Source of the DNA: an uncultured Gammaproteobacteria bacterium
Lineage (GTDB): Bacteria > Patescibacteriota > Patescibacteriia > UBA9570
Length of the DNA stretch: 61,462 bases
Assembly: GCA_964385285.1 (NCBI GenBank)
Contig: CAYLOJ010000007.1
Span: 1-61,462, forward strand
Reading direction: 5' to 3'
Part shown: piece by piece, positions 1 to 61,462 of the stretch
How the letters are laid out: the number at the start of each line of letters is the position of its first letter
How positions within the stretch are numbered: position 1 is the stretch's first letter
Position numbers and translations under genes: made by a program
The notes under the pieces: model-generated
Database searches by the model: none
What the model was told of the DNA's origin: nothing
Seen by the model: only the letters and a program-made list of their open reading frames with translations

Positions 1-47
1 GCGTGGAGGATTCAGAGTCCTCTGCCTTACCGCTTGGCTACTCCCCA
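1..47 (-). tRNA. tRNA-Gln(CUG), 5' portion only; gene is cut by the window start
   Basis: Minus strand reads UGGGGAGUAGCCAAGCGGUAAGGCA-GAGGA-CUCUGAA-UCCUC. This gives the acceptor 5' strand, D-arm and anticodon arm with anticodon CUG. The T-arm lies outside the window. Confidence 0.7.
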
Positions 48-109
48 AGGTACTATGTTTAAGCTGCCCTAATATATCGTGTCTGTTTGGCGTTGTAAAG
101 TGATCTGCA

Positions 110-1702
110 CTAGACCTCTTTGCCGCCAATACTTTGTAGTGCTAAATCCCAAACATTTCCAACATCATCTGGATTCACACCAGCGATGTTATCTGAAGGT
201 AACGTATTCAATACCGAGACATCAATATCATATTGCTCACCCACCACGCACTCAACAACCACGGCCTGCCCTAAGATTTGATTCAATATTCCCGTAATGG
301 CGTGCAGATAATCGATTTGGCAAACTTTAGCTTTATGAAAATCATAACGAAACCCTAACTGTATTCGATTCGGTGCAAACGCATTGGCGACATGGGCAAC
401 GGATAATGCCATGGCCAAAGCATGATTTACCTCTTTCGTTTTAGCGATGACCGTTGTCCAATGTTGCTTCACGATTGCCAATAATTCTGGGTCTGGCGTG
501 CCTTGCCCGGCCGGCGCGAGCTGAACGGTTGCTGCTGCACTGGGTGTAGTAGATTTAGGCGCGGCACTAGCGATCGGTTTGAGAGATGGTTTAGCGGGCG
601 CAGGAACGGTTGTTGCTGGAGTAGCCACCACCGGCGCAACCGGTGTACGCGTGCACCACTGCAACCCAGGCACCTCGATTAACAACTGAGTGATTGGACT
701 TTTTTGGTAGAGTTCTCCCGCAGAGATAAACAGATCTAACAGCTGCAAATAATCCTGACTCGTCAGTAAAGACAAGGTTGCTAATAATTGTTCATGCGTA
801 TTAGCGTGAACGTCTAAATCTTCCAGGTGTGTTAAGGAATGATCCACGCTATATAATAAACCCCGCCGGAAGAGCTCCAAGAGCAATTGCCAGAGCTCTT
901 TCATTTGTGCACCAGATTGCACAGCCTCGGAGACGGCTTTGGCATAGGCTTGCGGTTGTTGCTTAGCTAAGTGCGTGAATAGCTCAACCGCTACAGCCAT
1001 ATCTACCCGCGGTAATACGACGTCCGCCATGGCACTGGTAATCTCCTTCTCGCCTACTGCTAACACCTGACCTAATAGACTTTCGGCATCACGCGCAGCC
1101 CCTTGGGCTTTGCGGGCAATGCGTTCCAAAACAATGGGCTCGACTACCACGCCTTCCTGCACACACAGCCACTCCAAACGTTTGATGAGGTCAGGCAAAC
1201 GAATCGCATGAAAATCAAACCGCTGGCAACGTGATACTACCGTAGCCGGTAACTTGTGTACTTCCGTTGTGGCCAGAATGAATACAACATGGGCGGGTGG
1301 CTCTTCCAGGATCTTCAACAAAGCATTGAAGGCCGATACCGATAACATATGTACTTCATCAATGATGAAGACCTTATACTGTACCTGCGACGGCGCAACG
1401 TAGGCATTCTGAATAATATTTTCACGAACATTATCCACTCCGGTATGACTAGCAGCATCAATCTCAATGATATCAATCAATGTTTCCGTACTAGCCGTTT
1501 TACCGTTGATCGCTTTTGCAAAAATACGAGCCAGTGTCGTTTTACCGACACCACGCGGACCAGCAAATAAATAAGCGTGTGCAATGCGACCAGAGCTAAT
1601 TTGGTTCTGCAGGGTTAACTTAATATGCTCCTGATTAATCACCCCAGCAAAGTCTTGTGGACGATATTTTCGGTAGAGTGCAGTCGCTGAAGATGTGGAC
1701 AT
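110..1702 (-). CDS. dnaX: DNA polymerase III subunit gamma/tau
   Basis: ORF track 110..1825. Clamp-loader motifs present (YRPQDF, GPRGVGKTT Walker A, DEVHML, SRCQ). Start moved to the in-frame ATG at 1702 (MSTSSATALYRKYRP) because the 41 upstream codons run through a terminator and GC-rich hairpins. Confidence 0.9.
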   Translation of the reverse strand: MSTSSATALYRKYRPQDFAGVINQEHIKLTLQNQISSGRIAHAYLFAGPRGVGKTTLARIFAKAINGKTASTETLIDIIEIDAASHTGVDNVRENIIQNAYVAPSQVQYKVFIIDEVHMLSVSAFNALLKILEEPPAHVVFILATTEVHKLPATVVSRCQRFDFHAIRLPDLIKRLEWLCVQEGVVVEPIVLERIARKAQGAARDAESLLGQVLAVGEKEITSAMADVVLPRVDMAVAVELFTHLAKQQPQAYAKAVSEAVQSGAQMKELWQLLLELFRRGLLYSVDHSLTHLEDLDVHANTHEQLLATLSLLTSQDYLQLLDLFISAGELYQKSPITQLLIEVPGLQWCTRTPVAPVVATPATTVPAPAKPSLKPIASAAPKSTTPSAAATVQLAPAGQGTPDPELLAIVKQHWTTVIAKTKEVNHALAMALSVAHVANAFAPNRIQLGFRYDFHKAKVCQIDYLHAITGILNQILGQAVVVECVVGEQYDIDVSVLNTLPSDNIAGVNPDDVGNVWDLALQSIGGKEV

Positions 1703-1720
1703 AGGAGGCTTAGTATACGG

Positions 1721-1744
1721 AAAAAAAATCGGCTTGGCAAGCCG
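1721..1744 (-). terminator. Rho-independent terminator ending the cassette-A transcript
   Basis: Minus strand CGGCUU-GCC-AAGCCG hairpin followed by U8, about 18 nt upstream of the dnaX ATG. Confidence 0.6.
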
Positions 1745-1772
1745 CGTATTTGAACGAAAAATCCTAGATTGT

Positions 1773-1840
1773 GAGTAGCCCGCCGCATCGAATCGCATCG
1801 ACGCGGCAGGCACTCCTCCTACCATTGACGCCGAAGCGTC
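1773..1840 (-). other. Cassette-A 3' module: UUCG-tetraloop hairpin, then UAGGAGGA, then a 13-bp GC hairpin
   Basis: Minus strand GACGC-UUCG-GCGUC (1827-1840), then GGAGGA (about 1814-1822), then the GAGUGCCUGCCGC...GCGGCGGGCUACUC stem (1773-1815). Confidence 0.5.
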
Positions 1841-1843
1841 TTC

Positions 1844-2242
1844 CTACTCCAGCGGGCGCAGCGCCGCAAACAACTTCTGGAGCAACTGCTCCACGATGGT
1901 CGGGCGCTCCCGCGTCCAGAGCGACCAGATGGTCTTCGCGTCGCCCATCAGCATCTCCTCCGCTCCAGCCACGGTCAGGATGCCATTCAGGCGCGCGGCC
2001 TTGTAGGCATTCGCGACCAGCGTCTGAACGCAGTAGTCGTTCTGGCTCGGGTCGAGCAGGATCAGCGTCTGCAGCCAGATGGCTGAGTCGCCGAGCTGCT
2101 TGATCGGGACACGCTGGTGGCGGCTGAAGTCCGTCTCCGGGTAGTCGCCCTTGAGTTCGTCGTAGTCCGCCTCGGAGAAGCGGACCAGCGGCGACTGCAG
2201 GCCGTCATCGCCACCAACCGGGAAGATGATCATCAGTAACAT
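1844..2242 (-). CDS. GC-rich cassette A: hypothetical 132-aa cytosolic protein
   Basis: ORF track. Third-codon positions are almost all G/C, unlike neighbours. Weak SD (AGAGG) lies 6 nt before the ATG. The antisense ORF 1771..2103 is Arg/Ser/Pro/Ala-rich and judged spurious. Confidence 0.7.
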   Translation of the reverse strand: MLLMIIFPVGGDDGLQSPLVRFSEADYDELKGDYPETDFSRHQRVPIKQLGDSAIWLQTLILLDPSQNDYCVQTLVANAYKAARLNGILTVAGAEEMLMGDAKTIWSLWTRERPTIVEQLLQKLFAALRPLE

Positions 2243-2289
2243 CAGAACCTCTGTGTGGCACAGTGAGCATCAGGCTCAATGGCGCGATT

Positions 2290-2333
2290 TTTTTATCACA
2301 AAAAAACAGCTCTGTCAATGCAACAGGGCTGTT
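2290..2333 (-). promoter_or_regulatory. Terminator hairpin of the upstream gene with an embedded sigma70-type promoter for cassette A
   Basis: Minus strand AACAGC...GCUGUU hairpin plus U-run. TTGACA (2313-2318) lies in the loop, followed by a 17-nt spacer and TAAAAA (2290-2295). Confidence 0.5.
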
Positions 2334-2351
2334 TTATGGATTTTTTTAACA

Positions 2352-3050
2352 CTAGCTGAGCTGTGCCGCGTCTCCTGCAGATAACTGAGCGGCATCACCA
2401 GATGGTAATTCAGCGGCTTCACCGGAAGGCAACTCAGCTGACTCGCCACTGGGTAGCTCTGCAGCGTAACCCGATGGTAGCTCGGCAGTATCCCCTAGTG
2501 GCAATAATGACTCCTCACCATGTTTGATCAAATTTTCAACCGCTGCCCAGACAGACTCACCATCTTCAGGAGTTAAGATTACTACTTCATCTCCGGCGGC
2601 TCCTTTGAAATAGGTAATGGCTGCTAAAATCACCCGATAGGCTCGACCACTCACTAAGACAGTATAATCACCAGTGGTTTGATCGATCACCAACGTACCA
2701 ACCATGCGCTTCCGTTCGACTGGTCCGATCTGTTTATAGATAAAGGTACCGTCTGGTTTAATCGTTAGTTTCAAGATATCGCCTTCCACTAATTTGGATT
2801 TGGAAGCGTAATTCGCCGGAACGGTATAGACCTTACCGTCGGCCCCGACCATATTCTGTCCATTAAAGACTCCTTCAATGATTTGGTTATTCCCTTGAAA
2901 GCTCGGTTCAGACAATACCGCAGCGCGTTGCTCCACAGCTGGTAAACTGGAACTATCCAGGCTATCCATGATTTGTTGCGCCAAATGCAATTGCGCCGAG
3001 GCATTTGCTAACGCCTGACGCAACTCTTGCAAAGTAGTATCGGTATCCAT
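2352..3050 (-). CDS. Hypothetical protein with a C-terminal AELPSG[DE] heptad tandem repeat
   Basis: ORF track. Five to six imperfect 21-nt repeats at about 2352-2480. Confidence 0.7.
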   Translation of the reverse strand: MDTDTTLQELRQALANASAQLHLAQQIMDSLDSSSLPAVEQRAAVLSEPSFQGNNQIIEGVFNGQNMVGADGKVYTVPANYASKSKLVEGDILKLTIKPDGTFIYKQIGPVERKRMVGTLVIDQTTGDYTVLVSGRAYRVILAAITYFKGAAGDEVVILTPEDGESVWAAVENLIKHGEESLLPLGDTAELPSGYAAELPSGESAELPSGEAAELPSGDAAQLSAGDAAQLS

Positions 3051-3107
3051 ATTGTTTTTGTTTTAACGACTGAAGATGTTTGAGGGGCTTACTATAGCAA
3101 ATTTTTT

Positions 3108-3896
3108 TTAGGCTGCCAATGAACCACCTTGGCCTAAGTGACTCTGATTGTTACTTTGTTGAGCGGCAAGTTGTGCCGTATCATCTTGGCTGGCATCCAC
3201 CATTGCTTCATCCGGCTTAGCTTCTTCTAATTTCTTGGGGCTGCCATCAGCATTCAACCGTTCTTGATAGATAAACATGACTTTAAAACCCAGTTCAACA
3301 TTCTCTACCACGAAGCCAAATTCATTTTTACGTACTAAGCGAAAATCAGCATCCTGTTTTTGTAAGGATTCGTAGAGTGCTTCGCCTTGGCCTGGTGCCA
3401 CAATAAAATTGGCATCCCCTTTTTCCCGTAAACGACTAGTGGTGCGGCCACTGATCGTTTCTGGTTTAATTGCAGCAATGGATTCACGGCAATTCTCCAA
3501 CGCATCATAAATATCCTCCGCCAACGCATGCATCAATTTTTTTAACTGAGAATCTTGATCGGCCGTATCTGTAACCTCTTCACTCACTGTGCTGGGAGAC
3601 AACTCGCTACTCACCGTTACACCTAAAGATTTTTGTAGTTCACCTAAGGCAGCTTGGCGGCCAGCTTCATCTTTTTTAGCAAAGTTTTGTTCAATCACCT
3701 TATAGATACTGTAAACACTATTGAACCGAACCGGATCCACTTCAACTTGTTCTCCAGTTGATGTATCGGCTACATGCTCAATTTCTCCAGTAGGAACAGC
3801 GTCGCGACTTTCTGTTCGCATGTTTAAACGTTTTTCAAACTCTGCTTCTTGGCTAGGTAATTTGCCTTTCTGTGGAAATTGGACAACTTGAGACAT
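3108..3896 (-). CDS. Hypothetical acidic protein
   Basis: ORF track. Host-like composition. No recognisable motif. Confidence 0.6.
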   Translation of the reverse strand: MSQVVQFPQKGKLPSQEAEFEKRLNMRTESRDAVPTGEIEHVADTSTGEQVEVDPVRFNSVYSIYKVIEQNFAKKDEAGRQAALGELQKSLGVTVSSELSPSTVSEEVTDTADQDSQLKKLMHALAEDIYDALENCRESIAAIKPETISGRTTSRLREKGDANFIVAPGQGEALYESLQKQDADFRLVRKNEFGFVVENVELGFKVMFIYQERLNADGSPKKLEEAKPDEAMVDASQDDTAQLAAQQSNNQSHLGQGGSLAA

Positions 3897-3925
3897 AGGT
3901 TGAATTTTTATTTTAATAATTTTTT

Positions 3926-6478
3926 TTAGAAAAAGGAATCTGGAGCCGTGAGATCAGAACCACCGCCTAACTGATCTAACTTACCACGTTCAATAATTTC
4001 CGCTTCGACGATGGCGCGATCGCGGCCGTATTTGAGACGTGATAGTTGTTTCAACTGTTCAGCTAACGGCACATTGCCTGGTGGCGGCATGATCGTTTTC
4101 ATATTGAATGGCCGACAGGTGGTGTTATCAATCAAGAGTTTAATATTCGCCGTATATTTTTCGACGTTGATTACATCGTTTTCGTTAAAGACCGGCGCAA
4201 ATTCTTTGGCGATCATCTCGGCATCTTCCACGCCGATGCGGAACGCTACTTTGGTACCGACGTTACCAAACACAGCATCGCGTACTTGGGAATCATTATT
4301 CTTCACCAATTGTGAAACATACTGGTGAGCCAAGATCATATTCAAACGATATTTACGAGCCTCAGACAAGATGATCGCAATCGAATCGGTCGTATAGTTT
4401 TGGAACTCATCAATATAGCAGTAGAAATCTTTGCGTTGCTCCTTCGGCAAATTGGCACGTGACATCGCCGCCATCTGAATTTTCGAGACCATGATCAACC
4501 CTAACAAACTACTATTCACTTCTCCGATCTGCCCTTTCGACAAATTCACCAACAAAATTTTACGATTATCCATGATCTCGCGCACGTTGAAACCAGATTT
4601 ATTTTGACCAACGATATTGCGCATCATATCGTTGGTTAAGAAACGACCAATCTTGGAAATGACATACGACAACATGTCAGCGGCTTGTTGGCCGGCTTGC
4701 GACTGTTCGTATTCTTGTTCCCAGAAGTTTTTGACAATCAAGTTCTTCACATGTTTCAGTTTTTCTTTGCGGAACTTGGCATCAGTGAACATGCGTGGAA
4801 TTTCAATCAAACTCGCGCCGGCTTCTTTGTCGTCCATCATCGCCAACATCGCATTACGCATATAATGTTCAAACATTGGACCGATCATCTCCTGACCGAA
4901 CAACTTGTAGAAGATAGCGACCATTTCCTGCACAGCAAAATCTTTCTGCTCATCGGTATCGTATTCCAACATGTTCAACCCGACTGGGCGATCCACATCC
5001 CCTGGTTGAAAGACGACCACATCATCAGCACGTTCTTTCGGAATATGCTCTAAAACGTCTTGGACTAAATCACCATGCGGATCAATCACGCACACGCCCT
5101 CGCCATTTTCAATATCCTGGATTGCCAAGTTGGATAACATCACCGATTTACCTGAACCCGTCTGACCAATGACATACATATGACGCTGACGATCTGGTCG
5201 TTTAATCCGCACAGGCGTGACAATACCGCGGTATTCAACACTGCCTAAAATCACACCTTCTTTAGGCATATTAAAGGGCGGTGCGGCTTTTTTCGATAAC
5301 AACCAACGAATATTTGGGGTCTCGGTCGTTGGCAAAGGCATGTGATAGAGCGTGCAGATCTCCTTAGTATTTAAGACAAACGATTTGTGCTCATCAAATG
5401 TCCGGTAGATAAAATGTTCAATCTCCTTCTGATTGATACTAGGTTTGGAGCTCTTGAACTCATTGGCATACAACGTACCTGAATACTGCGCAAAGGCGCC
5501 AAGAATGGTGTGTGTTTTATATTCTGCAATTTCTTTGGTGGCGGCGGAAACGATAACACGAATGTTCACATCAAATCCAGGATTTCCCGCTTTCTCTTCA
5601 AAGCCCTTCACCATCTCTTCTTCCATCGGCGATAATTTATATTCACGCTCTGTGCGCAAGTCGATCCCCTGTTCACGTTTCGCATGATCTTTGAAGAAGA
5701 TATATTTCAAAGCAATCCACTCACGATAAAAAAAGTTACCAGCGACTTCCGCGTGAGCTTGTTCATATTTTTTACCCTGGTGCATCGTGGCGGCAATATG
5801 TGCTGGGACCCTTGCCCAATGTTTGCGAGATGGACGAATCACAAACTGCACGGCTGCTCCTTCATGTTTCTCGAATTTTGACAGCACGTTTGTCAATGCA
5901 CTCATCGGATCTACCTCCAACTTATTGTAGATCAAAATGGGAAACTCGTTGGCTTTTTTTAAGGTGACCCGTGATGCCACGACTACGCCGTTGGGTTCAA
6001 AGACATTGTAATCCTCTACTTCATCGATGACGGCTGCATCGTACTGGGCTTGAAACTGCTGTTCAAAATAGGTGCGCAAATTATGTGGTACGACGGCAAA
6101 ATAGGTAATCAATTGATCTTTATCCGCGACAATCTCAAAACTAAAATGATCGTTACGACCAAACCAAAACTCCTCCCACCGAGAACCATGCGGAATTTGA
6201 TGAATTGCAGTATAGAAAGCTTCCGCAATACTAATACGCTGCTCTTCCGATTGTTTACGATACGATGGATTATCGCCAGACTGCTTCTCTTGCATGTCCT
6301 CTTTGGGCACACGAATCATCAACACGGCTCGCTTCATGCTATCAGAACGATGCACTAACTTGCGCGTATAATTGCGTAACAACATGATGGTTAGATAAAC
6401 CACCAGCAAAGCTACCAGGATATACAAGATGAACGGAACGATAGGATAAAGCAGGAAAAAGTCCAAGATCTGATCCAT
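3926..6478 (-). CDS. Membrane-anchored HerA/VirD4/TraD-like P-loop ATPase
   Basis: N-terminal TM helix. Walker A GQTGSGKS, VIDPHGDL, Walker B-like YIDEFQNY, and ARKYRLNMILAHQ typical of DUF87 / TraD-TraG C-terminal ATPases. Confidence 0.65.
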   Translation of the reverse strand: MDQILDFFLLYPIVPFILYILVALLVVYLTIMLLRNYTRKLVHRSDSMKRAVLMIRVPKEDMQEKQSGDNPSYRKQSEEQRISIAEAFYTAIHQIPHGSRWEEFWFGRNDHFSFEIVADKDQLITYFAVVPHNLRTYFEQQFQAQYDAAVIDEVEDYNVFEPNGVVVASRVTLKKANEFPILIYNKLEVDPMSALTNVLSKFEKHEGAAVQFVIRPSRKHWARVPAHIAATMHQGKKYEQAHAEVAGNFFYREWIALKYIFFKDHAKREQGIDLRTEREYKLSPMEEEMVKGFEEKAGNPGFDVNIRVIVSAATKEIAEYKTHTILGAFAQYSGTLYANEFKSSKPSINQKEIEHFIYRTFDEHKSFVLNTKEICTLYHMPLPTTETPNIRWLLSKKAAPPFNMPKEGVILGSVEYRGIVTPVRIKRPDRQRHMYVIGQTGSGKSVMLSNLAIQDIENGEGVCVIDPHGDLVQDVLEHIPKERADDVVVFQPGDVDRPVGLNMLEYDTDEQKDFAVQEMVAIFYKLFGQEMIGPMFEHYMRNAMLAMMDDKEAGASLIEIPRMFTDAKFRKEKLKHVKNLIVKNFWEQEYEQSQAGQQAADMLSYVISKIGRFLTNDMMRNIVGQNKSGFNVREIMDNRKILLVNLSKGQIGEVNSSLLGLIMVSKIQMAAMSRANLPKEQRKDFYCYIDEFQNYTTDSIAIILSEARKYRLNMILAHQYVSQLVKNNDSQVRDAVFGNVGTKVAFRIGVEDAEMIAKEFAPVFNENDVINVEKYTANIKLLIDNTTCRPFNMKTIMPPPGNVPLAEQLKQLSRLKYGRDRAIVEAEIIERGKLDQLGGGSDLTAPDSFF

Positions 6479-6479
6479 A

Positions 6480-7028
6480 CTATTGTCCTAATCGACGCCT
6501 TAACATCTCCTCTTGCGCCACCTTAATAATCTCATCCGCTTTTAATTTTGCTTCTTGCTCCAAGAAAAATTTGTTCACTCCTGGAATCAATTTCAACCAA
6601 GCGCGGATTAAATGCAACACTTTGCGCGCAGTCAGTTTCAAATGAATCGTCAAATCTTCGATCGCTTTGGCGACTTCCTCCCCTTTCTTACGAAACTTCT
6701 CTTGCTGAGCTGGAGTCATGGTCACATAAGCTGTTTCTAAACCATCAGCCATCAACTCTTCATATTTCATCTGCAACGGTGTCTTCCCCGTATCGTCGGT
6801 CATGACGTTGTCTGTCTTCGGACGACTAGCCTGCCGAATCACATAGGGTGATTCATCTGGTTTCTCCTCATTCACCTGTTTGTACTGCTCAAAAGCCTGC
6901 TCCGTTACTGGAGCCTGCTCAACCGGCTTCGTCATTTCTACGACAGGAGCGACTTGTTCAATTTTGGTCGCAACCGACGGTTGCTCATGCTGATCGTGAT
7001 GTTCAGCTAGGTGTTCAGGCTTAGGCAT
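6480..7028 (-). CDS. Hypothetical protein
   Basis: ORF track. Stop lies 1 nt from the ATPase start, so the two are probably co-transcribed. Confidence 0.55.
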   Translation of the reverse strand: MPKPEHLAEHHDQHEQPSVATKIEQVAPVVEMTKPVEQAPVTEQAFEQYKQVNEEKPDESPYVIRQASRPKTDNVMTDDTGKTPLQMKYEELMADGLETAYVTMTPAQQEKFRKKGEEVAKAIEDLTIHLKLTARKVLHLIRAWLKLIPGVNKFFLEQEAKLKADEIIKVAQEEMLRRRLGQ

Positions 7029-7088
7029 GGACTTACTATACCATAAATTAGGCTTTACAGCAAGGATTTTTTCTGGTAATCTATTGCC

Positions 7089-8054
7089 ATGTCAGAAACC
7101 GTTTTAACTGCCCTACCGAACAATGTTGAAATCTTGGAACACAACGGGATTCGTTGGATTAATATTGAACAACCAACCAAAGAAGCGCTGCACTACTTAA
7201 AGAGCCACTTCCCGTTTCACGTCTTAGATTACGAAGACATTGTTAGCTCGACGCATCGCTCCAAGGTCGATAAATATCCAGACTACATCTTCTTAACACT
7301 ATTCTTTCCATTGCTAGATCGTAAAAGCCGATCGATCAAAGCTGGTGAGATTGATTTCTTTTTAGGGAAAGATTATCTCGTGACCGTGCAACGCGCTGAT
7401 ATTCCCACCTTTGTAGATATGTATCAGCTCTGTGAAGCATCGGAACAAGCCCGCGCTAACTACATGGTGCAATCCCCTCAATATCTGCTCTATAAAATTT
7501 TGCAGCGCTTATTTCAATACTGCTATCCTATTTTGGATCATATTGATTCTGAAATTGATATTATTGAAGGTCGCGTCTTTGAAAGCGGTCAGCAAAACCT
7601 ACTGCAGGAGATCTTGGAAGCCCGCCATAACATTGCCGATGTGCGCCGCATCATTCAACCCCATCGCCAAACCTTGTTACGCTTGAACAAACCGATTTTA
7701 ACAAGTCATGAACCCGATTTTGAATTGGATAAGAAGTATGAAGATTATTTCGATGACCTGCTCGATTACACGCAAGAGATTTGGAATCAATTGGAATCGT
7801 TTAAAGAGTCAATGGAAGCGCTACATGAAACCAACCAATCGCTGATCTCCTACCGGATTAATGAGGCGACGAAAACGTTAACGATCTTCTCGGCATTAAT
7901 GCTTCCCGCCGGCGTGATCGCTGGCCTATTCGGAATGAATGCGCACAACATCCCCTTTGCTGGTGATGCTAGCGACTTCTATATTTTCACGGCGTTAACG
8001 GTTTTAGGTATCTTGGCTACTTTGCTCTACGTGCGTCGTAAAAAAATCTTATAG
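7089..8054 (+). CDS. corA: Magnesium/cobalt transporter CorA
   Basis: Two C-terminal TM helices and the GMN motif (GLFGMNAHNIPF). Confidence 0.85.
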   Translation: MSETVLTALPNNVEILEHNGIRWINIEQPTKEALHYLKSHFPFHVLDYEDIVSSTHRSKVDKYPDYIFLTLFFPLLDRKSRSIKAGEIDFFLGKDYLVTVQRADIPTFVDMYQLCEASEQARANYMVQSPQYLLYKILQRLFQYCYPILDHIDSEIDIIEGRVFESGQQNLLQEILEARHNIADVRRIIQPHRQTLLRLNKPILTSHEPDFELDKKYEDYFDDLLDYTQEIWNQLESFKESMEALHETNQSLISYRINEATKTLTIFSALMLPAGVIAGLFGMNAHNIPFAGDASDFYIFTALTVLGILATLLYVRRKKIL

Positions 8055-8069
8055 TGTTATACTTCATGC

Positions 8070-9431
8070 ATGTTGCAGTTCTATAACACATTGAGTCGAA
8101 CCATCGAGCCATTCACTCCCCTGCATGCTGGGAAGGTAGGTTTGTATACCTGTGGGCCAACCGTATATAACTATGCGCACATTGGAAATTTGCGCACTTA
8201 TATTTTCGAAGATATTTTGCGCCGAGTGTTACAAAACAATGGCTATGCTGTGAACCATGTCATGAACATCACTGATGTCGGCCATTTAACCGATGATGCC
8301 GACAGCGGTGAAGATAAGATGGAAAAAGGTGCCGCCCGTGAACAGAAATCCGTTTGGGATATTGCTGAATTCTATACTCAAGCGTTCAGACAAGATGCTA
8401 AAGATCTAAATTTATTGGATCCCAAAATCATCTGCAAAGCCACTGATCATATTCAAGAACAGATTGATCTTGTACTCAAACTCACTGAACGTGGTTTCAC
8501 CTATCAAACTAGTGACGGCATTTATTTTGATACCAGTAAGTTATCGGATTACGGTAAATTAGCCCGTTTGGATATTGCTGGATTATCTGCCGGTAATCGT
8601 GTCGAGATGGGTGATAAAAAACATCCAACCGATTTTGCCTTATGGAAGTTCAGCCCAGCAGATAGTAAACGCCAGATGGAATGGAACTCGCCGTGGGGCG
8701 TGGGTTTCCCTGGCTGGCATATTGAATGCTCGGCCATGAGTTTAAAATATCTCGGCGATCACTTCGATATCCATTGTGGCGGGATTGATCATATTCCTGT
8801 GCATCACACCAATGAGATTGCGCAGAATGAAGGAGCGCTCGGCCACAGTACGGTGAACTATTGGTTACATGGCGAATTCTTGCTAACGAACGATGAACGG
8901 ATGGGTAAATCCAAAGGGAATTTTTTGACGCTACAATTGTTAAAAGATAAAGGATACGATCCCCTCGCCTACCGCTATTTCTGTTTCTCGGCTCATTATC
9001 GTTCGAAATTGAATTTTAGTTTTGAAGCGTTAGATGGAGCGCAAACCACACTGCAGAATTTACGTCGCTTGATTCAAGGTTGGGATAAACCAACAGAGAT
9101 CGATACCGTGATGATGGAACAATTTACCGCTGCGGTTAATACGGATTTAGATATGCCGAAAGCGTTGGCAGTACTCTGGACAATGGTCCGCTCCAACATG
9201 GCTAGTGCCATTAAACATGCCACCGTGTTAGAGATGGATCTGGTGTTAGGATTGCAGTTGAATCAAGCCCCGGCTGAAATTCCACCCGAGGTGATGGAAC
9301 TAGTAATAGCGCGGGAAGGCGTCCGTCAGGCCAAACAATGGGCAGAATCGGATCGCTTACGTGATGAGATTAAACGTCAGGGATATATTGTCGAAGATAG
9401 TAAAACTGGTCCACGTGTGTATCCACTATGA
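8070..9431 (+). CDS. cysS: Cysteine--tRNA ligase
   Basis: Class I HIGN motif ([10 protein letters not shown]) and KMSKS-like KMGKSKGN. Confidence 0.9.
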
Positions 9432-10210
9432 GAGAGGTCCGAAAAATGCCTTACGAACCAAGTCGTACTAAACGGTTTGAGATTTCCGCAGACGCTATTT
9501 CACGTGAGCGACTTAAAACGCTACATGGAGCCTATCAAGATTGGAAGCAAAAATTACCAGAGGTTGGTATAGGATTTACGCTATACGGTTCACTCAGTAA
9601 AGGCAAAGTATTAGATGCCGAGTCTGCTAAACATAGTGATGTAGATGTGAGATTATTTATTGATCAGCAGGATATCGAACGATCACTTGCAACGTTACCC
9701 GAAGAGATTATGCAGCACTATTACGATATCGCCACTGCCGAAGCTAAAGTGCAGATGAATCCGGAAACAGCTTGGCGAGCAGTAGCCGACTTAATGCGTC
9801 GTGATATCACTCAGCGCTTTGCAGAACTTGCCACACCAACCGATTGCTCAGTGAGTGCTCAACCCATTGCGATGCATGGCGATCATTCCATTGCACAACA
9901 TATGGAACACTACCTCTACCCTGCTATCGATCAAGATCCATCCGACCCCAGTAACTTTGCAGATGGTTATACCATTGCCTCGTATTGGCATTTAGATGTT
10001 GGTGGTGGGATGCGGCCTTATCGTAAAGCATTTTTGGAAGAGCTGAAGCGGCACGAAACGCCTGAGGAGCAAGAACGTATTTGGTCGACGATTCATGATG
10101 CCATCATCAGTGTTGAACGCGCCGCAAATATTCCAGAACAGATCGCCAAACAATTTCCAGCAACCTTTGCGGATGCGTGCCAATATTATGGTGTCACCCC
10201 ATCTCTATGA
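9428..10210 (+). CDS. Hypothetical protein, possible nucleotidyltransferase fold
   Basis: YGSLSKGK...SDVDVRLF resembles the hG[GS]-x(n)-DhD NTase motif. ATGA overlap with the cysS stop. Confidence 0.4.
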
Positions 10211-11172
10211 AGAACCCTTGGTTAGATTTACCAAAACCGTTGATCTATTTAGCGCCAATGAGCGGGGTGACAAATTTGGCCTATCGCCAGATTGTAAAAT
10301 CATTCGCCTCGGATATTTTGTTTCCGGAATTTGTATCGATTGATGCCATGCACTATGGTTCCGACAAATCTGATCTACTACTGAAATATGAGGAATCAGA
10401 ACGCCCGATCATCGCTCAGTTGTTTGGTTCTGAACCCGAGCTGTTCCATGAAGCGGCTTTGAAAATTAAAGCCCAAGGCTTTGATGGTGTCGATATTAAC
10501 TTTGGATGTCCGGCTCCTAAAGTTGCCAAGAATGGCGGCGGCTGTGCCCTCTTAGGAGATCTCGGTCGTTGTCGGGCCATTATTGAGGCCGTCATCGCTG
10601 CGGTGGGTAACGATTTACCGGTGTCGGTCAAAACCCGCATTAGTTATAAGCAAGTCCATGTGCGCGATTTTTGTAAAACGATTGCTGACCTTCCCCTCTC
10701 TAACTTAACGGTCCACGGCCGTCCATTTGAGCGCCCGTATGAAGGGGCGGCAGATTTAGATTGCGTGAAAGAAGCCAAACAATCTGTTCCATTCTTAGTC
10801 TGTGCCTCCGGACACGGACACACCCCGGAAGCGGCTAAAGAAACGTTGGATTATACGGGTTGTGATGGTGTGGCTGTTGCCCGCGGTACTTTTGGCAAGC
10901 CCTGGTTAATTAAACAGATCAAAGAGTATTTAACGACTGGTAGTTACTGGCAGCCAAGCCAAGCCGAAATTTTGGATATCATGTTGCAGCATGCCCGGTT
11001 AACGACCAAATTAAACTCGGAGCGACCATTTGTAGAGATCCGTAAAGTGATGGGTTGGTATGTGCGCGCTATCCCGTATGCGGCTCAATACCGTGCTCGT
11101 TTAGTGCGCGTCAACAGTTTGGAAGATATTGAAGTCATTGTACAAGAAATAAAACAAGGCCTGCCGGCCTAG
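10207..11172 (+). CDS. dus: tRNA-dihydrouridine synthase
   Basis: LAPMSGVTN, DINFGCP and HGR motifs. Start placed at the ATG at 10207, giving an ATGA overlap with the previous stop. Confidence 0.85.
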   Translation: MKNPWLDLPKPLIYLAPMSGVTNLAYRQIVKSFASDILFPEFVSIDAMHYGSDKSDLLLKYEESERPIIAQLFGSEPELFHEAALKIKAQGFDGVDINFGCPAPKVAKNGGGCALLGDLGRCRAIIEAVIAAVGNDLPVSVKTRISYKQVHVRDFCKTIADLPLSNLTVHGRPFERPYEGAADLDCVKEAKQSVPFLVCASGHGHTPEAAKETLDYTGCDGVAVARGTFGKPWLIKQIKEYLTTGSYWQPSQAEILDIMLQHARLTTKLNSERPFVEIRKVMGWYVRAIPYAAQYRARLVRVNSLEDIEVIVQEIKQGLPA

Positions 11173-11187
11173 TGTTGGAGTTCAATT

Positions 11188-11246
11188 GTGGTGCGTACAG
11201 GCCGGGCGGGAATGTGATTCCCCGCGCCGGCTGTACGTTCCCCCTA
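11188..11246 (-). other. Cassette-B 3' module: UAGGGGGAA, long GC hairpin, CACCAC
   Basis: Minus strand GGGGGAA (11238-11245), hairpin CGUACAGCCGGCGCGGGG-AAUCACAUU-CCCGCCCGGCCUGUACG (11194-11237), CACCAC (11188-11193). Confidence 0.55.
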
Positions 11247-11249
11247 CTG

Positions 11250-11594
11250 CTACGGACAGAGCACGTCGGCGTAAAGGACTCCGCCCTTGGAGATGTCCTT
11301 TGAATTGATGATGTGCATCATCCGGCGCCCCTGGTAGGTCGTCCGAGCCGGCGCGATGCCACGGTTTTCGATCCACGCGAGCAAATCACCGCTGAAGTGC
11401 TCCATCACGCTGTCGGCGAAGGAGATGCGCGGGTAGATCGTGTAGCCGTTCGGCAACGCGATGGGATTGAACCCAGTACGTGGGTCACGCGTCCGAAGGT
11501 CACCCTCGTACGCGTCGGTCTCCTCGTACCAGGTGATGGTGGCGAACTTCTCCGCCAGGTAGACACCCACCTCGTCCAGTCGTCTCAATTGCAT
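11250..11594 (-). CDS. GC-rich cassette B: hypothetical 114-aa protein
   Basis: ORF track. High GC3. SD UAGGAG lies 7 nt upstream of the ATG. Confidence 0.7.
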   Translation of the reverse strand: MQLRRLDEVGVYLAEKFATITWYEETDAYEGDLRTRDPRTGFNPIALPNGYTIYPRISFADSVMEHFSGDLLAWIENRGIAPARTTYQGRRMMHIINSKDISKGGVLYADVLCP

Positions 11595-11639
11595 CGAGAA
11601 CTCCTATACATTAATGCTCTGCGAGACAGAGCCGGTGCA

Positions 11640-11671
11640 TTTAATCACAAAAAACGGATTTGTCAATCCGT
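11640..11671 (-). promoter_or_regulatory. Terminator hairpin with embedded promoter for cassette B
   Basis: Minus strand AACGGAUU-GACA-AAUCCGUU plus U6. TTGACA (11661-11666), 17-nt spacer, TAAAT (about 11640-11645). Confidence 0.5.
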
Positions 11672-11714
11672 TCCATTCGATTTGATATATAATTTGCAGT
11701 GTTCGGAGATGTGC

Positions 11715-11774
11715 GTGGTGCGTACGGGCCGGGCGGGAATGTGATTTCCCGCGCCGACCTCGTACCTTCCTCCT
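11715..11774 (-). other. Cassette-B2 3' module: GAGGAGGAA, long GC hairpin, CACCAC
   Basis: The hairpin at 11721-11765 is a sequence paralog of the 11194-11237 hairpin (same AAUCACAU loop) with altered stem bases. GGAGGAAG lies at 11766-11774 and CACCAC at 11715-11720. Confidence 0.55.
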
Positions 11775-11792
11775 CTGTCTGGTGCACTGGTA

Positions 11793-11954
11793 CTACACCA
11801 GCTTCCAGAACAGCCAGCCAAAGAACTTCCAGAACAGCCAGCCTTCACCGGCCAGGATCGCAAGGGATACGATACAGAACACCACGACCGAGATCGGGGT
11901 GCGCTGCTCGCCACTTTGGTCGTCGCCGGCGAAGCCATCCACGTCATTCTGCAT
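11793..11954 (-). CDS. GC-rich cassette B2: 53-aa single-TM micro-protein (MQNDVDGFAGDDQSGEQRTPISVVVFCIVSLAILAGEGWLFWKFFGWLFWKLV)
   Basis: Hand-translated; it is below the ORF-track size cutoff. SD CGGAGGG lies 4 nt before the ATG. High GC3 and one clear hydrophobic helix. Preferred over the 119-aa alternative frame 11663..12022, which runs into AT-rich promoter DNA. Confidence 0.5.
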   Translation of the reverse strand: MQNDVDGFAGDDQSGEQRTPISVVVFCIVSLAILAGEGWLFWKFFGWLFWKLV

Positions 11955-11980
11955 GTGCCCTCCGTGTAGTAGGCGCGAGC

Positions 11981-12015
11981 AGTAAACACAAAAAACTCGG
12001 ATTGGTCAATCCGGT
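11981..12015 (-). promoter_or_regulatory. Terminator hairpin with embedded promoter for cassette B2
   Basis: Minus strand CCGGAUU-GACC-AAUCCGAG plus U6. TTGACC (12004-12009), 17-nt spacer, TTTACT (11981-11986). Confidence 0.45.
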
Positions 12016-12025
12016 TGGTCATACG

Positions 12026-12093
12026 GGTGGTGATGGACTCTACGGGTCAGTGATGTGCGTTGCCGCGACAGCACTGACTCGTAGCTTCCCCCT
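12026..12093 (-). other. Cassette-C 3' module: UAGGGGGAA, 13-bp hairpin, UCACCACC
   Basis: GGGGGAAG at 12085-12093. CUACGAGUCAGUG...CACUGACCCGUAG stem at 12040-12084. CACCACC at 12026-12033. Confidence 0.55.
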
Positions 12094-12096
12094 AGC

Positions 12097-12402
12097 TCAG
12101 GTTGCGGGGTCTTCGAAGATCGTCATGATCTGCTTGCGGTTCCCGTCCAGCAGGGTGATGACGCGGCCGTCATTCACCTTGGTGGGGTGGGGCGTCAGGC
12201 CGATGGTGGCATGGACGAATCCAGCCAGCGTGTCGTGCCAGACCCGCTCCGACTCGATGACGAAGCGCCCAACCCGAACTGCCTTCGGGCCGAAGACGAC
12301 CTGGGTGGGACTACGTGACGTCACGAAGACCTTCGAGAAGTCGACCATGTTGAACGCCAGCGCCAGCGCCAGCTCGAGATCCTTCAGAGACAAAGTACGC
12401 AA
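12097..12402 (-). CDS. GC-rich cassette C: hypothetical 101-aa protein (TTG start)
   Basis: ORF track. High GC3. GGAG lies 7 nt upstream of the TTG. Confidence 0.6.
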   Translation of the reverse strand: MRTLSLKDLELALALAFNMVDFSKVFVTSRSPTQVVFGPKAVRVGRFVIESERVWHDTLAGFVHATIGLTPHPTKVNDGRVITLLDGNRKQIMTIFEDPAT

Positions 12403-12423
12403 AATAGCTCCGTGAGCCCCAGC

Positions 12424-12452
12424 AGGCTAATGGAGATTACTGTTTATGTCAA
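12424..12452 (-). promoter_or_regulatory. Sigma70-type promoter for cassette C
   Basis: TTGACA (12447-12452), 17 nt, TAGCCT (12424-12429), immediately after the stop of the upstream membrane-protein gene. Confidence 0.45.
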
Positions 12453-12460
12453 ACTAGACC

Positions 12461-13150
12461 CTATTCCCGATTGCGGCCGATCAAGATCATCGCCACAATG
12501 GGCGCAGCAATCCATCCAAAATTGGTCCACTCATTGGTGAACACATACTGTGTTAATGCGGAAAACTTATGAAGTACATTATCCGGCATGAAGGATAAAG
12601 TGACGGATACTAATAACCCAACATGCAACACACTAAACACCAAGGTTTGCCACCACTTCCCTTCTCCATTTGGAGCCAAGGCATTCAACACCGCTTGGCG
12701 TGACAATAAGAAAAATAAAATAATGAATACGGAGATAAAGGCAGTGATCTGTACAGTGTAACTATCGTTCACTTTGATGTTCAGCACAAACTCTGGCAAT
12801 GCCGCTACCACCGCCAACGCCATATAGATACTGACCATGATGGCGATGATACGATCCTTCCCTAAGGACAAACCATAGAGCAGAGCACCGACAACAAAGA
12901 AGCCCACTAAAAACAGATCCCATGATGGATTGCCCATGTTCAGGCTTTTAAGAGTTTGGTCGATATTCAACTGGCTAGTACTACTATTGGTATTACTCGC
13001 AGCTTCTTCAACTGCGGTAACGACTCCGGTTGATTCTGTGCTCGCCGTTACGGTACCAGAATCTGCATTCGTATTGGTATCCGAATTCGTATTACTATTC
13101 TCTGTATCCGAGACTACCGTTTTATTTTTTTGCTCAGTATTTTTTGGCAT
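12461..13150 (-). CDS. Multi-pass membrane protein with a low-complexity Thr/Ser/Asn N-terminus
   Basis: ORF track. Several hydrophobic helices. Confidence 0.65.
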   Translation of the reverse strand: MPKNTEQKNKTVVSDTENSNTNSDTNTNADSGTVTASTESTGVVTAVEEAASNTNSSTSQLNIDQTLKSLNMGNPSWDLFLVGFFVVGALLYGLSLGKDRIIAIMVSIYMALAVVAALPEFVLNIKVNDSYTVQITAFISVFIILFFLLSRQAVLNALAPNGEGKWWQTLVFSVLHVGLLVSVTLSFMPDNVLHKFSALTQYVFTNEWTNFGWIAAPIVAMILIGRNRE

Positions 13151-13211
13151 GATGGGCAGAATTATAGCATAACTGTGAACGCAATGCTACATGCGATCAA
13201 TTCATCTAATA

Positions 13212-13595
13212 TTAGATCCAGGTAGTGAGTCCCCCAACTAAGATGTAACTAAACAAAATATAAACTACTAATATTGCCATTCCTGAAAATAATTTGCTCT
13301 CAATACCTATTAGACGTTTTTTTGAAAAACTCACTTGCTGCCCAATAAATACTCTACTACCCACCCATTCAGCTAATAATAATCCACCAATCACATAGAT
13401 CATTAGTAATCCATAAATAACCACAGACGTTAAATGATTATCCATGCTGGCAATTTTGTAAAAGCCAGCAATACTAATGATGAATGCGACTAGGAACTGA
13501 TACGAGCGCCGATAGGCTTGACTATACAACTCATATTCACGTTCGTCAGCTGGTTGATAACGCCTCCAATTTAGACGAGTATCGGATGATTTCAT
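13212..13595 (-). CDS. Small 3-TM membrane protein (paralog of 13810..14178)
   Basis: Start moved to MKSSDTRLNWRRYQPADERE. It shares the WxxYQPADEREx(2)L(F/Y)xQAYRRS motif with the paralog. Confidence 0.6.
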   Translation of the reverse strand: MKSSDTRLNWRRYQPADEREYELYSQAYRRSYQFLVAFIISIAGFYKIASMDNHLTSVVIYGLLMIYVIGGLLLAEWVGSRVFIGQQVSFSKKRLIGIESKLFSGMAILVVYILFSYILVGGLTTWI

Positions 13596-13602
13596 AATGC
13601 TA

Positions 13603-13806
13603 TTAGACTTTAAATTTAAATAAATCTTCAATACTAACTTTAAATAATCTTGCACATTGCCAAGCGAGATAAAGAGTAGGTTGATACTTTCCTTGCTCAA
13701 TAGCATTGATCGTTTGACGGGTGACACCCAGCTTATTGGCTAATTCTTCTTGAGTGTAGCCGGCTTTAGTGCGGTAATCTTTTAAATTACTATTAATAAT
13801 AGGCAT
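13603..13806 (-). CDS. XRE-family helix-turn-helix transcriptional regulator
   Basis: The 67-aa sequence [27 protein letters not shown] is a classic Cro/C1 HTH. Confidence 0.85.
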
Positions 13807-13809
13807 AAC

Positions 13810-14178
13810 TTAGGAGCAAAATACGCCACAATCAAAAATAGTCCCCCAAACAAATAGGATCCCTCCCAACACAATAACGATCGACACTAACAATAGAGCC
13901 ATGCTAATTAACTTAGTATAAAGATTGCGCTTAAAGGTGACTGGTTCACCTAAAAAGATAGTGGCACTGATCAGTGTAGAAACCACTCCCATTGTGAGAA
14001 TGGCTAAAATAATTTTGCCTGTAGTCATAATTTCACTGGGTTGAGTAATGAACAGGAAGTAGACTACGATTAATAATTGGAAAGCTAGCCAACTACGCCG
14101 ATAGGCTTGATAAAAAAGCTGTTGTTCCCGTTCATCGGCTGGTTGATAATGCCACCAAAGTAATTTTTTGATTTGCAT
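13810..14178 (-). CDS. Small 3-TM membrane protein (paralog of 13212..13595)
   Basis: ORF track. Shares the N-terminal motif with the paralog. Confidence 0.6.
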   Translation of the reverse strand: MQIKKLLWWHYQPADEREQQLFYQAYRRSWLAFQLLIVVYFLFITQPSEIMTTGKIILAILTMGVVSTLISATIFLGEPVTFKRNLYTKLISMALLLVSIVIVLGGILFVWGTIFDCGVFCS

Positions 14179-14193
14179 AAGTGTTGAATAAAT

Positions 14194-14236
14194 TGTAAAA
14201 TACTTTTTACATAGACAATGTAAAAGATGTTTTACA
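14194..14236. promoter_or_regulatory. Two 18-bp palindromic operators TGTAAAA-N4-TTTTACA
   Basis: Sites at 14194-14211 and 14219-14236, in the divergent intergenic region upstream of the XRE operon. Confidence 0.6.
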
Positions 14237-14279
14237 TTTAGTCAACCCCCAGGCGAAGCACTTGTGGATAAGTTTAAAA

Positions 14280-14684
14280 ATGCTAGGATGTCTAGCACTT
14301 ATGATAAACCAAGGATTCACTATTCAAGATCAAGGTGCCGGCGTGATTGCATTTAGTTTCACGCGCAGTTCAAGTAACGATGAGGATAGTACGCAGGTAG
14401 CGCACCAGGCCACTGAGCAACTCGACGCTGCACTCCGTAATTATGACGAACGTGAAGCGTTGGTGTTAGTTGAATTTAATGATGACGATGGCGTCGTCAG
14501 TAAAGAGGCCTTAGGAATCTATTCTGAACTGCTGAAGCATCCAAAAATCATGCGCATGGCAATTTATGGCGGCCTAGCAAAATACCGTCAGTTTGCAAAA
14601 CTAGCACTCCCTTTCACTAATCTACATATGATTAAGATTTTTGATACGAAATCAGAAGCCATGCATTGGCTGATCAACTCGTAA
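14280..14684 (+). CDS. Hypothetical protein (possibly STAS/SpoIIAA-like)
   Basis: ORF track 14262..14684. First ATG is at 14280. The fold guess is weak. Confidence 0.45.
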   Translation: MLGCLALMINQGFTIQDQGAGVIAFSFTRSSSNDEDSTQVAHQATEQLDAALRNYDEREALVLVEFNDDDGVVSKEALGIYSELLKHPKIMRMAIYGGLAKYRQFAKLALPFTNLHMIKIFDTKSEAMHWLINS

Positions 14685-14688
14685 TCGG

Positions 14689-15132
14689 TTAGTTGGAGCG
14701 TTGCCGTCGTTTCAGCGCAATATGAAAAATGATCGCCAATAGCGTATTGGCCAAAGCAGCCAGAGCCAGGAGCATGGGTCCAAGCCATAAGGAAGCAAAA
14801 CTATTCACTTTGGAATGCGCAGGACGCGCAGCATCAAAATAGACGCTCACTTGATCCCCAATCGCATAGGTCGTCGGGCTTTGTGTACTGTGTGGTTTAA
14901 AGCGAAATTGTTCACCAGCGGTATTATCAAAACGAATGAGTGGGCTATACCCCTTACCCTGCTGTATGACATCAATGACAGTACCCGTCACCGGAACGGC
15001 TGTTTGAATGAACAAGGCAGTGCGCCCATACCAAGTGGCAGCAGCTAACCATAATCCGAGACTCACGAGGAACAATACCAACACCGAGTGAGTCTTTAAG
15101 CGATAACGAGTGTGATGAGCGACAACAATCAT
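14689..15132 (-). CDS. DUF3592-like membrane protein
   Basis: TM - beta-rich domain - TM layout. Paralog of 17418..17867 (GTV(I/V)D..., AIGD.V.VY(F/Y)D). Start placed at the ATG at 15132. Confidence 0.6.
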   Translation of the reverse strand: MIVVAHHTRYRLKTHSVLVLFLVSLGLWLAAATWYGRTALFIQTAVPVTGTVIDVIQQGKGYSPLIRFDNTAGEQFRFKPHSTQSPTTYAIGDQVSVYFDAARPAHSKVNSFASLWLGPMLLALAALANTLLAIIFHIALKRRQRSN

Positions 15133-15159
15133 AGAATAAGTATAACACAACTACGATAG

Positions 15160-15213
15160 GGGTTGGTGATGGTCCGCGGCGGCAATAGATATAGCCGCGG
15201 ACCATCTCCTCCA
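15160..15213 (-). other. Cassette-D 3' module: UGGAGGA, perfect 13-bp hairpin, ACCAAC
   Basis: GGAGGA at 15207-15213. GAUGGUCCGCGGC / GCCGCGGACCAUC stem at 15168-15206. Confidence 0.55.
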
Positions 15214-15591
15214 TCAGCCCTGAGGCTTGGTCTGCTCTCGCTCGTAGGCGTGAACACCGGCGTAATTGCTGGTACCCGGACCGTGGCTGAACGACACGAT
15301 CCGACCACGCGCGGTACCGTCACTGCCGAGGTGAACGTACGGGGTCAGCGTCACCACCAGCGTCTGCAGCCACCCGACCACCACGTGGTTGCGCTGGGCC
15401 AATCCGGAGTAGTCGTAGTGATCATCGAACACGATGACGTACGGCCCGATCTCCAGGTAGGGCTGCAGGACACCGGACAGATCGACGCGGACATTGATGC
15501 CGCCGGTCGACTTCGGGAAGTCCACACGGGTGAACAGCTCGGTCAGGAACGTTTCGACGCCATCCATCTTCAACAATTTCACATCCAACAT
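15214..15591 (-). CDS. GC-rich cassette D: hypothetical 125-aa protein
   Basis: ORF track. High GC3 after an AT-rich first ~10 codons. Confidence 0.65.
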   Translation of the reverse strand: MLDVKLLKMDGVETFLTELFTRVDFPKSTGGINVRVDLSGVLQPYLEIGPYVIVFDDHYDYSGLAQRNHVVVGWLQTLVVTLTPYVHLGSDGTARGRIVSFSHGPGTSNYAGVHAYEREQTKPQG

Positions 15592-15640
15592 GTGTCACCA
15601 GGGTAAAGTCCGCTGTACAAGGCAGTTAGCAGACCGGTCA

Positions 15641-15669
15641 GATGTATACTAAAAATGCTGATTTGTCAA
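15641..15669 (-). promoter_or_regulatory. Sigma70-type promoter for cassette D
   Basis: TTGACA (15664-15669), 17 nt, TACATC (15641-15646). Confidence 0.45.
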
Positions 15670-15691
15670 GCCCGAATACGCACTCTGTCTG

Positions 15692-15720
15692 TTGAAATTA
15701 GCCAAAAAAAATGATAGAAT
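15692..15720 (+). promoter_or_regulatory. Sigma70-type promoter for the 15730 gene
   Basis: TTGAAA, 17 nt, TAGAAT, located 9 nt upstream of the ATG. Confidence 0.5.
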
Positions 15721-15729
15721 TAGAAAATT

Positions 15730-17421
15730 ATGCATCCCTCAGAGCGTACACATCAGCCTGAACAGTTCGACCTAAAACGGGTTGATCCGCGCATCGCGGA
15801 GACCTTAGATGTGTCGTTAGCGCGGGAAGCGGCAACGATGCCGGATCAATGGATGTTGTCGTATCATCCGGAACGCGCCAGCAAGGAACAGCTAGCCGCC
15901 GCGGAATGGGATCCAAAATTAATCACCTACTCTGAAACATTGTTAGCGATGGCTGCGCAAGCTGAAGCGTTGCAAGCCACTGTACCACCGACAGCAGAAA
16001 ATCGGGCGGCGATTTACAGTGCGCGGTCTGCTTTGCTAAGCGAGGCTAATGCTTACTACAACCCCGTTCGTCAACGGATGGGTGCAGGCTACGGTGCTAC
16101 TCTACATTGGGAGACGCAAACCAAAAAAGCGCTCGAGGCGGCAACGGCTCGGGGATTTTCACCGGAAGATCAGCGCTTTATATTGGCCGGGCGTTTACAA
16201 GCGATCACCACGGAATTGGAAACGATCTTAACCATGGTACGTACTGGTGGCTGGAATAATCCACAAGAAAAAAATCGTTACTGTGGATTATTAGATGGAA
16301 CCCGCAGTGCAGCCGTTCGGCAGAGTACGTTAGATCTATGGTCAGCCAGTGGTGGTGAAACGGCAGAGTTTGATACGTTGTGGTCTGAATTTGATACCGC
16401 CATCACTAATTACTTAGAGCAGTTTCAAGCAGAGCCAGCACCGGATGGCGCTACCATTCTGGGAGAGGCCCGCTTAGCACAGTATTTCCAAGAACTAGGT
16501 TTAACCGAATCCCCCGCTGAATTAGTTGCCCGCTGTGAAACGGAACGCCTTGCGGTCAGCGCCGAACTTGATCGTCTCGTCGCATTACATCCCGAGGTTA
16601 CACAGGAGGATCAAAGTTATCCAGAGAGTGATCAAGCCATCATTCAAGCTGCGCAGGATACTACCCGCTGGTTTCAAGAGCACCTGATTGATCAGAGTGA
16701 TCTCATTCCACGTGGCACGGATGTCACTGATATGCGCCCAGTCATTCGTACGAATAGTAAAGTTAGCGATATTAATTTTGCTGCACTGGATCCTGGGAAT
16801 ACCTCTGTCTATTATCAGCCAGCGGCAAACCAAGAAATTTGGAAACCAAATTGGAAAATGATGAGTGTGTTAACAACCCACGAATTGGCGCATATCGTGC
16901 AGCGCAAAGTAGATGTGGTGCCCACGGGTTGGAAAAGCATGACCGCCTCAGAAGGCGCAGCGGTTGCGATGGAATGGTTAAAATTGGGGTTAGAAAAGCC
17001 GACTCCACAGGCGATGTATCAATATTTACAATTGCAGTTACGCCGCAGCGTCCGCATGAAAACTGCTTTAGAATTTCATCAGGGTACCCTCCCGGCTACT
17101 GAGTTAAAACAGCGCGGTCAACAAGAAGCGCGTTTAACGACAGAACAGCAGAGCGAAGACTTTATTGAATCGACACAAGGCGCAATTGGTACAACCACGG
17201 CCTACTGGTTAGGACCACAGCTGATCTTAGCCTTAGCCAATGCTGAACATCATGGTGATTTTAAAGCCGCTTTACGCCAAGTGGCCCACAGCAGTGGATT
17301 GCGATTGCCAGGGCATGTGTTTATGCAGGGTGATCCGAATCATTTTAGTTTAACCACTCACGTAGACGCGGAACCACTACCAGTCAAAATGTCGAAGCAG
17401 TATTTTCCGGATCATCCTTAA
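15730..17421 (+). CDS. HExxH-motif protein, putative metallopeptidase
   Basis: ORF track. THELAHIVQ plus a downstream Glu. Family not recognised. Confidence 0.5.
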   Translation: MHPSERTHQPEQFDLKRVDPRIAETLDVSLAREAATMPDQWMLSYHPERASKEQLAAAEWDPKLITYSETLLAMAAQAEALQATVPPTAENRAAIYSARSALLSEANAYYNPVRQRMGAGYGATLHWETQTKKALEAATARGFSPEDQRFILAGRLQAITTELETILTMVRTGGWNNPQEKNRYCGLLDGTRSAAVRQSTLDLWSASGGETAEFDTLWSEFDTAITNYLEQFQAEPAPDGATILGEARLAQYFQELGLTESPAELVARCETERLAVSAELDRLVALHPEVTQEDQSYPESDQAIIQAAQDTTRWFQEHLIDQSDLIPRGTDVTDMRPVIRTNSKVSDINFAALDPGNTSVYYQPAANQEIWKPNWKMMSVLTTHELAHIVQRKVDVVPTGWKSMTASEGAAVAMEWLKLGLEKPTPQAMYQYLQLQLRRSVRMKTALEFHQGTLPATELKQRGQQEARLTTEQQSEDFIESTQGAIGTTTAYWLGPQLILALANAEHHGDFKAALRQVAHSSGLRLPGHVFMQGDPNHFSLTTHVDAEPLPVKMSKQYFPDHP

Positions 17422-17867
17422 GCATGCAGCTGTTTGGCACGTTGTTGTCGATACCAAATAATCGCAAAGATCAGACTCAATAATCCATTCACTCCCCCAG
17501 CCACAGCTAACATGAGCGGTCCAAACCACAAATTTAGGAACCAATCTAATTTGGCATGTTGCGGATGTTGCGGATCATAATAGACCGTCACTGCGTCACC
17601 AATTGCAAAGGGAGCAGGCCGAGCAGAGCTCAGCGGCTGATAGGTAATGTGTTCGCCGGCTAAGGTGGTGAACGCCACTTTGACATGGTATCCCCGAGTA
17701 CCTCGCCCGACGGGAATCAGATCAACCACTGTGCCTGGCACCGTGGTTGCCTGACGAATAAAATTTGCATTGTAGCCACCCCAAATTGCTGCAGCTAACA
17801 ACAAAGCTGCCGCGACCCCAACTAAAATAATGCTGGGAATTTTAAAGTTGTGTGAACGTCGTCTCAT
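17418..17867 (-). CDS. DUF3592-like membrane protein
   Basis: Paralog of 14689..15132. Confidence 0.6.
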   Translation of the reverse strand: MRRRSHNFKIPSIILVGVAAALLLAAAIWGGYNANFIRQATTVPGTVVDLIPVGRGTRGYHVKVAFTTLAGEHITYQPLSSARPAPFAIGDAVTVYYDPQHPQHAKLDWFLNLWFGPLMLAVAGGVNGLLSLIFAIIWYRQQRAKQLHA

Positions 17868-17878
17868 TCGGTGGGATA

Positions 17879-19015
17879 CTAACTAAATAATCCGCCGCCG
17901 CTATCTACCGATTCATCATGCAAATTGGCGAGTTCTCTGTAGAGTTTCTTTTCCTGTTTGGATAATTTGGCCGGAGTTTTTACCACGACAGTCACTAACT
18001 GATCACCCCGTTCACTGCGGCCTAAGTGAGGAATACCACGTTCTTTCATGCGGAAGACTTTACCAGATTGCGTACCAGCTGGAATTTTAAGCTCCACTTT
18101 TCCATCTAAGGTTTCCACATCCAAATGTGTACCAAGCGCCGCTTGCGCGAATGAGATCTCTACATCCATAGCCACATCAAACTGTTGACGTTTAAAGATC
18201 TTACTGGGTTTGACGCGCACTCGCACATATAAGTCTCCAGCACTGCCGCCGTAGGGAGCTGTCTCCCCTTCACCATCTAAACGAATCATCTGGTTATCAT
18301 CAATGCCAGCTGGGATTTTGATCTCAAATTTCTTGTTCTGTTTCTTCACGCCAGTGCCAGTGCATTCAGTACATTTCTTTTCTGGAATGGTACCAGCACC
18401 ACGACACTCAGGGCAGACAGCGCGCGTGCGCATCGAACCCAAAATGGTGCGTTGAATTTGTTCAACCGCGCCTTGACCCTTACAGGTAGCACACTGTTTG
18501 GTGGCACTGCCCGGTTCTGCGCCTTCACCTGCACAGTGCGCGCAGGGAGAAGTTTTATAGACTTCAATGTCGCGCTCTACACCAAACACCGCTTCTTTAA
18601 ATTCCAGATCCACTTTCACTTCAATATCCGCTCCGGTCTGACGACGCGGCCGACCCCGACCACCACCGCCGAACAGATCTGAAAACATATCACCAATATC
18701 ACCGAAATCGAAATTGACTCCGCCAAAGCCACCTTGGCCTTGTTGTTGGCGAGCTTGGCGCATCATATCATCCCAATTCATGCCGCCACCGAAGCCACCT
18801 TGTTGGTCAAAATCGGAACCGTATTGATCAAACTGTTTTCGTTTCTCTTCGTTACCCAACACTTGGTATGCCTCATTGATCTCTTTAAACTTGGCTTCAT
18901 TACCTGAAGACTTATCCGGATGGTGCTGGTGCGCTAATTTTCGGAACGCTTTTTTGATCTCATCCTGAGATGCGCCCTTCTCTACTCCTAGTACTTTGTA
19001 ATAATCTTTGGACAT
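17879..19015 (-). CDS. dnaJ: Molecular chaperone DnaJ
   Basis: J domain with HPD, G/F region, and four CxxCxGxG zinc-finger repeats. Confidence 0.95.
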
Positions 19016-19037
19016 GTTGGATTAGTATACATTATCT

Positions 19038-19631
19038 TCAATTTTTGTCTCCATTTACCTTAAGTTTGTTCTCAACGCTCAGTAACTGTTCAATCCTCAT
19101 TTTACTTTCTGTGGAAAGCACAACGCTGACCTTTTCTAATAGTTCTTTCGCCTGAATTAATTGTAGATCAGCAAATTGCTTTAATGAATATAAAATATTT
19201 TTCTTTTTTTCTAAATTATGTAAAGAGTAAACTTTTGATGTGTCATTGCTAAAGGCAGAATAAAATCCACGAAATGAATAGTAGTCTGAGATATCAAGAA
19301 TGAGCGATTTGTGCTTCATCTTCATTGCATCAGCATTTTGAAGAAAGGTACCGTATACCAGTAAAGATAAATTTTTCAGATCATTCAGAACACTGCTAAA
19401 GTAGAGATCTATATGTTCGGGTATAACTCTATCAGTTTCTTGATGAGTAAAATGCTCGAGTATATTCTTATGATTATATATTTCTAGGCACAATGCAAAA
19501 AGAATGTGATCAAAGTTATTATTTGCATCGCGCTTATAACTTTGATACTGAGAGATGGCATAGACTAATGCGATAACCCCAGCTAGTGCACCGACTATAC
19601 CTGCGATTTGATTGGTTAATTCCATGAACAT
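19038..19631 (-). CDS. AT-rich hypothetical membrane-anchored protein inserted between dnaK and dnaJ
   Basis: ORF track. One N-terminal TM helix. Visibly lower GC than dnaK/dnaJ (22/60 in a hand-counted sample near 19.08 kb). Confidence 0.55.
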   Translation of the reverse strand: MFMELTNQIAGIVGALAGVIALVYAISQYQSYKRDANNNFDHILFALCLEIYNHKNILEHFTHQETDRVIPEHIDLYFSSVLNDLKNLSLLVYGTFLQNADAMKMKHKSLILDISDYYSFRGFYSAFSNDTSKVYSLHNLEKKKNILYSLKQFADLQLIQAKELLEKVSVVLSTESKMRIEQLLSVENKLKVNGDKN

Positions 19632-19636
19632 CTTAC

Positions 19637-19659
19637 CCTCCCCGGGAATTACCCGGGGA
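19637..19659 (-). other. 9-bp GC stem-loop whose 3' arm supplies the SD (GGGGAGGG) of the 19631 ORF
   Basis: CUCCCCGGG-UAAUU-CCCGGGGAG. There is no U-tract, so it is not called a terminator. Confidence 0.5.
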
Positions 19660-19676
19660 GAGATTATTCAATTCAG

Positions 19677-21605
19677 TTAGGCTTTCTTCTCGTCAGCTGG
19701 TTTCTCTTTGAAGTCAGCGTCGACGACATCGCCGTCTTTCTTTTCGGCATCACCGGCTGGTTGAGCACCAGCAGCTCCGGCTTTGGCCTTCTCGGCTTCA
19801 GCAGCCGCTTTGTACGCTAACTCACCAATCTTCTGAGCAGCAGTGGCTAGCTCATCAGAAGCCTTCTTGATCTTCTCGATATCATCACCACCCAAACTGG
19901 CTTTGACATCTTCCATCTTATCCTGAATCGCTTTCAATTCTTCTGGAGGTAATTTATCACCATGTTCCTTCACAGCCTTCTCGGTGGTATAGACCATCGT
20001 CTCTGCTAAGTTCTTGGTTTCGATCACCTCTTTTTTCTTGCGATCTTGTTCAGCATACAGTTCAGCTTCCTTAGCCATCTTCTCAACCTCTTCTTTGGAT
20101 AAACCAGTAGACGCAGTGATGCGAATCGATTGCTCTTTGTTAGTCGCTTTGTCTGTCGCTTTGACATTCAAGATACCATTGGCATCGATATCAAAAGTAA
20201 CTTCTACTTGAGGCATACCGCGTGGGGCTGGTGGTAAACCCGTTAACACGAACTTACCGAGGGATTTATTATCGGCCGCCATTTCACGCTCCCCTTGCAA
20301 CACGTGAATCTCTACTGAAGTTTGGTTGTCTGCAGCCGTACTGAAGATCTGGCTCTTCGAGGTAGGAATGGTGGTGTTGCGAGGAATTAATGGAGTGCGC
20401 ACGCCGCCTAAGGTTTCTAAACCAAGGGTTAATGGAGTAACGTCGAGCAAGAGCACATCTTTCACCTCACCTTGTAACACACCAGCCTGAATCGCAGCAC
20501 CGATGGCTACTACTTCATCTGGGTTCACACCAGCATGAGGTTCTTTACCAAAGAACTCCTTTACTTTCTTGATCACCAATGGCATACGTGTCATTCCACC
20601 CACTAACACGACTTCATGAATATCACCGACAGATAACTTAGCATCCTTTAAAGCCGCTTTCACTGGCTCCATGGATTTGTCGACTAATTCAGCAACGAGC
20701 TCTTCCAATTTGGCACGAGTCATGCGAATGACCAAATGCTTAGGACCAGAGTTCGGATCATTAGCAATGAACGGTTGATTGATCTCGGTTTCCTGAGCGG
20801 AAGACAATTCAATCTTGGCACGTTCTGCAGATTCTTTCAGACGTTGTAACGCAAGCTTATCTCCGGAAAGATCAATTCCTTCTTGTTTGCGGAACTCATC
20901 GATCAACCATTGAATAATACGTTGATCAAAGTCATCACCACCAAGATGCGTATCACCATTGGTTGATTTCACTTCCACGGTATCACTATTCACTTCCAAA
21001 ATTGAGATATCGAAAGTACCACCACCAAGATCATACACCGCAATTTTCTCATCGGCTTTCTTATCAAAACCATAGGCCAAAGCAGCAGCGGTTGGTTCAT
21101 TGATAATCCGTTTCACTTCGAGGCCAGCAATTTTACCAGCATCTTTAGTGGCCTGACGTTGGGCATCATCAAAGTAAGCTGGCACCGTAATCACTGCTTC
21201 GGTAACCGGTTCACCTAATTTAGCTTCCGCATCAGCCTTTAACTTGGCCAGCACCATCGCGGAAATTTCTTGAGGAGTAAATTCTTTACCTCCCATCGCA
21301 ACGCCGACACCTTCACCTTGCGCTTTCACACCGTAAGGCAACATTTTAATATCGCGCTGAACTTGTGCATCCGTAAACCGACGGCCAATTAAACGTTTCA
21401 CCGAGAAAATCGTGTTGTCTGGATTGGTCACCGCTTGGCGCTTAGCAACCTGGCCAATTAAACGATCTCCACTTTTGGATAACGCAATCACCGATGGCGT
21501 AGTGCGATGACCTTCTGCATTTTCTAAGACCTTAGGCTGGCCACCTTCAATGACTGCAACGCAGGAGTTGGTGGTGCCGAGATCAATTCCGATAATTCTT
21601 CCCAT
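19677..21605 (-). CDS. dnaK: Molecular chaperone DnaK (Hsp70)
   Basis: [18 protein letters not shown] and other canonical Hsp70 signatures. Confidence 0.97.
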
Positions 21606-21632
21606 ATATGTATTTGTACTTATTGTCTAGAG

Positions 21633-22058
21633 TTATTTAGTAGAAACCTTGATAGTTTTCTTGGTGGCGGCAGCGGCTTTGGGAATACTCACTGTGAGCA
21701 GACCATTCTGATATTGTGCATCGGCTTTATCACCATCCACAGCACAAGGCAATGGGACAGCGCGGTGAAAGGAGCCGTAGCGTACCTCTTTGCGGTAATA
21801 GTTCTTCTCATCGACTTCCGATGTTTTTTCACTGGAGCCTTCGATCGAGAGCACATCATTCTCGATGGCGATCTTCAGATTTTCTGGGTTAATCCCTGGT
21901 AAGGGAGTTTCGACCACCACTTGGTTGCCTTTTTCATAGACATCAACCGCTGGAGAAAAATTACCAGCCATTAATTTGTTACCCGCAAAGTCCTCAAACA
22001 TATCATTAAAATCTTGGAACATTGGGGGCATCATTGGAGACCATTTTACTAGACGCAT
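21633..22058 (-). CDS. Hsp20/alpha-crystallin small heat-shock protein
   Basis: Alpha-crystallin domain (...YRKEVRYGSFHRAVPLP...NGLLTVSIPK). Confidence 0.9.
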   Translation of the reverse strand: MRLVKWSPMMPPMFQDFNDMFEDFAGNKLMAGNFSPAVDVYEKGNQVVVETPLPGINPENLKIAIENDVLSIEGSSEKTSEVDEKNYYRKEVRYGSFHRAVPLPCAVDGDKADAQYQNGLLTVSIPKAAAATKKTIKVSTK

Positions 22059-22079
22059 ATGTGTATGGATTAATTAATA

Positions 22080-22640
22080 TTATTGTTTAGGTTTAGAGAC
22101 GATCACTTTGGCATGGCGGATCACTTTGCCATGAAGAGTGAAGCCGGCTTGAGATTCTTTCACCACCAGTTGTTCGGCACCTTCGGACTCTTCTTCCCCT
22201 ACTGCTTCATGGAGATGTGGGTCAAACGGTTTCCCTACTACTTCCATCCGGTCAACATCATTCTGTTTCAGAATCTGCATGAGATAACTTTGAATATGCT
22301 TTACGCCTTGAATCCACGGCTGAGCTTGTTGCTCGGCAGGGATGGCTTTGAAGGCGCTATCGAAATAATCGACTAATGGACAAAGATCTTGCAGTAACTG
22401 TTCAGTGGCGTATTTGCGCATGTCGGAGATTCTTTGTTCTGACTCTTTCTGCAAGTTCCGATAGTCAGCCGTGGCACGCACAGCAAGATTCTTATACTCG
22501 ACAATTTTTTCTAAAAGAGCGGTCTCGGTTTCTGGAGTTTCTGGATTTACGGCATCGTCTGATCCTTGTTCATCCGTAGCCATCTCATCCAGATTCGGGG
22601 GTTGTTTTGGTGGTTCGTCGTTATGCATATTATTGTTCAT
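22080..22640 (-). CDS. grpE: Nucleotide exchange factor GrpE
   Basis: GrpE C-terminal signature (FDPHLHEAV...VIRHAKV) and position in the operon. Confidence 0.9.
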   Translation of the reverse strand: MNNNMHNDEPPKQPPNLDEMATDEQGSDDAVNPETPETETALLEKIVEYKNLAVRATADYRNLQKESEQRISDMRKYATEQLLQDLCPLVDYFDSAFKAIPAEQQAQPWIQGVKHIQSYLMQILKQNDVDRMEVVGKPFDPHLHEAVGEEESEGAEQLVVKESQAGFTLHGKVIRHAKVIVSKPKQ

Positions 22641-23355
22641 AGCTATTAAATAGAGATTTTGTATATTTGAGCAGCTCGTAGTTGTACTGATAGTTCATCC
22701 GCATCGGACCGAGTAGCGCGACCGTTCCGCCCACCTCTTTACCGATTCGGTATGGGGTGACGAGCGTACTACAGTAGCCGCTCACCGGATTATCACTCCC
22801 CACTAGGAAGGTGACATCATCATCGGGTTCAGCGCTGTGTAACTTCATCATCACCTCATCGAGTTGATCAAACAATTTCGAAAACCCGACTAGCTCATTA
22901 ATATTCTGAAATTCCGGTTTGCTAAATAAATTAGAGACACCGGTATAAAAGAAACTATGGCTATTCAGGCTTAATAAAATTGCCTCGTTCGATTTTGCCG
23001 CTACACCTTTCATGACATTCTTCACAATTCCCTCAGCACCTTGATCGGTGACGATTTGAGTTAACTGGAAGAGATCATCTTGGCTAGTGGCGTCGAGCTC
23101 AGCTTTTGGGTTTAAAAAGTGCTCTAGAAAATAGCGATAGCCTAATTCCGTTGGAATACGTCCAGCCGAGGTATGGGGCTGGGCAATATAACCATCGTCT
23201 TCAAGCTCTTTCATCTCATTGCGAATGGTGGCAGACGAGAGGTCTAACCCCAACTGTTCTACCAAAAATTTCGATCCTACGGGCTTGGCCTGAGCCACGT
23301 ATTCATCGATAATTCCCCGTAAAAGGGCTTGTTTTCGGTCAGACAGGTGTTCCAT
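22630..23355 (-). CDS. hrcA: Heat-inducible transcription repressor HrcA (short form)
   Basis: N-terminal winged helix (SSATIRNEMKELEDDGYI). Sits directly downstream of CIRCE. One of the few native genes with a strong SD (AAGGAGG). Confidence 0.85.
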   Translation of the reverse strand: MEHLSDRKQALLRGIIDEYVAQAKPVGSKFLVEQLGLDLSSATIRNEMKELEDDGYIAQPHTSAGRIPTELGYRYFLEHFLNPKAELDATSQDDLFQLTQIVTDQGAEGIVKNVMKGVAAKSNEAILLSLNSHSFFYTGVSNLFSKPEFQNINELVGFSKLFDQLDEVMMKLHSAEPDDDVTFLVGSDNPVSGYCSTLVTPYRIGKEVGGTVALLGPMRMNYQYNYELLKYTKSLFNSYEQ

Positions 23356-23374
23356 GCCTCCTTATCTTAGAAAA

Positions 23375-23401
23375 TTAGCACTCTCGTGTCAAGAGTGCTA
23401 A
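23375..23401. promoter_or_regulatory. CIRCE operator (HrcA binding site)
   Basis: Perfect TTAGCACTC-N9-GAGTGCTAA inverted repeat. Confidence 0.95.
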
Positions 23402-23437
23402 ATCCGGCAATCCTGAATCATGCTATACTGTAGCCCT

Positions 23438-24505
23438 ATGATCAATAAAACCCTCTTCTCTACCCTGGCCGCTAGCTCTGCTGTGTGGCTAGCCTTAACC
23501 AGCAGTGCTTTAGCAGCACCCATTACCACCGATGCCGTTGTGGTTGGCAATGCCGCCCGCGAATTCGATGGTCGTAGCGTGAATCGCTACAGTAAAGGTA
23601 CAGTCACCGTCTATTCCGATGATCGGGAAAATCCTGAAGTATTATTGAGCTTCGTGGCCTATGAAAAGAAGATCGGCGTACAAGTTGCGACCGGTGACGT
23701 GGATGGTGATGGCGAACTAGATATCGTTACTCTCCCCTTTAAATCTCAAGATGCTCCTAAAGTGAAGGTATTTGATCTAGAAGGTCAGTTAAAATATAGC
23801 TTCACTATCCCATCGGGTGCGAATCGATTATCGCGTTACACGTTAAGTGTCGGCGAAATGACCGGTGACGACCAAGATGAGATCGTGCTGGCTAATGCTT
23901 CCCGTCGCGGTATGTTAATGGATGTCTTAGCATTGGATGCTGAAGGTAACGTTTCTCGTTTAGCACATTACGATGATCCTGATTACAATGATTACAGTCG
24001 TGGTGTTTGGGTAGATGTTGCCAATGTGAACCGTTATGATGAACAGCAAGAAATTATCACCGCCCCAATTATTGGCCAACCGATCGTTGATCTATGGTCG
24101 TTAAATGATGGCGAGATTAGCCATGTAGTCCAATTTGATGAACTGGTGGATACTACATCAGATTATAATGGTGGTTTACATATCTCTGGCTATAAAGGCT
24201 ATGTGGCAGCCGCAGAACATTCAGATACTGGCACAGGTTACTTATTGAAGTGGGTGGAAGCAAAAGGCAATTTGAATGAAGTCTCGAATGTGAATTGGGA
24301 GTTAGGTAAAATTGGTGATATTGCTTACAATGGCCAAGGCTACGTAGCTTCTGATTTCACAAGTGATACTGTACGTCACTATAATGGACAGTACGAAGAA
24401 AACTACACCATTACTGGTAATCGTCCTGGAACGTTCGTTGACTTCCTCTACTTCCCTACGGAGGAGACTGATGAAGATAACGGTTATGTCGGTTCAAATT
24501 ACTAA
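23438..24505 (+). CDS. Secreted FG-GAP/VCBS-repeat protein
   Basis: Signal peptide MINKTLFSTLAASSAVWLALTSSALA. GDVDGDGELD-type repeats. Start placed after the TATACT -10 box at 23424-23429. Confidence 0.7.
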   Translation: MINKTLFSTLAASSAVWLALTSSALAAPITTDAVVVGNAAREFDGRSVNRYSKGTVTVYSDDRENPEVLLSFVAYEKKIGVQVATGDVDGDGELDIVTLPFKSQDAPKVKVFDLEGQLKYSFTIPSGANRLSRYTLSVGEMTGDDQDEIVLANASRRGMLMDVLALDAEGNVSRLAHYDDPDYNDYSRGVWVDVANVNRYDEQQEIITAPIIGQPIVDLWSLNDGEISHVVQFDELVDTTSDYNGGLHISGYKGYVAAAEHSDTGTGYLLKWVEAKGNLNEVSNVNWELGKIGDIAYNGQGYVASDFTSDTVRHYNGQYEENYTITGNRPGTFVDFLYFPTEETDEDNGYVGSNY

Positions 24506-24518
24506 ATAACAACAAGAC

Positions 24519-24550
24519 AAAAAAATCCCCGCACGTGCGGGGATTTTTTA
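24519..24550. terminator. Bidirectional rho-independent terminator
   Basis: AUCCCCGCACGUGCGGGGAU hairpin flanked by A- and T-runs between convergent genes. Confidence 0.85.
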
Positions 24551-24564
24551 AATACAAACACTTG

Positions 24565-25068
24565 TTAATCTGCCGCCGCAACCACAGTCACCTTAATCGG
24601 AGTGGATTTTACCGGTGTGGCCAGATCAGAGTGATCATTATTTTGCAACGATACCATCACTTCATGTTCGCCGACTGCTAAATCGGTAACACGTACATTG
24701 TCTTCTGTACCGGCGGCATAGTACTCTCCATCAATCCAGAGATGGTAATGACCGTGTCCTGCGACGTTGGCTCCTTCCACTTCATCTGGAGCTAATTCTA
24801 ATCCAGCAATTTCTACCGCTACATCAAATTGTGGCTCAACCGTTTCCCCATCATCAGGTGAGACGATCGTAATACTAGCAGCCGTGTTGGTAGCGACCGC
24901 ATTCGTATTCGTCACCGTATTACTATTATCGACAGGAACTGTAGTGGTATTCAGATTGGCGGTCGCAGTATCGGCATTTGTAGACATGCAACCAGCGCCA
25001 GTGACTAATAAAGTCGTCACTGCCAAGCTGGCTAAGCCCATCCATGGTTTACTGAAATAATGATGCAT
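24565..25068 (-). CDS. Lipoprotein, DUF4399-like
   Basis: Lipobox VTGAGC. The GHGHYHLWIDG motif is typical of DUF4399. Confidence 0.6.
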   Translation of the reverse strand: MHHYFSKPWMGLASLAVTTLLVTGAGCMSTNADTATANLNTTTVPVDNSNTVTNTNAVATNTAASITIVSPDDGETVEPQFDVAVEIAGLELAPDEVEGANVAGHGHYHLWIDGEYYAAGTEDNVRVTDLAVGEHEVMVSLQNNDHSDLATPVKSTPIKVTVVAAAD

Positions 25069-25158
25069 AATTGATGTACGTTAATGTTGAACATCCATCA
25101 GTATAGCAAGCTTTCGCACTTCTAGGGACTAACAATCGGTTAATCCGTACAAGGACGT

Positions 25159-25205
25159 GGGAGAGGATGCAGCCGAAGCTACTTCCTCATCCCTGGTTCC
25201 TCCAG
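25159..25205 (-). other. Radical-SAM cassette 3' module: UGGAGGAA plus a UUCG-tetraloop hairpin
   Basis: GGAGGAA at about 25197-25204. GGGAUGAGGAAGUAGC-UUCG-GCUGCAUCCUCUCCC at 25159-25193. Confidence 0.5.
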
Positions 25206-25230
25206 CTCTACTGGTTTGTCTGGTTCATCA

Positions 25231-26358
25231 TCAGCGGGTCAGGATCTTGGCCTGAACATCGCGATCAACGACGAACCCACGTTCGTCACCGTCGCAACCG
25301 ATGCCACCCCAACAGGCATACACCTGCTCGCGGAGCACCGCCAGACGGAACTCTTCGATCTTCTCGAAGTCCCACTCGATGTGGTAATCGTTGCCGACCT
25401 TGATCACCCGACCGAGCGGCGGATCCCATCGATCGACGCAGCCGACGATCCGCAACTCCTCCCCCACCTTGATGAGGGCGAATAGACGAAAGCCGGCCCG
25501 ACACCACTGCGTGCGGTTCGGCACGTGCCACTCCGGAGAGAGCCACGGGAGGACCTGTTCGATCCCCGCGTCCCCGACATCCTCGGACATTCCGAAATAC
25601 AGCGGGGTATGCTGGAAGCTCGCACAGAGCTCCGCGAGGTAGCCGTAGAAGCGGACGATGTCGTCACGCTCCAGCTCGTAGCTGGTCAGCTTCGGATCGC
25701 GCCGGAAATTGGCCAACGCGTTGAAGCGGCACACATCTACACCGTTGTTGAGGCAAAACTCAGCCATCTTCTGCAGGTTTTCACGCGTCAGGTTCCGCTT
25801 GTGGAACGTGAAGGTGAGAATGATCTGCAGTTGATGTCCGGTCCGTGCCCGCCAGGCGCAGATGTTCTCAACGGCCGTGCGAATGACACGACCCGGGGTG
25901 ACGCCACGGAACACGATCGGCGTGTCCGCGGCGTCGTGCGCCGTGATCGTGATCGCACGGTAGCCGAGCTGCCAGCCACGATCGAGACGATCCTCCCAGC
26001 CGGGCTGAGTGAGGATGCGACCCGCGGACCAGGCCGCAAAGCCGTTCTCCTCCACCCGGAAGGCGGAGCCACCCTCATCCGCCAGCAACGCTTCATCGGC
26101 GAAGCTATCGGCGAGGATGTACGAGATGTCGTACCCCTGCCGGTGCAGCGAGTGAACAATCTGCATCGCCTCTTTCCGCGGCACCTCGTACGGCGCCTCG
26201 TTGAAGAAGTAACAGTGCTCACAAGCGGCCTGACAGGTCTTCTTCCCCACCGTGTTCGCGGCGTGGAAGTAGATGGTGATGTCCTGCGGGCGCAACTGCC
26301 CGAACGGGACGTTAAAGTCGACCGGCGGGAAGCAGCGCAGAGTCTTTAGAGCCATCAT
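25231..26358 (-). CDS. GC-rich radical SAM enzyme (subfamily unassigned)
   Basis: CQAACEHCY is the CX3CX2C motif followed by an aromatic residue. About 63% GC in a hand-counted sample. SD CUGGAGG. Antisense and alternative-frame ORFs are judged spurious. Confidence 0.75.
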   Translation of the reverse strand: MMALKTLRCFPPVDFNVPFGQLRPQDITIYFHAANTVGKKTCQAACEHCYFFNEAPYEVPRKEAMQIVHSLHRQGYDISYILADSFADEALLADEGGSAFRVEENGFAAWSAGRILTQPGWEDRLDRGWQLGYRAITITAHDAADTPIVFRGVTPGRVIRTAVENICAWRARTGHQLQIILTFTFHKRNLTRENLQKMAEFCLNNGVDVCRFNALANFRRDPKLTSYELERDDIVRFYGYLAELCASFQHTPLYFGMSEDVGDAGIEQVLPWLSPEWHVPNRTQWCRAGFRLFALIKVGEELRIVGCVDRWDPPLGRVIKVGNDYHIEWDFEKIEEFRLAVLREQVYACWGGIGCDGDERGFVVDRDVQAKILTR

Positions 26359-26507
26359 GTGGCCTCCAGATCTAGAGTTTCGAGATGAAAAGAGCTGACA
26401 GTAGAGACCTCCGGTGAAGCGAACTTCACCAGAGATTACTACTAACGTATTAGCACGTTAATACTCCGAAGAACGCACAATAAACCATTCTTGTTCGATG
26501 TTGTCAA
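26359..26507 (-). promoter_or_regulatory. Promoter plus ~115-nt structured 5' leader of the radical SAM gene
   Basis: TTGACA (26502-26507), 17 nt, TTTATT (26479-26484). The leader holds GGUGAAG-UUCG-CUUCACC (26413-26430) and a UAACGU/ACGUUA hairpin. Confidence 0.45.
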
Positions 26508-26559
26508 TAGTTGGAGATTTGGACATAAGAGTTGGAAGATAGATTTGAAATTAAGCTGC

Positions 26560-26700
26560 AAAAAATCCGCCAAGCGGCGGACGAAACGGGTAATGCTATT
26601 TGAGCTCGACTCAAACACCATCACCCACCCTATGGTGGTGACTATTCATATAGTTAGTGGAGAGATAGCGGGAATTCATATTCAAGTGTTTTAACGTATT
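26560..26700 (-). ncRNA. Candidate ~140-nt small transcript S1 (or mRNA for a 22-aa micro-ORF)
   Basis: Own promoter: TTGACA at 26730-26735, 17 nt, TATCTT. Terminator CCGCC-GCUU-GGCGG plus U6 at about 26560-26581. Contains ORF 26611..26679, MNSRYLSTNYMNSHHHRVGDGV, with no SD. Confidence 0.35.
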
Positions 26701-26802
26701 AAAACAAAGATACATCGGTTCCACTCCCCTGTCAATCTAGTTTTCCACAAGAACTGCTGGAAATAGAAGTGCCCCGATACAATGCGTCGGGGCAGCGCTG
26801 CA

Positions 26803-27042
26803 TCAGCAGGGATCGCGGAACTGCGTCCGTTCCACCGCGGGATAAGCCGCGATGTCCTGGTCGTAGTTCTGCATGAGGCGGAGAGCCAGGCCGCGAGCGT
26901 TCTGCTCGAGCCTGGCCAACCGCTTCGCCTTGCTGGTAGCCTTGATCTGCCGAAGCAGCTCAAGGTATTCACGCCACAGATCCGCAGGCGGCGGGGGCGG
27001 GGGCGGGGGCTTCCAACTCGCTACTGGACCGGTGCTAGGCAT
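26803..27042 (-). CDS. GC-rich 79-aa protein with a Pro8 tract and helical C-terminus
   Basis: ORF track. Strong SD AGGAGGAACCG before the ATG. Followed by a GCCCCGA/UCGGGGC hairpin. Confidence 0.55.
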   Translation of the reverse strand: MPSTGPVASWKPPPPPPPPADLWREYLELLRQIKATSKAKRLARLEQNARGLALRLMQNYDQDIAAYPAVERTQFRDPC

Positions 27043-27079
27043 CGGTTCCTCCTAAGAAAACGGGTGAAATCGCGACACC

Positions 27080-27121
27080 ACGCTAGCGCTACTTGACGCT
27101 TTTGTCAAGGCATATTAGAGT
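27080..27121. promoter_or_regulatory. Overlapping divergent promoters built on the palindrome CTTGAC-N6-GTCAAG
   Basis: Minus strand: TTGACA (27103-27108), 17 nt, TAGCGT. Plus strand: TTGACG (27093-27098), 17 nt, TAGAGT (27116-27121). Confidence 0.4.
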
Positions 27122-27198
27122 GTTCGCATGATTTTTGCAGGACTACTCTTAACCACTACCATTACCACAACACGGACATAACGTGGGTAGTTTGTTTA

Positions 27199-27235
27199 TA
27201 AAAAAACGATCGCCCACACAGGGCGATATTTTTTT
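27199..27235. terminator. Bidirectional rho-independent terminator
   Basis: AUCGCCC-ACACA-GGGCGAU hairpin (27209-27227) flanked by A8 and T7. Confidence 0.75.
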
Positions 27236-27347
27236 GCAGACTTCGTATCACCTACTAAAGACTCACATCAACTGCGCTGATTGTCCTGCGGGAGGGATTC
27301 CACTCTCCCCCAGAACCTGTCACGCGTAGTGACTGGAGGACGAGACA

Positions 27348-27539
27348 ATGTCTACGTATTACGGACAACTGATGGAAGCAGAGTTGGCGGTGCGTGGCCT
27401 GGGCCCTGATGGCAAGCCACTGCAGGGTGACCCAGACATGCATGGCGGCCACCCGGACGCAAGCCCGGACCCCGTGAAGCCGGCGGAAGGCTCGCCTCTG
27501 CCGGCGACGAACGAAGAAGAGGGCTACCACATGCCGTAG
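27348..27539 (+). CDS. GC-rich 63-aa acidic Pro/Gly-rich protein
   Basis: ORF track. SD UGGAGGA lies 7 nt upstream of the ATG. Preferred over the two antisense ORFs. Confidence 0.5.
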   Translation: MSTYYGQLMEAELAVRGLGPDGKPLQGDPDMHGGHPDASPDPVKPAEGSPLPATNEEEGYHMP

Positions 27540-27559
27540 TGAAGGACGCGGCGAGGAGC

Positions 27560-27602
27560 AGGAGGAATTGAGCGCCGCTAGATTTCAGATCTGGCCGCGC
27601 TC
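27560..27602 (+). other. 3' module of the 27348 gene: AGGAGGAA plus a long hairpin (same orientation as its plus-strand ORF)
   Basis: AGGAGGAA at 27560-27567. GAGCGCCGCUAGAU-UUC-AGAUCUGGCCGCGCUC at 27570-27602. Confidence 0.5.
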
Positions 27603-27642
27603 TTTCCATTTCTGAACAGTGTTCAGGATGCGTAACTTTGTC

Positions 27643-27671
27643 TTGACAATGGAGCTTTCTTTCAATAGTCT
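27643..27671 (+). promoter_or_regulatory. Sigma70-type promoter of Y1 RNA
   Basis: TTGACA, 17 nt, TAGTCT. Confidence 0.5.
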
Positions 27672-27676
27672 GGAGA

Positions 27677-27868
27677 TGTTACTTTTTCATTCCCGTGTGT
27701 TTAAAAAGGTACGCACCTTCAAGCAACGACTCGAGATCAGCCCTCTAGCGGGTTTGGCCACATTCCCCATGGAAATGCGGCACTGCACGTGTAGTCGTGC
27801 CTGACAGCTGTCAGATTATTTTACGATTTTATTTAGTTTTAATGCGACAGGTCACCAGCCTGTTTTTT
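27677..27868 (+). ncRNA. Y-family structured leader/sRNA, copy Y1 (terminated ~75 nt before the FG-GAP gene)
   Basis: Homologous to Y2 and Y3 (GCACCUUCAAG, GGGUUUGG, UUCCCCAUGG blocks). Ends in ACAGG-UCACCAG-CCUGU plus U6. Confidence 0.5.
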
Positions 27869-27944
27869 GTTTGTAGTATCACAAGTCCTAACGATGCGAC
27901 TTATGCGTTGGACCATAATCTGATTAACGATTAAACTGAATTAT

Positions 27945-30098
27945 ATGTATAAAAAAATCCTCTTAACAGTTAGCGTTGCCCTACTAACGGGCTTAGCAAT
28001 TCCTCACCAGGGTAAGGCAACCAGTGCCTATGACCTACCAGAAATTTCAGGTGCCATCAACTCTGATGCTGCCGGTGATACTGTCGCCAGTGGAGATATC
28101 AATGGAGATGGCTATGATGATTTGCTCATTGGAGCCAGTGGTTACCATGAATTTGGGGGTGCCGTTTATCTGTTTTATGGCAGTGAGACTTTGATCACCG
28201 ATACTAGTGTGACAACAGCGGACGCGACCTTCGATGCCACTGATGCCCAATATGCTGGTTCAAATTTAACGACTGGGGATTTTAATGATGATGGTTATGA
28301 TGATATTGTCATTAACGCTAGAAATTATGCTGTCGACGGAAGTACGGTAGGGGCTGTATATATCATCTATGGTCAAGCCGATGCACTCACCTCTTTTCAG
28401 CTGAGCACAAAAAATACCACCCGTATTCGCGGTGATCAAGCCAATGACGCCTTAGATGCTGTTGGAGCAGCTGATTTAAACGGTGACGGTGTGGATGATT
28501 TAATCATTGGCTGCCCCCAGTATGGCAGCACGAATTACGGTGCCATTTATGTAATCTATGGCACAACTGGAGCTGAATTAGATGATGCTACATTATCCAG
28601 CAGCAACATTATTTTAGTAGGACAAAATACATCCGATTACTTTGGTGCTCAGGTCAGTAATGCTGGCGATGTCAATGGAGATGGTTTTGAAGATGTGGTC
28701 ATTGCCGCTCCACGTGATGAAGAAGGATTAAGTCGGATTTGGTTGTTGTATGGGCAATCGGCTGAGTTCTCTGCTGGTACCACCAATATCAGTACGATTG
28801 GCGTGCGCTTTAACAATGAGCACGACGATGATCAGTTGGGAACCGTTGCTTATGGTGGTGATATAAATAATGATGGTTACGATGATCTGTTGGCTGCGGC
28901 TACACAGTACTCCGACACGCTCGCTACCAATGGTGCTGTCTACACTTTACTCGGAAAATCCAGCCACTATACCAACCAATCCATTGCTACTGGTCAGCAG
29001 TATCTTGGTATCGCAGCTCACGATCAAGTGGGCACCGCCCTCACTAGCGGCCAGACTAACGATGATCGCTATAGCGACATAGTGATGTCAGCACAAGTTA
29101 GCAACACAGCTCAACCCGGAATCATCTACCTGATCTATGGAGAGGCTAACCCAATTTCGCAAGCTCTGAGTTTACAGCTGAGTATTGAAGGTAGGTCAGA
29201 TTACGATGAGTTTGGGAATAGTTTGGCGAGTGGTGATTTAAACCATGATGGCTATGACGAAATCATCATCGGCGCTCCAGGTCGCAATTCCTTTTCTGGT
29301 AGTGTCTATATCCTCTACAGCACGGTCGATACGGATGGTGATGGCATTGCCGGAACTGATGGTGTCATCTTCGATGGCGTAGATACCAATGATAATGACT
29401 TTGACAATGACGGCATTACCGATGACTTAGATACCGGAGTTGATACTACCTACGAAATTGCTGATGATGGTTATGACAATGATGGCGATGGCGTTGTGGA
29501 TGAAACTACCAATACTGTAGAGGAAAATGGTACCCACACCGGTTATGACAGCCTGGATCCAAACGATTCGGATACAGCCGCTGCTAATCTCTCGACGGTA
29601 CATGGTCGTAAGAACGGTAAAATTAAAGTTACCTATTCTGACGATTCCTCATATGTCTATACGATCTTCAACCACACTATTTCTCGAAAAACTAAGGTGA
29701 AACAATATAGCGACTTAGGTTACTACGTTGTTTACCAAGCCAATGGTAAAAAAGTGGCTCTAGTTAATGCCTACACGGGCGAGGTCTACAATCGTAAGAC
29801 AGTCAATCGCAAAGCTCGCCGCTATGTGGGATTGCTAGTCACTGATGTTCGTGGCGATGGTCATACTGAAGCGGTGGTTACGAATCGCAAAGGGACGGCG
29901 GTGCAGGTGGCGATCTTCAAAGTGAATACCAGTCGCCAAACCTTAAAAAAACGCTCCAGTCTCAAGCTGACTGATGCCAACATTGCCGTAACTAAGACAA
30001 AGAAAAAAGGCAAAAAAGTATTACTGCGTAATCGAAGCAGTCGGATCCTTTATCGATTAAATACCAACTCACATTACGTATTAAGCTCGGCGGAATAA
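27945..30098 (+). CDS. Secreted FG-GAP repeat protein (717 aa)
   Basis: Signal peptide. More than 7 repeats of the GD(I/V)NGDGYDD type. Host-like GC. Confidence 0.8.
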   Translation: MYKKILLTVSVALLTGLAIPHQGKATSAYDLPEISGAINSDAAGDTVASGDINGDGYDDLLIGASGYHEFGGAVYLFYGSETLITDTSVTTADATFDATDAQYAGSNLTTGDFNDDGYDDIVINARNYAVDGSTVGAVYIIYGQADALTSFQLSTKNTTRIRGDQANDALDAVGAADLNGDGVDDLIIGCPQYGSTNYGAIYVIYGTTGAELDDATLSSSNIILVGQNTSDYFGAQVSNAGDVNGDGFEDVVIAAPRDEEGLSRIWLLYGQSAEFSAGTTNISTIGVRFNNEHDDDQLGTVAYGGDINNDGYDDLLAAATQYSDTLATNGAVYTLLGKSSHYTNQSIATGQQYLGIAAHDQVGTALTSGQTNDDRYSDIVMSAQVSNTAQPGIIYLIYGEANPISQALSLQLSIEGRSDYDEFGNSLASGDLNHDGYDEIIIGAPGRNSFSGSVYILYSTVDTDGDGIAGTDGVIFDGVDTNDNDFDNDGITDDLDTGVDTTYEIADDGYDNDGDGVVDETTNTVEENGTHTGYDSLDPNDSDTAAANLSTVHGRKNGKIKVTYSDDSSYVYTIFNHTISRKTKVKQYSDLGYYVVYQANGKKVALVNAYTGEVYNRKTVNRKARRYVGLLVTDVRGDGHTEAVVTNRKGTAVQVAIFKVNTSRQTLKKRSSLKLTDANIAVTKTKKKGKKVLLRNRSSRILYRLNTNSHYVLSSAE

Positions 30099-30130
30099 TC
30101 CGCTACGTTTTACCTTGCGATACTTCGCCC

Positions 30131-31057
30131 ATGACGGTTCTTACCTTCACACGCACCCTAGGCTTGGCTGGCCTTTTAGTTACCTGCATTGGTTGCAAAA
30201 CCACCGAGCCAGAAAAGCCAATCAGCGCTTCTTCTACTGCTGAAACCGCATTGTGTCAATCTGCAATTACCAGCCCTCGCCTACCCCCGGGAGATGTCTT
30301 AGCATTAGCAAAACAAGCTGATCCTATCTCCTATCAATTCACTCAAGATCACAGCGCGGAAATCATTCCTGTTGATGACAACAAAAGTTTTGCAGTGTGG
30401 TGGCAACCCGAGGGGTTTGATCCGGCCACAGATACTGTCTTAGTGAATTTACATGGCCATGGTGAGTGGGCCACCAGGGGTTTTACGGTTTGGCATGATC
30501 AACTCATGGAACACTCCTATGCTCACCTCGGTCTACAATGGTGGTTTGGACGCAGTTTAGAATCGAATGGCTATTATGATCCAGACCAAATTTATCGTTT
30601 GATCACAGAACAACTGGCGGCACATCACATTCCTCCAGGGCATGTGATCTTTGAAGGCTTTAGCATGGGCAGCGCACGATCGTATGCAGTTACCTTACGT
30701 GATGCATTGTGTGGGGAACATTACTTTGGTGTCACTATCGCCAATGCTGGACCGTGGGAAGATGACTATGACACAAATGCTGAAGTGCTAGCTGGTAATT
30801 ATGGCGCCACCCCGTACGCAGGCACAGACTGGATTTTGTTTTGTGGCGAACAAGATGAGAATGCCTATGCACATAGTACATATCCACATGTCTGCGATGG
30901 AATGGATCATACCAAAACTGTGTTGGAAGCGTACGGTGCCACAGTAGATCTTTTGTTAAAGGATCCAACCGGTAACCATGGCAGTATGATGCTACACCCC
31001 GAAAATACCAATACTGTACTGTATGCGGCCGAAAAAATTTTGGTTGGCCAGAACTAG
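30131..31057 (+). CDS. Lipoprotein alpha/beta-hydrolase (esterase / PHB-depolymerase-like)
   Basis: Lipobox LVTCIGC. Nucleophile elbow GFSMGS. Confidence 0.6.
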   Translation: MTVLTFTRTLGLAGLLVTCIGCKTTEPEKPISASSTAETALCQSAITSPRLPPGDVLALAKQADPISYQFTQDHSAEIIPVDDNKSFAVWWQPEGFDPATDTVLVNLHGHGEWATRGFTVWHDQLMEHSYAHLGLQWWFGRSLESNGYYDPDQIYRLITEQLAAHHIPPGHVIFEGFSMGSARSYAVTLRDALCGEHYFGVTIANAGPWEDDYDTNAEVLAGNYGATPYAGTDWILFCGEQDENAYAHSTYPHVCDGMDHTKTVLEAYGATVDLLLKDPTGNHGSMMLHPENTNTVLYAAEKILVGQN

Positions 31058-31383
31058 TGACGTGTAGATCGCTTCTGTAGAATGCCCCGTACTGATGGGC
31101 TAATCGCTTTGTCTTTACGATGAATGCAACCGATCCAACAGCATGGACGGCGCATCCCCTCTTTCAATTCACTGACGACACGTTTTACATGCTCGGCTCG
31201 AGTGTCGGCTTTTTTTGGAAAGGTTGTCCAACAGATCCATTCATTACGCGCTAACGGTGTTAAACTCTCCCACAACTTGAGAGCGGTTTTATCTTTAGTC
31301 AGTGCAGTTCCTAAATCGGTTGGTAGTTGGTGAACGGTACCACTAGCAATGTGTTGGGTGGTTGTCATAGACTTTATCAACAA
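31054..31383 (-). CDS. YdeI/OmpD-associated family protein
   Basis: LPTDL...LWESLTPLARNEWICW...RAEHVKRVVSELKEG matches the YdeI-type C-terminal domain. Confidence 0.6.
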   Translation of the reverse strand: MLIKSMTTTQHIASGTVHQLPTDLGTALTKDKTALKLWESLTPLARNEWICWTTFPKKADTRAEHVKRVVSELKEGMRRPCCWIGCIHRKDKAISPSVRGILQKRSTRH

Positions 31384-31395
31384 TGGATTAGTAAA

Positions 31396-32175
31396 CTATT
31401 GCCCTGAAAACAGACGTCCGTAGACATTTAGTTCCGTATACAAATCATCGGCATTTTTCATGGCATCGGAAAATGTCTCCTCTTTAATATCCACCCTACC
31501 TTGATCGTGCAGATCTTCGATGATATCGGGTATATAATCTGCCACGGGATGAGACGCGTTCATAAAGACTAAAATATCTTCTGCGTCCGTAGCCTGATCT
31601 TTAGTCAGTACTTGCTCAAAATAATCCAAGATTCCTGGATCATCATAGTAAATCGTGGATAGAAAACCATTCATCGGACCAGACGGAGTATCCAGTAAAC
31701 CCGATGCTGAAACGCTGATCCCATCCGTCCCGGTTACTTTATAAGTGTACAGATCAAAAAAATCGCCAACTAATTTTTTTTCTGCCTCTACTCGCTCTGT
31801 GGCAGGCAAATTACCAATGGTTTGACTAAGACGAACATAGTCCTGTTGCATGCGCTTTTGCAGGGCACTTAATTGATCGCGATCGTACTGCAATTGATCC
31901 AGGTAAGACTTAAGAGCGTTACTGGTGGTATCAAAATCACGTTTTGCCTGCTCGTATGCGGCTACCGGCGATTGTTCTGCACGGTGTTCAGCCTCTGGCA
32001 TAGTACGTCGCGGAAGATCTGCCTCTACTTCGGCAGGAGCGTGTTGCACAACAGGCTCGAGTGGATGCGGCGCCTGATCCAAATGCGCATCTGATGATAA
32101 TCCAGCAAATACTAATGGGATCAAACGTTTAAGCCTGTCTGGTCCTTGTCGCTTCGGCATTCCACCTTCACGCAT
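31396..32175 (-). CDS. Hypothetical protein
   Basis: ORF track. Host-like GC. Candidate promoter TTGACG at about 32235-32240. Confidence 0.55.
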   Translation of the reverse strand: MREGGMPKRQGPDRLKRLIPLVFAGLSSDAHLDQAPHPLEPVVQHAPAEVEADLPRRTMPEAEHRAEQSPVAAYEQAKRDFDTTSNALKSYLDQLQYDRDQLSALQKRMQQDYVRLSQTIGNLPATERVEAEKKLVGDFFDLYTYKVTGTDGISVSASGLLDTPSGPMNGFLSTIYYDDPGILDYFEQVLTKDQATDAEDILVFMNASHPVADYIPDIIEDLHDQGRVDIKEETFSDAMKNADDLYTELNVYGRLFSGQ

Positions 32176-32254
32176 ATAATATGTATTTAAGTACTCAATC
32201 GATGATGAAATACTATCCTTAGATAGTCATGAACGTCAACTGAAATTTACTTTA

Positions 32255-32320
32255 CACCTCCTGTATGAATCATACATGACCCTTACGGGAGGTGGGGCGA
32301 CGGCTTGAAAGCAGTCACCC
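32255..32320 (-). other. Structured 3' region of cassette H
   Basis: CACCUCC...GGAGGUG 7-bp stem (32255-32294) enclosing a UGUAUGA/UCAUACA palindrome and a CC-GUAA-GG hairpin. GGGGUGAC/GUCGCCCC hairpin at 32294-32320. Confidence 0.4.
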
Positions 32321-32354
32321 CGACAACACGATGGCAGCGACTGCTACTTGAACC

Positions 32355-32993
32355 CTACTGAGCGCTCATCATCCGGATGTACGCCACCTGCGCACCTTCG
32401 GCCGTCGGGTCAAAGGAGTAGGTGGCGGCGGTCGGAGCAACACTGCGCGTGGCAGAGATGCTCTTGGTTCGCATCGTGGACGAAGAAGCCGAGACGAGCT
32501 GGACGTGGTTGCGTCCCAACTGCTGCGACTCCCGCGCGACGATGTAGTTGAGCGCGAGGGTGTCGAGCGGAGTCCGGGAGTAGACCAGGTAGAGGTCCTC
32601 CTGGCCAAAGGGCGGGTTGATCTGCAGCGGGGAAGCTTCGGTACCGAACGGCACGGTACCTCCAGCGATAACGTAGTTGGACTCTCCGTCGTATGGAAAG
32701 ACCAGTGCCACGTTTGAAGCAGAGTCAACGTTGACGAGGTACACGTACCCCGTCTGCTGGATGGTCGCCACCATCCAGAGCTTCTCACCGTTGTGGAAGA
32801 TCCGCTCCGGATCCACAGCGCCGGACATCGTCTGGTAAGTGACAGTGGCAAGGTTGGTGGGTGCCTGGATCACACCGAGGCACTTCGCGCCGGGCGGACA
32901 CGCGTAAGCGGGCGTGACTGTGACAAGGGCGAGGAAGAAGACGACAAGGAGCAACCACTGGGGCAGTGTCTTGAAGTCATTGAAGGTAGACAT
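32355..32993 (-). CDS. GC-rich secreted protein, DUF4384-like
   Basis: Signal peptide ...LLLVVFFLALVTVTPAYA. GYVYLVNVDSASNVALVFPYDG resembles the DUF4384 core. Start set at the ATG at 32993; the track TTG is at 33011. Confidence 0.6.
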   Translation of the reverse strand: MSTFNDFKTLPQWLLLVVFFLALVTVTPAYACPPGAKCLGVIQAPTNLATVTYQTMSGAVDPERIFHNGEKLWMVATIQQTGYVYLVNVDSASNVALVFPYDGESNYVIAGGTVPFGTEASPLQINPPFGQEDLYLVYSRTPLDTLALNYIVARESQQLGRNHVQLVSASSSTMRTKSISATRSVAPTAATYSFDPTAEGAQVAYIRMMSAQ

Positions 32994-33040
32994 GGAATCT
33001 CGATTTGCCAACGCGCGTTGATGGCATCTAGGGTAGGGGT

Positions 33041-33200
33041 AAAAAAGGAATGGTCGCGCGCCAACAGTTAAGCATTGCTATGCCAGTCTGATGCAGCGCG
33101 GCCATTCATTTAGTAGCAGTCAGTTGTTAATGATCGTGTCTAAGCGTCGTTTCGGGAATTACTGTCTTCTGGAAGAAGATAAAATCACCAGCAAAAACGA
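33041..33200 (-). ncRNA. Terminated structured leader upstream of cassette H
   Basis: Starts after promoter P_H. CGUCGUUU/AAACGACG helix. Long GAAUGGCCGCGC / GCGCGCGACCAUUC stem followed by U6 (33041-33107), about 50 nt before the ATG. Confidence 0.4.
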
Positions 33201-33206
33201 CGTCAG

Positions 33207-33235
33207 ATGGTACCATGATTTTTCCACTTTGTCAA
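33207..33235 (-). promoter_or_regulatory. Sigma70-type promoter P_H
   Basis: TTGACA (33230-33235), 17 nt, TACCAT (33207-33212). Confidence 0.5.
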
Positions 33236-33255
33236 TGGCTAAGATAAACTAGTTT

Positions 33256-33320
33256 GTAGACTACTGTCTTCAGAATTTGAACCCTATTGTGCAGGCGTTG
33301 CGGCAGTGGCAACAAGTTTT
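33256..33320 (-). repeat. R repeat copy R1 (resembles a tRNA 3' half)
   Basis: Minus strand AAAACUUGUUGCCACUGCCGCAACGCCUGCACAAUAGGGUUCAAAUUCUGAAGACAGUAGUCUAC, followed by the palindrome AAACTAGTTT and the promoter. Confidence 0.7.
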
Positions 33321-33365
33321 AACTTCTTTAAGCTTACCCTTTAGTACTTTTCGTTATATGAATAT

Positions 33366-33863
33366 TCAGTATGTTAGGGCTTCAACAAGGGCCTTGCAAA
33401 AACGCTCTTGCCGCAACACAACACCCTTAGTATTGTGCCATGAACCGTCTCCAGGAATATATAACACGTGTTGACCATGCGCATCCCGATAGATCAGCTT
33501 TACTGCAACAGCGCTGCCATACGCAGTGATGATATGTTGAACGCTAGCAGAGACCACATCTGATTTATTGATACTAATGTTATCCATCGGCTGAAGAGCT
33601 GTGAACGTATAAACGCCCTTCATACAGGTAATACGTATATACCAGGGTGCAATAATTTTACGTCTAGTCGCGTACACAAAAAAAATGCCTAGCACAAACA
33701 TAACACCAACCCCTAACACACTGAGGGGCTCATCGCTACTAACAGGAATTTCTCCCTGAGCCCACAGCCAAATAAAACTACCAAATAATAGACTCATGAT
33801 AACAGGAAAAAATAAAATAATGCCTAGCCGGTCACGAGTTGAATGTCTCCTTTCAAATTGCAT
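33366..33863 (-). CDS. Hypothetical membrane protein (2 N-terminal TM helices)
   Basis: ORF track. Host-like GC. The ATG lies 9 nt after R2 with no promoter in between. Confidence 0.6.
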   Translation of the reverse strand: MQFERRHSTRDRLGIILFFPVIMSLLFGSFIWLWAQGEIPVSSDEPLSVLGVGVMFVLGIFFVYATRRKIIAPWYIRITCMKGVYTFTALQPMDNISINKSDVVSASVQHIITAYGSAVAVKLIYRDAHGQHVLYIPGDGSWHNTKGVVLRQERFCKALVEALTY

Positions 33864-33871
33864 ATAGTAAT

Positions 33872-33936
33872 GTAGATTCCTGTCTTCAGAATTTAAACCC
33901 TATTGTACAGGCATTGCGGCAGTGGCAGCAAGTTTT
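33872..33936 (-). repeat. R repeat copy R2
   Basis: About 85% identical to R1. Lies between hammerhead 1 and the 33863 ORF. Confidence 0.7.
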
Positions 33937-33950
33937 AGCCGGTTCAATTA

Positions 33951-34016
33951 TCCCCTTTCGTCCTTAATCTTGCGATCTAGACTCGTCAGTTTAGGCATTA
34001 CCTAAAGAGGGTGATG
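33951..34016 (-). ncRNA. Type III hammerhead ribozyme, copy 1
   Basis: Minus strand CCCUC^UUUAGG-UAAUG-CCUAAA-CUGACGA-GUCUAGAUC-GCAA-GAUUAAGGAC-GAAA-GGGG. All core nucleotides are present (CUGANGA, G10.1-C11.1, GAAA, A15.1-U16.1, C17). Stems I and II are loop-closed and stem III is open. Predicted cleavage between 34007 and 34006. Confidence 0.8.
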
Positions 34017-34101
34017 AGTGGGGCCTTGGGTTGCAGGAGACGTTGGAACGTTCGCCGCAACACACGTAGGTCCCACCCGCCCTCATACACCATCTGTCCT
34101 C
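34017..34101 (-). other. Conserved structured domain between the cassette-I stop and hammerhead 1
   Basis: Homologous to 36536-36610. Helix GUGGGACC/GGCCCCAC and inner ACGU-UCCA-ACGU hairpin. Confidence 0.5.
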
Positions 34102-34482
34102 TTACTGGCAGCTCACCTCCCAGCCACCGAACGGCTCAGCGGCTCCGATGATGAATGACGGTTCGGCCTCTGGTGCCTGCGGGCATTGCACCCGCCACTC
34201 GTCCGCGAGCGCCTTGGCCCGCTTGATACTGAGCGGCGGGTCCTGGAACGCCTCTTCACTCATCTGGGTGCCGAGTGAAGTGACATGACAGCGCTTGTCA
34301 CTGTGCTGCTTCCAGAACGCGCAGGCAGACCCCAGGTCGTACTTGACGGCCTTTCCATCAGGGCCGAGAGTCGACGAATTCTTCTGATAGAGTACGAATC
34401 CGCGGACTGCGTTATCGGCAGGCATAGCAGCCATGATGCTGAGAACGATGAGAAGAGTGAAGGCAGTCTTGAAAGTTCGCAT
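34102..34482 (-). CDS. GC-rich secreted 126-aa Cys-containing protein (cassette I)
   Basis: ORF track. N-terminal signal-like helix MRTFKTAFTLLIVLSIMAAMPA. Confidence 0.6.
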   Translation of the reverse strand: MRTFKTAFTLLIVLSIMAAMPADNAVRGFVLYQKNSSTLGPDGKAVKYDLGSACAFWKQHSDKRCHVTSLGTQMSEEAFQDPPLSIKRAKALADEWRVQCPQAPEAEPSFIIGAAEPFGGWEVSCQ

Positions 34483-34513
34483 GGGCGCCTTATCCAGGTG
34501 GTGAGAGATACCG

Positions 34514-34564
34514 TTCCACCTGCTTACAGCTGACTTCTAAAAAATCAGATCTAAGCAAGTGGAA
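34514..34564 (-). promoter_or_regulatory. Conserved 13-bp leader hairpin followed by CUCACCACCUGG, upstream of cassette I
   Basis: UUCCACUUGCUUA...UAAGCAGGUGGAA. Homologous to 37137-37186. Confidence 0.45.
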
Positions 34565-34591
34565 CGAGTAATGTATGAGGGTTGTAAAGAA

Positions 34592-34774
34592 CAAAAAACA
34601 GGCGGTTAGCCTGCGTTGTGGAATAGAGAATGAATGGTTGTTTGGCTCGTACGATTACCTCGTACAGTGTCACATTACCATAGGGAACGTGACCAAACCC
34701 ACTTCATAACTTTTCCATTCAGTTATGCTAGTAGTTACTTGAAGGTGCATGTTTTGAGGCATGTCCTCAAAAAC
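34592..34774 (-). ncRNA. Y-family structured leader/sRNA, copy Y2
   Basis: Promoter TTGACA (34804-34809), 17 nt, TATAGT (34781-34786). Four hairpins. Terminator CAGGC-UAACC-GCCUG plus U6 at about 34593-34613. Confidence 0.55.
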
Positions 34775-34817
34775 AGTGGCACTATACTCATGCATATGAG
34801 TTATGTCAAGAATTGCT

Positions 34818-34883
34818 GTAAACCACTGTATTCAGAATTTGAACCCCATTGTACAGGCGTTGCGGCAGTGGCAACAGGTTTTA
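34818..34883 (-). repeat. R repeat copy R3
   Basis: Lies directly upstream of the Y2 promoter. A 12-nt R-end fragment (AGAGUCUACAUA) also overlaps the stop codon at about 34929-34940. Confidence 0.7.
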
Positions 34884-34939
34884 CGGCCTGTATTGGCTTG
34901 ATTTAATAGCCACAGCATTTTTGGAGAATTATGTAGACT

Positions 34940-36250
34940 CTATGACTGCATTGGATACTTAGCCATGAACGCTTCTAACTCGGCAGATAATTTAGCTTGT
35001 TCGGCCTGTAAACGTGTGTGTTCAGCCTGAGCTTGATCTAGCTCGTCGCCATATTGGTTTAAGTGGGGATCAATTGCTTTTTGAAAATCTGCATGTCTAG
35101 CCGCTTGATCGTGTGCCTGGTACTGGCCACGTGGCAAGTTATGTTGCCAAATGTTTTTCTCTACCCGCGATACTTGAAACCAACCAATGGCAGCACCTGC
35201 CGCTGCCCCTAACGCAGCCATTGGAATGTTTGGTTCACCAGTCTGCCCCACGTTGTACATGACACCCGCCATGCCCATAATGCCAGCAGTACCTAAAGTG
35301 ATATGCGCTACCTTTAACATTTCCCAAATTTGATGAGCAGTTACCCGTAATTGAATAGAGGCATCTCTTGCATCATAGGCATGTTGGCGAGCTGCTAAAT
35401 ACTGCTCAGCATCTTCTGCATCTACCGCTAATTCAAAATATTGTGCCAGCAATTCATTCAAGCGTTGGCCAGCCGTACGTATCTGTTCAATTAAGTTGGT
35501 CACTGCTGGTTCGGGTTCGTTGACTGCAGGTTGGCGCGGATCTTTGAATTTCACGTTACCATCACTCCCCAACCGATCAATTTCTAACTCTATCTCATGA
35601 ATTTCTTCTCGCAAAGATCGTAACTCTTCAGTCAGAGTAGTAATTTGTAGATTGCGATTTTCTGGAGTACCAGCGCGTTGTTCCGCCCGGCGTTGTTTGG
35701 CAGCTCGATAGCGTTCTAATTCTGGGTACTGAGCAAACCAACGCTCAGAATAATCGTGAGATTCCTCCATACGCGACAAACCAAATTCCACCGCTGAACC
35801 AGCCATGGCCCCACCAGCTGTGGCCAACGCTGTCATGGCAGGATCCTTAGTGAGCATATACGCTCCAGCACCAACACCAGTGCCTATAATTGAACTAGAA
35901 GTAACGTAACGTGTTACTGCCCAAGCCAGTTTAGCTGCTTTAGCTTTTATCTCGGCAAAACGTTGAGAATTTTGATTAAGTTGTTCAAGTGCTTGAATAC
36001 TGCGTTCTGCTCCTTCCTGAGCTTGCAACAATTTATAGTAGTGACTTAAGGCACTATCAAATTTTCGACCTGATTCTGCTAAATAGTCCAAATAGGCCTT
36101 TAAGGTTTCTGGAGTGGCTTCACCTTGGAATTCTAAAAGATTTTTAGCATGCTCTTCAGGTTGATGGTTAGGCAACGCAACCTTTGGTTCCAAATGGACT
36201 ATCGGTTCCGGTGGACGACGAAAGGGTTGACGAGTACGTTCAATACTCAT
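34940..36250 (-). CDS. Hypothetical coiled-coil protein with two glycine-zipper membrane segments
   Basis: ORF track. GTGVGAGAY...GGAMAGSAV and GTAGIMGMAGV...LGAAAGAAIGW. Confidence 0.6.
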   Translation of the reverse strand: MSIERTRQPFRRPPEPIVHLEPKVALPNHQPEEHAKNLLEFQGEATPETLKAYLDYLAESGRKFDSALSHYYKLLQAQEGAERSIQALEQLNQNSQRFAEIKAKAAKLAWAVTRYVTSSSIIGTGVGAGAYMLTKDPAMTALATAGGAMAGSAVEFGLSRMEESHDYSERWFAQYPELERYRAAKQRRAEQRAGTPENRNLQITTLTEELRSLREEIHEIELEIDRLGSDGNVKFKDPRQPAVNEPEPAVTNLIEQIRTAGQRLNELLAQYFELAVDAEDAEQYLAARQHAYDARDASIQLRVTAHQIWEMLKVAHITLGTAGIMGMAGVMYNVGQTGEPNIPMAALGAAAGAAIGWFQVSRVEKNIWQHNLPRGQYQAHDQAARHADFQKAIDPHLNQYGDELDQAQAEHTRLQAEQAKLSAELEAFMAKYPMQS

Positions 36251-36251
36251 A

Positions 36252-36416
36252 TTAGGATTGTGTGGATCTTAGTTGAGCTTGGATATCATCAGAAAAAGAT
36301 TCGATGTCCTGGTTCAGTTGTTGAAAGGCTAATTTCACTTCTGCAGGAGAAGCTTTACCCTGAGCGATTTTCTCGCACAAGTCATCAAAGTTTAATGGAG
36401 TATTATCATTCGCCAT
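36252..36416 (-). CDS. 54-aa hypothetical protein, translationally coupled to the 36250 ORF
   Basis: Hand-translated MANDNTPLNFDDLCEKIAQGKASPAEVKLAFQQLNQDIESFSDDIQAQLRSTQS. Its TAA stop lies 1 nt before the next ATG. Confidence 0.45.
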   Translation of the reverse strand: MANDNTPLNFDDLCEKIAQGKASPAEVKLAFQQLNQDIESFSDDIQAQLRSTQS

Positions 36417-36431
36417 AAATAGATATAGACA

Positions 36432-36459
36432 ATTTTAGCAGATTTTAGGAAAAAATCAA
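36432..36459 (-). promoter_or_regulatory. Candidate promoter for the 36416 operon
   Basis: TTGATT, 16 nt, TAAAAT, immediately downstream of hammerhead 2. Confidence 0.4.
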
Positions 36460-36470
36460 GCGCAAATGAT

Positions 36471-36535
36471 TCCCTTTCGTCCTTGATCTTGCGATCTAGA
36501 CTCGTCAGTTTAGGCATTACCTAAAGAGGGTGATT
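36471..36535 (-). ncRNA. Type III hammerhead ribozyme, copy 2
   Basis: Same core as copy 1. The single stem II difference (GAUUAAGGAC to GAUCAAGGAC) converts a G-U pair to G-C. Predicted cleavage between 36526 and 36525. Confidence 0.8.
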
Positions 36536-36610
36536 GAGTGAAACCTTGGGTTGAAGCTGACGTTGGAACGTCACCAGCAACACACTTAGGTTCCACTCGC
36601 CCCTCATACA
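36536..36610 (-). other. Conserved structured domain between the cassette-J stop and hammerhead 2
   Basis: GUGGAACC/GGUUUCAC replaces GUGGGACC/GGCCCCAC of copy 1 (compensatory). GCUG/CAGC replaces GCGG/CCUGC. Confidence 0.5.
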
Positions 36611-37108
36611 CTAGTACCGCATGCACACCTGCGCCGTCAGCTCTTCACAGTTCGCAACGTGTGAATCTGGAGTACTCGCGAGACACTGTTCGTACAGGTA
36701 TCGAGTAGCGACGGGGGTGCACAGAGTGGTTGGATCGAACTGTTCGTAGTCCGACCACGGAGCCATGATCGGCCACTCATCCCACTTCGTTGGCATTCGA
36801 CCCAACTGCAGCGCGCGCCAGTTGCAGTTCGACTCGAGTGCGAGAAGTTTGATACTGGCACCCTGGGTATTCATCAGAATGACCTGCATCTGCTCCTCGT
36901 CACACAAAGGCGGCGGGTGCAATGTAGCGTCCATTTCCGTGAGCATGTACCGGAAGAGATCGGACATCGCCCGCTCTCTATCAAGTGACAACTCGAGCTT
37001 GTGAATCTTCTTGGCCTGCTCGATGAGCGCGTCCTGCTTTCGATGAGCGCACCCGCTGCTCAGGAGGATGATGAGGAGGACGACGATGGTCTTCAGCTGT
37101 GTGTACAT
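36611..37108 (-). CDS. GC-rich lipoprotein, 165 aa (cassette J)
   Basis: Lipobox LLSSGC. Seven further Cys. SD GGGAGAG. Confidence 0.65.
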   Translation of the reverse strand: MYTQLKTIVVLLIILLSSGCAHRKQDALIEQAKKIHKLELSLDRERAMSDLFRYMLTEMDATLHPPPLCDEEQMQVILMNTQGASIKLLALESNCNWRALQLGRMPTKWDEWPIMAPWSDYEQFDPTTLCTPVATRYLYEQCLASTPDSHVANCEELTAQVCMRY

Positions 37109-37136
37109 TTGTCTCTCCCAGGTGGTGAGATTAGGG

Positions 37137-37186
37137 TTCCACCTGCTTACAACTGACTTCGTAAAATCAGCTCAAAGCAGATGGAA
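37137..37186 (-). promoter_or_regulatory. Conserved leader hairpin followed by CUCACCACCUGG, upstream of cassette J
   Basis: Homolog of 34514-34564. The downstream UCUCACC...GGGAGAGA could sequester the SD. Confidence 0.45.
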
Positions 37187-37212
37187 CAGATAGTGTATGA
37201 AGGTTGTAAAGA

Positions 37213-37401
37213 ACAAAACAGCAGGTGTTTCACCTGCTTTCACATTACGATTGATTGTACTCATCTAGACCTCTTTACAGGCAACGCGATTAACTCGCGC
37301 GGTACTACGCCACCATAGGGGGTGTAGTCGAACCCACTTGAACCTGTGTTCAAGTTGTTTCTAGAAAGTGCATGTTTTTACAGATGTGTATTCTGTAAAA
37401 A
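37213..37401 (-). ncRNA. Y-family structured leader/sRNA, copy Y3
   Basis: Promoter TTGACA (37431-37436), 17 nt, TACCAT (37408-37413). Terminator GCAGGUG-AAA-CACCUGC plus U-run at about 37214-37237. Confidence 0.55.
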
Positions 37402-37460
37402 CGCGCCATGGTACACCAAAATACATGTTTTGTCAAGACCTAATAGACACTGCTTTGTAT

Positions 37461-37525
37461 GTAGACTCTGTCTTCAGAATTTGAACCCTATGGTACAGAC
37501 GTTGAGGAAATGGCGGCAGGTATTA
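37461..37525 (-). repeat. R repeat copy R4 (most diverged)
   Basis: ...ACGUCUGUACCAUAGGGUUCAAAUUCUGAAGACAGAGUCUAC, upstream of the Y3 promoter. Confidence 0.6.
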
Positions 37526-37573
37526 GTATTCACTAGCTCTATTCACCTCTATTGAGATGAACACAGTATGCGT

Positions 37574-37602
37574 GAGAAGGGGGTAGCTCTTCTCGTCCTC
37601 CA
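37574..37602 (-). other. Cassette-L 3' module: UGGAGGA plus hairpin
   Basis: GGAGGA at 37596-37602. GAGAAG/CUUCUC stem at 37574-37594. Preceded by the CGCACAU/AUGUGCG hairpin. Confidence 0.45.
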
Positions 37603-37660
37603 ATGTGATTTGCGCACATCTACCCCTGGATCATGGAATGATCAATGTGCGACTAGATCT

Positions 37661-38203
37661 CTACTTCCGCCGGCGGAATCCAAACAGCGGGAAGAGCAGC
37701 GTTGCTGCGAAAGTAATACCTTGATTACATCCTCCGCACTCGACAGAATCCTTGTCGTCTCCCGTATCGCTCTCCCCAGAATCGATCTCGACCGACTGGG
37801 TGTAGAGGTTCACGCTGGTGCCGTCGACGAAAACCGCGAGGGTCGAATCCCGGTTTCCCTCCAACCAGGCCTCGTAGAGGCTCTCGGGGATGTACGCCGT
37901 GAACTCGTCACCGGTCAGGTCATAGTCGAAGTCCTCCCGCCCGTTGGGGAAGAGATCCGACTCACTGGCCCACGTGGACAGCCATTCGTAGTTGCAGACC
38001 TCATCGCCGTCGTCGAGCAGGAAGTTGTACACGACCTGGATTGAGTCGTAGCCGCTTGGGCTCTCGACGCCCGGGGTGAACGAGTTGGCATCGACCACGA
38101 TGGCGGTCGCCGACTCGCAGAATGCGTCGTTTGAGCCGTCGGCTCCCATGGTGTAGTCAGCGTCATCGGCGAGTGCTGCCGACAGGAACAATGAAAACAA
38201 CAT
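37661..38203 (-). CDS. GC-rich secreted acidic protein with a MYXO-CTERM/GlyGly-CTERM-like sorting tail (cassette L)
   Basis: Start moved to the ATG at 38203 (MLFSLFLSAALA signal peptide, SD UAGGAGAG). C-terminus ECGGCNQG-ITFAATLLFPLFGF-RRRK. Confidence 0.6.
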   Translation of the reverse strand: MLFSLFLSAALADDADYTMGADGSNDAFCESATAIVVDANSFTPGVESPSGYDSIQVVYNFLLDDGDEVCNYEWLSTWASESDLFPNGREDFDYDLTGDEFTAYIPESLYEAWLEGNRDSTLAVFVDGTSVNLYTQSVEIDSGESDTGDDKDSVECGGCNQGITFAATLLFPLFGFRRRK

Positions 38204-38316
38204 CACTACTCTCCTACTACTTCTGCTGGAACATTCCAGCAGCCAAGCAACTTTTCGAGTTACGAGGACTAAATAGACTATCGCGTAATCTATTCCATCC
38301 CAGTAATTCGACAAAC

Positions 38317-38460
38317 AAAAAAGACCCTTACTGGGTCATTTCCTAAAAACCTCTTCATCAGAGGGAACAACGACCGGATGGTCTTTTGTTTTGAGTGTTG
38401 TTAACGGAGTGCAGCCTAGCTCCGTCTCGTTACGTAACGAGATTAAATTTTCAATGAGGC
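38317..38460 (-). ncRNA. W-family structured leader/sRNA, copy W2
   Basis: Hairpins UCUCGUUAC/GUAACGAGA, CGGAG/CUCCG, AACAAC...GACC-AUCC-GGUC...GUUGUU and CCUCU-GAUGA-AGAGG. Terminator GACCC-AGUAA-GGGUC plus U6. Confidence 0.5.
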
Positions 38461-38464
38461 CAAC

Positions 38465-38493
38465 AGGTTAAGGCAAAATGTGATTTTTGTCAA
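38465..38493 (-). promoter_or_regulatory. Sigma70-type promoter of W2
   Basis: TTGACA (38488-38493), 17 nt, TAACCT (38465-38470). Confidence 0.45.
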
Positions 38494-38513
38494 TAGGTAA
38501 CGTAAACTAGTTT

Positions 38514-38578
38514 GTAGACTACTGTATTCAGAATTTGAACCCTATTGTGCAGGCATTAAGGCAGTGGCAGCAAGTTTT
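38514..38578 (-). repeat. R repeat copy R5
   Basis: It occupies exactly the position that the tRNA-Glu 3' fragment occupies in the W1 unit. Confidence 0.7.
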
Positions 38579-38602
38579 ACAGTTCGTAAACTGAATATAA
38601 AA

Positions 38603-38630
38603 ACAAAAAACACCAGCGAATGACTGATGT
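38603..38630 (-). terminator. Rho-independent terminator of cassette K
   Basis: CAUCAG-UCAUUCG-CUGGUG plus U6. Confidence 0.6.
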
Positions 38631-38673
38631 TTTTTGGGGTGGGTATCTTCTTTCTGCTCGATATGAATCGGCA

Positions 38674-38716
38674 GTGGTGAGATACCAGCGACCCTTACGG
38701 ATCTAACCTATCCTCC
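38674..38716 (-). other. Cassette-K 3' module: CGGAGGAUA, GUAA-tetraloop hairpin, CACCAC
   Basis: GGAGGA at 38711-38716. GAUCC-GUAA-GGGUC at 38690-38703. CACCAC at 38674-38679. Confidence 0.45.
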
Positions 38717-38732
38717 GAATCCTAACATGAAG

Positions 38733-39266
38733 CTATGGGCAGGTATGTCCATCATCGACGTTACCGTCGCAGTCATCATCGATGCCGTCGCAGTTCTCGT
38801 CGGGGGCACCAGGGTGAATTGCTGCGTTGGTGTCATCGCAGTCACTGGAACCAAGCGCGTAGCCCTCGGGGGGCTCGGCCGCACAAAAGTAGTCCCCTGT
38901 CCCTGCTCCGTAACCATCTTCATCCAGGTCCGGATAATAGATGGTCTGGCCGGTCAGCGTTCCCGGCCCCTCGTCTTCGTCGATGGCCCCGTCACAATCG
39001 TTGTCGATGCCATCGCAGGCCTCGGAATCTTCGGGACTCCTTCCACCATAGACGTCATCACGATCATCATCGCAGTCATCGTCATTGGTGACGTATCCTG
39101 CCGGGACGGGGTCACCACCACAGGCCTCCCAGATTTCCCGGGGATCACCACGACCATCGCCATCGAGATCGGCATACCAGGTTTTTGTAGGGTCGCCGCA
39201 ACCCGTATCGTTTTTTACAACGTTGACTGTGCATGCAAGAAGACCGAGGAGTAGAACGAGCAACAT
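38733..39266 (-). CDS. GC-rich lipoprotein with MopE-type putative metal-binding Cys/Asp repeats (cassette K)
   Basis: Lipobox LGLLAC. Two repeats of the form DCDD...PGAPE.CDGIDNDCDG preceded by DLDGDG(Y/R)G. Confidence 0.75.
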   Translation of the reverse strand: MLLVLLLGLLACTVNVVKNDTGCGDPTKTWYADLDGDGRGDPREIWEACGGDPVPAGYVTNDDDCDDDRDDVYGGRSPEDSEACDGIDNDCDGAIDEDEGPGTLTGQTIYYPDLDEDGYGAGTGDYFCAAEPPEGYALGSSDCDDTNAAIHPGAPDENCDGIDDDCDGNVDDGHTCP

Positions 39267-39437
39267 GTACTTCTCACAAAGACGTCCTAAACCGTCCCCT
39301 ATTTTTCAAGCGTTGTGGACTAGCTGTTCAGGCAGCTATTTTTAGCACTACTGGTTGCTACTAAAACTAAAGTCCTGACTGTATCCCTAAACATACAGAG
39401 ATAAAGTTAGAACGTTACTTTAAGAAACTAGGCAATA

Positions 39438-39581
39438 AAAAAAGACCCTTACTGGGTCATTTCCTAAAAACCTCTTCATCAGAGGGAACAACGACCGGAT
39501 GGTCTTTTGTTTTGAGTGTTGTTAACGGAGTGCAGCCTAGCTCCGTCTCGTTACGTAACGAGATTAAATTTTCAATGAGGC
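39438..39581 (-). ncRNA. W-family structured leader/sRNA, copy W1
   Basis: Part of a ~203-bp direct repeat (39438-39640 versus 38317-38519) with only 3 mismatches, all in the promoter spacer. Confidence 0.5.
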
Positions 39582-39585
39582 CAAC

Positions 39586-39614
39586 AGGTTAATCCAAAAT
39601 GTGGTTTTTGTCAA
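39586..39614 (-). promoter_or_regulatory. Sigma70-type promoter of W1
   Basis: TTGACA (39609-39614), 17 nt, TAACCT. Confidence 0.45.
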
Positions 39615-39634
39615 TAGGTAACGTAAACTAGTTT

Positions 39635-39654
39635 GTAGCCCCACAGGGAATCGA
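39635..39654 (-). repeat. 20-nt duplicate of the tRNA-Glu 3' end (att-like direct repeat)
   Basis: gtagccccacagggaatcga is identical to 39793-39812. It cannot fold as a tRNA on its own. Confidence 0.8.
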
Positions 39655-39750
39655 CCACTCCGCCCAATTCAGAAATTGGGCTCCGGGCCGGGGCTTGTGC
39701 TCGTCTGTCACTGACAGCCGTGCTCGCCCGTTCGATTCCTCCACGAACCA
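39655..39750 (-). other. Orphan GC-rich fragment without an ORF, carrying a GGAGGAA + hairpin module
   Basis: Minus strand GUGGAGGAAUCGAACGGGCGAGCACGGCUGUCA-G-UGACAGACGAGCAC... It lies between the two copies of the tRNA 3' end. Confidence 0.4.
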
Positions 39751-39751
39751 C

Positions 39752-39792
39752 AAAAAAATAAAAACCCCACGGATGTGGGATTTTTATTTTTC
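39752..39792. terminator. Bidirectional terminator after tRNA-Glu
   Basis: CCCAC-GGAU-GUGGG hairpin (39766-39779) flanked by A- and T-runs. Confidence 0.7.
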
Positions 39793-39793
39793 G

Positions 39794-39865
39794 TAGCCCC
39801 ACAGGGAATCGAACCCTGGTTTGAGCGCTGAGAACGCTCCGTCCTAACCGTTAGACGATGAGGCC
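39794..39865 (-). tRNA. tRNA-Glu(CUC)
   Basis: 72-nt cloverleaf folded by hand: GGCCUCA/UGGGGCU acceptor, GUCU/GGAC D stem, GAGCG-UUCUCAG-CGCUC anticodon arm, 4-nt variable loop, CAGGG-UUCGAUU-CCCUG T arm. CCA is not encoded. Confidence 0.85.
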
Positions 39866-39964
39866 AAAAAATGCTTCGCTATTGTATCCGACTTTACAAT
39901 ACAATTCAAGATCAACTGTTCCATCGCAATGACAAATGGCAAAAAATGTGAGATAATTCTGCAT

Positions 39965-41332
39965 ATGAATATACATGAACGCCCAGCTACACGTCATCAT
40001 AACGATAGCGAAGAAGTCAAAGTGCTTAATCAGGTGGAAGGCCAACCCTCTGATGATACCGGAGAAGTTGCCCCTGATCTGAACGATACAGAAACAGCTC
40101 CGGACCATGCCGAAACACTGGCTCAAATCGAACAAATCCAATCCTTGCTGGAACGACAAAAACAACAAGTCAGTAAAGAACGTGGCGCGTTTGGTCGTCT
40201 AGTTTCGCTATTTAAAGAGAAGATCATGCGGACGGATTCTGAAGAAAAGAAACTGTCTAGCAAGATCTCTGCCTTAGAGCAATGGCGTAATAAGTTACTC
40301 GCCGATCCATCCGACACTGGTTCTGCTCGTGAATTCCTCAAACTCAATCATAGTAATGAACTGCTTGCTACAAGTGATCATGATCGCCGGTCAGATCGTC
40401 TGGCTACTACTCTATTAGAACGAGCAGCTACCGCTGGCAATGTGCTCGATGAAGGTGAGGCAAACCGTGCTGCCGAACTCATAGCCAAAGAAGAAGATGA
40501 AATTGCTGCCCGTTTTTTTGATGAAGGTGATGAGCTGAATAAACAGGCTGAATTGGAACAGACTCTACAAGAACGTACAACGAGTGCCTATAAAGAAAAA
40601 TTAGCCTCTATCCAACCATCCGTTGAGGCCAAGATTGCCGCACTACAACAAGCTGCTGAAGATGACCGTGAGATTAATTCTGAATTAGCTGAATTGTCAC
40701 GCTCTAAAGATGGTAGGCTGATCCATAGAGATCGTGTGGTTGAGACATGGTTTAACCTAGGCACCGCGATGAATTTAGACAGTGAAATTGAACAAGCCAA
40801 AAAACCACTGACCAAGTTATACCAAGAACAACTGCACAAAGGTGCTAAATCTATGCGTGCTCAAATGAAAGCCTTTGAAGGCTTATTAAGCGGACGCTTT
40901 AGTATCAGCAAGTTTTCTGGAATTATCGAACAGGTGCGACGCGAATTAGGACCAGGTTTAGTCATCGATAAATCGATGCGTGATAGTGCCGATGCTGATC
41001 TGGCTGGTATGCGCATTAAAGATCGCTTAGAACGCATGCAAAAAACCTTACCGACAGAGATTAAAAGTTTGCTACAACATAAAGATACCGTTGAATTATA
41101 CAGCCTAGGTGGTGGAGATATTGGCGCGATCGACGGACAGACGGTCGTAACCATTCCAAGTGAACTACTAGCAAAATGCGCTATTGATGCCGGTGAAGTA
41201 GATCGACTACTCCCCTCTTCATTGGAAGATTTACAAAACTACGCTCGTCAGCCAGACAAGGATGTGCTTGCTGAACTAGCAGCTGCAAATCAGCAGGATC
41301 TATCCGGCTATCAAGATAAAGAAGTGGCATAG
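39965..41332 (+). CDS. Hypothetical coiled-coil protein
   Basis: ORF track 39929..41332. Start tentatively placed at MNIHERP. Confidence 0.55.
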   Translation: MNIHERPATRHHNDSEEVKVLNQVEGQPSDDTGEVAPDLNDTETAPDHAETLAQIEQIQSLLERQKQQVSKERGAFGRLVSLFKEKIMRTDSEEKKLSSKISALEQWRNKLLADPSDTGSAREFLKLNHSNELLATSDHDRRSDRLATTLLERAATAGNVLDEGEANRAAELIAKEEDEIAARFFDEGDELNKQAELEQTLQERTTSAYKEKLASIQPSVEAKIAALQQAAEDDREINSELAELSRSKDGRLIHRDRVVETWFNLGTAMNLDSEIEQAKKPLTKLYQEQLHKGAKSMRAQMKAFEGLLSGRFSISKFSGIIEQVRRELGPGLVIDKSMRDSADADLAGMRIKDRLERMQKTLPTEIKSLLQHKDTVELYSLGGGDIGAIDGQTVVTIPSELLAKCAIDAGEVDRLLPSSLEDLQNYARQPDKDVLAELAAANQQDLSGYQDKEVA

Positions 41333-41351
41333 CTTGAAGACTTATTAACCA

Positions 41352-41384
41352 TAAAAAAATAGCCCCTTCCGGGGCTATTTTTTG
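41352..41384. terminator. Bidirectional rho-independent terminator
   Basis: AUAGCCCC-UUCC-GGGGCUAU hairpin flanked by A7 and T6. Confidence 0.85.
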
Positions 41385-41406
41385 GCTTGAAATATTACTG
41401 AACTCT

Positions 41407-42426
41407 TTATTTGGCTAGCTTCTTGCCGGCTTGCACAGCCATATCAATCAAGCGATTGGCATAGCCGAATTCGTTATCGTACCAACTGACGACTTTGACT
41501 AAATTACCACCTACAACCATCGTTAACTCTAAATCCACAATGGATGATTCAGGACGACCAACAATATCACGCGATACTACTGGCTCATTGGTCACAGCTA
41601 AGATTCCTTTATAATTGGCAGAGTTAGCTGCATCAGTTAAGGCTTGGTTCACCTCTTCAACGGTGACATCCTTTTTCAAAATCATGGTCATATCAGAAAC
41701 TGATCCAGCTGGAGTAGGCACGCGTAAAGCAAAACCATCAAAGATACCTTGATAACTAGGCATCGTTTTACCAAATGCTTTGGCCGCGCCAGTCGAGGTA
41801 GGAATGATATTGAGGGCAGCTCCACGTGCACGTCGGAGGTCTCCCCCGCGATGTGTGCCATCGACTAGATTTTGATCAGCTGTATAGGAGTGGATGGTAG
41901 TCATCATGGCCTTCTCTACTCCGAAGGAATCCATCATCACTTTCATGACTGGACCGATGCAGTTCGTGGTGCAAGAAGCATTGGAGGAGATGGTATCGTT
42001 ACCGATCTCTTCCTGATTCACCGACATCACGTAAGTACCAATATCTTTATCTTTCGCAGGCGCAGAGATAATCACATGTTTAGCACCGGCCTTCAAATGT
42101 TGACTCGCTAATTCACGAGTTAAGAACATGCCAGTGCATTCGAGTACGATATCGGCCCCAACTTCACCCCATGGAATTTTGGTCGGATCCTTTTCAGAAA
42201 AACGACGATATTTTTTTCCGTCTACCACTAAGTAATCTTCCCCTTCTGTAGTGACGACGTGAGGATATTTTCCGTAGACACTATCGTATTGTAAAAGATG
42301 AGCAGCCATGGCTAAACTTCCCAAACCATTGATGGCCACAACTTCTAATTCAGGGTTGGCTAAAGCGATACGGAAAGCGGCAGCCCCGATGCGACCGAAA
42401 CCATTAATAGCAATACGTGTAGGCAT
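41407..42426 (-). CDS. gap: Glyceraldehyde-3-phosphate dehydrogenase
   Basis: INGFGRIG and SNASCTTNC active-site motifs. Confidence 0.95.
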   Translation of the reverse strand: MPTRIAINGFGRIGAAAFRIALANPELEVVAINGLGSLAMAAHLLQYDSVYGKYPHVVTTEGEDYLVVDGKKYRRFSEKDPTKIPWGEVGADIVLECTGMFLTRELASQHLKAGAKHVIISAPAKDKDIGTYVMSVNQEEIGNDTISSNASCTTNCIGPVMKVMMDSFGVEKAMMTTIHSYTADQNLVDGTHRGGDLRRARGAALNIIPTSTGAAKAFGKTMPSYQGIFDGFALRVPTPAGSVSDMTMILKKDVTVEEVNQALTDAANSANYKGILAVTNEPVVSRDIVGRPESSIVDLELTMVVGGNLVKVVSWYDNEFGYANRLIDMAVQAGKKLAK

Positions 42427-42514
42427 ACGAACTAAGCAATAATTAATGCTAAAAGACCCGATCAGGTTAGCATAGAAACCGGGAAGCGTAAATAACCCTG
42501 ATGGGTTGTTGTGT

Positions 42515-43444
42515 CTAGTAAACGGGTGTCACCCAATGTTTATACTGCGGAATTTTCCCGTAGACAATCTGCCCATAGAGCTGCTGTAGCTGTGTAGCGA
42601 TTGGACCAACTTTGCCATCACCAATCGTAAACTGGTCCACCTGGGTGACCGGGCTGACTCGCGCGCCGGTACCTGTTAATATTACCTCATCTGCAAAGAC
42701 TAATTCAGAGCGATCAATTGAGCGCTCCAACGTTGGAATGCCTTGATCTCGCGCTACTTCTAACAACGTTTTGCGCGTCACTCCTTCCAGAATGTTATCC
42801 GTCACTGGCGGAGTAATTAGTACACCATCACGCACCATAAAAAAGTTTTCCGCACTCCCCTCTACCACGTGCCCATTATGATCCATCACCAAAGCCTCAT
42901 CATAACCGGCCAATAACGCTTCGGTTTTCGCAAATGCCGTATTCACATACGCTCCGTTTAATTTTCCACGCGCTGGAATCGCATTGTCATCCACCCGTCG
43001 CCAACTACTAATTTTACATTTCATTCCGGTGGTGGGAATGTAATCGCCCAATGGGAAAGCAAAGATGGCTAATGCATCGGTGTACCCATTCCATTGCACA
43101 CCAATACTCTCCGCATCGACAAATGCTGAAACGCGTAAGTAAGCATCTTGTTTGATCTGATTCACTTTGAGTAGATCTACTAAGATCTGTGTAAACTTGT
43201 CGGCTGTATAGTTTTGGACAAAATGATTAAACATGCATAATTGGCAAGCATGGCGAAAACGATGGTAGTGTTCCTGTGGTCTGAATAGATACAACTGCTG
43301 CTCATCAGCATTATAATGAGCGCGAATGCCAGTAAAGGCGCCCATGCCATACAAAAAACTGACGTTGGCGATACTAACATTCGCCTGGTTAAAATCGACG
43401 AACTGGTCGCGGAAATAGACTTTGCATGCTTTGAAATCGAACAT
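42515..43444 (-). CDS. ilvE: Branched-chain amino acid aminotransferase
   Basis: Fold-type IV aminotransferase features and operon context. Confidence 0.85.
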   Translation of the reverse strand: MFDFKACKVYFRDQFVDFNQANVSIANVSFLYGMGAFTGIRAHYNADEQQLYLFRPQEHYHRFRHACQLCMFNHFVQNYTADKFTQILVDLLKVNQIKQDAYLRVSAFVDAESIGVQWNGYTDALAIFAFPLGDYIPTTGMKCKISSWRRVDDNAIPARGKLNGAYVNTAFAKTEALLAGYDEALVMDHNGHVVEGSAENFFMVRDGVLITPPVTDNILEGVTRKTLLEVARDQGIPTLERSIDRSELVFADEVILTGTGARVSPVTQVDQFTIGDGKVGPIATQLQQLYGQIVYGKIPQYKHWVTPVY

Positions 43445-43455
43445 AGGATTATAAT

Positions 43456-44529
43456 TTAGCGTGAATGATAATTTAAGATTTGTTCCGTAAACTGCTCCGT
43501 GGATACTAACTTCACCCCTGAGTTTTCTCGATAGAGATCAGCCGTACGATACCCATTAGCGAGAGTTGCTTGAATGGCTTCGCGAATCCAGCTGGCCTCC
43601 GCCGTTAATCCAAACTGCTCACAGAGCAAAGCAGCAGATAAAATAGCAGCGATCGGGTTTGCTAGATGCTTACCAGCAATATCGGGTGCCGAACCATGGA
43701 TTGGTTCAAAGATGCCAATGCCATCCCCTACACTGGCCGAGGCTAACAACCCTAAACTACCACTCAACTGAGCGGCCTCATCGGTGAGGATGTCACCAAA
43801 CATATTTTCTGTCACCACCACATCAAACTGTTTGGGTTGGCGAATGAGTTGCATGGCGGCATTATCGACAAACATATGCGTTACTGTGACATCGGGAAAC
43901 TGCGCAGCTTCGGCCTGTACCACTTCGCGCCATAAGCGCGAACATTCCAACACATTGGCCTTATCAACTGAACACAGTTGTTTACGTCGCCGCTGAGCTG
44001 CTTGGAATGCCATACGCACAATGCGCCGCACTTGAAATTTTGAATAGCGCATTGTATCGATCGCTTCTTCTCCATCTTCGCTCCGGTGGCGAGGTTCACC
44101 AAAATAGATACCACTGATTAATTCACGAAAAAATAAGATATCGACCCCCATTAGTAACTCTGGTTTCAAAGAAGACGCAGCCACTAACTCGGGGTAAATA
44201 CTCACTGGACGGACATTTGCATAGACATCCAACAGTTTGCGTAACTGTAATAATCCTTGCTCCGGGCGGACCTTAGCACTGGGATTTTGATCATATTCTG
44301 GTAAGCCCACTGCACCTAACAATACCGCATCCACCTCGCGGAGTTGCTGCTGAGTGCGTTCTGGTAAGGCGCTGCCAGTGGCTTGAATTGCAGCCGCACC
44401 GATTAAGCCCTGACTAAACTCAAAGGTATGTTGAAATTGTTGGGCGATCAACTCTAACACACGCACTGCTTGTGCGGTCACCTCTGGCCCGATGCCGTCA
44501 CCGGGCAGAACGAGGATGCGCTTGTTCAT
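43456..44529 (-). CDS. leuB: 3-isopropylmalate dehydrogenase
   Basis: [13 protein letters not shown] and NMFGDILTDEA motifs. Start placed at MNKRILVL; it overlaps the leuD 3' end. Confidence 0.9.
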   Translation of the reverse strand: MNKRILVLPGDGIGPEVTAQAVRVLELIAQQFQHTFEFSQGLIGAAAIQATGSALPERTQQQLREVDAVLLGAVGLPEYDQNPSAKVRPEQGLLQLRKLLDVYANVRPVSIYPELVAASSLKPELLMGVDILFFRELISGIYFGEPRHRSEDGEEAIDTMRYSKFQVRRIVRMAFQAAQRRRKQLCSVDKANVLECSRLWREVVQAEAAQFPDVTVTHMFVDNAAMQLIRQPKQFDVVVTENMFGDILTDEAAQLSGSLGLLASASVGDGIGIFEPIHGSAPDIAGKHLANPIAAILSAALLCEQFGLTAEASWIREAIQATLANGYRTADLYRENSGVKLVSTEQFTEQILNYHSR

Positions 44530-45055
44530 ACTGTGTAATGAAATCATTAAATTGCATCGTATAGCCCAGATCGTCTAAACCTGTAACTAACCGCAGTTTA
44601 TTAAATGGGTCGATGTCGAAATGTATTTGTTGATCCGCCCACTGAATGGTTTGTGCAACCAAATCAACGGTAACTGTAGCATCGGCTAGTTGTTCTAGAA
44701 TAGCGGGTGGTAATGCGATCGGCAAGAGATCGTTTTTCATCGCATTATTTTTGAAAATATCGGCAAATGATTCGGCAATAATCACGCGAAACCCGTAATC
44801 GTGCAAGGCCCAAGGCGCATGTTCACGTGAAGATCCACAGCCGAAATTGACTCCGGCTAATAAGATTTGCGCCCCTTGATAGCGCGGTTGATTCAACACA
44901 AAATCTGGTTCTTGTCTCCAATTACTAAAGACGTGCGCACCTAAACCACTTTTGGTTGTCACCTTTAAATATTCCGCAGGAATGATCTGATCCGTATCGA
45001 CATGATCACGCCGTAACGGAACTACGAGTGAAGTAATAGGTTGGTAGGTATTCAT
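44498..45055 (-). CDS. leuD: 3-isopropylmalate dehydratase small subunit
   Basis: [17 protein letters not shown] motif. Confidence 0.9.
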
Positions 45056-46395
45056 AGATAGTTACGTACATCAACGATCGTACCGGTAATCGCTGCCGCC
45101 GCTGCCATAGCAGGAGACATTAACAGGGTACGGGAACCCTTCCCTTGTCGACCAATAAAATTGCGATTAGAGGTGGAAGCACAGTACTGTCCGGCGGAGA
45201 CTTGGTCGCCATTCATGGCAATGCACATACTACAACCCGGCTCACGCCACTCACAACCCGCATCCTCAAATAGGTCTCTTAGCCCTTCAGCTTCTGCCTG
45301 ATCTTTTACTTGGTACGATCCAGGCACAACTAGAGTTCTAACTGCTACCGTACGCCCTTTCAGGATCTGAGCTGCCACGCGTAAATCCTCGATACGTGAA
45401 TTTGTGCAACTACCAATAAATACTACCTGAATCGGTTGCCCTTGTAGTGATTGACCGGGTTGCAAACCCATGTAGTCATAGGCGGCGGTCTCATCAGCAT
45501 CTTGCGGTACAGGTAACACCTCATCAATAGCAATAGACATCGCTGGATTCGTGCCCCACGTCACCATCGGTTTCATACTAGCTCCATCGAGGATCACCTC
45601 GGCATCAAATACGGCATCGGCATCGCTCTGCCATCGAGTCCAATCCTGCACCACTCCCCGTTCAGCGAGGTAAGCTGCCGTTGTAGCATCGGCCGCAACC
45701 AAACCGGCCCGCGCACCAGCCTCAATGCTCATATTGCAAATACTCATGCGCCCTTCCATCGACAACGCCTGAATCGCTTCGCCACGATACTCTAAGGTAT
45801 AACCGGTTCCACCACTGACTCCAATCCGGCGAATAATCGCTAAGATTAAATCTTTGGCATAAACGCCCGCTGGGATGCGATGGTTCACGGTAATGGCCAT
45901 CGTTTTTGTTTTAGTCTGCAAGAGACACTGTGTGGCTAGCACATGCTCCACCTCGGAAGTTCCAATACCAAATGCCAGAGCACCAAATGCACCATGCGTA
46001 GAAGTGTGGCTATCCCCACAGACAATTGTCTTGCCGGGTTGCGTGTAACCCAGCTCTGGGCCAATCACATGCACAATGCCACGCTGCCGACTCTCTAAGC
46101 CATACAATTGAATGTGGTGTTGCTGACAATTGGCAATGAGTGTATCAACTTGTTTACGAGCTAAGGCATCTTTCCACGGCTGCTGAATGGATTGCGTGGG
46201 TACAGAGTGATCAATCGTACCGATGGTCAGATCTGGACGTCGCACCGCTAATCCCCGCTTTGCCAATCCGGCAAAGGCTTGGGGCGAAGTAACTTCATGA
46301 ATGAGATGTAAATCAATATACAGTAAAGTTGGAGCGGCTTCAGCTGCATGTACGACATGACTATCCCACAATTTTTCGTACAGTGTTTGTTTCAT
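45052..46395 (-). CDS. leuC: 3-isopropylmalate dehydratase large subunit
   Basis: Aconitase-family Cys ligands ([22 protein letters not shown]). Confidence 0.92.
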
Positions 46396-46396
46396 G

Positions 46397-47551
46397 CTAT
46401 GGTTTGACGATGTTTAATAGATCGGCGTCGTATACCTCTTTCTGTTGATCAGCTACTTGCAAGAATTTCTGATAGATCTGATCAATCTGTTCCGCCGATG
46501 TGACTGTTACACCTAGCTCTTTCAGACGATGACGTAAGGCGGCGCGTCCGGACCGGGCCGTCAGCACAATTTTGGAAGCATCTGCACCAACATCAGCCGG
46601 ATCAATGATCTCATAATTTTCTCTAAACTTCAAAACGCCATCTTGATGAATACCCGAGGAATGCGCAAAGGCATTAGCTCCAACAATGGCCTTATTGGCT
46701 TGAATGGGTAGCCCCATCGTTTCCGAGACGATCCGACTCACCGGAACTAATTCTTTCGTCTGAATGCCCATTGTATATGGATGATCACGGCGCGTCATCA
46801 ACGCCATCACCACCTCTTCCAGAGCTGCGTTACCAGCACGTTCCCCAATGCCATTAATGGTCACTTGGGCCTGGCGAGCACCGGCCCGAATACCAGCTAA
46901 GGTATTCGCGGTCGCTAAACCTAAATCGTTATGACAGTGCACGCTAATAATTACATTTTCAATCCCCCGGACATGATCGACCAAGTACTTAATTTTGTCA
47001 TAAAATTCTTCAGGAAAGCAGTATCCGGTAGTGTCGGGAATATTCACATGAGTGGCACCAGCCGCGATCACTGCTTCAATCATTTGCGCTAGGAATGCAT
47101 TGTCGGCACGCCCCGCATCTTCCGCATAGAATTCAATCTCCTCAATCGATCGTTTGGCATAAGTGACGGCAGCCACACCACGTGCCAAGACCTCTTCACG
47201 GGTAGACTTAAACTTGTATTGAATATGCATATCCGATGCACCAATGCCTGTATGAATACGTGGTCGTTTGGCAAAGCGCAATGCTTGTACAGCGGCATCA
47301 ATATCTTTATTCACAGCTCGCGTCAGCGCGCAGACACCGACATCCCCCACTACTTTTGATACCTCTTCGACTGCTGCAAAATCACCCGGACTTGAGATCG
47401 GAAAACCCGCTTCAATCACATCAACACCTAAGCGAGCAAGGTGCTGTGCTAACATCACCTTTTGTTGTGTCTGCAAGCTAGCGCCAGGCACCTGTTCGCC
47501 ATCGCGCATGGTAGTATCGAAGATATATAATTTGTTCGGCACTGAGGACAT
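46397..47551 (-). CDS. leuA: 2-isopropylmalate/citramalate synthase-like enzyme, short form lacking the C-terminal LeuA regulatory domain
   Basis: [10 protein letters not shown] and [13 protein letters not shown] catalytic motifs. Only 384 aa. Confidence 0.8.
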
Positions 47552-47565
47552 AAATCATTAATGAT

Positions 47566-47590
47566 ACAAAAACGCTCCCGAGCGGGAGCG
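47566..47590 (-). terminator. Attenuator terminator about 15 nt upstream of leuA
   Basis: CGCUCCC-GCUC-GGGAGCG plus U5. Confidence 0.6.
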
Positions 47591-47619
47591 TAGTTCTTGT
47601 TGTTTAACAATAACCTACA

Positions 47620-47679
47620 CTACCCGCGGTTGAGCGTAAGGAGGTTAAGGCCTAATTGGATTCGAATCGGCTGAATCAT
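47620..47679 (-). CDS. Candidate 19-aa Leu/Ile-rich leader peptide MIQPIRIQLGLNLLTLNRG
   Basis: Hand-translated. It has 5 Leu and 3 Ile codons and lies between ilvN and the terminator. The upstream GCGGG can pair with the CCCGC of the terminator arm. Confidence 0.35.
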   Translation of the reverse strand: MIQPIRIQLGLNLLTLNRG

Positions 47680-47710
47680 TGGCCTACTGTATACCTACCC
47701 TACTAGACTG

Positions 47711-47944
47711 TCAAGCTAGTTCTTCGAGTTGAATGACGGGAACGAGCCGTTCTAATTTGCGCATAGCCACTGCCAAATTGTCGCGTTGATTACGCACATG
47801 CAATGTCATCTGCTCGGTTCCATCCGTCTGATAACTCCGTTGTACCTGGTCAATTTCGATATCGTATTTTCGTAACAAGACGGTTACTCGCGCGAGTAAG
47901 ACGGGCTCTGTCACTGCAGTGATTTGTAACGTGTGTGCTTGCAT
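47711..47944 (-). CDS. ilvN: Acetolactate synthase small (regulatory, ACT) subunit, short form
   Basis: 77-aa ACT-like domain directly after ilvB. Confidence 0.7.
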   Translation of the reverse strand: MQAHTLQITAVTEPVLLARVTVLLRKYDIEIDQVQRSYQTDGTEQMTLHVRNQRDNLAVAMRKLERLVPVIQLEELA

Positions 47945-47955
47945 AAGGACTAAAG

Positions 47956-49665
47956 TTAGTTCTGTAAATCGGCAGCGGATAAGGCCTGATCTTTGAGTGC
48001 TGTATTGGGTGGCACCATTGGAAAGATATTCTGATGTGGGTCAACCTGGAATGCGATCAAGGTTGGTCCGTTCACAGCCCGCGCTGCAGCAATCGCCTCT
48101 TCCATTTCTGCAGGCGTATGGGCTCGCCATGCTGGAATACCAAAGGCGGCTGCTAATGCTACAAAATCCGGATTCTTCAAGTGCACACTCGAATAGTTTT
48201 GGTCATAGAGTAAAGCTTGCCATTGATGGACCATGCCTAAGACACCATCCTCCATAATAGCCATATGCACCGGCACATGGTGCTCTGCCAGGGTTGCTAA
48301 CTCTTGCACGTTCATCATAAAACCACCATCGCCTGAAATGGACCATACCTCACGCTTCGGATTACCAAATGCGGCGCCCATTGCAGCGGGCACACCATAA
48401 CCCATCGAACCTAACCCGCCCGAGGATAAATGGCTATGCGATTGCGCAAAACGATAATACCGAGCTATCCACATCTGATGACGACCCACATCACTGCCAA
48501 TAATTGCTTGCCCCTGCGTTGCGCGTGAGATTGCATCTACCACCTGTGCCTGACTTAAGAACGATCCTGTATATTCTGGTAGCTGCAGAAAATGATATTG
48601 CTCTTTCAAAGCGGTTAGGCGTTCCCACCAGGCAGCATAGTGATGTTCTCCTAAGATGCGGTTGGCCTGCATTAAGCTGACCTTGAGATCCCCTACAACT
48701 GGTACCGCTGTCGGCACAATTTTGCCAACTTCTGACGGATCAATCTCAAAATGTACAAAGGTAGTGTCTTGGATAAATTCTGCAACCCGCCCAGTGATAC
48801 GATCATCAAACCGAGAACCGATACTAATGACCACATTGGCTTCCGCTACTGCATAGTTGGTCGCTGCCTCACCGTGCATACCTAGCATCCCCATCCACAA
48901 GGGATGTGCTTGAGGAAAACAACCCATTCCCAAAATGGTATTCACCACCGGGATCTGATGACGCTCTGCAAAGGCTAATAATTCTGCCTCAGCACCGGCT
49001 AATTCTACTCCGTGCCCAGCAATGATAATTGGTTTGGCATCAGGTTGATCAAGCACTGACTGTATTTTTTCAATGGCGGCATCACTAGCGGCCACACTGA
49101 CACGTTCTGAATAGCCAGGTAACTGCGGCACCGCCGGTAATGTGATCTCTGGCGCCGTCTGCATCCAGACATCTTTTGCAAAATCAATATGCACGGGACC
49201 AGGCCGACCAGTCCGGGCAATGTAAAAGGCAGCCTGCATGACCACCTGCACATCACTAGCTCGATTGACGAAATAGCTATGTTTAACAGCCGGCAGTGTC
49301 ATACCAATCACATCGGTTTCTTGAAATGCATCCGTTCCAATTAAGGCGTCGGTTACTTGGCCAGTAATATAGACAACCGGGACAGAATCCATCATGGAAT
49401 TCTCCATGGCTGTCAATAAATTCGTCGCACCAGGACCAGAGGTACCCAGGGCTACTCCGACTTTACCGGTAGAGCGTGCATAACCGTCTGCAGCGAATCC
49501 ACCACCTTGTTCCTGCTTCGGTAAAATGTGTTTAAAGTGTTTAGCATATTCCGGGCGATTAATATAATCGTAGAGTGGCAATACTACACCACCCGGGATA
49601 CCAAACATGACGTCGACCCCTTCCCGAATTAGAGCTTCACAAAATAGTTCAGCACCAGTTTTCAT
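47956..49665 (-). CDS. ilvB: Acetolactate synthase large subunit
   Basis: ThDP enzyme motifs (GGLGSMGYGVPAA..., SGDGGFMMN). Start at the ATG at 49665, giving an ATGA overlap with the ridA stop. Confidence 0.92.
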   Translation of the reverse strand: MKTGAELFCEALIREGVDVMFGIPGGVVLPLYDYINRPEYAKHFKHILPKQEQGGGFAADGYARSTGKVGVALGTSGPGATNLLTAMENSMMDSVPVVYITGQVTDALIGTDAFQETDVIGMTLPAVKHSYFVNRASDVQVVMQAAFYIARTGRPGPVHIDFAKDVWMQTAPEITLPAVPQLPGYSERVSVAASDAAIEKIQSVLDQPDAKPIIIAGHGVELAGAEAELLAFAERHQIPVVNTILGMGCFPQAHPLWMGMLGMHGEAATNYAVAEANVVISIGSRFDDRITGRVAEFIQDTTFVHFEIDPSEVGKIVPTAVPVVGDLKVSLMQANRILGEHHYAAWWERLTALKEQYHFLQLPEYTGSFLSQAQVVDAISRATQGQAIIGSDVGRHQMWIARYYRFAQSHSHLSSGGLGSMGYGVPAAMGAAFGNPKREVWSISGDGGFMMNVQELATLAEHHVPVHMAIMEDGVLGMVHQWQALLYDQNYSSVHLKNPDFVALAAAFGIPAWRAHTPAEMEEAIAAARAVNGPTLIAFQVDPHQNIFPMVPPNTALKDQALSAADLQN

Positions 49666-50018
49666 AGGGTTGCAATGCATTCAATTTCTACTAAGGCACC
49701 TTTGGGCAGTGCAGCCACCTGAATGGTAGAGCGGGCCGGAAACGGTGCTGGCATCATGGTACTATACACCGCATTCATCGCTGCAAATTGACTAAGATCA
49801 ACCATAAAGACGGTCGTCTTCACTACTTGTTCTAAACTACTACCGGCTGCCTGCAATACCGCTTGCAGCTGCGTGAGTGCTTGCTGCGTTTGTGCCACTA
49901 CATCACTAGCTTCTGGCGCAATTTGGCCAGAACAATATACGGTGCGATCAACGGTGATGGCTTGGTTGTATGGCCCGGCAGCTTCTGGAGCCTCTTTGGT
50001 TGAAATCACTTGTTTCAT
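49662..50018 (-). CDS. ridA: RidA/YjgF family reactive-intermediate deaminase
   Basis: AAGPYNQA...GQI...ARSTIQVAALPKGALVEIE. Confidence 0.85.
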   Translation of the reverse strand: MKQVISTKEAPEAAGPYNQAITVDRTVYCSGQIAPEASDVVAQTQQALTQLQAVLQAAGSSLEQVVKTTVFMVDLSQFAAMNAVYSTMMPAPFPARSTIQVAALPKGALVEIECIATL

Positions 50019-50036
50019 AATCGATCAATCAGTCAT

Positions 50037-51080
50037 TTAGAGATTAGGGCGTAATGAACGTACTACTTTTCCCGCTTGCCACAATTCTGTGTTGGCCATG
50101 TCATCTAATTCTTTCTTCAAATTTGCTTTGTAGTTTGGATCACGATGTGCATCGATGACTCGTTTTACCTCGGTACCATCTAGGACACTCTGGTACAATC
50201 GTTCAAACACTGGCGCAACAGCCTCGCGGAACGCATGACGCCAATCGAGCGCACCACGCTGTGCGGTCATGGAACAATTAGCATACATGTAATCCATCCC
50301 TTTTTCATCCACCAGCGGAACCAAGCTCTGTGTCAGTTCTTCAACGGTTTCATTAAACGCCTCACTTGGACTGTGTCCTTTAGCACGCAACAGTTGATAT
50401 TGCGCTTCAATAATACCCGCCAACGCACCCATCAACACTCCCCGCTCGCCGACGTGATCACTATGTACCTCTTTGGCAAAAGTGGTCTCAAATAAGTAAC
50501 CGGAGCCGATCCCAATACCAAGTGCTAAGGCACGTTGTCGTGCATTGCCGGTAGCATCTTGATGTACCGCATAACTACTGTTAACGCCTGCTCCCTTTAA
50601 AAACAAGTCACGCACTTTTTTTCCTGGCCCCTTTGGTGCCACGAGAATGACATCAATATCTGTGGGCGGTACAACACCGGTTTGCTCGCTATAAATTACG
50701 GAGAAGCCATGTGAAAAATAGAGTGCTTTACCGGCAGTTAATTGTGGTTTAATCTCCGGCCATAAATCCATCTGACCCACATCTGTCAACAAATACATAA
50801 TCACCGTCGCCCGTTTTGCTGCTTCCACAGGGTCCAATAATGTCTCACCTTCTTTCCAGCCATCTTGCTGAGCGCGCTGATACGACGCTCCACCAACACG
50901 CTGCCCAACAATCACCCGCATGCCTTGATCACGTAGATTCATGGCCTGTGCTGCACCTTGAATGCCGTAACCAAGCACCGCGATCGTTTCATTAGCTAAT
51001 ACTGTCCGAGCTTGTTCCGGAGTAAATTCTTGCCGTGTCACGACTGCTTCCTCAATGTTGCCGAATCGATATGTTGCCAT
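50037..51080 (-). CDS. ilvC: Ketol-acid reductoisomerase
   Basis: GYGIQGAAQAMNLRD Rossmann motif and class I KARI length. Confidence 0.92.
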   Translation of the reverse strand: MATYRFGNIEEAVVTRQEFTPEQARTVLANETIAVLGYGIQGAAQAMNLRDQGMRVIVGQRVGGASYQRAQQDGWKEGETLLDPVEAAKRATVIMYLLTDVGQMDLWPEIKPQLTAGKALYFSHGFSVIYSEQTGVVPPTDIDVILVAPKGPGKKVRDLFLKGAGVNSSYAVHQDATGNARQRALALGIGIGSGYLFETTFAKEVHSDHVGERGVLMGALAGIIEAQYQLLRAKGHSPSEAFNETVEELTQSLVPLVDEKGMDYMYANCSMTAQRGALDWRHAFREAVAPVFERLYQSVLDGTEVKRVIDAHRDPNYKANLKKELDDMANTELWQAGKVVRSLRPNL

Positions 51081-51092
51081 AGTAAAGTAGAA

Positions 51093-52748
51093 TTAATTAT
51101 CAAATTGATCGGTGACCGCACCTACCCCTGCCGAGCTTACGGTTTGAATATATTTGCGTAAGACTCCAGCAGGATATTTCGGTTGAGGTTGTTTCCAGGC
51201 TGCGCGACGCGCTGCGAGTTCTGCAGCAGTCAGCTCCACAGATAACGTTTTGGTATCCGCATTAATCACGATCATATCACCATCCTTCAACAAACCAATT
51301 GGCCCACCTACATACGCTTCCGGAGCGACATGTCCAACAACTAATCCATGTGTACCGCCTGAAAAACGACCATCAGTAATTAGAGCGACGGTTTTGCCTA
51401 ACCCCTTCCCTACTAAGGCTGAGGTAACGGCTAACATTTCACGCATTCCCGGGCCACCTTTCGGACCCTCGTTGCGAATCACGATGGTATCACCAGCCAC
51501 AATTTGATCCTGTTCGAGTGCTGCAAATACATCTTCTTCACATTCAAAAACTTTTGCCGGACCACGATGGGAAAAATTGGCGATCCCTTTAATTTTAGCA
51601 ACGGCTCCTTCTGGGGCTAAATTACCATGTAAGATCACAATCGGACCTGCCTTTGTTAAAGGACGATCTAATGGACGCACTACGTCTTGATTCGTCGGAA
51701 GTTCACCAACGGACTGCAGGTTCTCAGCCACTGTTTTACCGGTCACCGTCAGACAATCTCCATGCAGCAAGCCCGCCTGTAACAGATGCTTCATCACCAT
51801 AGGCACGCCACCCACACGGTGCAAATCTACTGTGACATAGGTTCCACCTGGTTTCATATCCGCTAATTGCGGTACACGATCAGAGATACGATCAATATCC
51901 TCCATCGTAAAATCTACGCCAGCCGATTTGGCCATGGCTAACAGATGGAGTACCGCATTGGTTGAACCGCCCAGCGCCATCGCTACGGTCATCGCATTTT
52001 CAAAAGCGGGTTTCGTCATGATATCGCGTGGCCGAATCTGGCGTTCAATCAGATCTAATACCTGTTTACCCGCCGCCTCGCATTCCGCCTGTTTTTCAGC
52101 ACTATCGGCCGGCATCGTGGATCCGTACGGTAGGGCCATTCCCATTGCTTCAATCGCTGCAGACATGGTATTGGCAGTATACATTCCACCACACGATCCT
52201 GGACCAGGACACGCATTGCATTCGACAGCTTTCAGTTGATCATCATTAATTGCATTGGCTTGACGCTGGCCAACGGCTTCAAAAATACTGACAATATCCA
52301 CATCCTTGCCGGCAACTGTCCCTGGGCGAATCGTGCCTCCATAGACAAAAATACTCGGTACATTGGTTCGTGCCAGTGCCATTAAACAACCTGGCATGTT
52401 TTTGTCACAGCCACCAATCGTGACCAAGCCATCAAAACGAATCGCACCCGCTACGGTTTCAATGGAATCTGCGATCACCTCGCGACTGACTAAAGAATAT
52501 TTCATTCCTTCATGCCCCATGGCAATGCCATCACTCACGGTAATTGTTCCAAAAATTTTGCTTACCCCATGAGCAGCTTGCACTCCTGTGGCCACTTGCC
52601 TAGCTTCGACATCAATATGCATATTGCATGGAGTAAACTCACTCCATGTACTAGCAATTCCAACCATTGGTTTGGAAAAATCTGCATCTGTCATTCCGGT
52701 AGCGCGCAGCATCGCACGGTTTGGGGCGCGTTTGTTGCCCTGCGTCAT
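51093..52748 (-). CDS. ilvD: Dihydroxy-acid dehydratase
   Basis: IlvD/Edd motifs (CDKNMPG, SDGRFSGG). Start moved to [19 protein letters not shown], because the track's extension overlaps the upstream gene. Confidence 0.9.
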
Positions 52749-52782
52749 CTGGCTACTCCGCTCATTACAACATGCCATAAAT

Positions 52783-53994
52783 TTAATAATGTTTGTTAAT
52801 ATACTGTTTAAAGCGTTCCATTCCTTTGTGAATATCAGCCTCTGTGCTGCCAAAGCAGAAACGTAAATGCGATCGCCCGTGCGGACCAAAGGCACTTCCC
52901 GGTACAACAGTTACCTTGGCTTCGCGTAGGAGATCAACTGCAAAGGCCACGTCGTCTACCGGCTTCAGGAATTTTACAAATACATAATAACTACCCGCTG
53001 GCTGCACATAGCTCACGACATCCTTCAGTTCATCTAGGTGCTGACACATCAGATTACGTCGATGCTCTAACGTATCGCGTAGTTCAACGACACAGGATTG
53101 ATCACCCGTGAGCGCAGTCAGAGCCGCTAACTGCGACGGGCGTGGAGCCGATACAATCGTATTGTCATGCATCTTTAATAGTTGTCGAATCATGCCAGGC
53201 TCCGCCACGGTATAGCCGACACGATAACCGGTCATAACATATTCCTTCGAGAAGCTGAAACAAGCTACCCGTTGATAGCGCAGTCGCTCATCCGTAAATA
53301 GCGTCGGACAAGGTGCGCCGCCATAGGTAAGAAAATGATACGGCTCATCGGTGATTAATAGCAGATTATGCTGTAACACAATCTCTGCAACAGCATCTAA
53401 CTCGGCTTGGGTGAAAATCGTGCCTGTTGGATTATTTGGTGAACAGATGATAACAGCTTTCGTTTTTGCCGTCACTAATTTTGGAAGATCTGCGACGTTA
53501 AAATGCCAACCGTTCTCTTCCTGAAGTGGTAAAAACACGGGCACACCACCAGCCAAGCGGATTTGTTCAATGTACGAAGCAAACCCCGGATCGGTAATGA
53601 TTACCTCATCACCTGGGTTCACGACGGTTTGAATGGTCACCATCAACATCTCCATCGCACCCGCAGAGATTACAATTTCATTCGCAGGGTCAACGGTGAC
53701 CTGAAAATCACGCTGCAACTTTTCAGCGACAGCTTGGCGTAAAGATAACAAACCCAGCGAAGGTGCGTACTGACCAGAGGCGGGATCATGATCTAATGCC
53801 TCTTTTAAGCCTGCCCGAATATGTTCAGGTGTTGGGACATGTGGTATCCCCCAAGCAAACGAGACCACATCGTCCATCGTGGAAGCTAAATACGCCATCT
53901 CTTTAATCGGTGAGATAATCATCTGTCGCACACGATCGCTGATGTGATCTGTACGCTGGGCTAAACCGGCTTGCTCTAATGCAGAACGACTCAT
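52783..53994 (-). CDS. Class I/II pyridoxal-phosphate aminotransferase
   Basis: [18 protein letters not shown]-lysine motif. Confidence 0.8.
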
Positions 53995-55841
53995 AAGGAT
54001 TTCAAGCTAGCTTTATAGCAAAGAATATTATAAGCCGATTGGAAGGCTTGAATCGAAGCCACAATCACATCGGGTGAGGTGGAAGTACCGGTTACTTCCG
54101 TGCCATTAGCGTCTTTCAAGCTAAGCGCCACTCGCACTACGGCATCAGTTCCCCCAGTATCGATCTCCACTTTATAGTTGGAGAGCTCAGCCTGGAGTTG
54201 AGCATGTTGTTTCAATAATTTTTGTAGTGCTTGAATGATAGCATCCACTGGACCAACGCCTACCGCATGCTCTTCCATGATCTGTCCGGCAAAATTTAAT
54301 TTCACCCACGCCAACGGTTTTTTATGTTGCTGCGTATGGACTTCAAAATCCACTACTTCCAATATCGGTTTTTCGCCGTAATAGTCGTGTAGAACTGTCT
54401 CGATAATGCCTTGCAAATCCGCGACGTGCATCTTATCGGTTTTCTCGTGGAACAGTTGGATCTGTCGCATGACTTCATCTAAATAGCCCGCTTGCAGAGA
54501 GATATTAAATTGTTTTTGTACCATCTGCAGTACATCAGTAGCAGCCGGTACTGCGGTCCATAGGAGATCCGATTTCGCTTCCGTACTTGAGCGCACATTA
54601 TACATCTGCAGATCAAAATAACGACTCACTTCCAAGGCACTAGGTTCGAGTACTTGTGGTTTGGGCATGATGCTGATGATGCTGTTTGGATCTTTTAATC
54701 CGGCGCCGGTTAACACCACCACAACAGTGTCAGCACTGCTTATTAAGCCATCAGTCAACATCTGTGGTAATGCCGCTATCCCAAGAGCAGCTGAAGGCTC
54801 TACAAAGACACCTTCAGTATGGGATAGCAGGTATTGGTTTGGGATAATCGCTTGCTCAGAGACCGACACCCCAGCGCCCTGTGATTCATATAGGGCTGGC
54901 AAAGCTTTGGTATCATCCAATGGGCTACCAATGCCAACTGCAGAGGCAACGGATTTTACCTGATCCATGCGGTTGGCGGTTGTCTTCTTCTGCTCCCAAG
55001 CAGAGACGATGGTAGGTGCGGTATCGGGTTGGACACCAATCATGCGGGGCACTTTGTTCACGACGCCCAAGCGCAATAGATCTTTCCATCCTTTGTAGAT
55101 GGCAGCGATATTGGTTCCACAACCCATCGGCACCACCATCACATCGGGAACATCTCCGCCCAGCTGTTGATAAACTTCGTAGGCTAATGTTTTTTGACCC
55201 TCACCTCGAAATACGTAATCTCCAGCTACATAGAAACCTTGGCTTTTAGCAGCCGTATCACACATGACGACACAATCGGCATACGAACCACGCAACGTTA
55301 CCACATGCGCTCCATAGGCTAGCGATTGCGATAACTTCCCAATCGGCGTGCCTTCTGGTACAAACACAAAGCACGGTAAATTAGCGACGGCAGCATAAGC
55401 AGAAACCGAAGCGGCCATATTTCCGGTTGAAGCACAACAGATTGCCTTAGCTCCTAGTTCTTTTGCTTTGGTCACCTCTAAGAGTGAACCACGATCTTTA
55501 AATACACCCGTGGGGTTGGCACTTTCATTCTTAACATACAATTTGGGTAAGCCCAGTTGTTGACCCAATTTATGTAATTGTTGCAGTGGAGTGTGGCCTT
55601 CATTCAAACTAACGTAATCGATCTTTGTATCGCTGAATGGGTATAACGCTTGGTACTGCAATAAGGAAGTTAACGGTTGGTCAAAAATCTTTACATCAAC
55701 ACGTGCACGCAAAGCCTCATCTGTGTACGTCACATCCAATGCTCCATCGCAGGCTAAACAGCGCGTTGCCGTCTCTGTTTCTAAATACGTTGCTTGGCAA
55801 CTAACACATTCTAATCGGTACCAGGGTTGAGTCGTTGTCAT
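53991..55841 (-). CDS. Threonine-synthase-fold PLP enzyme fused to a C-terminal LeuA-type allosteric (LeuA_dimer) domain
   Basis: N-terminal Zn ribbon CxxC...CxxC. PLP-lysine motif GVFKDRGS. ASTGNMAAS. The C-terminal ~130 aa ends ...VEIDTGGTDAVVRVALSL...GTSTSPDVIVASIQAFQSAYN, typical of the LeuA regulatory domain. Confidence 0.7.
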   Translation of the reverse strand: MTTTQPWYRLECVSCQATYLETETATRCLACDGALDVTYTDEALRARVDVKIFDQPLTSLLQYQALYPFSDTKIDYVSLNEGHTPLQQLHKLGQQLGLPKLYVKNESANPTGVFKDRGSLLEVTKAKELGAKAICCASTGNMAASVSAYAAVANLPCFVFVPEGTPIGKLSQSLAYGAHVVTLRGSYADCVVMCDTAAKSQGFYVAGDYVFRGEGQKTLAYEVYQQLGGDVPDVMVVPMGCGTNIAAIYKGWKDLLRLGVVNKVPRMIGVQPDTAPTIVSAWEQKKTTANRMDQVKSVASAVGIGSPLDDTKALPALYESQGAGVSVSEQAIIPNQYLLSHTEGVFVEPSAALGIAALPQMLTDGLISSADTVVVVLTGAGLKDPNSIISIMPKPQVLEPSALEVSRYFDLQMYNVRSSTEAKSDLLWTAVPAATDVLQMVQKQFNISLQAGYLDEVMRQIQLFHEKTDKMHVADLQGIIETVLHDYYGEKPILEVVDFEVHTQQHKKPLAWVKLNFAGQIMEEHAVGVGPVDAIIQALQKLLKQHAQLQAELSNYKVEIDTGGTDAVVRVALSLKDANGTEVTGTSTSPDVIVASIQAFQSAYNILCYKASLKSL

Positions 55842-55845
55842 AGCA

Positions 55846-56160
55846 TTATGCGTTTATTGGTAAAACTCGTCCGCTCCACACGACAAGCAAATCGACACCA
55901 TCCGGGCCACTATGAGCAGTATGGACAGATTGCGCATCATTTTTGATGAAGTGTCCTGTGGCAAAGGTGCCGCGTTCATCAGTCATCTCCCCACGCAGTA
56001 CATAGGCCCATTCAAATTTGGGATGTAGATGCCGTTCCAGTTGAGTGTTGGGTTCAATCTGCATCAAATCACATTGCAAATCGAGATCCTCAATGCGATC
56101 TAAACGCTTATGTGTGACGTTGGCACGGAGCGGCTGCCAAGGGAGTTGCGTGGTGTCCAT
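55846..56160 (-). CDS. Cupin-domain protein
   Basis: HLHPKFEWAYVLRGE...H cupin metal motif. Confidence 0.6.
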   Translation of the reverse strand: MDTTQLPWQPLRANVTHKRLDRIEDLDLQCDLMQIEPNTQLERHLHPKFEWAYVLRGEMTDERGTFATGHFIKNDAQSVHTAHSGPDGVDLLVVWSGRVLPINA

Positions 56161-56192
56161 AGAGTGTTGGGTTGGAAAGTTATTGTATTAAT

Positions 56193-56322
56193 CAAAACGG
56201 CTGCTTAGTGAGCAGCCGGTGGGATTCAATGGAGTTGTGTGAAGTTTACGCCAATGCCGACTGCCTAATAGAGGAGCTAATAATGCCGATAATACTAATG
56301 TTGAGGCGTGCAGTAAACATTG
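56193..56322 (-). ncRNA. Candidate ~130-nt sRNA, or the long 3' UTR of the carboxypeptidase gene
   Basis: TTGACA (56352-56357), 17 nt, TACCAT (56329-56334), directly after the 56377 stop. Terminator CGGCUGC-UCACUAA-GCAGCCG plus U4 at 56194-56218. No ORF. Confidence 0.3.
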
Positions 56323-56376
56323 ATCCGAATGGTACAGGGCTAATAAAAAAATGTCAATTTCGCTTGTGAATAATCG

Positions 56377-57315
56377 TTACCACTGGTAATGGTCAAAAGC
56401 CCAATGCACTAACTCTGCGCTATCTTCAAAGCGACTATCTTCATCTGGAGCACCTAATAACACCACAAAAATTTGATTTCCAGCCTCATCTTCAGCAATC
56501 GTGGCCAAGCAATTCCCTGCCTCATAGGTAAAGCCGGTTTTTCCAGCAATCACATATTGCTCATGATTCTTAATCAGACGATTGGTTGTTTTTACTAACA
56601 CTTCATTCTGTGGATCGTTCTGTCTAGCCATGCGATGCTCCGTCGCACCCATCGGTTCCAACAAAAAATCGTCCGCGCTGATTGTCCGTAATAGTAGTGC
56701 TAATTCACGACTCGTGGAAACATTTTCTGCTGACAAACCGGTGGGCTCTGCATAGTGAGTATGCGTCATTCCCAGCAACTGCGCCTTGGCATTCATCGCT
56801 GCGACAAACTCTGCTTCGGGCAAGCCTGTGCTATGTGCGACCGCAGCCGCCGCCGCATTGATTGAGCCGACTAAGGTAGTTTTTAAGAGATCATGTTTAG
56901 TAAACGTATCCCCCACGCCACCAGCAAAGGCAGATCCACCCAAACTTATCTCTCCCCAGGTTAAGGTATATGGATCATCCCAGTTGGTAATATAATCTTC
57001 CGCAACGTATGCGGTCATCAATTTGGTAATACTCGCAATCGGTAACACGGTATCAGGTTCTTTTTCCCACAATACTACTCCAGAATCTGCGTCCATAATA
57101 ATCGCGGAAATAGCTGTAATACTGGGACCGGTATCTGCATCTATTTTTTCTGGAATGGTGCGAAATACTGGAGCAGGCAACACTTTGACATCCACCGGCT
57201 CAGCCAAATGATGGCTAGGAAAGACAATCCAATTTGGCTGTGATAACGCCTGTGGCAAACTCATTCCAGATAACGTACCAAAGACTGCAATAATCAGAAG
57301 GAGGTTGTCGAACAT
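56377..57315 (-). CDS. D-alanyl-D-alanine carboxypeptidase (S11 family)
   Basis: Signal peptide. SxxK motif ASITK. Confidence 0.8.
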   Translation of the reverse strand: MFDNLLLIIAVFGTLSGMSLPQALSQPNWIVFPSHHLAEPVDVKVLPAPVFRTIPEKIDADTGPSITAISAIIMDADSGVVLWEKEPDTVLPIASITKLMTAYVAEDYITNWDDPYTLTWGEISLGGSAFAGGVGDTFTKHDLLKTTLVGSINAAAAAVAHSTGLPEAEFVAAMNAKAQLLGMTHTHYAEPTGLSAENVSTSRELALLLRTISADDFLLEPMGATEHRMARQNDPQNEVLVKTTNRLIKNHEQYVIAGKTGFTYEAGNCLATIAEDEAGNQIFVVLLGAPDEDSRFEDSAELVHWAFDHYQW

Positions 57316-57320
57316 ATGAG

Positions 57321-58040
57321 CTAATCAACGATATCTTCACGCTTAATAATCTGCCACTTGCCTTCGGGTAAATTACCAAGCGTTAAATGGCCAACGCGCG
57401 TACGCAGTAACGCACGTACCCGATTATTGCGCAGTTCCACCATGCGGCGGATCTGGCGGTTCCAACCTTGCTTTAACACAATCTTAAATTGAAATTCATC
57501 AATCTGGTCCAAAGAATCATTACGCCCAGTGTTTCCCTCTTCTAGTTTTACCCCTTTACTCCAAGCAGTAAAATCCGATTGGCGTAATGGATATTTTACT
57601 CCCACCCAATATTCTTTTTCATGCTGGTAACTGGGATGTGTCAGCTGCTGAATCAGCTCACCATCGTCCGTAAATAACACTAGCCCTTCACTGTTTTTAT
57701 CTAGGCGACCAACCGGACGCACATGCTGTAAACTTTCTGGCAACAATTCCATCACCGATTGTTCATTCTCAAATTGGGCACGTGTGACTACGTATCCTTT
57801 TGGTTTATTCAGCATCACATAGGTGTAGTTGGCCGGCTTAGCATCAATCCGTTTTCCATTGACAATCACATCTGGGTTGCTATCCGGATCAACCTTATCC
57901 CCTAACTGAGCTAATTTACCATTCACCACCACATGACCACGACTAATCAGATCATCCGCCTGACGACGCGCAAACTTCGTTTGACTAGCAATGTATTTAT
58001 TGAGACGGACTAAATTCTTATTGGACTGACCCATCGACAT
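57321..58040 (-). CDS. rluB: 23S rRNA pseudouridine synthase, RluB/RsuA family
   Basis: S4 domain followed by the RLDKNSEGL catalytic Asp motif. Confidence 0.85.
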   Translation of the reverse strand: MSMGQSNKNLVRLNKYIASQTKFARRQADDLISRGHVVVNGKLAQLGDKVDPDSNPDVIVNGKRIDAKPANYTYVMLNKPKGYVVTRAQFENEQSVMELLPESLQHVRPVGRLDKNSEGLVLFTDDGELIQQLTHPSYQHEKEYWVGVKYPLRQSDFTAWSKGVKLEEGNTGRNDSLDQIDEFQFKIVLKQGWNRQIRRMVELRNNRVRALLRTRVGHLTLGNLPEGKWQIIKREDIVD

Positions 58041-58644
58041 GTGTGTTATCCTCGGTTGGATTTTGGTTGAAGAAATCTCCGGGTTTCTCTAATAAAGCGA
58101 GGCGTTCACCAATTTGAATATCACGATGCAACCGTTCGTAATCTGGTAATTCAGCCACAGTCTGAACTCCTAACAATTGTAAATATTCAGGTGTAATATC
58201 GTAGACTTCAACGGCCTTTAATTTATCCATGGTTTCCGTAATTAAACCACGAATCAACAGGTTGCGCAGAATGAGCGTGCAATTCACACCTCGGATCGCT
58301 TCCAATTCAGCTTTAGTAATTGGACTACGGTAAGCAATAATCGATAACGTTTCTAGCGAAGGTTTAGTGAGTTCACCAGAGCGCTCATCTTTAATAATTT
58401 GTGCAATCAAATCATGAACAACCGGGGCGGTGGTTAATTGTGCCTCACTACCGGTCATGCTCAAATATATCCCCCGGTCCGCGGTGGTTTGCGCATAGGC
58501 TTGGAGGGCGGCTTGCACAGCTTCACTGGAACTATTCGTCCATTTAGCCAACTTAGTGAAGCTGACTGGTTTAGCCATCACAAACAGAATGGCTTCAATT
58601 TGCTGGATTAACGTGGGTTCCATAGGTGTTTGATCTACTTGCAT
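58018..58644 (-). CDS. scpB: Segregation and condensation protein B
   Basis: Tandem winged-helix ScpB pattern (IEAILF..., ETLSIIAYRSPITKAELEAIRGV). Confidence 0.85.
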   Translation of the reverse strand: MQVDQTPMEPTLIQQIEAILFVMAKPVSFTKLAKWTNSSSEAVQAALQAYAQTTADRGIYLSMTGSEAQLTTAPVVHDLIAQIIKDERSGELTKPSLETLSIIAYRSPITKAELEAIRGVNCTLILRNLLIRGLITETMDKLKAVEVYDITPEYLQLLGVQTVAELPDYERLHRDIQIGERLALLEKPGDFFNQNPTEDNTHVDGSVQ

Positions 58645-59336
58645 ACGATGAGTATATCACTAAAACGCTGGGTCTGCTCTACAGAGACACTGTCTTGCTT
58701 CACCAGTTCTAAAATGGCTAAAAAAGTAAGCACAACGTTCATTTTATCTTGCGCATCAGGAATCAAATCAGAAAATTGTAGTTGCTTATGTTGTTGTAAG
58801 ACAGAATATAACGAGGTGATTTTCTCTTTGAGCGTAGCGGCTTTACGAATAGCCGCCTGCGGAATTTTAATCACTGTATCCAGCCGCGCAATCACTCCTT
58901 CATACCACTCTTGCAGATGATGTGCTTCCACGCCTTTGGGTGGATTAAATTCAACCGTTTCTAACCGCGCAGTAGTCACGGGACGAACCATGGCGTACTG
59001 CCCAGCAGTGATGCGTTCTTCTAACACAGTGGAAGCATCTCGAAACTCCTTGTACATTTTCAAATGCTCTGCCAAATTGGTTGCGGGCTCCTCCTCTTCG
59101 GTAATCAAGTATGGCAATAATTCGCGCGACTTCATGTAGAGCAACCGAGTGGCTACCACCAAAAAATCTGCCAGCTCTTCTGGATACATCTCTTCTACCT
59201 TATCTAAATACTGCAAAAAGGATTCCGCAATTTGTGCTAACGAAATGTCAGTAATCGATAACTGCTCCTGCTCGATGAGTTGCAACAGAACATCGAGCGG
59301 CCCTTGATATTGTTCTAATTTAATCTCGTAAGCCAT
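58635..59336 (-). CDS. scpA: Segregation and condensation protein A
   Basis: FEGPLDLLL-like YQGPLDVLLQLI start and position upstream of scpB. Confidence 0.85.
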   Translation of the reverse strand: MAYEIKLEQYQGPLDVLLQLIEQEQLSITDISLAQIAESFLQYLDKVEEMYPEELADFLVVATRLLYMKSRELLPYLITEEEEPATNLAEHLKMYKEFRDASTVLEERITAGQYAMVRPVTTARLETVEFNPPKGVEAHHLQEWYEGVIARLDTVIKIPQAAIRKAATLKEKITSLYSVLQQHKQLQFSDLIPDAQDKMNVVLTFLAILELVKQDSVSVEQTQRFSDILIVCK

Positions 59337-60717
59337 TAGAGAGTTTCAGTTCAGCTAATTGCGCGGCAGTAGCTGGGGACGGAGAATCCATCATCGGATC
59401 ACGCCCTTCTAAGGTTTTTGGGAAAGCGATCACATCTCGAATTCCTGTCTCCCCTGCTAATATCGCCACTAAACGATCTAAGCCAAAGGCGATACCACCG
59501 TGGGGTGGCGCACCAAAACTAAATGCCTCCATCATGTGACCAAAGTTCTGCATGATACTGGCTTCATCATAACCAAGAATTTCCAAGACACGTTTCAATA
59601 ACTCTGGTTGATGATTGCGAATACTACCACCGCCGATCTCAAAGCCATTCAATACTAAGTCGTACTGTGTGGTAAGAATCTCACCCAAGTGTTCTTTGTT
59701 ATTCAACCAAGCCTCGTGTTCAGGAATAGCGGCAGAGAATGGATTATGGGTAAAGGTCCAACCCCCTTGGTCAGTCTTTTCGAAGAATGGGAAGTTGATT
59801 ACCCAGGCTAAGGCTAATTCATTTTTATCGGTTTTATCTTTGCGTAAATCTGGACGATCAATGCCGTATTCTTTCATGACCGCAGCATAATCTAACCGAG
59901 GAATTTCAGTGAAGGTCAATGTCTTCTCTGGAGCCACAGTTTGAATAATCTTCATCACTAATTTCTCGATCAATTCCATCACCATTTCCCGATTTACAAA
60001 ACTCATTTCAGCATCAATTTGTGTAAACTCAACTTGACGATCACCACGAGCATCTTCATCGCGGAAACATTTAGCGATTTGGAAATAACGTTCCATACCC
60101 GCCAACATCAACAATTGTTTATATTGTTGTGGTGATTGTGGTAAGGCATAAAAATTGCCAGGATAATTGCGTGATGGCACCAAGAAATCGCGCGCTCCTT
60201 CCGGAGTAGATTTGGTTAACACGGGAGTTTCGATTTCTGTGAAATCGTGTTCGTAAAAAAACTCACGCGTAGTTTTAGCAATGGTATGGCGCAGTTTCAG
60301 ATTCTTCGCCATCCGTTCACTGCGTAGATCTAAGTAGCGATATTTCAACCGGAGTTCTTCCCCTACTTCGGAAGTATCTTTGTTCACTTCAAACGGAGTG
60401 ACCGCGGATTTATTGATGATCGTTAATTCTAACGCTTCAATTTCAATACTGCCACACACCTGATCAGCTTTAACTTGTTTTGGCGGACGCGCATTCACTT
60501 TACCTTTTAGGGTAATGACATCTTCATGGCCGAGATCACTAGCGACAGTTAACGCTTCCACATGATTAGGTAAAAAGACGACCTGACAGATACCGGTGGC
60601 ATCCCGTAGATCAATAAACACCATTTTGCCCATGTTGCGGCGACGATGCACCCAACCCTGTAATAAGACCTCTTCCCCTACCTGATTGACGCTATCTTTA
60701 ATAATAGTACGTTTCAT
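59320..60717 (-). CDS. aspS: Aspartate--tRNA ligase (short, archaeal/non-discriminating type)
   Basis: Class II motifs (FRDEDARGDRQVEFTQID, GGGSIR, GLDRLV). 465 aa. Confidence 0.85.
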   Translation of the reverse strand: MKRTIIKDSVNQVGEEVLLQGWVHRRRNMGKMVFIDLRDATGICQVVFLPNHVEALTVASDLGHEDVITLKGKVNARPPKQVKADQVCGSIEIEALELTIINKSAVTPFEVNKDTSEVGEELRLKYRYLDLRSERMAKNLKLRHTIAKTTREFFYEHDFTEIETPVLTKSTPEGARDFLVPSRNYPGNFYALPQSPQQYKQLLMLAGMERYFQIAKCFRDEDARGDRQVEFTQIDAEMSFVNREMVMELIEKLVMKIIQTVAPEKTLTFTEIPRLDYAAVMKEYGIDRPDLRKDKTDKNELALAWVINFPFFEKTDQGGWTFTHNPFSAAIPEHEAWLNNKEHLGEILTTQYDLVLNGFEIGGGSIRNHQPELLKRVLEILGYDEASIMQNFGHMMEAFSFGAPPHGGIAFGLDRLVAILAGETGIRDVIAFPKTLEGRDPMMDSPSPATAAQLAELKLSNGLRD

Positions 60718-60754
60718 CCCAGTACTATAGCGTTTTCACTAGATAAAGCAATGT

Positions 60755-61462
60755 TTATGGATAGATGCGATTGATCATGCGTGGGAACGGAATCGTCTCA
60801 CGAATGTGTTTAGTACCAGATAACCATCCGGTAATACGTTCTAAACCATAGCCGAAGCCAGAATGCGGCACAGAACCATAGCGGCGCAGATCCAAATACC
60901 ATTCGTATTCGGCGCGTGGCAAGTTATATTCTTCCAGTTTTTTGACTAACAAATCATAGTCATGAATACGTTCTGAACCACCGATAATTTCACCGTAACC
61001 TTCTGGGGCCAATAGATCAGAGCACAATACATGAGCAGGATCTGTAGGATCAGGTTGCATATAGAAGGCTTTCACCTTGGCTGGATATTTCATCACAAAC
61101 ACTGGCACATCATGTTGGCTAGTAATGAGCGTCTCATCATCAGCACCTAAATCATCATCTTCTTTAATATCACTACCTAACTTGTGCAACTCTTTGACCG
61201 CATCCATGTGCGTCATGCGAATGAATGGTTTATCTAACACGGCTTGCAATGGTTTAAGATCACGTTCTAAGATCGCTAATTCCGCTTGATTGTGCTCAAG
61301 TACATATTTCACAATCGCTTTGATCAACGCCTCTTGTACATCCATGTTACCAACATAATCCACAAAGGCCATTTCAGCATCCATCATCCAGAATTCAGTT
61401 AAATGACGACGAGTTTTGGATTTCTCAGCCCGGAAGACAGGACCAAAGTCAAACACCCGACC
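60755..61462 (-). CDS. asnS: Asparagine--tRNA ligase, C-terminal part (5' end lies beyond the window)
   Basis: [23 protein letters not shown] and GFGYGLER class IIb motifs. Confidence 0.85.

Follow-up and report, generated by a model that had tools for sequence, protein, structure and literature searches.

Moron-like gene cassettes as a candidate explanation for a GC-rich three-gene array in the chromosome of an uncultured wastewater bacterium

A 1.29-kb stretch of the chromosome of an uncultured wastewater bacterium carries three small GC-rich genes in tandem, and the region is best read from its sequence as a variable accessory-gene hotspot in which three small add-on genes lie between two conserved genes. 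For the array we favor chromosomal moron-like autonomous cassettes that are reshuffled by recombination at shared flanks, and we place the probability of this reading only slightly above one half (about 0.55). Morons, a concept associated with Hendrix and Juhala, are defined by their own promoter and terminator, a deviating GC content, and their status as extra DNA relative to related genomes (PMC3594210). If the reading is true, the lineage keeps in its chromosome a distinct caste of small, self-contained promoter–gene–hairpin accessory genes, whose composition differs sharply and lastingly from that of the other genes and whose entire units are exchanged between natural populations. The moron idea would then be extended from phages to the chromosomes of poorly known bacteria.

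The insert, a GC-rich array of the units C, B2, and B, occupies positions 11173–12460 on the minus strand of the window, by which we mean the whole stretch of 61,462 nucleotides that was analyzed. It extends from the stop codon of the Dus gene (11170–11172) to that of a gene for a 229-aa membrane protein (12461–12463), and thus fills the gap between two convergent host genes, as a sequence-only reading of this DNA had claimed. In five relatives (L001, L002, L003, L012, and L013), only a spacer of 40–135 nt separates the two flanking genes; a metagenome scan with Dus contributed only two short relatives, each with an empty site. Relative to these genomes the trio is an insert, and its proteins are absent from most relatives. 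The GC content of the insert is 0.57–0.67, compared with about 0.45 in the flanks. Independent Logan contigs from two runs span both junctions, so the insert is not an assembly chimera. The C-terminus of Dus (QGLPA, then the stop) is unlike that of every relative compared, and a terminator-like hairpin called by the terminator scan (AGGCCGGCAGGCCT + TGTTTTATTT; 11147–11170, minus strand) lies within the last Dus codons. The setting is chromosomal, with DnaX, CorA, CysS, Dus, a DnaK/DnaJ/GrpE operon, and ilv/leu genes as housekeeping neighbors on the contig and with no phage or prophage context. A PHROGs search of the insert proteins gave no matches, and the approximately 50 ORFs scanned across the 61-kb contig included no tyrosine or serine recombinase and no transposase. 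CTAG was considered as a flanking target repeat and rejected, as such sites number 126 in the window and stop codons are involved in those at the flanks.

The order on the minus strand is C (12097–12402; 101 aa, soluble, GC3 0.83), B2 (11793–11954; 53 aa, GC3 0.81), and B (11250–11594; 114 aa, an ORFan, GC3 0.82), the arrangement that had been described. The place and length of C were as claimed, with TTG as its start codon. Shine–Dalgarno (SD) sequences stand before B2 (GGAGG, 11963–11959) and B (AGGAG, 11605–11601). GC at the first, second, and third codon positions of the trio frames is about 0.55–0.60, 0.37–0.44, and 0.82, respectively, which is a strong coding signature that the long antisense ORFs do not have. 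A 238-aa plus-strand ORF over C and B2 was rejected as a gene: it lacks a coding signature, and L016 has no conserved version of it.

The same two genes are found elsewhere. C–B2 lies at the same site and with the same architecture in the lineages L011 and L016 (as C'–B2'), where GC3 is still high, and a 51-aa positional counterpart of B2 is called as a gene in L016. Identity between C and its counterparts is 35–38%, compared with 79–87% for the flanking genes. Between L011 and L016, C' has a dN/dS of 0.51 and B2' one of 0.33; both genes are under purifying selection, and the architecture of C–B2 is conserved across lineages. The AT-rich leaders of C–B2 are homologous across the three lineages, and the pair, together with its non-coding leader, seems to have been passed down vertically at a single site. 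It is very improbable that the trio are not real genes, that is, chance ORFs in GC-rich non-coding DNA or the product of a chimeric assembly. GC-rich DNA does yield long ORFs on both strands and B is without any homologue, but GC by codon position is strongly frame-specific, the antisense ORF is not conserved, and assemblies made independently in several studies confirm the junctions. For C and B2 the chance-ORF reading is refuted, since both have same-site counterparts whose dN/dS is below 1, and these two genes are real.

Among 1.8 billion representatives searched, the only real homologues of C were P0004 and P0009 (35–38% identity). C is also collinear with a paralogue, D (15214–15591; hhalign E 0.003). 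Judged by these comparisons, C is the founding member of a small lineage-specific family that also includes P0004 and P0009 and, as a distant paralogue, D. B is at most a possible member of the C family (hhalign E 0.27), and a word-index search of 5.8 billion proteins returned no homologue of B. No family match was obtained for B, B2, C, D, A, or E in Pfam, PHROGs, PADLOC, or NCBIfam; the trio does not match ordinary housekeeping families present in all relatives. Similarly, there was no match in a PDB sequence search with B and the C family, in tblastn searches of phages (with B and C) and plasmids (with B), or in IMG/VR scans with the proteins and with both DNA motifs, and exact-protein look-ups found neither B nor C on record. 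Matches of C to giant cadherin/Ig-repeat proteins in an exhaustive HMMER search were discounted as sums of weak matches to repeats. AlphaFold2 single-sequence models reached a pLDDT of 36 for B and 42 for C, and the B model is unusable.

The trio is part of a 12-gene GC3-rich class on the contig, with at least nine further units in the 61 kb. GC3 is 0.81–0.83 in the trio and 0.71–0.90 in all 12 units, compared with 0.31–0.50 (about 0.43) in 47 host genes, and the codon adaptation index relative to host genes is 0.53–0.61 in the units and 0.63–0.77 in the host genes. Neither measure shows any overlap, and a distinct composition class exists. By GC skew, 11 of the 12 units are on the G-rich strand. 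The products of other GC-rich units with the same 3' architecture include secreted proteins, lipoproteins, and an enzyme-like protein of 375 aa, and the G and H units have common 5' and 3' flanks around unrelated ORFs. These data raise the question of what holds a fifth of the genes at a GC3 of about 0.8 where the host stands at about 0.43. Between the window and the L016 copies dS is about 1, yet the GC3 of the orthologues has not decayed, and ordinary amelioration theory gives no answer to this persisting gap. A simple foreign-DNA idea does not explain high GC3 in orthologues at this dS, an observation that counts against the moron reading as well.

Plain recent horizontal transfer from one or more high-GC donors, with the hairpins as the donors' terminators without U-tracts, is a reading that we regard as unlikely. 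A GC3 of 0.8 with a GC2 of 0.4 is the signature of high-GC mutational bias, the site is empty in most relatives, and the codons used are a poor fit to the host. High-GC Actinobacteria, moreover, often use stem-loops without U-tracts. A recent arrival fits poorly, however, with the absence of homologues outside the lineage in the searches with C (1.8 billion representatives) and B (5.8-billion word index), and with C–B2 at the same site in three far-diverged lineages with homologous AT-rich leaders and undecayed GC3. Every unit also has a host-style AT-rich promoter and SD sequence, and transfer does not account for the SD-like G-run described below, the function of which the moron reading does not explain either.

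The control signals between the units, all on the minus strand, follow one geometry. Unit C has a consensus-level promoter-like site at 12424–12452, read from the sequence as TTGACA (12452–12447), 17 nt, and TAGCCT (12429–12424); the same geometry is present in L016 and L011 (TTGACG, 17 nt, TAAGCT, and 22 nt to the start codon). The terminator scan called two further elements. Element 1 (11981–12014) consists of the hairpin CCGGATT-GACC-AATCCG (12014–11998), AG, T6 (11995–11990), and GTG, and its predicted promoter has a -35 box TTGACC (12009–12004), a 17-nt spacer, and a -10 box TTTACT (11986–11981). Element 2 (11639–11674), called with 10 pairs and a T-run, consists of the hairpin AACGGATT-GACA-AATCCGTT (11672–11653), T6 (11654–11649), and GTG, with a predicted -35 box TTGACA (11666–11661), 16 nt, and a -10 box TTAAAT (11644–11639). 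The exact 16-mer motif of these hairpin elements occurs at only two sites in the window. The orthologous element in L011 and L016 reads CAGG-TTGACAG-CCTGG plus T6: the stem is a different one (GGATT/AATCC in the window vs CAGG/CCTG in L016), with TTGAC kept in the loop, a 17-nt spacer, and equal geometry. The proposal that the terminator hairpin of one unit carries the -35 box of the next thus holds for both hairpins as described and recurs in L011 and L016.

A GC-rich stem followed by a U-tract, the canonical form of an intrinsic terminator, is found in the two promoter-bearing hairpins and in the hairpin at the end of Dus. Aligned with the promoters of other units, every unit shows TTGAC(A/C), a spacer of 16–17 nt, a TAnnnT-like -10 box, and a terminator upstream. 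No promoter-like site was found on the plus strand in 11173–12460. With signals present for every unit, the earlier description of three separate mini-genes punctuated by terminators and promoters appears sound, and these signals are predicted to act as promoters and terminators. If so, a single hairpin serving as a terminator and as part of the next promoter would be a compact natural design.

A 3' module closes each unit, again on the minus strand: an SD-like G-run is followed by a long, imperfect GC-rich stem-loop and then by a CACCAC tail. The C module (12025–12092) comprises GGGGGAA (12092–12086), the stem-loop CTACGAG...CCCGTAG (12084–12040), and a C-rich tail CCATCACCACCC (12036–12025) that is identical at 13 of 14 positions to the tail of unit D; it folds at -33.8 kcal/mol (z -4.0). 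The B2 module (11696–11773; fold energy -35.0, z -4.1) comprises GGAGGAA (11773–11767), the stem-loop GTACGAGG...CCCGTAC (11765–11722) with the loop ATCACA, the tail CACCAC (11720–11715), and a homologous extension to 11696. The B module (11173–11244; fold energy -35.9, z -4.6) comprises GGGGGAA (11244–11238), the stem-loop CGTACAG...CTGTACG (11237–11194) with the same loop, the tail CACCAC (11193–11188), and an extension to the Dus stop. Outer boxes are common to all three (GGRGGAAS-STACRAG ... CYYGTAS ... CACCAC) and the center varies; these boxes are all that the C hairpin shares with those of B and B2. The latter two are joined by a direct 42-nt repeat, D5 (11188–11229 in B and 11715–11756 in B2), which is identical at 40 of 42 positions with 0 such repeats expected by chance, and their similarity continues for about 75 nt. 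A C>T change in the 3' arm at 11199 is matched by a compensating change in the 5' arm (GTACG/CGTAC to GTACAG/CTGTAC). The B and B2 hairpins are therefore paralogous with stem substitutions, and paralogous flanks next to unrelated ORFs bear out the suggestion that the 3' module was duplicated independently of the ORFs.

Several features fit a proposed role of the 3' module at the RNA level. Across the modules, fold z-scores range from -2 to -6. For 16 hairpins, which are not independent, the mean energy is modestly lower for the sense than for the antisense strand (-30.2 vs -26.3 kcal/mol), with 29 vs 16 G.U pairs. Between L011 and L016, the 45-nt C' hairpin differs at 1 position, and the spacer beyond it at about 14 of 48. 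An SD-like G-run after the stop codon is found in 8 of the 12 GC-rich units vs 1 of 47 host genes (p 2e-6). The three long stem-loops have CACCAC or similar tails instead of U-tracts, and they are imperfect, with single-base bulges and a variable center, features that are also common in RNA stem-loops. Known counterparts include terminators without U-tracts ("I-shaped") and 3' stabilizing hairpins, such as mycobacterial terminators and the 3' retroregulator of Bacillus thuringiensis cry. The modules resemble these in having a long GC-rich stem-loop soon after the stop codon, no U-tract, and stability on the sense strand; they differ in that an SD-like G-run, base-paired with a C-rich tail, precedes the stem-loop, that a second, canonical terminator follows it, and that the arrangement is limited to one compositional gene class. 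In Rfam, only a tRNA (39794–39865) passed the gathering threshold, and nothing was found on the insert region at E<=1. REP/BIME-type palindromes were rejected, as only the B and B2 hairpins are copies and the hairpin sequences of other units are unrelated, and a diversity-generating retroelement was rejected for lack of a template/variable repeat pair.

Unit B is a discrete unit of gain or loss bounded by the repeated 3' module. It is present in the X1 and X2 runs and missing in two other metagenome populations. The variable segment of 527 bp (11188–11714, minus strand) comprises unit B together with its promoter and a single copy of the 3' module. In an X5 contig, position 11187 is joined directly to 11715, and in X3 and X5 contigs the end of Dus plus GTGTTGGAGTTCAATT stands directly before 11715. 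The joint lies within the repeated module, at the hairpin base (GTACGCACCAC), the point at which a site-specific mechanism would be expected to cut as well. Recombination at this indel was probably homologous rather than site-specific. Other runs over 1–20 kb and 24–40 kb, at low coverage, gave no further cassette-level joints.

In the favored moron-like scheme, each cassette would consist of a promoter, a short leader ending in an SD sequence, a small ORF at a GC3 of about 0.8, and the 3' module. The promoter would be of the sigma-70 type, with its -35 box (TTGACA/C) placed in the preceding unit's intrinsic terminator, either in the loop or in the 3' arm, and the terminator T-run doubling as the promoter spacer. 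The SD-like G-run and the C-rich tail would form the base of the long imperfect stem-loop, which on the sense RNA may act as a 3'-end barrier or stabilizer. Since this module has no U-tract, the next T-run hairpin would be the real terminator. Neighboring units share promoter hairpins and 3' modules around unrelated ORFs, and the flanks can thus be regarded as portable homology; recombination between them would add or remove entire units. C and B2 would be an older, fast-evolving resident pair of a soluble protein of about 100 aa and a single-pass membrane micro-protein, with B as a recent add-on or loss. Like phage morons, the units are extra genes between genes that are adjacent in relatives, carry their own promoter and terminator (here as sequence signals), deviate in GC from their neighbors, and have cargo of the unknown or accessory kind. 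Unlike morons, they stand in a chromosome among housekeeping genes rather than in a phage or prophage, form a tandem array with at least nine further units in the 61 kb, have a class-specific 3' module with SD-like G-run and long stem-loop, and keep their deviating GC over long divergence instead of showing it as a fading mark of transfer. Boundary or linker sequences of lambdoid phages were reportedly proposed to drive mosaic gene exchange (Susskind and Botstein; Clark et al. 2001). They are similar in being short conserved flanks around unrelated genes that allow swaps by homologous recombination, and different in that the flanks here look functional (a terminator/promoter hairpin and a 3' stem-loop) and belong to a bacterial chromosome.

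An integron-like or other site-specific cassette system would instead treat the 3' stem-loops as single-strand sites, with attC-like organization and unrelated sequence, used by an unlinked recombinase that builds the array and scatters single cassettes through the genome. The likeness to integron cassettes and integrase-less CALIN arrays lies in several features: small ORFans stand in tandem with a shared orientation, each followed by an imperfect bulged hairpin conserved in structure rather than sequence, only outer boxes are common within the array, unit B comes and goes as a precise unit with its joint at the 3' base of the hairpin, and nearly all GC-rich units lie on the G-rich strand. 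We nevertheless consider this possibility somewhat less probable than recent transfer. The core sites RYYYAAC and GTTRRRY (the R''/R' consensus) are missing at the three hairpins, whose flanks read GGRGGAAS/STAC... and ...GTAS/CACCAC, and the window has no integrase. Integron cassettes are generally promoterless and expressed from Pc, whereas each unit here has its own promoter, with AT-rich control regions of about 100 nt in between. The G.U bias favors a sense-RNA structure, C–B2 and its leader seem to have descended vertically at a single site in three lineages, and a 42-nt repeat at 95% identity suffices for ordinary homologous recombination. An undescribed integron-analogous system, in which the 3' modules are recombination sites of promoter-bearing cassettes drawn from a GC-rich pool by an unlinked recombinase, is more doubtful still. 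If true, it would build arrays and scatter single cassettes across the genomes within this candidate-phylum lineage, and the persistent GC3 gap would be its footprint.

The trio proteins evolve fast and have no known relatives, which makes them candidates for conflict or host-interaction functions. We also considered a type I toxin–antitoxin or toxin/immunity module, in which B2 damages membranes and is checked by an RNA or by C, with the hairpins controlling its translation; this is improbable, as much so as the undescribed cassette system. No antisense promoter was found in the region and no PADLOC or toxin–antitoxin family matched, and because the same 3' architecture is present on unrelated GC-rich genes, it is not toxin-specific. 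The idea draws on the joint presence of C and B2 in three lineages, on rare codons that would hold expression low, and on fast protein evolution like that of conflict genes. As a guess made with low confidence, the pair could be a membrane-acting peptide and a cytosolic partner of a conflict or immunity type. B2 and its counterparts (51–53 aa) each contain a single strongly hydrophobic stretch and evolve under purifying selection, and at 53 aa with a predicted membrane segment B2 resembles the small hydrophobic type I toxins. Its layout is an acidic N-terminus (net charge of the N-terminal 20 residues, -4), a single strongly hydrophobic segment (maximum 19-aa Kyte–Doolittle value, 2.26), and an aromatic C-terminus.

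Three GC-rich mini-genes lie in tandem on the minus strand, in the order C (12402-12097, TTG start, 101 aa), B2 (11954-11793, 53 aa), and B (11594-11250, 114 aa), and this three-unit array, first noticed in the sequence-only reading, is confirmed. The GC content of their frames at codon positions 1, 2, and 3 is about 0.55-0.60, 0.37-0.44, and 0.82, a pattern that is absent, by the same measure, from the long opposite-strand ORFs over the trio and is the mark of real genes formed under high-GC bias. The overall GC content of the window is about 45%, and its gene content is ordinary chromosomal (DnaX, CorA, CysS, Dus, HrcA-GrpE-DnaK-DnaJ, GAPDH, and an ilv/leu operon). Its nearest public-genome relatives are MAGs labelled Candidatus Kerfeldbacteria, and two labelled 'Gammaproteobacteria'. 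The branched-chain amino-acid (ilv/leu) biosynthesis cluster with GAPDH (41407-55841) is complete and lies in a contig whose relatives are labelled Kerfeldbacteria, a candidate-phyla-radiation group that is usually biosynthesis-poor; the Gammaproteobacteria label of other relatives makes the taxonomic assignment uncertain.

The trio is an insert (11173-12460), and a partly old one. The genes for Dus and a 229-aa membrane protein, whose gap it was said to fill, are directly adjacent convergent neighbours, 40-135 nt apart, in five relatives (L001, L002, L003, L012, and L013). An exhaustive HMMER search recovered only two true relatives of C (P0004 and P0009, 35-38% identity, full length), and the genes for both occupy this very site in two further populations, namely L011 and L016 (identical to L017 and L018). 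A pair of C and B2 counterparts (C' and B2') stands at the site in both lineages. Their layout is that of the window, with an equally spaced TTGACG promoter, C', AGGAGGAG plus stem-loop, a C'/B2' terminator hairpin (CAGG-TTGACAG-CCTGG + T6), and, beyond it, a 51-aa membrane peptide, GGGGGAGG plus stem-loop, and then Dus. Protein identity between the window and L011/L016 is 79-87% for flanking genes, about 36% for C, and about 20% for B2 (global alignment). Between L011 and L016, the dN/dS values of C' (0.51) and B2' (0.33) exceed those of the flanking genes (0.03-0.05), which indicates that the C-B2 pair consists of real, fast-evolving genes. As for protein function, our guess is a peptide that acts on membranes and is partnered by a soluble protein.

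The composition fits a simple and recent acquisition from a donor of high GC content. That explanation does not fit the lasting high GC3 of diverged orthologues (0.73-0.83 in three lineages, despite a synonymous divergence of C of about 1 between the window and L016), nor the host-style control regions, nor the searches, which found no homologue outside the lineage. The 40-nt empty-site spacer of L003 (4211-4250) and L012 holds AACGGATTGAC, an 11-mer of the 5' half of the B promoter hairpin; this could be chance or a relic. On the other side of Dus, a 260-aa ORF (9428-10210) is wedged between, and overlaps, CysS and Dus; L016 has it and L011 lacks it, and its sole matches, weak ones, are nucleotidyltransferase-like (Polbeta, CBASS cyclase).

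The structural reading of three separate promoter/terminator units is supported. On the minus strand, the C/B2 spacer contains the hairpin CCGGATT-GACC-AATCCG, followed by AG, T6, and GTG, and the B2/B spacer contains AACGGATT-GACA-AATCCGTT, followed by T6 and GTG. Both are predicted intrinsic terminators in a simple scan, and their 16-mer has no other occurrence in the window by motif search. TTGACC before B2 and TTGACA before B lie in the hairpin loop/3' arm, with TTTACT 17 nt and TTAAAT 16 nt downstream, respectively, in agreement with the proposal that the terminator hairpin of the previous unit bears the putative -35 box of the next in its loop. The start codons of B2 and B are each preceded by an SD (GGAGG and AGGAG). 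The promoter-like site of C (TTGACA, 17 nt, TAGCCT) lies immediately past the stop codon of the neighbouring gene. Eight minus-strand sites in the window, and none on the plus strand, combine TTGAC(A/C) with a T-rich spacer; other GC-rich units (A at 2318 and D at 15669) have theirs among them. A leader alignment of five units revealed a common TTGAC, T-run, -10 box, and ACAC(R)GAGG ribosome site.

Each trio ORF is followed, after 4-17 nt, by a 3' module of a purine run (GGGGGAA, GGAGGAA), an imperfect GC-rich stem-loop of 42-45 nt, and a C-rich tail (CACCAC; CCATCACCACCC). The suggestion that the B and B2 hairpins are paralogous was borne out: the modules contain a direct repeat of 42 nt that differs at two positions (likeness spans about 75 nt), and the change at 11199 in the 3' arm is paired with a 5'-arm change (GTACG/CGTAC to GTACAG/CTGTAC). 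The C module has the outer boxes alone in common with them. REP-like multiplicity of these hairpins was not seen in a repeat search, and the region matched no Rfam family. The trio stem-loops fold with far greater stability than their shuffled controls (z -4.0 to -4.6), and the C' stem-loop differs between L011 and L016 by 1 change in 45 nt, compared to about 14 in 48 for the spacer behind it. Across 16 folded modules, the mean was -30.2 kcal/mol for the sense strand and -26.3 kcal/mol for the antisense strand, with 29 and 16 G.U pairs, respectively, which points to a role in sense RNA. A U-tract is absent from all 3' modules, and the T-run hairpin downstream of each is the predicted canonical terminator. 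The long 3' stem-loop would serve as an RNA 3'-end element.

The full array was found in two runs of the same wastewater study (X1 and X2), with contigs spanning both outer junctions. Unit B is skipped in runs from other studies, X3 (activated sludge) and X5 (bioreactor), where a contig leads from the Dus end and GTGTTGGAGTTCAATT straight into the B2-type hairpin at 11715; contig mapping reported the joint as 11187>11715, with 527 bases skipped. At the joint lies an identical stretch, GTGGTGCGTAC, which is the minus-strand hairpin base GTACGCACCAC. One crossover between two 3'-module copies explains the joint, by either deletion or Campbell-type circle insertion, and homologous and site-specific events are both compatible with it. 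Gain and loss of units at the hairpin is exactly what an integron-like cassette system would produce; this reading is weakened because no attC core sites were found in the trio hairpins and flanks and no recombinase or transposase among the window ORFs scanned. At the same end of the insert, the last codons of Dus (QGLPA*, 11147-11172) are unlike those of all relatives, and the opposite strand carries a predicted terminator-like hairpin with a T-run, which would stop the unit B transcript, so the insertion appears to have reshaped the C-terminus of Dus.

The trio is part of a class of 12 contig ORFs with GC3 of 0.71-0.90, against 0.31-0.50 in all 47 host-type genes, and the two groups are likewise fully separated in codon adaptation to the host. 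An SD-like G-run within 40 nt past the stop follows 8 of the 12, compared to 1 of 47 host genes (Fisher p 2e-6), and is mostly paired with the C-rich tail in predicted folds. The nine further units (1844-2242, 15214-15591, 25231-26358, 26805-27042, 27333-27539(+), 32355-33011, 34102-34482, 36611-37108, and 37661-38314) are mostly ORFans, mostly with a TTGACA-type promoter and a long 3' stem-loop, before which the SD-like G-run often stands. The GC3-rich genes encode a varied set of products, some small and cytosolic, some secreted or lipoprotein-like, one a membrane peptide, and one (25231-26358) 375 aa long with a CxxxCxxC motif (CQAACEHC) as in radical-SAM enzymes; the last had no match in Pfam, NCBIfam, or PADLOC. 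Unit D (15214-15591) is a distant, collinear paralogue of C (hhalign E 0.003) with a common C-terminal PGTS, and the 3' tails of the two units (CCATCACCAACCC in D) agree at 13/14 positions. Units G and H have 5' and 3' flanks that are 81-96% identical around unrelated ORFs, which repeats the B/B2 pattern; such common flanks would permit exchange of whole units.

Searches of phage, plasmid, and viral collections yielded no relative and defence-system models gave no match; with the site empty in five relatives, these results speak against ordinary housekeeping families present in all relatives. Morons are defined by four features, namely extra DNA versus relatives, their own promoter and terminator, deviating GC, and a phage genome (PMC3594210). 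The window units appear to share the first three with phage morons (extra DNA, own promoter and terminator signals, and deviating GC) and differ in the fourth because they sit in the chromosome. With three of the four features, the units are read as chromosomal moron-like cassettes.

The window is about 3.6 kb longer than L011 at 13.9-17.4 kb, where the extra DNA carries unit D as well as another DUF3592 gene, the second. At 13212-14178, two neighbouring membrane-protein genes that flank an HTH gene have a 63-nt repeat (79% identity) in common. An element of 59-94 nt occurs in five copies just 5' of the -35 boxes of minus-strand genes (33228-38580), each with a GTTGC-N7-GCAAC inverted repeat, so the element may be a common operator. 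A 216-nt direct repeat of 96% identity (38302-38517 and 39423-39638) brackets a gene with MopE-type metal-binding repeats (38733-39266), of which length variants occur in several other runs.

Follow-up and report, generated by a model that had tools for sequence, protein, structure and literature searches.

A purine tract and GC-rich hairpin recur on the 3' side of GC-rich genes in a Kerfeldbacteria-like bacterium

In the 61,462-nt stretch of bacterial DNA analysed here (the window), a purine tract set directly against a strong hairpin recurs on the 3' side of GC-rich genes. This purine-tract and hairpin pattern is real, and it is kept in sister genomes. We propose, with a probability of about 0.5, that the signature is an RNA stem-loop in the 3' UTR of the gene itself, in which the purine tract would form the 5' strand of a basal helix. 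We infer that such an element acts at the RNA level, in termination and stabilisation.

Results

A class of GC-rich genes in a Kerfeldbacteria-like host

The window has a GC content of ~45% and carries the housekeeping genes dnaX, cysS, dus, hrcA-grpE-dnaK-dnaJ, gap, an ilv/leu operon, scpAB and aspS. The CysS encoded there shares 80-82% identity with that of Candidatus Kerfeldbacteria MAGs and 87% with that of the Logan contig L191, which has the same gene order as the window; on these identities, the host is a Kerfeldbacteria-like bacterium of the candidate phyla radiation (CPR). Literature searches on Kerfeldbacteria and on CPR integrons or GC-rich cassettes returned nothing relevant.

Thirteen short GC-rich ORFs (56-64% GC) are interspersed with the native genes. 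Their GC3 is mostly 0.7-0.9, with K at 0.58, B2 measured in the wrong frame, G in antisense frames and G1 without a value. The cassette proteins matched no Pfam, NCBIfam, PHROG or PADLOC family, except for DUF4384 (H) and MopE (K). Among 5.8 billion protein clusters, A and D had zero homologues and B had one. The radical-SAM-like (RS) protein had 16, every one of them metagenomic; the exact sequences of the DnaK and B proteins of the window are not on record. The homologues that were found belong to sister CPR genomes and sit at the same loci, and none comes from a GC-rich donor. In these sister genomes, the signature genes are still 61-66% GC against 45-50% for the host, and their proteins are 24-83% identical compared with 87-88% for CysS and GAPDH, diverging more quickly than the proteins of most neighbours. 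The AT-rich mini-ORFs immediately upstream of RS are conserved as well, though they are not GC-rich. A simple recent transfer together with the flanks does not account for these observations.

Read in the orientation of the ORF, the units have a common layout: a native-looking AT-rich terminator hairpin, often with TTGACA in its loop, is followed by a T-run, a weak -10 box, a 30-80-nt leader, the GC-rich ORF, the purine tract (0-42 nt past the stop), the hairpin and a tail. The GC-rich composition runs from the ORF through the hairpin and ends there. The ribosome-binding sites of the cassettes are also of the Shine-Dalgarno (SD) type, for example UUAGGAGGAACCGAUG at 27047. The terminators of this layout are represented by the following sites:

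11651..11674, minus strand: native-type canonical terminator in the B2-B interval, made up of AACGGAUUGACAAAUCCGUU and a subsequent U-run; the TTGACA in its loop is a putative -35 box for B.
11998-12013, 11157-11170 and 1730-1744: equivalent terminators after C, after B and after A, respectively.

Seven sites combine a purine tract with a strong hairpin

The first-pass annotation had listed ten sites, and the sequences of all ten were found in place. The signature stands at seven of them (A, B, B2, C, D, RS and G), where GGAGGA(A/G) or GGGGGAA lies 0-3 nt upstream of the hairpin:

1767..1822, minus strand: element A, consisting of UAGGAGGAG, an 18-bp GC hairpin (1773-1815; -33.5 kcal/mol sense versus -24.6 antisense, z -7.8) and the tail CUCACAAUC; it lies 21 nt past ORF A (1844-2242, GC3 0.90).
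11188..11246, minus strand: element B, consisting of UAGGGGGAA (11238-11246), a hairpin (11195-11237; -28.4 kcal/mol, z -5.7) and the tail GCACCAC (11188-11194); it begins 3 nt after the stop of ORF B (11250-11594).
11715..11774, minus strand: element B2, consisting of GAGGAGGAA, a hairpin (11722-11765; -30.7 kcal/mol, z -6.9) and the tail GCACCAC; it lies 3' of ORF B2 (11793-11954), a 53-aa membrane ORF.
12026..12094, minus strand: element C, consisting of UAGGGGGAA, a hairpin (12040-12084; -24.9 kcal/mol, z -6.4, antisense slightly better at -27.3) and the tail AGUCCAUCACCACC; it begins 2 nt after the stop of ORF C (12097-12402).
15160..15213, minus strand: element D, consisting of UGGAGGAG, a perfect 13-bp hairpin with a 13-nt loop (15168-15206; -26.3 kcal/mol, z -6.2) and the tail ACCAACCC; it abuts the stop of ORF D (15214-15591).
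25148..25205, minus strand: element RS, consisting of GGAGGAA, a hairpin with a UUCG loop (25159-25193; -21.6 kcal/mol sense versus -16.4 antisense) and the pyrimidine tail ACGUCCUUGUA; it lies on the 3' side of the radical-SAM-like ORF (25231-26358).
27560..27613, plus strand: element G, consisting of AGGAGGAA, a hairpin (27570-27602; -20.7 kcal/mol sense versus -17.4 antisense, z -5.2) and the tail UUUCCAUUUCU; it begins 20 nt after the stop of ORF G (27348-27539, plus strand).

The dnaX ORF call extends through element A. Folded alone on the ORF-sense strand, the seven hairpins reach -20.7 to -33.5 kcal/mol with z-scores of -4.3 to -7.8, and none of 200 shuffles equalled them; the 65-nt stretches starting from the motif have z-scores of -3.4 to -5.5. 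As claimed in the first-pass annotation, the signature is always co-oriented with its ORF: at the seven strong hairpins, the orientation is that of the upstream ORF, on the plus strand for G and on the minus strand for the others. The sense strand folds better in five of the seven hairpins, by a margin of 1.3-8.9 kcal/mol, because of G·U pairs; in element A, two wobble pairs (one U·G and one G·U) exist on the sense strand only. In C and D, antisense folding is equal or slightly better.

As a control, we folded the 65 nt after 31 of the 32 GGAGGA sites in the window and after both GGGGGAA sites of the earlier annotation; the GGAGGA site left out, 37075 on the plus strand, is contained in the 37063 stretch. 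The GGAGGA sites off the earlier list, nearly all of which lie within coding sequence, gave z-scores of -1.7 to +1.4 with the single exception of an antisense chance hairpin within the GAPDH gene (z -2.2), and no such site reached -2.5. GGAGGA itself is mildly enriched in the window (32 versus 20.5±5.4 expected), and GGRGGAR is not (24 versus 19.5 expected). Seven of these 24 GGRGGAR sites are located just 3' of the stops of GC-rich ORFs and none after the ~48 native ORFs; for 7/13 GC-rich against 0/48 native ORFs, the hypergeometric probability, calculated by hand and post hoc, is ~4e-6. Since the motif is not enriched overall, the signal consists of its position together with the hairpin.

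The sequence that follows the hairpin is less constant. The annotation described it as often CACCAC. This string stands after B, B2, C, D (as CACCAAC) and K, but taken as bare sequence it lacks significance, and not all orthologues retain it. The spaced pair GGAGG..CACCA was found 5 times versus 2.5 expected and GGGGGA..CACCA twice versus 0.6 expected, neither of which is significant, and CACCAMC is over-represented throughout the window (46 versus 13.6, 3.4-fold). The mean column identity across the elements is 56%. Upstream of the tract, GTAG or CTAG is seen in A, B, C and the RS group and is lacking in D and G. UAGGRGGAR and (A)UCACCA(C/A)C recur in hairpins that are otherwise unrelated (B/B2, C, D, K and the element at the D position of L191, hereafter L191-D), and the B, C and D hairpins begin 8-13 nt past the stop codon. 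Searching the whole window against Rfam 15 at the gathering threshold gave nothing at any signature site, and region 11100-12500 gave no match at E-values up to 5. The B/B2 hairpin core CGGGCGGGAATGTGATT had 105 hits in JGI metagenome contigs, of which none extended into the remaining hairpin, and we regard these as chance matches.

The signature is weak, doubtful or absent at the remaining three listed sites:

38674..38716, minus strand: element K, a weak possible member in which GGAGGAUA...UAUCUCACCAC flank a small GUAA-loop hairpin with an interrupted stem (-14.5 kcal/mol; the 65-nt stretch has z -2.8, partly due to a second hairpin), 16 nt past the stop of ORF K (38733-39266).
37574..37602, minus strand: element L, GGAGGA and a 6-bp stem (-6.5 kcal/mol), 60 nt past the stop of ORF L; the 65-nt z of -2.8 stems from another hairpin further downstream, and L is probably not a member.
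39655-39750: rejected as a signature site (z -0.1); what stands here is a tRNA-like remnant, in which the 3' half of the adjacent tRNA-Glu recurs.

The annotation correctly gave the motif as absent after cassettes F, H, I and J. Cassettes I and J carry another conserved 3' module, a common stretch of 137 nt in which a long hairpin is directly followed by a candidate hammerhead ribozyme. The I/J sequence has every core nucleotide of a type III hammerhead, and the Rfam match (16 bits, E 0.83) makes it a candidate only. By analogy, the I/J module suggests a hairpin-capped 3' end as a shared theme.

Two kinds of tail and the neighbouring terminators

The native terminators have an A-tract/stem/U-tract architecture, and terminator-like sites number five versus 1.5 expected. 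We scanned the signature hairpins for at least five U within the 8 nt directly after the stem, and none of the seven passes. Borderline U-tracts occur at G (UUUCCAUU) and at the RS orthologues of contigs L081 and L083 (CUUGUUUUUC and ACUUGUCUUUCC). Canonical terminators, comprising a stem and a U-run, are located 10-50 nt downstream of A, B, B2, C and L191-D, indicating that those hairpins would lie within the transcript; there is none after D of the window.

Pairing between the purine tract and the tail is predicted for RS, G, D, the RS orthologues of L085, L083 and L081, and L191. In RS, the predicted fold pairs GGAGGA of the tract with UCCUU of the pyrimidine tail, and in G it pairs GGAA with UUCC. 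The tails of A to D are A/C-rich; where such a tail is CACCAC, the predicted fold sets its CC doublets against the GG doublets of GGAGG, with A·A mismatches in between.

Conservation in sister genomes

The genes B, D and RS occupy the same loci in the sister genomes. Elements B and B2 are 95% identical across 42 nt, B2 differing from B by one U·G pair and an A-U to G-C change, and a homologous hairpin exists in L191. There, the same terminator/promoter hairpin precedes a B orthologue (58% identity), whose stop is followed by gcaAGGAGGAtcGUG; AAGGAGGAUCAUG then stands upstream of a B2-like membrane ORF (32% identity), and the operon ends with GGGGGAGG and the B/B2-homologous hairpin, in which AACAUCGC replaces CACCAC. 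In this operon, AGGAGGA past the stop codons is followed by GUG or AUG and an ORF, and from its context it is a genuine intercistronic SD for a short ORF. The annotation's own counter-reading, that the motif is simply the SD of a downstream gene, thus applies to these post-stop copies, but not to the copies that abut hairpins and have no following ORF. Its remark that no start codon follows consistently was correct. A start codon 5-10 nt past the SD with a conserved ORF was not seen at the hairpin copies; AUG occurs in D only, 2 nt past the SD, and a small ORF starting in the D hairpin was rejected because its frame is lost in L191 through a 2-nt indel in the loop. Judging from these sequences, the purine tract does not start translation at the hairpins.

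At the D position of L191, a GC-rich ORF merely 24% identical to D is followed by CAGGAGGAGG and then by a hairpin ~85% identical to that of D, loop and CACCAC tail included, with a canonical terminator 30 nt beyond the element. The differences between the two D hairpins include an A-U pair exchanged for G-C and two C-G pairs exchanged for U·G. Because ordinary intergenic DNA is ~91% identical between the window and L191, the ~85% identity of the D hairpin is no sign of extra constraint. The RS orthologues in L085, L081 and L083 retain the purine tract, a hairpin of varying sequence and a U/C-rich tail, and those of L081 and L083 adjoin the same DUF4399 gene; the more distant or lower-GC RS relatives in L084 and L082 have plain AT-rich terminators without the tract. 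Among one-sided stem changes, those preserving sense-strand pairing amount to both in D, 3/4 in B and 6/8 in RS, and compensatory changes on both sides affect two pairs in D, two in B and three in RS, this covariation being based on 2-4 sequences per group.

Discussion

We consider the signature to be a long GC-rich stem-loop. An imperfect helix would lengthen its base, pairing a G/A-rich strand on the 5' side with a pyrimidine- or C-rich strand on the 3' side. The tails would then distinguish two variants. In the U/C-rich-tail variant (RS, G and the L085/L081/L083 orthologues), the purine tract would take the role that the A-tract has in ordinary terminators, and from its sequence this element probably ends transcription. 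In the CC-A-CC-tail variant (A, B, B2, C, D and L191-D), the tail would pair with GG-A-GG through G-C pairs around A·A mismatches, and there is no U-tract. As a canonical terminator mostly lies further downstream, this variant would be a barrier or processing point at the 3' end, fixing or protecting the mRNA end after exonucleolytic trimming or cleavage, and a role as 3'-end protector or processing point is the more likely one for it in our model. The tract would be SD-like because GC-rich operons use AAGGAGGA between their cistrons, and it may have descended from an intercistronic SD site. Among the options that the first-pass annotation had named, an RNA-stability or terminator-type element is the best supported, in view of the co-orientation, the position before canonical terminators, the sense-strand folding and the compensatory and wobble changes. 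For a plain stabiliser, the fixed polarity (purines 5', C-rich sequence 3') and the recurring UAGGRGGAR and AUCACCACC are more specific than needed.

The tract and the hairpin might also be neighbours by coincidence, a live or relic SD of a former downstream cistron, left from the tightly packed operons in which these GC-rich genes would have originated, and an independent end-of-operon hairpin having been joined by deletions between SD-like tracts, with no joint function. The orthologous operon of L191, with SD tracts between its cistrons and then GGGGGAGG and a hairpin, is consistent with this, as are the SD-type RBSs of the cassettes and the lack of overall GGRGGAR enrichment. Moreover, the order in the window, in which a native terminator-promoter hairpin, B2 and a hairpin are followed by a second terminator-promoter hairpin, B and a hairpin, can be derived from that of L191 by duplication and deletion. 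We nevertheless find such a coincidence unlikely, given that the tract lies 0-3 nt from the stem in seven independent or semi-independent cases and at five related loci, that it also stands before the operon-end hairpin of L191, where no cistron follows, and that it is predicted to pair with the 3' tail. It is also conceivable that the foot of the hairpin is a ribosome-interaction or processing signal, in which an SD mimic, GGAGG, faces an anti-SD-like tail, AUCACC-A-CC, which would resemble the 16S sequence AUCACCUCC. Such a signal would bind 30S subunits or a factor that binds the 16S 3' end, or would mark a cleavage site as a counterpart of the I/J hammerhead module. The recurrence of UAGGRGGAR and (A)UCACCA(C/A)C in unrelated hairpins and their fixed polarity speak for it, the B, C and D hairpins are close enough to the stop to be reached by a terminating ribosome, and the predicted I/J hammerhead cleavage would leave the hairpin followed by CAUCACCCUC, resembling the C and D tails. 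However, CACCAMC is over-represented window-wide, the motif pair is insignificant as sequence, A, RS and G lack the tail, the B-locus orthologue of L191 has AACAUCGC instead, and no Rfam family matches, which makes this reading quite improbable to us.

The annotation had suggested a recombination site at the cassette end. We considered an attC-like site or another target of a hairpin-recognising recombinase or transposase that delimits mobile single-gene cassettes. The units are indeed small, mostly orphan, compositionally foreign single ORFs with a 55-70-nt imperfect palindrome on the 3' side, whose structure is more conserved than its sequence and which marks the end of the GC-rich stretch; the hairpin, unlike the ORF, is common to B and B2. 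In L002 (CysS 82%), dus and a membrane-protein gene are only 134 nt apart where the window has C-B2-B, and by this comparison the locus is an empty site. Against these observations, GGAGGA and CACCAC are not complementary, there are no inverse cores and no AAC/GTT triplets, no integrase, transposase or reverse transcriptase is present in any window ORF of at least 120 aa, the 5' boundary has no matching site, and the B/B2 hairpin has no copy in JGI metagenome contigs. The stable loci of B, D and RS in sister genomes and the hairpin changes that favour sense-strand wobble pairs also count against a DNA-level site, which we judge to be very unlikely. Similarly remote, and if anything a shade more so, is that the hairpins are inert relics, terminators of GC-rich donor genomes that were brought in with the genes, have not yet decayed and are functionless in the host. 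The GC-richness that spans the ORF and the hairpin and stops there, a GC3 of 0.8-0.9 that indicates long evolution in a GC-rich background, and the downstream terminators supplied by the host would all fit such an import. Yet the genes and hairpins already existed before the lineages of the window, L191, L081 and L083 diverged. CysS and GAPDH are 87-88% identical among these and the cassette proteins only 24-83%, the hairpins are still intact with compensatory changes, and the donor search identified none.

A bolder extension, which we regard as a long shot, is that a Kerfeldbacteria lineage keeps fast-evolving, persistently GC-rich orphan genes in AT-rich "expression slots" with a dedicated 3' module that would be a new cis-acting RNA signal, peculiar to these genes and distinct from generic terminators. 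In such a slot, a terminator hairpin with a TTGACA loop would serve as the promoter, followed by the gene and the 3' module. The module would have at least two forms, one with an SD mimic, a hairpin and an anti-SD-like tail, and the other with a hairpin and a candidate hammerhead ribozyme, and both would give the mRNA a hairpin-capped 3' end, or would bring in the ribosome or a factor that binds the 16S tail.

Even if the element is an ordinary 3' hairpin, it shows a CPR genome packaging its accessory genes one by one, each as an insulated unit that has native promoter/terminator modules and a strong stem-loop on the 3' side. It helps gene calling, as where the dnaX call crosses element A, and operon prediction in uncultivated bacteria. 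The carrier genes are orphan or near-orphan with a GC3 of 0.8-0.9 in a 45% GC genome, and this composition is kept in sisters. Because the 3' element is the sole sequence feature common to them, it offers a natural way to find such genes in other CPR genomes and to ask what keeps their composition in place.

Comparison with known systems

With intrinsic (Rho-independent) terminators that have an A-tract, the signature shares a gene-oriented, GC-rich stem-loop at the end of a transcription unit and a 5' purine tract complementary to a 3' pyrimidine tract, the tail being U/C-rich in RS, G and the RS orthologues. It differs in that the tract is G-rich (GGAGGA) rather than A-rich, that at least five U in the 8 nt after the stem are found at 0/7 sites, and that the A-D tail is A/C-rich with a separate canonical terminator behind A, B, B2 and C.

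Stabilising stem-loops at 3' ends, such as the enterobacterial REP elements and the "positive retroregulator" of the Bacillus thuringiensis cry gene, are expected to block 3'-5' exonucleases, and REPs within ~15 nt of the stop codon also affect the terminating ribosome. Like these, the signature is a strong imperfect palindrome soon after the stop (within ~15 nt for B, C and D), within the transcript and before the real terminator. REP families are high-copy and conserved in sequence, and they have a GTAG foot and a RAYT transposase associated with them, whereas in the signature only B and B2 are alike, the copy number is low and the GGAGGA/CACCAC flanks have no REP counterpart; with no RAYT gene or Y1 transposase in the window either, we rejected a REP/RAYT system. 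In the RNase III hairpins of phage T7 early mRNAs and of lambda sib, the cut leaves a protective 3' hairpin. The signature resembles them in its long stems, ~20 bp when the basal helix is counted, which have internal mismatches and lie between cistrons that are expressed independently, although cleavage of the present hairpins is hypothetical.

The cassettes of integrons likewise consist of a single, mostly orphan ORF of foreign composition with a 55-70-nt 3' imperfect palindrome and form small arrays, as C-B2-B does here. Bulged bases as in attC palindromes are seen in B, B2 and C, and the palindromes are 43-69 nt long. An attC assignment was rejected, as the inverse cores R'' (RYYYAAC) and R' (GTTRRRY) are absent and the flanks are GGRGGAR with CACCAC or other sequence, with no terminal GTT on either strand. 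No integron integrase, Phage_integrase or other recombinase domain was found in ORFs of at least 120 aa of the 61-kb window. In addition, each signature unit, unlike an attC cassette, has its own promoter-like and terminator module and a stable locus in the sisters. Phage "morons" are comparable in that a promoter-like site, one ORF of deviant GC and a 3' hairpin lie between conserved neighbours, with the empty site in L002, but the present units are in a bacterial chromosome amid housekeeping genes rather than in a prophage, with zero PHROG matches. A target of a diversity-generating retroelement (DGR) was rejected since no cassette ORF has a direct repeat in the window and there is no RT domain, and a Chi-like reading was rejected since TCACCACC has no strand bias. 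In summary, the best reading of the element is that it represents a variant of the 3' stem-loops or terminator elements already known.

Ribozyme candidates and leaders of cassettes I and J

Cassettes I and J belong to the short GC-rich, mostly orphan ORFs located between native genes, and both have a long hairpin on either side of the ORF.

33956-34008 and about 36475-36527, minus (ORF-sense) strand: candidate type III hammerhead ribozymes 3' of cassettes I and J, each immediately after a long hairpin
34497-34566 and 37121-37190, minus strand: leaders of cassettes I and J, each with CUCACCACCUGG 3' of a long AT-rich hairpin

In both 3' regions, the sequence that immediately follows the hairpin contains a complete hammerhead core (UC cleavage site, CUGACGA and GAAA) with a GCAA loop on stem II, and scores only 16 bits (E 0.83) against Rfam RF00008. 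The 137-nt 3' modules are 89% identical to each other, and the ribozyme portion is almost unchanged. Judged by sequence, these are candidate type III hammerhead ribozymes. The leaders of I and J also share their architecture: just 5' of the start codon, the CUCACCACCUGG tail could form an alternative pairing with CAGGUGG from the hairpin's 3' arm, making a regulatory switch possible.

A repeat-rich cassette run beside a tRNA gene

From after cassette H through cassette K (33228-39638), the cassettes are interspersed with repeat families, a layout that differs from that of the dispersed cassettes A-D. Some of these repeats contain the T-arm-like GGTTCAAAT.

33228, 33844, 34790, 37468, 38486: 59-94-nt repeats
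38302 and 39423: 216-nt repeat
39637-39750, minus strand: tRNA-like remnant (21.5 bits and E 0.03 with the mascRNA model)
39793-39865, minus strand: tRNA-Glu(CUC), adjoining the remnant

The first-pass annotation had listed 39655-39750 as an ORF-less fragment; it is the tRNA-like remnant. A second copy of GTAGCCCCACAGGGAATCGA, which forms the 3' half of tRNA-Glu, is present in the remnant, which may represent an integration scar.

Composition and conservation of the cassettes

The ORFs of cassettes A, B, C, D and the radical-SAM-like cassette have a GC3 of 0.8-0.9, and this GC-rich composition is maintained at orthologous positions in sister genomes (L081, L083 and L191), where cassette proteins are 24-83% identical compared with 87-88% for housekeeping proteins. 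The A and D proteins had no homologues among 5.8 billion protein clusters. Across the window, the CACCAMC heptamer occurs 46 times against 13.6 expected and TCACCACC has 16 exact copies; most are inside coding sequence, with no strand bias.

Putative promoters and the probable dnaX start

Hairpins that hold TTGACA or TTGCCA in the loop were found 5' of cassettes and 5' of dnaX. A T-run comes next, with a -10-like hexamer at 17 nt, and the whole looks like a compact terminator-plus-promoter module.

2303-2335, 11651-11674, 11998-12013, 1730-1744: terminator hairpins in the window
about 1097-1120 and about 2919-2945: terminator hairpins in L191

The mechanical dnaX ORF call (110-1825, minus strand) crosses the canonical terminator at 1730-1744 and element A, the purine tract and GC hairpin 3' of ORF A; the true start probably lies around 1702, 3' of a promoter-like TTGCCA-17-TATACT site.

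A putative RiPP-type locus and an amino-acid biosynthesis block

26611-26679 and 26458-26526, minus strand: a pair of AT-rich mini-ORFs 5' of the GC-rich radical-SAM-like gene
42515-55841, minus strand: branched-chain amino-acid biosynthesis block

The mini-ORF products, MNSRYLSTNYMNSHHHRVGDGV and MSKSPTIDNIEQEWFIVRSSEY, resemble the precursor peptides encoded by RiPP-type clusters, and L081 and L083 keep both (HHHLMGTA.., ..EEWFI.R). The radical-SAM-like enzyme contains a CxxxCxxC motif and had no match in Pfam. The branched-chain block is complete-looking (ilvE-like, leuB, leuD, leuC, leuA-like, ilvB, ilvC, ilvD, an aminotransferase and an ilvA/leuA-dimer fusion), which is unusual in a reduced CPR genome.

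Follow-up and report, generated by a model that had tools for sequence, protein, structure and literature searches.

Canonical large serine recombinases (LSRs) recombine attP with attB only, and attB is lost upon integration. CIMEs, which are cis-mobilisable elements lacking a recombinase and carrying flanking att sites, undergo accretion with ICEs in Streptococcus and are thought to move via the recombinase of a neighbour; they rely on tyrosine integrases, their core repeats are identical, and they extend over many kb. SSV1-type integrases, which are tyrosine recombinases of archaea, have attP within their gene, and integration into a tRNA gene divides that gene into two large parts. In LSR attB sites, the zinc-ribbon-domain motif lies 5 bp closer to the centre than in attP (PMC3783163). 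In the tycheposon model, tRNA-proximal genomic islands result from serial integration of site-specific elements, a minority of which have large serine recombinases (Hackl et al., bioRxiv 10.1101/2020.12.28.424599).

We analyzed a 61 kb stretch of DNA (the window) from an uncultured ultra-small (CPR/Patescibacteria) bacterium, whose best named DnaK matches are Kerfeldbacteria (81-88% identity). A preliminary description had reported a chain of modules beside a tRNA-Glu gene, and its features are real: the tRNA-Glu(CTC), a partial tRNA copy, five copies of a repeat (R), promoters, structured terminated RNAs, and GC3-rich ORFs. We consider it likely that these 7.6 kb beside tRNA-Glu are a recombination hot spot, in which small LSR integrative elements of Patescibacteria have piled up in tandem. 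The repeats that had seemed puzzling are scars left by mobile DNA of a known kind; what is unusual here is the single-gene cassette form.

The R repeat and the recombinase genes of relatives

R is 66 nt long, and the window contains exactly five copies, where zero would be expected by chance. They are 83-92% identical to each other, and all lie between 33256 and 38580 in the orientation of the tRNA. All five translate to VDYC[LI]QNLNPIVQALRQWQQVL-like peptides, in the sole stop-free frame among the six of the R consensus. Among the 19 distinct variants found in these 66 nt, 11 are synonymous in this frame, against an expectation of 20-28% (P = 3e-4 to 6.5e-3).

The source of this peptide is found in Patescibacteria relatives in which the LSR ORF reads across the attachment site (attP); every named LSR match belongs to this phylum, which is also that of the host. 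The LSR of L005 (Resolvase + Recombinase + Zn_ribbon) runs into the reverse complement of R and ends in '...SSLV|DHCIQNLNPIIQDIQKWYEYLGQIKYSKI', and that of L003, 92% identical to it, runs into the reverse complement of tRNA-Glu and ends in '...SSLV|APTGFEPVLPH'. R-type tails are also present in P0012, P0013, and P0126, and a ...G[IF]EP... C-terminus, which is the reversed tRNA T-arm, in most family members among the 120 of 266 matches listed. L005 and L008, both with an R-tailed LSR, are circular and about 11 kb long (terminal overlaps of 126 nt and k-1 = 30 nt), and circular elements encode a tyrosine integrase besides the LSR. L003 is a circular permutation of L005 with tRNA-Glu on one flank and, on the opposite one, R and the terminator of the tRNA; in L006, tRNA-Glu abuts the LSR and R lies about 10 kb away. 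An integrated element abuts tRNA-Glu in all four integrated loci examined. At the same locus as ours, L009 (46% GC) reads intact LSR, tRNA-Glu(CTC), GAPDH; its GAPDH and tRNA are 79.6% (nt) and 97.5% identical to those of the window, respectively, and its LSR tail, 'VAPQGIEPWFER', is what the window tRNA would encode.

These comparisons identify R as the 3′ tail (last ~22-30 codons) of an LSR gene plus the P arm of the corresponding attP, and the T-arm and acceptor 3′ strand of tRNA-Glu as the B arm of an attB-like site. In this family, free circular elements draw the last ~29 LSR codons from R, which doubles as the P arm; when the element integrates at the tRNA-Glu 3′ end, its LSR gene comes to abut the tRNA and gains a short tail from the reverse complement of that tRNA, and R ends up as attR at the element's far end. 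Each of these steps (the LSR crossing attP, the tail exchange, and R moving to the far end) is seen in relatives. The geometry is congruent with this scheme: in 3/3 pairs, the distance from the start of a GGGTTC... motif to CTA| is 23 nt in the tRNA and 28 nt in R, an offset of exactly 5 bp, as in known LSR attP/attB pairs. The five copies in the window are far-end scars (attR type) of LSR elements. The preliminary description had matched the architecture to no described element and had held that its reading would fall if the repeats belonged to a catalogued family whose mobility gene is known; since R is an LSR gene tail and relatives carry a full LSR at tRNA-Glu, the orthologous locus included, this is largely what we found.

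That R could instead have a host function, as a tRNA-sized small RNA or as an upstream promoter or insulator between genes, its likeness to a recombinase tail being secondary, seems to us very unlikely. A TTGACT-N17-TATATT sequence does precede R in L003-L005, possibly giving a ~72-nt RNA ending in CCA, but this 'promoter' overlaps the LSR stop region on the opposite strand. In most units of the window, R has a terminator on one side and the next promoter on the other, and by our own reading of the alignment its first hairpin shows some compensatory change between lineages. Nevertheless, it sits in frame within intact LSR genes on circular elements, displays third-codon-position bias, and has no Rfam or ARAGORN call; moreover, an ATG directly follows one copy and convergent genes flank one in L001.

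Organization of the array beside tRNA-Glu

The R copies divide the region into six units, E1-E6 (Table 1). The preliminary description placed R at the start of each module; the boundaries at R are borne out, although the better parse puts R at the end. As R is an LSR tail plus attP P arm in relatives, the region is probably an accretion array of small cassettes without a recombinase, in which R closes, rather than opens, each cassette except the distal one. In agreement with the preliminary description, no recombinase catalytic domain was found anywhere in the 61 kb window, and none of the six units keeps a recombinase gene. Neither an intact LSR nor a circular cassette form was seen for this genome, within its one contig. 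R-terminated single-ORF units without a recombinase also occur in L004, directly after tRNA-Glu, and in L001.

Table 1. Features of the array and its surroundings (window coordinates)
Feature	Position	Strand	Content or basis
tRNA-Glu(CTC)	39793-39865	-	ARAGORN + Rfam; junction table
Putative short relic	39729-39752	-	Reverse complement of another tRNA's 3′ end, reads 'VVRGGIER'; sequence reading against listed LSR tails
tRNA-like pseudogene	39632-39712	-	Weak tRNA-like match; junction table
Cassette E1	38513-39631	-	P′-like start AACTAGTTTACG, W1 promoter, W1 RNA, ORF, terminator, R
E1 W1 RNA	39437-39599	-	
E1 ORF	38733-39266	-	MopE-motif lipoprotein
E1 terminator	38604-38636	-	
E1 R	38514-38580	-	
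Cassette E2	37459-38512	-	P′-like start as in E1
E2 W2 RNA	38316-38478	-	
E2 ORF	37661-38206	-	Secreted; Cys/hydrophobic/RRRK C-terminus
E2 R	37459-37526	-	Frameshifted
Cassette E3	34818-37458	-	Y3 promoter
E3 Y3 RNA; hairpin leader	37214-37401; 37109-37214	-	
E3 ORF; 3′ element	36611-37108; 36465-36610	-	Lipoprotein
E3 host-GC genes	36252-36416; 34940-36250	-	Two genes
E3 R	34818-34884	-	
Cassette E4	33872-34817	-	Y2 promoter
E4 Y2 RNA; hairpin leader	34592-34774; 34483-34592	-	
E4 ORF; 3′ element	34102-34482; 33946-34100	-	Secreted
E4 R	33872-33938	-	
Cassette E5	33256-33871	-	
E5 ORF	33366-33863	-	Lone host-GC membrane protein
E5 R	33256-33322	-	
Cassette E6 (distal)	32230-33255	-	P′-like start AACTAGTTTATC, H promoter; no terminal R
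E6 H RNA	33038-33200	-	
E6 ORF; 3′ hairpins	32355-32993; 32230-32354	-	DUF4384
Third Y RNA family member	27711-27804	+	Outside the island, upstream of a host-GC FG-GAP gene

The anchor needs correction. The tRNA-Glu gene is where it had been placed, but the functional tRNA keeps its own terminator (39754-39791) and an intact attB-like site, which is therefore unoccupied, and the array hangs on a decayed partial tRNA copy. The 20-nt copy of the tRNA 3′ end reported earlier does exist, as the last 28 nt of the pseudogene (39632-39659, 89% identity). The history of the locus is therefore more complex than simple serial insertion. The pseudogene/W1 junction, '...GGGGCTAC|AAACTAGTTTACG', is attL-like, and the putative relic between terminator and pseudogene reads like the tails of integrated-state LSRs. 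Within the array, the R|P′ junctions resemble complete attP sites, and the junction table contains no R|B′ junction. The right arms that follow R are of at least three unrelated types, of which the W/H type alone resembles an LSR 3′ end, a weak likeness of ~17/21 nt in a manual alignment.

From this layout, we infer how the array grew. The units would be deletion derivatives, or else non-autonomous cassettes that an LSR from another location mobilizes in trans, with new units entering at the tRNA-proximal end and older ones shifted outward; the enzyme would have to accept 'tRNA arm + any right arm' as its target. Given the strict attP x attB rule and the destruction of attB by integration, tandem accretion is not expected of canonical LSRs, and as the circular elements also encode a tyrosine integrase, the array-building enzyme could be of either class. 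Still, tandem accretion at a tRNA att site, already considered in the preliminary description, is the reading that the evidence favours.

A different origin, which we regard as unlikely, is that the array arose mainly in place, the W1/W2 and Y2/Y3 modules being duplicated with the adjacent R by unequal or homologous recombination and their ORFs swapped later; there would then have been one or few original integrations, and the R copies would be paralogous duplicates, not separate scars. W1 and W2 are indeed 96-98% identical over 200-216 nt, Y2 and Y3 share a 5′ leader and a ~140-nt 3′ element around unrelated ORFs, and R could on its own mediate homologous exchange. However, the differences among R copies are mostly synonymous in the LSR frame, which argues for divergence within a working gene and not for decay in place. 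Furthermore, a tRNA copy precedes W1 but R precedes W2, so that a duplicated block would exclude its upstream neighbour, and the R-terminated single-gene units of L004 and L001 have other cargo.

An integron-like origin, with ORF + attC cassettes being added at an attI beside the tRNA by a tyrosine recombinase of the IntI type, was rejected as highly improbable, since it fails every defining feature tested. The units do share one orientation, are mostly single-ORF and have structured 3′ elements, and the tyrosine integrase of the circular relatives could be taken in its favour. Yet there are no RYYYAAC...GTTRRRY pairs on either strand, as had been noted before, and no IntI-like sequence in the window; besides, the cassettes carry their own promoters, their end repeat is recombinase coding sequence and not a folded attC, and only the Y-type units share their 3′ elements.

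Promoters, structured RNAs and GC3-rich ORFs along the contig

Several elements of the expression layer were confirmed. TTGACA-N17 promoters were found by a scan for Y2, Y3, and H, while those of W1 and W2 (TTGACA-N17-TAACCT) were read by eye only. Intrinsic terminators close W1, W2, Y2, and Y3, and leaders and 3′ elements fold better than shuffled sequences (z = -1.6 to -4.7). The five ORFs have a GC3 of 0.58-0.78 versus 0.34-0.43 in their neighbours, their codon and amino-acid usage looks foreign, in line with the foreign look noted before, and three host-GC genes are interleaved as stated. The rule that every module consists of a leader RNA and a GC-rich ORF holds except for E5, which has neither.

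What finds no support is the view of this layout as part of the mobility design of the island. Promoter, leader, GC3-rich ORF, and 3′ hairpin recur without R, and far from the tRNA, at 25100-27650 and 11100-12500, and the window contains a third Y. This Y lies upstream of a host-GC gene outside the island, which shows the Y family to be a host regulatory RNA and not part of the island. The promoters, the W/Y/H RNAs with their terminators, and the GC3-rich secreted-protein ORFs are this lineage's way to package and express accessory genes; in the island, they are cargo and not mobility machinery.

The sharp GC3 contrast, and repeats of 60-216 nt that could mislead assemblers, might suggest a chimeric contig, in which GC-rich DNA of another organism was joined to an AT-rich genome at the repeats. 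We give this explanation next to no credence: two independently assembled Logan contigs (SRR12487046), 100% identical to window positions 33780-35328 and 36565-38133, span R/host/GC-rich junctions and thus make chimerism unlikely, with the caveat that they probably derive from the MAG's own read set and could share an error. In addition, E6, with its AT-rich leader and GC-rich ORF, is kept in L011, from another sample (70% nt identity), a homologous GC-rich ORF occupies the syntenic spot in L013, and six or more loci have embedded GC-rich ORFs whose promoter and terminator flanks are precise.

Relationship to known systems

With integrons, the locus has in common a one-orientation series of cassettes, mostly with one ORF each, and probably growth from one end beside a fixed site, but it differs in lacking IntI and attC in the window, in its promoter for each cassette, and in the class of recombinase. 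In tycheposon islands, too, partial tRNA copies and recombinase remnants are scattered, older elements are pushed outward by newer ones, as we propose here, and degenerate cargo-only pieces stay behind. The present locus differs in its CPR host, in having a recombinase-gene tail (attP arm) and not a partial tRNA as boundary repeat, and in units that go down to one ORF (0.6-1.1 kb); no replication or hallmark tycheposon genes were seen. CIMEs likewise consist of modules that lack a recombinase, have att-type repeats at their limits and lie in tandem at a single chromosomal site; unlike them, our units have non-identical arms and a single gene, and the enzyme is probably a serine recombinase.

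The enzyme family itself shares with the large serine integrases of phages and integrative elements (A118/LI, Bxb1, phiC31, and SPbeta) the Resolvase + Recombinase + Zn-ribbon architecture, short att sites, a motif displaced by 5 bp between attP and attB half-sites, and hybrid attL and attR after integration. It departs from them in that the ORF spans attP, so that its C-terminal ~29 residues vary with the integration state, in targeting the 3′ end of a tRNA gene, and in tandem arrays of P-arm scars, which strict attP x attB rules do not predict. Finally, SSV1-type integrases also have an ORF overlapping attP, target a tRNA gene, and yield a product that differs between the free and integrated states; here, however, the enzyme is a bacterial serine recombinase in which the C-terminal tail alone is exchanged and the catalytic part stays intact.

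The tRNA-Glu locus and its array of units

The window is an entire NCBI contig (61,462 bp, about 46% GC) in which a functional tRNA-Glu(CTC) with its own terminator precedes an array of repeat-bounded units. The bounding repeat, R, is 59-94 nt long and occurs in exactly five copies, all between 33256 and 38580 and all in tRNA orientation, where chance predicts none; its reading as a tRNA gene was rejected, ARAGORN being negative. A re-scan recovered the tRNA, R, promoters, structured RNAs and GC3-rich ORFs listed in a preliminary description of this DNA. The copy of the tRNA-Glu 3′ end reported there also exists, not as 20 nt but as 28 nt (89% identity) at 39632-39659, 158 nt downstream of the gene and within a tRNA-like pseudogene. 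The stretches 33780-35328 and 36565-38133 are each matched at 100% identity by one of two independently assembled Logan contigs (SRR12487046), and because both contigs cross host/R/GC-rich junctions they argue against the chimeric assembly that the description had allowed for. IMG/VR scans with R, the Y 3′ element and W gave no matches, and an exact-protein look-up of GAPDH matched no other assembly.

Read from the tRNA, the order is the functional gene and its terminator, which would form an intact attB-like site, then a 24-nt relic (39729-39752), the tRNA pseudogene joined at its 3′ end to the leader RNA W1, and six units (E1-E6), each but the last terminated by R. The relic, lying between terminator and pseudogene, is a reverse-complement piece of another tRNA's 3′ end; it reads VVRGGIER, like the integrated-type recombinase tails described below, which suggests a further, older recombination event. 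W1 and W2 belong to a 216-nt block present in two copies that are 96% identical. Around unrelated ORFs, the Y2 and Y3 modules have matching flanks: ~400 nt on the 5′ side and an element of ~140 nt on the 3′ side.

When 35 ORFs of the window and its relatives were compared all against all by BLASTP, no paralogy emerged, so the cargo genes are mutually unrelated. PADLOC and PHROGs returned only noise-level matches for ten ORFs in and around the island. ORF 37661-38206 has a weak, sub-threshold Synerg-CTERM match in NCBIfam, which does not support a MYXO-CTERM reading. Two large host-GC coiled-coil proteins, 34940-36250(-) in E3 and 39929-41332(+), have no mutual homology; the former has two paired hydrophobic hairpins and SLATT/DndD/LmuB matches at noise level only. 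Recombinase-less single-ORF units ending in R also follow tRNA-Glu in one related contig (L004) and occur in another (L001).

Coordinates of features in the window and of recombinase (LSR) genes in related contigs
Feature	Contig	Position	Strand	Content
tRNA-Glu(CTC)	window	39793-39865	minus	functional; own terminator after it
E1	window	39631-38513		W1, MopE-motif lipoprotein, terminator, R
E2	window	38512-37459		W2, secreted protein, R (frameshifted)
E3	window	37458-34818		Y3, lipoprotein, 3′ element, two host-GC genes, R
E4	window	34817-33871		Y2, secreted protein, 3′ element, R
E5	window	33870-33255		one host-GC membrane protein, R
E6	window	33254-~32230		H, DUF4384 protein, 3′ hairpins; no R
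Y RNA	window	27711-27804	plus	upstream of secreted-protein gene
Y RNA	window	34645-34750	minus	upstream of secreted-protein gene
Y RNA	window	37280-37373	minus	upstream of secreted-protein gene
GC3-rich ORF	window	1844-2242	minus	
GC3-rich ORF	window	11250-11594	minus	
GC3-rich ORF	window	11793-12003	minus	
GC3-rich ORF	window	12097-12402	minus	
GC3-rich ORF	window	15214-15591	minus	
GC3-rich ORF	window	25231-26358	minus	
GC3-rich ORF	window	26805-27041	minus	
GC3-rich ORF	window	27351-27590	plus	
LSR gene	L003	83-1618	minus	ORF crossing attP
LSR gene	L005	6262-7872	minus	ORF crossing attP
LSR gene	L008	1321-2907	plus	ORF crossing attP
LSR gene	L009	2539-4092	plus	ORF crossing attP

R and the coding tail of a large serine recombinase

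Scans of public collections located the R core in the MAG contig L001 and in the metagenome contigs L003, L004 and L005. L003 and L004 both start with tRNA-Glu(TTC) and come from the same metagenome, with different inserts behind the same tRNA (units present or absent at att boundaries). L005 is a circular permutation of L003 whose R is joined directly to the DNA found 3′ of tRNA-Glu in L003; in L003 itself R lies 11 kb distant, with 'CCA' and a terminator after it. L005 has genes for a type III restriction-modification system, AbiV, a tyrosine integrase and an HTH protein, and none for replication was seen. It also encodes a large serine recombinase (LSR) of 536 aa, composed of Resolvase, Recombinase and Zn-ribbon domains. 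The LSR ORF crosses the junction: the L005 and L003 proteins are 92% identical as far as '...NSSLV', after which the former ends in 'DHCIQNLNPIIQDIQKWYEYLGQIKYSKI', from the reverse complement of R, and the latter in 'APTGFEPVLPH', from the reverse complement of the tRNA. Since the ORF spans attP, its tail changes on integration, from a conserved free form of ~29 aa (VD[HY]CI[QE]NL[NH]P..W..) to one of ~11-13 aa encoded by the reversed tRNA.

A homologue search retrieved 266 relatives of the LSR, and all the named ones are Patescibacteria. Among the best 120 of these 266 matches the majority end in ...G[IF]EP..., the reversed tRNA T-arm, and these we read from their sequences as recombinases in the integrated state; R-type tails (VDYCIENLHPL[VI]LDI[KR][KR]W...) are found in few of the same best 120. 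Full LSR genes are present in L003, L005, L006, L007, L008 and, at the locus orthologous to the window's, L009. L005 and L008, whose LSRs are R-tailed, overlap at their ends by 126 nt and by 30 nt (k-1 for Logan), respectively, and are therefore circular molecules. L006 runs from tRNA-Glu and the adjoining LSR through cargo to an R-tail relic across ~10 kb, and L007 also adjoins tRNA-Glu. In these relatives, then, the tRNA-Glu 3′ end is where elements of the LSR family insert; R sits at the far end of an integrated element, whereas in a circle it belongs to the LSR gene.

On the plus strand all five window copies of R read V[DN][YSH]C[LI]QNLNP[IM]VQ[AT]LR[QK]W[QR]QVL. They match LSR residues ~507-532 and are the only LSR-like sequence in the window, which lacks the catalytic part of any serine or tyrosine recombinase, as the preliminary description had it in reporting no recombinase gene. 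The LSR frame is the sole stop-free one among the six frames of the R consensus, and 11 of the 19 distinct variants are synonymous in it, against 20-28% expected (P = 3e-4 to 6.5e-3). Judged by its sequence, the boundary repeat is an LSR coding tail with the signature of purifying selection. An LSR integrated at the window tRNA is predicted to end in 'VAPQGIEPWFER', and the homologue encoded on L009 (P0049) ends exactly so. L009 (46% GC) has the order LSR, tRNA-Glu(CTC), GAPDH; its tRNA is 97.5% identical to the window's and its GAPDH gene shares 79.6% nucleotide identity with window 41407-42426. By this synteny a full element thus occupies the orthologous locus in a relative, where the window's locus serves as a target. 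An LSR of this genome, if it has one, would be expected to end in ...VDYCIQNLNPIVQALRQWQQVL when free and in ...VAPQGIEPWFER when integrated.

Leader RNAs, GC3-rich genes and the host

A scan located TTGACA-N17 promoters ahead of Y2, Y3 and H; it also detected the terminators of W1, W2, Y2 and Y3. The leader RNAs are more stably folded than dinucleotide-shuffled sequences (z = -1.6 to -4.7); against Rfam covariance models, at gathering and permissive (E <= 5) thresholds, W, Y and H gave nothing credible and the tRNA alone passed. A third copy of the Y RNA, on the plus strand, lies upstream of a host-GC FG-GAP gene. In Y, a pair of neighbouring hairpins, of which one has a conserved CCCYAUGG loop, precedes an intrinsic terminator. 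With 8 of 26 pairs compensatory, we regard it as a genuine new structured RNA family, and our guess is that it serves as an attenuator-type leader for secreted-protein genes. In 200 kb searched, its covariance model found only the three window copies; the 140 kb of DNA from relatives contained none.

The five secreted-protein or lipoprotein ORFs of the island have a GC3 of 0.58-0.78, against 0.34-0.43 in neighbour genes. Outside it, GC3-rich ORFs reach 0.80-0.90 in this 46% GC genome, each with its own AT-rich promoter and a GC-rich 3′ hairpin, in many cases with a terminated structured RNA as well, and without R or a tRNA. This layer of promoter, leader and GC-rich ORF is separate from the island. 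When codons and amino acids of the pooled GC-rich ORFs were compared with those of 20 host genes, AAG made up 91% of Lys codons (host 27%), ATC 90% of Ile codons (37%) and TTA 1% of Leu codons (38%), while Lys content was 2.8% (5.2%) and Cys content 2.4% (0.8%). The tRNA-Glu(CUC) of the locus reads GAG alone; the share of GAG among Glu codons is 73% for the GC-rich ORFs and 35% for host genes. Two neighbouring GC-rich ORFs are followed by a 42-nt GC-rich hairpin repeat (95% identical; 11188-11229, 11715-11756), and terminator hairpins at 11660-11700 and 12005-12040 carry a TTGACA/TTGACC -35 box in the loop ('cggaTTGACAaatccgtttttt'), making compact terminator-promoter units.

Compared with a syntenic relative (L013; DnaK 92%), the GC-rich ORFs occupy variable spots in a backbone 76-81% identical; one GC-rich homologue is kept at the same place, diverged past BLASTN detection. 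In L011 the H leader, DUF4384 ORF and 3′ hairpin recur at 70% nucleotide identity after a different tRNA and without R, the ORF again GC-rich in AT-rich flanks and the leader hairpin with three pairs changed compensatorily. The DUF4384 ORF has two homologues, both GC-rich ORFs within AT-rich flanks, and ORF 36611-37108 has a single one among 1.84 billion representatives. On these results we rejected recent transfer from a sequenced GC-rich donor: the homologues point to none, and the GC-richness is therefore old and maintained. GC-rich ORFs (55-69% GC) also occur in relatives of 37-46% GC at or near tRNA-Glu/R sites (L003 11480-11655; L004 2700-3900; L009 5520-6587, the last including a DUF444 gene).

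The window DnaK is closest (81-88%) to proteins of Candidatus Kerfeldbacteria and other Patescibacteria, which places the host in the phylum that owns the LSR family. On this DnaK evidence the 'Gammaproteobacteria' label of the L001 MAG was rejected as host taxonomy in favour of Patescibacteria; L001 (CAZSXL010000013.1, 'uncultured Gammaproteobacteria') has two R copies of the window subtype, and its label or binning may be wrong. A leucine/isoleucine/valine biosynthesis cluster is apparent from translations of window 42515-55841, and L013 1-6516 holds a histidine operon by Pfam; to our knowledge, these pathways are uncommon in CPR bacteria.

Attachment sites, array building and known systems

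From the start of the motif GGGTTC[GA]A..TTC to 'CTA/' (slashes mark junctions) the distance is 23 nt in tRNA-Glu and 28 nt in R, a 5-bp offset seen in three independent pairs (window, L003/L005 and L006). In LSR attB half-sites the zinc-ribbon-domain motif lies 5 bp nearer the centre than in attP (Rutherford et al., PMC3783163), in keeping with a P arm formed by R and a B arm formed by the tRNA T-arm/acceptor, with the crossover probably in or next to CTAC. The array might instead be built by a tyrosine integrase, and one is co-resident with the LSR; the 5-bp offset favours the serine enzyme. Hybrid attL/attR junctions are found in relatives (L003 vs L005; L006), and the circular L005 and L008 carry the attP form. 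Window junctions are attL-like (tRNA copy/W1) or attP-like (R/W2, R/H), with no R/B′ junction. W1, W2 and H have a common start, AACTAGTTTAYSTTA, similar to the final codons of the LSR gene in L009 (~17/21 nt, manual alignment), and the Y2 start is common to the unit following one R in L001.

We infer that the window units came through repeated events at the end nearest the tRNA, in the manner of the tycheposon model of island building (Hackl et al., bioRxiv 10.1101/2020.12.28.424599), and that they would be deletion derivatives or trans-mobilised cassettes. The weak point of accretion is that the array holds P/P′ junctions without P/B′. Canonical LSRs recombine attP with attB only, and an occupied site (B/P′) should be no target. 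Right arms after the junctions are very diverse (CCAAAGAGG..., TTTTTTAAAT..., AACTAGTTT..., CAGCAWTTCT...), so the enzyme may rely mainly on the left arm, which would allow accretion; homologous exchange between R copies is an alternative way of building the array. A further reading of the LSR-based array, which we hold to be rather improbable, makes the R copies live parts of a cassette system in CPR bacteria, functionally analogous to the integron, with a recombinase tail that depends on state. Recombinase-less single-gene cassettes ending in R would then be captured at tRNA-Glu and re-excised in variable blocks by an LSR acting in trans, the circle form of a cassette carrying the junction R/AACTAGTTT. 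Any R used would complete the LSR reading frame, the C-terminal tail would switch with recombination state and might set directionality, and the synonymous-biased divergence of R would mean ongoing selection rather than history.

An apparently unclassifiable repeat architecture thereby becomes a testable mobile-element model, with a recombinase family, a tRNA-Glu 3′-end target and candidate att sites. It documents a CPR/Patescibacteria serine recombinase family whose gene spans attP and whose protein tail is swapped on integration; our literature search found no site-specific integrative elements like these described in this group. Elements of the relatives carry restriction-modification and Abi defence genes, and well-defined LSR att pairs are useful genome-engineering parts. 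The island is also set apart from a second phenomenon: dispersed over these genomes are fast-evolving, GC3-rich genes for secreted proteins, provided with AT-rich promoters and structured leader RNAs, which may bear on how such episymbionts deal with their hosts.

An integron has an IntI gene beside the array, an attC closing each cassette and promoterless cassettes under a common Pc. In contrast, neither a tyrosine-integrase tblastn query nor Pfam scanning of the ORFs in the region revealed an IntI in the window, 32230-39866 contains no RYYYAAC...GTTRRRY core pair on either strand (the preliminary description likewise saw no integrase or attC-like cores), the cassettes end in LSR coding sequence, and they have their own TTGACA-N17 promoters (detected by the scan for Y2, Y3 and H, and by inspection for W1 and W2). 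Because all three fail, the array is not an integron. LSR integrative elements contain a full LSR gene, whereas the window has five tail fragments only; they share with R and tRNA-Glu the 5-bp displacement of the attP/attB motif, and by domains and predicted att geometry the enzyme family is an ordinary LSR one. The region resembles tycheposon-type accretion islands in its proximal tRNA, internal partial tRNA copies and recombinase remnants, and single orientation. The comparisons in which units are seen to be present or absent at att boundaries are L003 with L004 and L009 with the window. The earlier view that the architecture matches no described element gives way here, with accretion-island features present and R an LSR tail: the region would behave as an island grown by accretion of site-specific integrative elements next to a tRNA, unusual in its LSR ORF across attP, a repeat that is a coding tail, single-gene recombinase-less units and a CPR host.

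Follow-up and report, generated by a model that had tools for sequence, protein, structure and literature searches.

Why does a short repeat that resembles the 3' half of a tRNA recur at the boundaries of small gene modules beside a tRNA-Glu gene? The question is raised by a window of 61,462 nt (the whole stretch of DNA analysed), in which the repeat, termed R, is confined to a 6.5-kb array next to the tRNA gene and the remainder consists of chromosomal housekeeping sequence (dnaX, cysS, dus, dnaJ/K, grpE, hrcA, gap, ilvE and leuBCD). The GAPDH encoded beside the array shares 85-93% identity with proteins of Patescibacteria/Kerfeldbacteria-type assemblies, and the window appears to derive from a Kerfeldbacteria-like genome. 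For R itself, a first-pass annotation had offered three readings, namely a decayed att site left by serial integration, a binding site upstream of promoters, and a tRNA-like RNA-processing signal.

Architecture of the R array and its tRNA-Glu locus

Five copies of R, 65-66 nt long and 82-92% identical in pairwise comparison, share one orientation, which bears out the initial description of five minus-strand copies. They are listed below with their immediate surroundings, a slash marking a junction.

33256-33321, minus strand: R1, putative attR-type scar; the plus strand codes for VDYCLQNLNPIVQALRQWQQVL; its predicted P-type half-site is TTCAAATTC + 15 nt + AC
Directly after R1, minus strand: R1 flank, AAACTAGTTTATCTTAGCCATTGACA, homologous to the start of W (28/34 nt)
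33872-33937, minus strand: R2, putative attR-type scar (VDSCLQNLNPIVQALRQWQQVL); ORF I starts 8 nt past the junction, with no promoter after R2
34818-34883, minus strand: R3, putative attR-type scar (VNHCIQNLNPIVQALRQWQQVL) ending in ..GGTTTAC and followed by AGCAATTCTTGACA, which is similar to the flank after copy a of L001
34930-34941, minus strand: 12-nt repeat of the end of R4 with its junction, AGAGTCTAC/ATA, located at the ORF K stop codon
37461-37525, minus strand: R4, more diverged than any other copy; deletion of 1 nt shortens the distance from the TTCAAATTC motif to the crossover to 14 nt, in place of 15
38514-38579, minus strand: R5, putative attR-type scar (VDYCIQNLNPIVQALRQWQQVL) adjoining W1; the occupied counterpart of fragment/W2

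The deletion in R4 disrupts its reading frame and its half-site spacing alike. An nhmmer profile of R found no sixth copy in the 61-kb window (next match at E = 0.2), R copies were absent from seven loci of close relatives and three further loci, and a scan of a public collection gave 0 matches in viral contigs. Two smaller pieces had been proposed in addition. The 12-nt fragment of the R end at the ORF K stop codon was partly upheld, in that AGAGTCTACATA has two occurrences, one at the R4 junction and one at 34930-34941, and the second occurrence may represent a truncated sixth junction, yet its significance is marginal because many R sub-words are possible. The degenerate piece at 27608-27626 did not hold up, being a gapped match of about 12 nt in the opposite orientation that is absent from the nhmmer output even at E <= 10. 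A dispersed repeat of the MITE or REP type is ruled out, since R has no inverted repeats or hairpin, all five copies sit in one 6.5-kb array, none occurs elsewhere in the 61 kb or in the loci of the seven relatives, and the substitution pattern is codon-like.

Across genome and metagenome scans, R-like sequence was found only in L001, L003/L005 and L004, plus a chance match of 22-25 nt in L002. The scan of one genome per species, which used a conserved R 21-mer, returned L001, where two R copies enclose a single-gene module, and L003, where R-like sequence forms the 3' end of a 536-aa ORF; a peptide search with the concatenated R peptides as query gave a single match, P0001. Only the window and L001 showed arrays of R that lack a large serine recombinase (LSR) gene. 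L001 is labelled Gammaproteobacteria; it shares 73% RecQ identity with the Patescibacteria contig L014, its post-R flank matches L014 beside tRNA-Glu, and it is a relative of the window's organism.

The array is anchored at a tRNA-Glu(CUC) gene, which lies just after gap in all relatives. The features of this locus and of the modules next to it are as follows.

33366-39266, minus strand: cargo modules, ORFs O, N, M, L+K, J and I between junctions, in tRNA sense and reading toward the next R
37661-38209: ORF N
38317-38517, minus strand: W1, 98.5% identical to W2, joined to R5, upstream of ORF N
38733-39266: ORF O, with a MopE motif
39438-39638, minus strand: W2, probable native flank (B' arm) after the fragment, made up of a TTGACA promoter, a structured ~150-nt leader and a terminator, upstream of ORF O
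39635-39654, minus strand: tRNA-Glu 3' fragment, a 20-nt exact copy (TCGATTCCCTGTGGGGCTAC) that with W2 resembles an unoccupied attB-like site; kept in L006 and L010
39655-39792, minus strand: native spacer from the tRNA gene to its 3' fragment, with a terminator hairpin and a GC-rich stretch
39793-39865, minus strand: tRNA-Glu(CUC) gene, whose 3' end ..GGGTTCGATTCCCTGTGGGGCTAC is the predicted B-type half-site; an LSR is inserted exactly here in sister strains

On the minus strand the order is tRNA-Glu; native spacer; fragment/W2-ORF O; R5/W1-ORF N; R4/Y2-ORF M-Z2-ORFs L,K; R3/Y1-ORF J-Z1; R2/ORF I; and R1/promoter-ORF H. Modules measure 0.6-2.6 kb and carry one or two genes each, and their cargo has the same direction relative to R as the cargo of the intact elements L005 and L017. 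The claim that R5 and the tRNA-Glu 3' fragment occupy the same position in the two W units proved correct, as W1 and W2 are 98.5% identical over 201 nt, both ending in ...GTAG, and are then followed by R5 and the fragment, respectively. The spacer is kept in L006 and L010 and partly in L009 and is missing from L011; with a 20-nt direct repeat on either side, it thus has the look of an old insertion. Sister strains suggest that this tRNA-Glu site is active: L007 and L008 carry a 517-aa LSR ending in ..LVAPQGIEPWFER, which overlaps the end of tRNA-Glu(CUC), and L006, which is 99.4% identical up to the final tRNA base and then diverges, is without this LSR.

R as recombinase coding sequence and probable attachment half-site

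Read on the plus strand of the window, R is an open frame, VDYC[LI]QNLNPIVQALRQWQQVL, which in R4 is broken by the deletion. Codon differences between pairs among R1, R2, R3 and R5 amount to synonymous:non-synonymous ratios of 4:0, 3:1, 4:1, 5:1, 4:1 and 7:0, and variable sites are distributed 4/1/10 over codon positions 1/2/3, a pattern absent from all other frames. Eight of the nine substitution events among these four copies are synonymous against an expected 2.8 (P ~2e-4), as are 10 of 15 when R4 is included and all five copies are considered (P ~3.5e-4). Because the differences are mainly synonymous, the R copies would have diverged inside working, selected LSR genes instead of being duplicated in place and then drifting, and their synonymous divergence points to five separate deposition events. 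In-frame stops two codons upstream of R1 and R5 indicate that the copies are gene fragments now. That R codes for protein on the strand opposite to its assigned orientation had gone unmentioned in the first-pass annotation.

The peptide belongs to an LSR. The 536-aa ORF of L003 has a serine recombinase N-terminal motif, with the R-like sequence as its 3' end, and when the 536-aa LSR of L003/L005 was used as a tblastn query, its last 22-26 residues matched all five R copies and nothing else in the window. The 120 best homologues of this protein are likewise LSRs (PF00239 + PF07508 + PF13408), and those with a named source are labelled Patescibacteria-group or unclassified bacterium. Their C-termini carry antisense-tRNA peptides (..GIEP.., e.g. 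..LVAPTGFEPVLPH or ..VVPRGIEPLLPG) in 106 of the 120 cases; such tails are what a tRNA T-arm and acceptor end encode when translated in antisense, so these homologues would be integrated copies. A few of the 120 retain R-type tails, and other assemblies contain short ORFs with R-type tails that were called across attR junctions.

The free form is represented by two circular Patescibacteria contigs, in both of which R-like sequence constitutes the last 22-30 codons of an intact LSR, so that, as expected of an LSR attachment site, it is contiguous with the LSR gene in free elements. One of them, L005, is the complete 11,164-nt contig of L003, is circular with a 137-nt terminal overlap, and carries an intact LSR ending in ..LVDHCIQNLNPIIQDIQKW... 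The other, L017, is a circle of 10,823 nt with an exact 30-nt terminal overlap, whose intact LSR, P0004, ends in ..IVDYCIENLHPLVLDIKKW.. and whose attP arm is GGGGTGTAAATTCTCAATACAGTAGTCTAC. The integrated form of the L005 element is found in L004, as a circular permutation of L005: a tRNA-Glu(UUC) gene occupies nt 46-120, the sequence is colinear from nt 115 with L005 beginning exactly at the R end (that is, the LSR body, antisense), and the element terminates with R at nt 11479, after which unrelated DNA follows. The corresponding sites are given below.

attL (L004): ..GGGGCTAC/CAAAGAGG
attP (L005): ..GTGGTCTAC/CAAAGAGG
attR (L004): ..GTGGTCTAC/CAGAAAAT

These sequences correspond to recombination of attP with attB into attL and attR with breakpoints at one short core. 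This core, CTACCA, is common to attL, attR and attP at the tRNA-Glu 3' end, where it represents the tRNA discriminator base together with CCA. As the integrated L004 element has the LSR body at one end and R at the other, attP falls inside the LSR gene, and the related DNA places it, in these Patescibacteria elements, apparently about 22-30 codons before the stop.

This origin also offers an explanation for the tRNA resemblance that had first drawn attention to R. The parallel noted between the R end and the tRNA-Glu end is real (GGGTTCAAATTC...CTAC vs GGGTTCGATTCC...CTAC), with a telling difference in spacing: TTCAAATTC lies 15 nt before the AC of ..CTAC in R, whereas TTCGATTCC lies 10 nt before AC in tRNA-Glu. 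The same spacing of the TTCRAWTYC motif, 15 nt in R or attP vs 10 nt in tRNA-Glu or attB, is observed both in the window and in the attP/attB pair of L005 and L004. In serine integrases, the motif bound by the zinc-ribbon domain occupies positions 16-24 of the attP half-site and positions 11-19 of the attB half-site, and so lies 5 bp nearer the centre in attB (PMC3783163); the sites described here share one motif displaced in the same way. The tRNA likeness of R is real, yet it would be no RNA feature, the sequence geometry being that predicted for P-type (R) and B-type (tRNA-Glu 3' end) half-sites recognised by one recombinase. The 5-nt offset leaves R unable to form a T-arm.

Searches for an RNA at R were uniformly negative. 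No tRNA, tmRNA or Rfam family was detected at R even at E <= 1, and the sole ARAGORN match in the window is the true tRNA-Glu. Folding of every copy on both strands, DNA folds included, gave no structure better than dinucleotide shuffles (z -1.2 to +0.6), and the consensus fold is weak (-5.4 kcal/mol) and without meaningful covariation. The partially covarying 5-bp helix suggested earlier disappears on inspection, as its covariation score is 0 and none of its pairs shows a change in both partners. An attC-like or palindromic reading of R is ruled out in the same way, since R has no end-to-end complementarity and folds no better than shuffles.

R is thus both a C-terminal LSR coding segment (window plus strand) and a predicted P-type half-site. 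The window itself yielded no LSR gene, intact or decayed, by tblastn with two LSRs, and no recombinase among its ORFs scanned with Pfam; an LSR with the exact window-type tail was not found in databases.

Origin of the array and competing readings

Taken together, R is very probably the P arm of attP of Patescibacteria LSR elements that insert at the tRNA-Glu 3' end, and its copies would now be attR scars of serial integrations. Among the initial readings, the decayed att site was essentially right, and it can be specified as the P arm of the attP of a tRNA-Glu-targeting LSR lying in attR-type junctions. Five R/flank junctions in one orientation stand in the window beside an intact copy of the empty site, and no LSR body remains. 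R5/W1 joins the same flank as W2 to a P arm, and so has the composition of attR, and fragment/W2 has the structure expected of the matching empty attB. The flank of R1 appears to be a third copy of this B' arm. An abutment of R on DNA that elsewhere follows the B half-site is shown for these two of the five copies only, R5/W1 (201 nt, 98.5%) and R1 (28/34 nt).

In related DNA, integration leaves the LSR body next to the tRNA, where it forms attL and gains a tail encoded by the antisense strand of the tRNA, and R comes to lie at the opposite extremity of the element, joined as attR to what had been the flank of the tRNA. Several findings weigh against the overall explanation: the window has no LSR gene and the databases yielded no LSR with the exact window-type tail, only the flanks of R1 and R5 match sequence that adjoins the tRNA fragment elsewhere, LSR-less R arrays are limited to the window and L001, R2 directly precedes an ORF start, not a native-type promoter, and attP x attB recombination, the only reaction of canonical LSR chemistry, would not on its own yield a stack of attR sites without LSR bodies. 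For this last point, a stacking route that uses canonical reactions only can be proposed as a model, with moderate to low confidence. An LSR element would integrate at the tRNA fragment; excision via a more distal attR would then carry off the intervening segment of flank plus gene; and after re-integration elsewhere, excision via the element's own attR would leave this segment (B' flank, gene or genes, and older R) behind and restore attB. In this manner, modules would build up on the side of the tRNA, much as integrase-less elements accumulate in tandem in tyrosine-integrase ICEs (PMC5704250). Array formation by attP x attR, attP x attL or homologous deletion between R copies was considered as well, and none of these gives the LSR-less structure without extra assumptions. 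The present-day R copies are most likely inert scars, and they could still be usable as attR sites given a cognate LSR and a directionality factor.

A broader proposal is advanced only tentatively, as possible rather than probable. Patescibacteria may harbour a large family of tRNA-targeting LSRs that have attP in their own gene and swap their C-terminal tail on integration, from an R-encoded, selected peptide in the free element to an antisense-tRNA peptide in the integrated one, which might serve as a switch of integration state; alternative use of attR may in turn build integron-like, LSR-less and promoter-bearing cassette stacks beside tRNA-Glu, of which the array in the window would be one.

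An unlikely alternative is that the locus is an active integron-like cassette platform, in which an LSR acting in trans, encoded on an element or at another place in the genome, inserts and excises small LSR-less cassettes of flank, gene and R, the tRNA-Glu fragment being its primary site and R its cassette site. The small modules (0.6-2.6 kb, with one or two genes, in one orientation and each ending in R), the intact attB-like site at the tRNA-proximal end, the single-gene module between two R copies in L001 and the three copies of one B' arm would all fit such a platform. The absence of an LSR from the window and the spacing and frame defect of R4 speak against it, as does the behaviour of known LSRs, which do not recombine attR-type sites with attB (PMC3783163). 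Moreover, no cassette circles or shared cassettes were found, and exact-protein look-ups of the cargo (ORF O and ORF K), as well as of the window GAPDH, gave no recorded entry.

It is very improbable that integrative elements targeted and replaced a host protein-coding gene, whose displaced 3' ends would now be the R copies, in the manner of icd with e14 or phage 21 in E. coli. Such a history would account for a coding sequence under purifying selection and for tandem copies in one orientation, but no gene body precedes the leftmost R, stops lie in frame two codons upstream of R1 and R5, and the model is rejected because the homologous peptide belongs to the recombinase itself, being its own C-terminus in the circular elements.

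The idea of a binding site upstream of the promoters fares no better, and it is likewise highly unlikely that R acts as a regulatory DNA element (such as a transcription-factor or upstream activating site) on the sigma-70-like promoters located after it. Perfect TTGACA -35 boxes do lie 9-24 nt past R1, R3, R4 and R5, but none lies past R2, and the same promoters follow the tRNA fragment where R is lacking, in W2 and in the relatives L009 and L010, in which TTGACAAAAACC promoters come directly after the fragment, like the W promoter. It is thus the native tRNA flank, and not R, to which the promoter found after most R copies belongs. In addition, the substitutions in R are codon-like, not site-like, and R is intragenic in intact elements.

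Least credible of all, with a likelihood close to negligible, is a tRNA-like structured RNA or RNase P/Z processing signal punctuating the transcripts. The similarity of R to the T-arm and acceptor end of tRNA-Glu and its place between transcription units would fit such a role, but the ARAGORN and Rfam searches came back empty, fold z-scores are about 0 on both strands without covariation, and the likeness needs a 5-nt offset that abolishes T-arm pairing yet fits LSR half-site geometry.

Significance and comparison with known systems

Integration scars are a familiar category, and it is the LSR variant apparently exposed by R that is unusual. More than 100 recombinases would have C-termini encoded by the antisense strand of a tRNA, and the tail of the free-form LSR would be under purifying selection. 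Control of serine integrase directionality or stability by a tail swap thereby becomes testable, which bears on enzymes in wide use for genome engineering, and so does a cassette-like gain of secreted-protein genes at a tRNA hot spot by the small, streamlined genomes of CPR bacteria. For annotation, the findings may account for 'tRNA-like' intergenic repeats and for odd ..GIEP.. C-termini of recombinases.

The array invites comparison with integron cassette arrays (attI + attC, IntI), which are likewise one-directional and consist of small, mostly single-gene units that end in a conserved 60-70-bp site and are anchored at a primary site. In integrons, one strand of attC forms a hairpin by virtue of its imperfect inverted repeat (R''-L''...L'-R'), and an IntI tyrosine recombinase is encoded nearby. 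R, in contrast, is neither an imperfect palindrome nor a folding sequence, no IntI is present, the site derives from a serine recombinase gene, and many modules bring their own promoter. R is accordingly not an attC, given that no fold signal was obtained and that no recombinase was found among the Pfam-scanned ORFs of the window or by tblastn.

A further comparison is with the tandem accretion of integrative and cis-mobilizable elements (CIMEs; ICESt1/ICESt3 in Streptococcus thermophilus). There, too, decayed modules without an integrase are stacked at a single target with att sites between them, and such stacks arise when elements integrate site-specifically beside remnants already in place and when composites are excised (PMC5704250). 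They depend on tyrosine integrases, however, and their attL and attR keep a usable core. The modules here are only 0.6-2.6 kb, and since the site pairs permitted to LSRs are stricter, the stacking route must differ from that of CIMEs.

The enzymes themselves can be compared with the LSR attP/attB systems of the Listeria A118/LI integrase, Bxb1 and phiC31, with which the homologues found here share the Resolvase + Recombinase + Zn-ribbon architecture, a short identity core, attL and attR as products, and a motif 5 bp nearer the centre in attB (PMC3783163). Unlike in those systems, attP here would lie within the coding sequence of the recombinase itself, the target would be the extreme 3' end of a tRNA gene, and integration would trade the last 22-30 residues for a peptide encoded by the antisense strand of the tRNA. 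The literature searched contains no description of a serine recombinase with attP in its own gene and a tRNA-derived tail swap, which does not prove that none exists. A related principle is known from the integration-dependent immunity of mycobacteriophage BPs, in which attP also lies in a coding gene and the proteins of the free and integrated states differ in their C-termini, thereby sensing the state of integration (PMC4557955). In that case a tyrosine recombinase serves as the integrase and attP lies in the repressor gene, whereas here the gene would encode the recombinase itself.

A parallel for the location of attP is provided by the SSV1-type ('suicidal') archaeal tyrosine integrases, which also carry attP in the integrase gene, target tRNA genes and have their gene partitioned on integration. 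According to a 2021 review, such self-splitting integrases are exclusively archaeal (PMC8371274), and the LSRs described here would represent their bacterial serine-recombinase counterpart. The relation is one of analogy, as attP in its own gene is a shared property but the enzyme is a serine recombinase (PF00239, PF07508, PF13408) in bacteria. In SSV1-type integration the tyrosine recombinase gene is split into inactive parts, whereas the bacterial serine recombinase would lose no more than a short tail and keep all its catalytic and DNA-binding domains. The R system falls into neither the SSV1 nor the BPs class, because its enzyme is apparently a serine recombinase of bacteria in which the tail alone is exchanged.

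The tRNA-Glu locus as an insertion site

Beside the array of ~65-nt R repeats lies a conserved ~140-nt spacer, bounded on one side by the tRNA-Glu gene and on the other by an exact 20-nt copy of that gene's 3' end, an arrangement found in the window and in two relatives' loci (L006 and L010), while the spacer is absent after tRNA-Glu in a third relative (L011):

Window 39635-39812, tRNA-Glu, spacer and 20-nt copy of the 3' end
L006 11298-11484, the same arrangement
L010 11146-11321, the same arrangement
L011 4233-4252, tRNA-Glu locus without the spacer

The spacer DNA is 88-91% conserved, compared with about 80% for the adjacent gap gene. This arrangement is what an older insertion has left behind, and another kind of integrase may have made it. 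The locus is also a strain-level hot spot, because assemblies encoding an identical GAPDH protein carry different DNA downstream of tRNA-Glu, namely an element with a 517-aa large serine recombinase (LSR) in the sister strains L007/L008 and DUF1428, MarR and MFS genes in L006.

L001, a contig with two R copies (CAZSXL010000013.1), has a record title that reads 'uncultured Gammaproteobacteria'. Its RecQ shares 73% amino acid identity with that of the Patescibacteria contig L014, its post-R flank also matches L014, and L014 carries a Kerfeldbacteria-type gap-tRNA-Glu locus; the bin label of L001 is probably wrong. L014 itself contains a small insert with one short ORF:

L014 12367-12640, 78-aa GIY-YIG ORF

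This ORF is flanked by tRNA-Glu on one side and by a homologue of the L001 flank after R copy a on the other, and the end of the insert (..TTAGTCTAC) matches the final 8 nt of R (TAGTCTAC). The insert may represent a minimal or decayed insertion at this same tRNA-Glu site.

Promoters, leaders and high-GC ORFs

In the LSR element, which is circular in L005 and integrated at tRNA-Glu(UUC) in L004, a sigma-70-like promoter lies immediately beyond the LSR stop codon and is aimed through R at the crossover:

L005 about 6240-6262 and L004 about 11370-11400, TTGACT-17-TATATT

Once integrated, this promoter would drive transcription from the element into the chromosomal flank.

The window harbors small ORFs of 56-65% GC in a genome of 47% GC, each preceded by AT-rich conserved non-coding modules:

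Window 32355-33011, 34102-34482, 36611-37108, 37661-38209, 38733-39266 and 25231-27600, small high-GC ORFs

Most of these ORFs have signal-peptide-like N-termini, one contains a MopE motif, and one contains a DUF4384 domain. A ~300-nt conserved 5' region, the 'Y' leader, has several copies, in the window as well as in relatives:

Window 34494-34810, 37118-37440 and about 27692-27805, 'Y' leader
L009 11347-11576, L006 18050-18162 and L011 9783-9864, 'Y' leader in relatives

Its parts are a TTGACA promoter, the block GGGTTTGGYCACGTTCCCTATGGTAATGTG, two hairpins, the first terminator-like with a T-run, and TCTCACCACC directly preceding the start codon; it has no match in Rfam. In L009, a 59% GC ORF (11572-12057) follows a Y-like leader after tRNA-Glu, reproducing the architecture of the window. 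A further non-coding unit, W, occurs twice with 98.5% identity:

Window 38317-38517 and 39438-39638, W unit

It appears to be a self-contained set of a promoter, a ~150-nt structured RNA and an intrinsic terminator (GACCCAGTAAGGGTC plus T-run), and may encode a small RNA or act as an attenuator leader.

A candidate hammerhead ribozyme

The conserved 'Z' trailer, which follows ORFs J and M (both high-GC) on their 3' side, contains a candidate type III hammerhead ribozyme, examined by Rfam search and minimum free energy (MFE) folding:

Window 33946-34022 and 36465-36541, minus strand, candidate ribozyme
L011 about 5160-5225, relative's copy

The sequence reads ..CCCUC^UUUAGG-UAAUG-CCUAAA-CUGACGAG-[stem II, GCAA loop]-CGAAA-GGG.. 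and includes all hammerhead core nucleotides, with the three-way junction as its MFE fold. In the L011 copy, which carries the canonical CUGAUGAG, both strands of stem I differ in a compensatory manner (UUGAGG/CCUCAA in place of UUUAGG/CCUAAA). The top Rfam match of the Z-trailer element is Hammerhead_3, but at just 16 bits (E 0.73).
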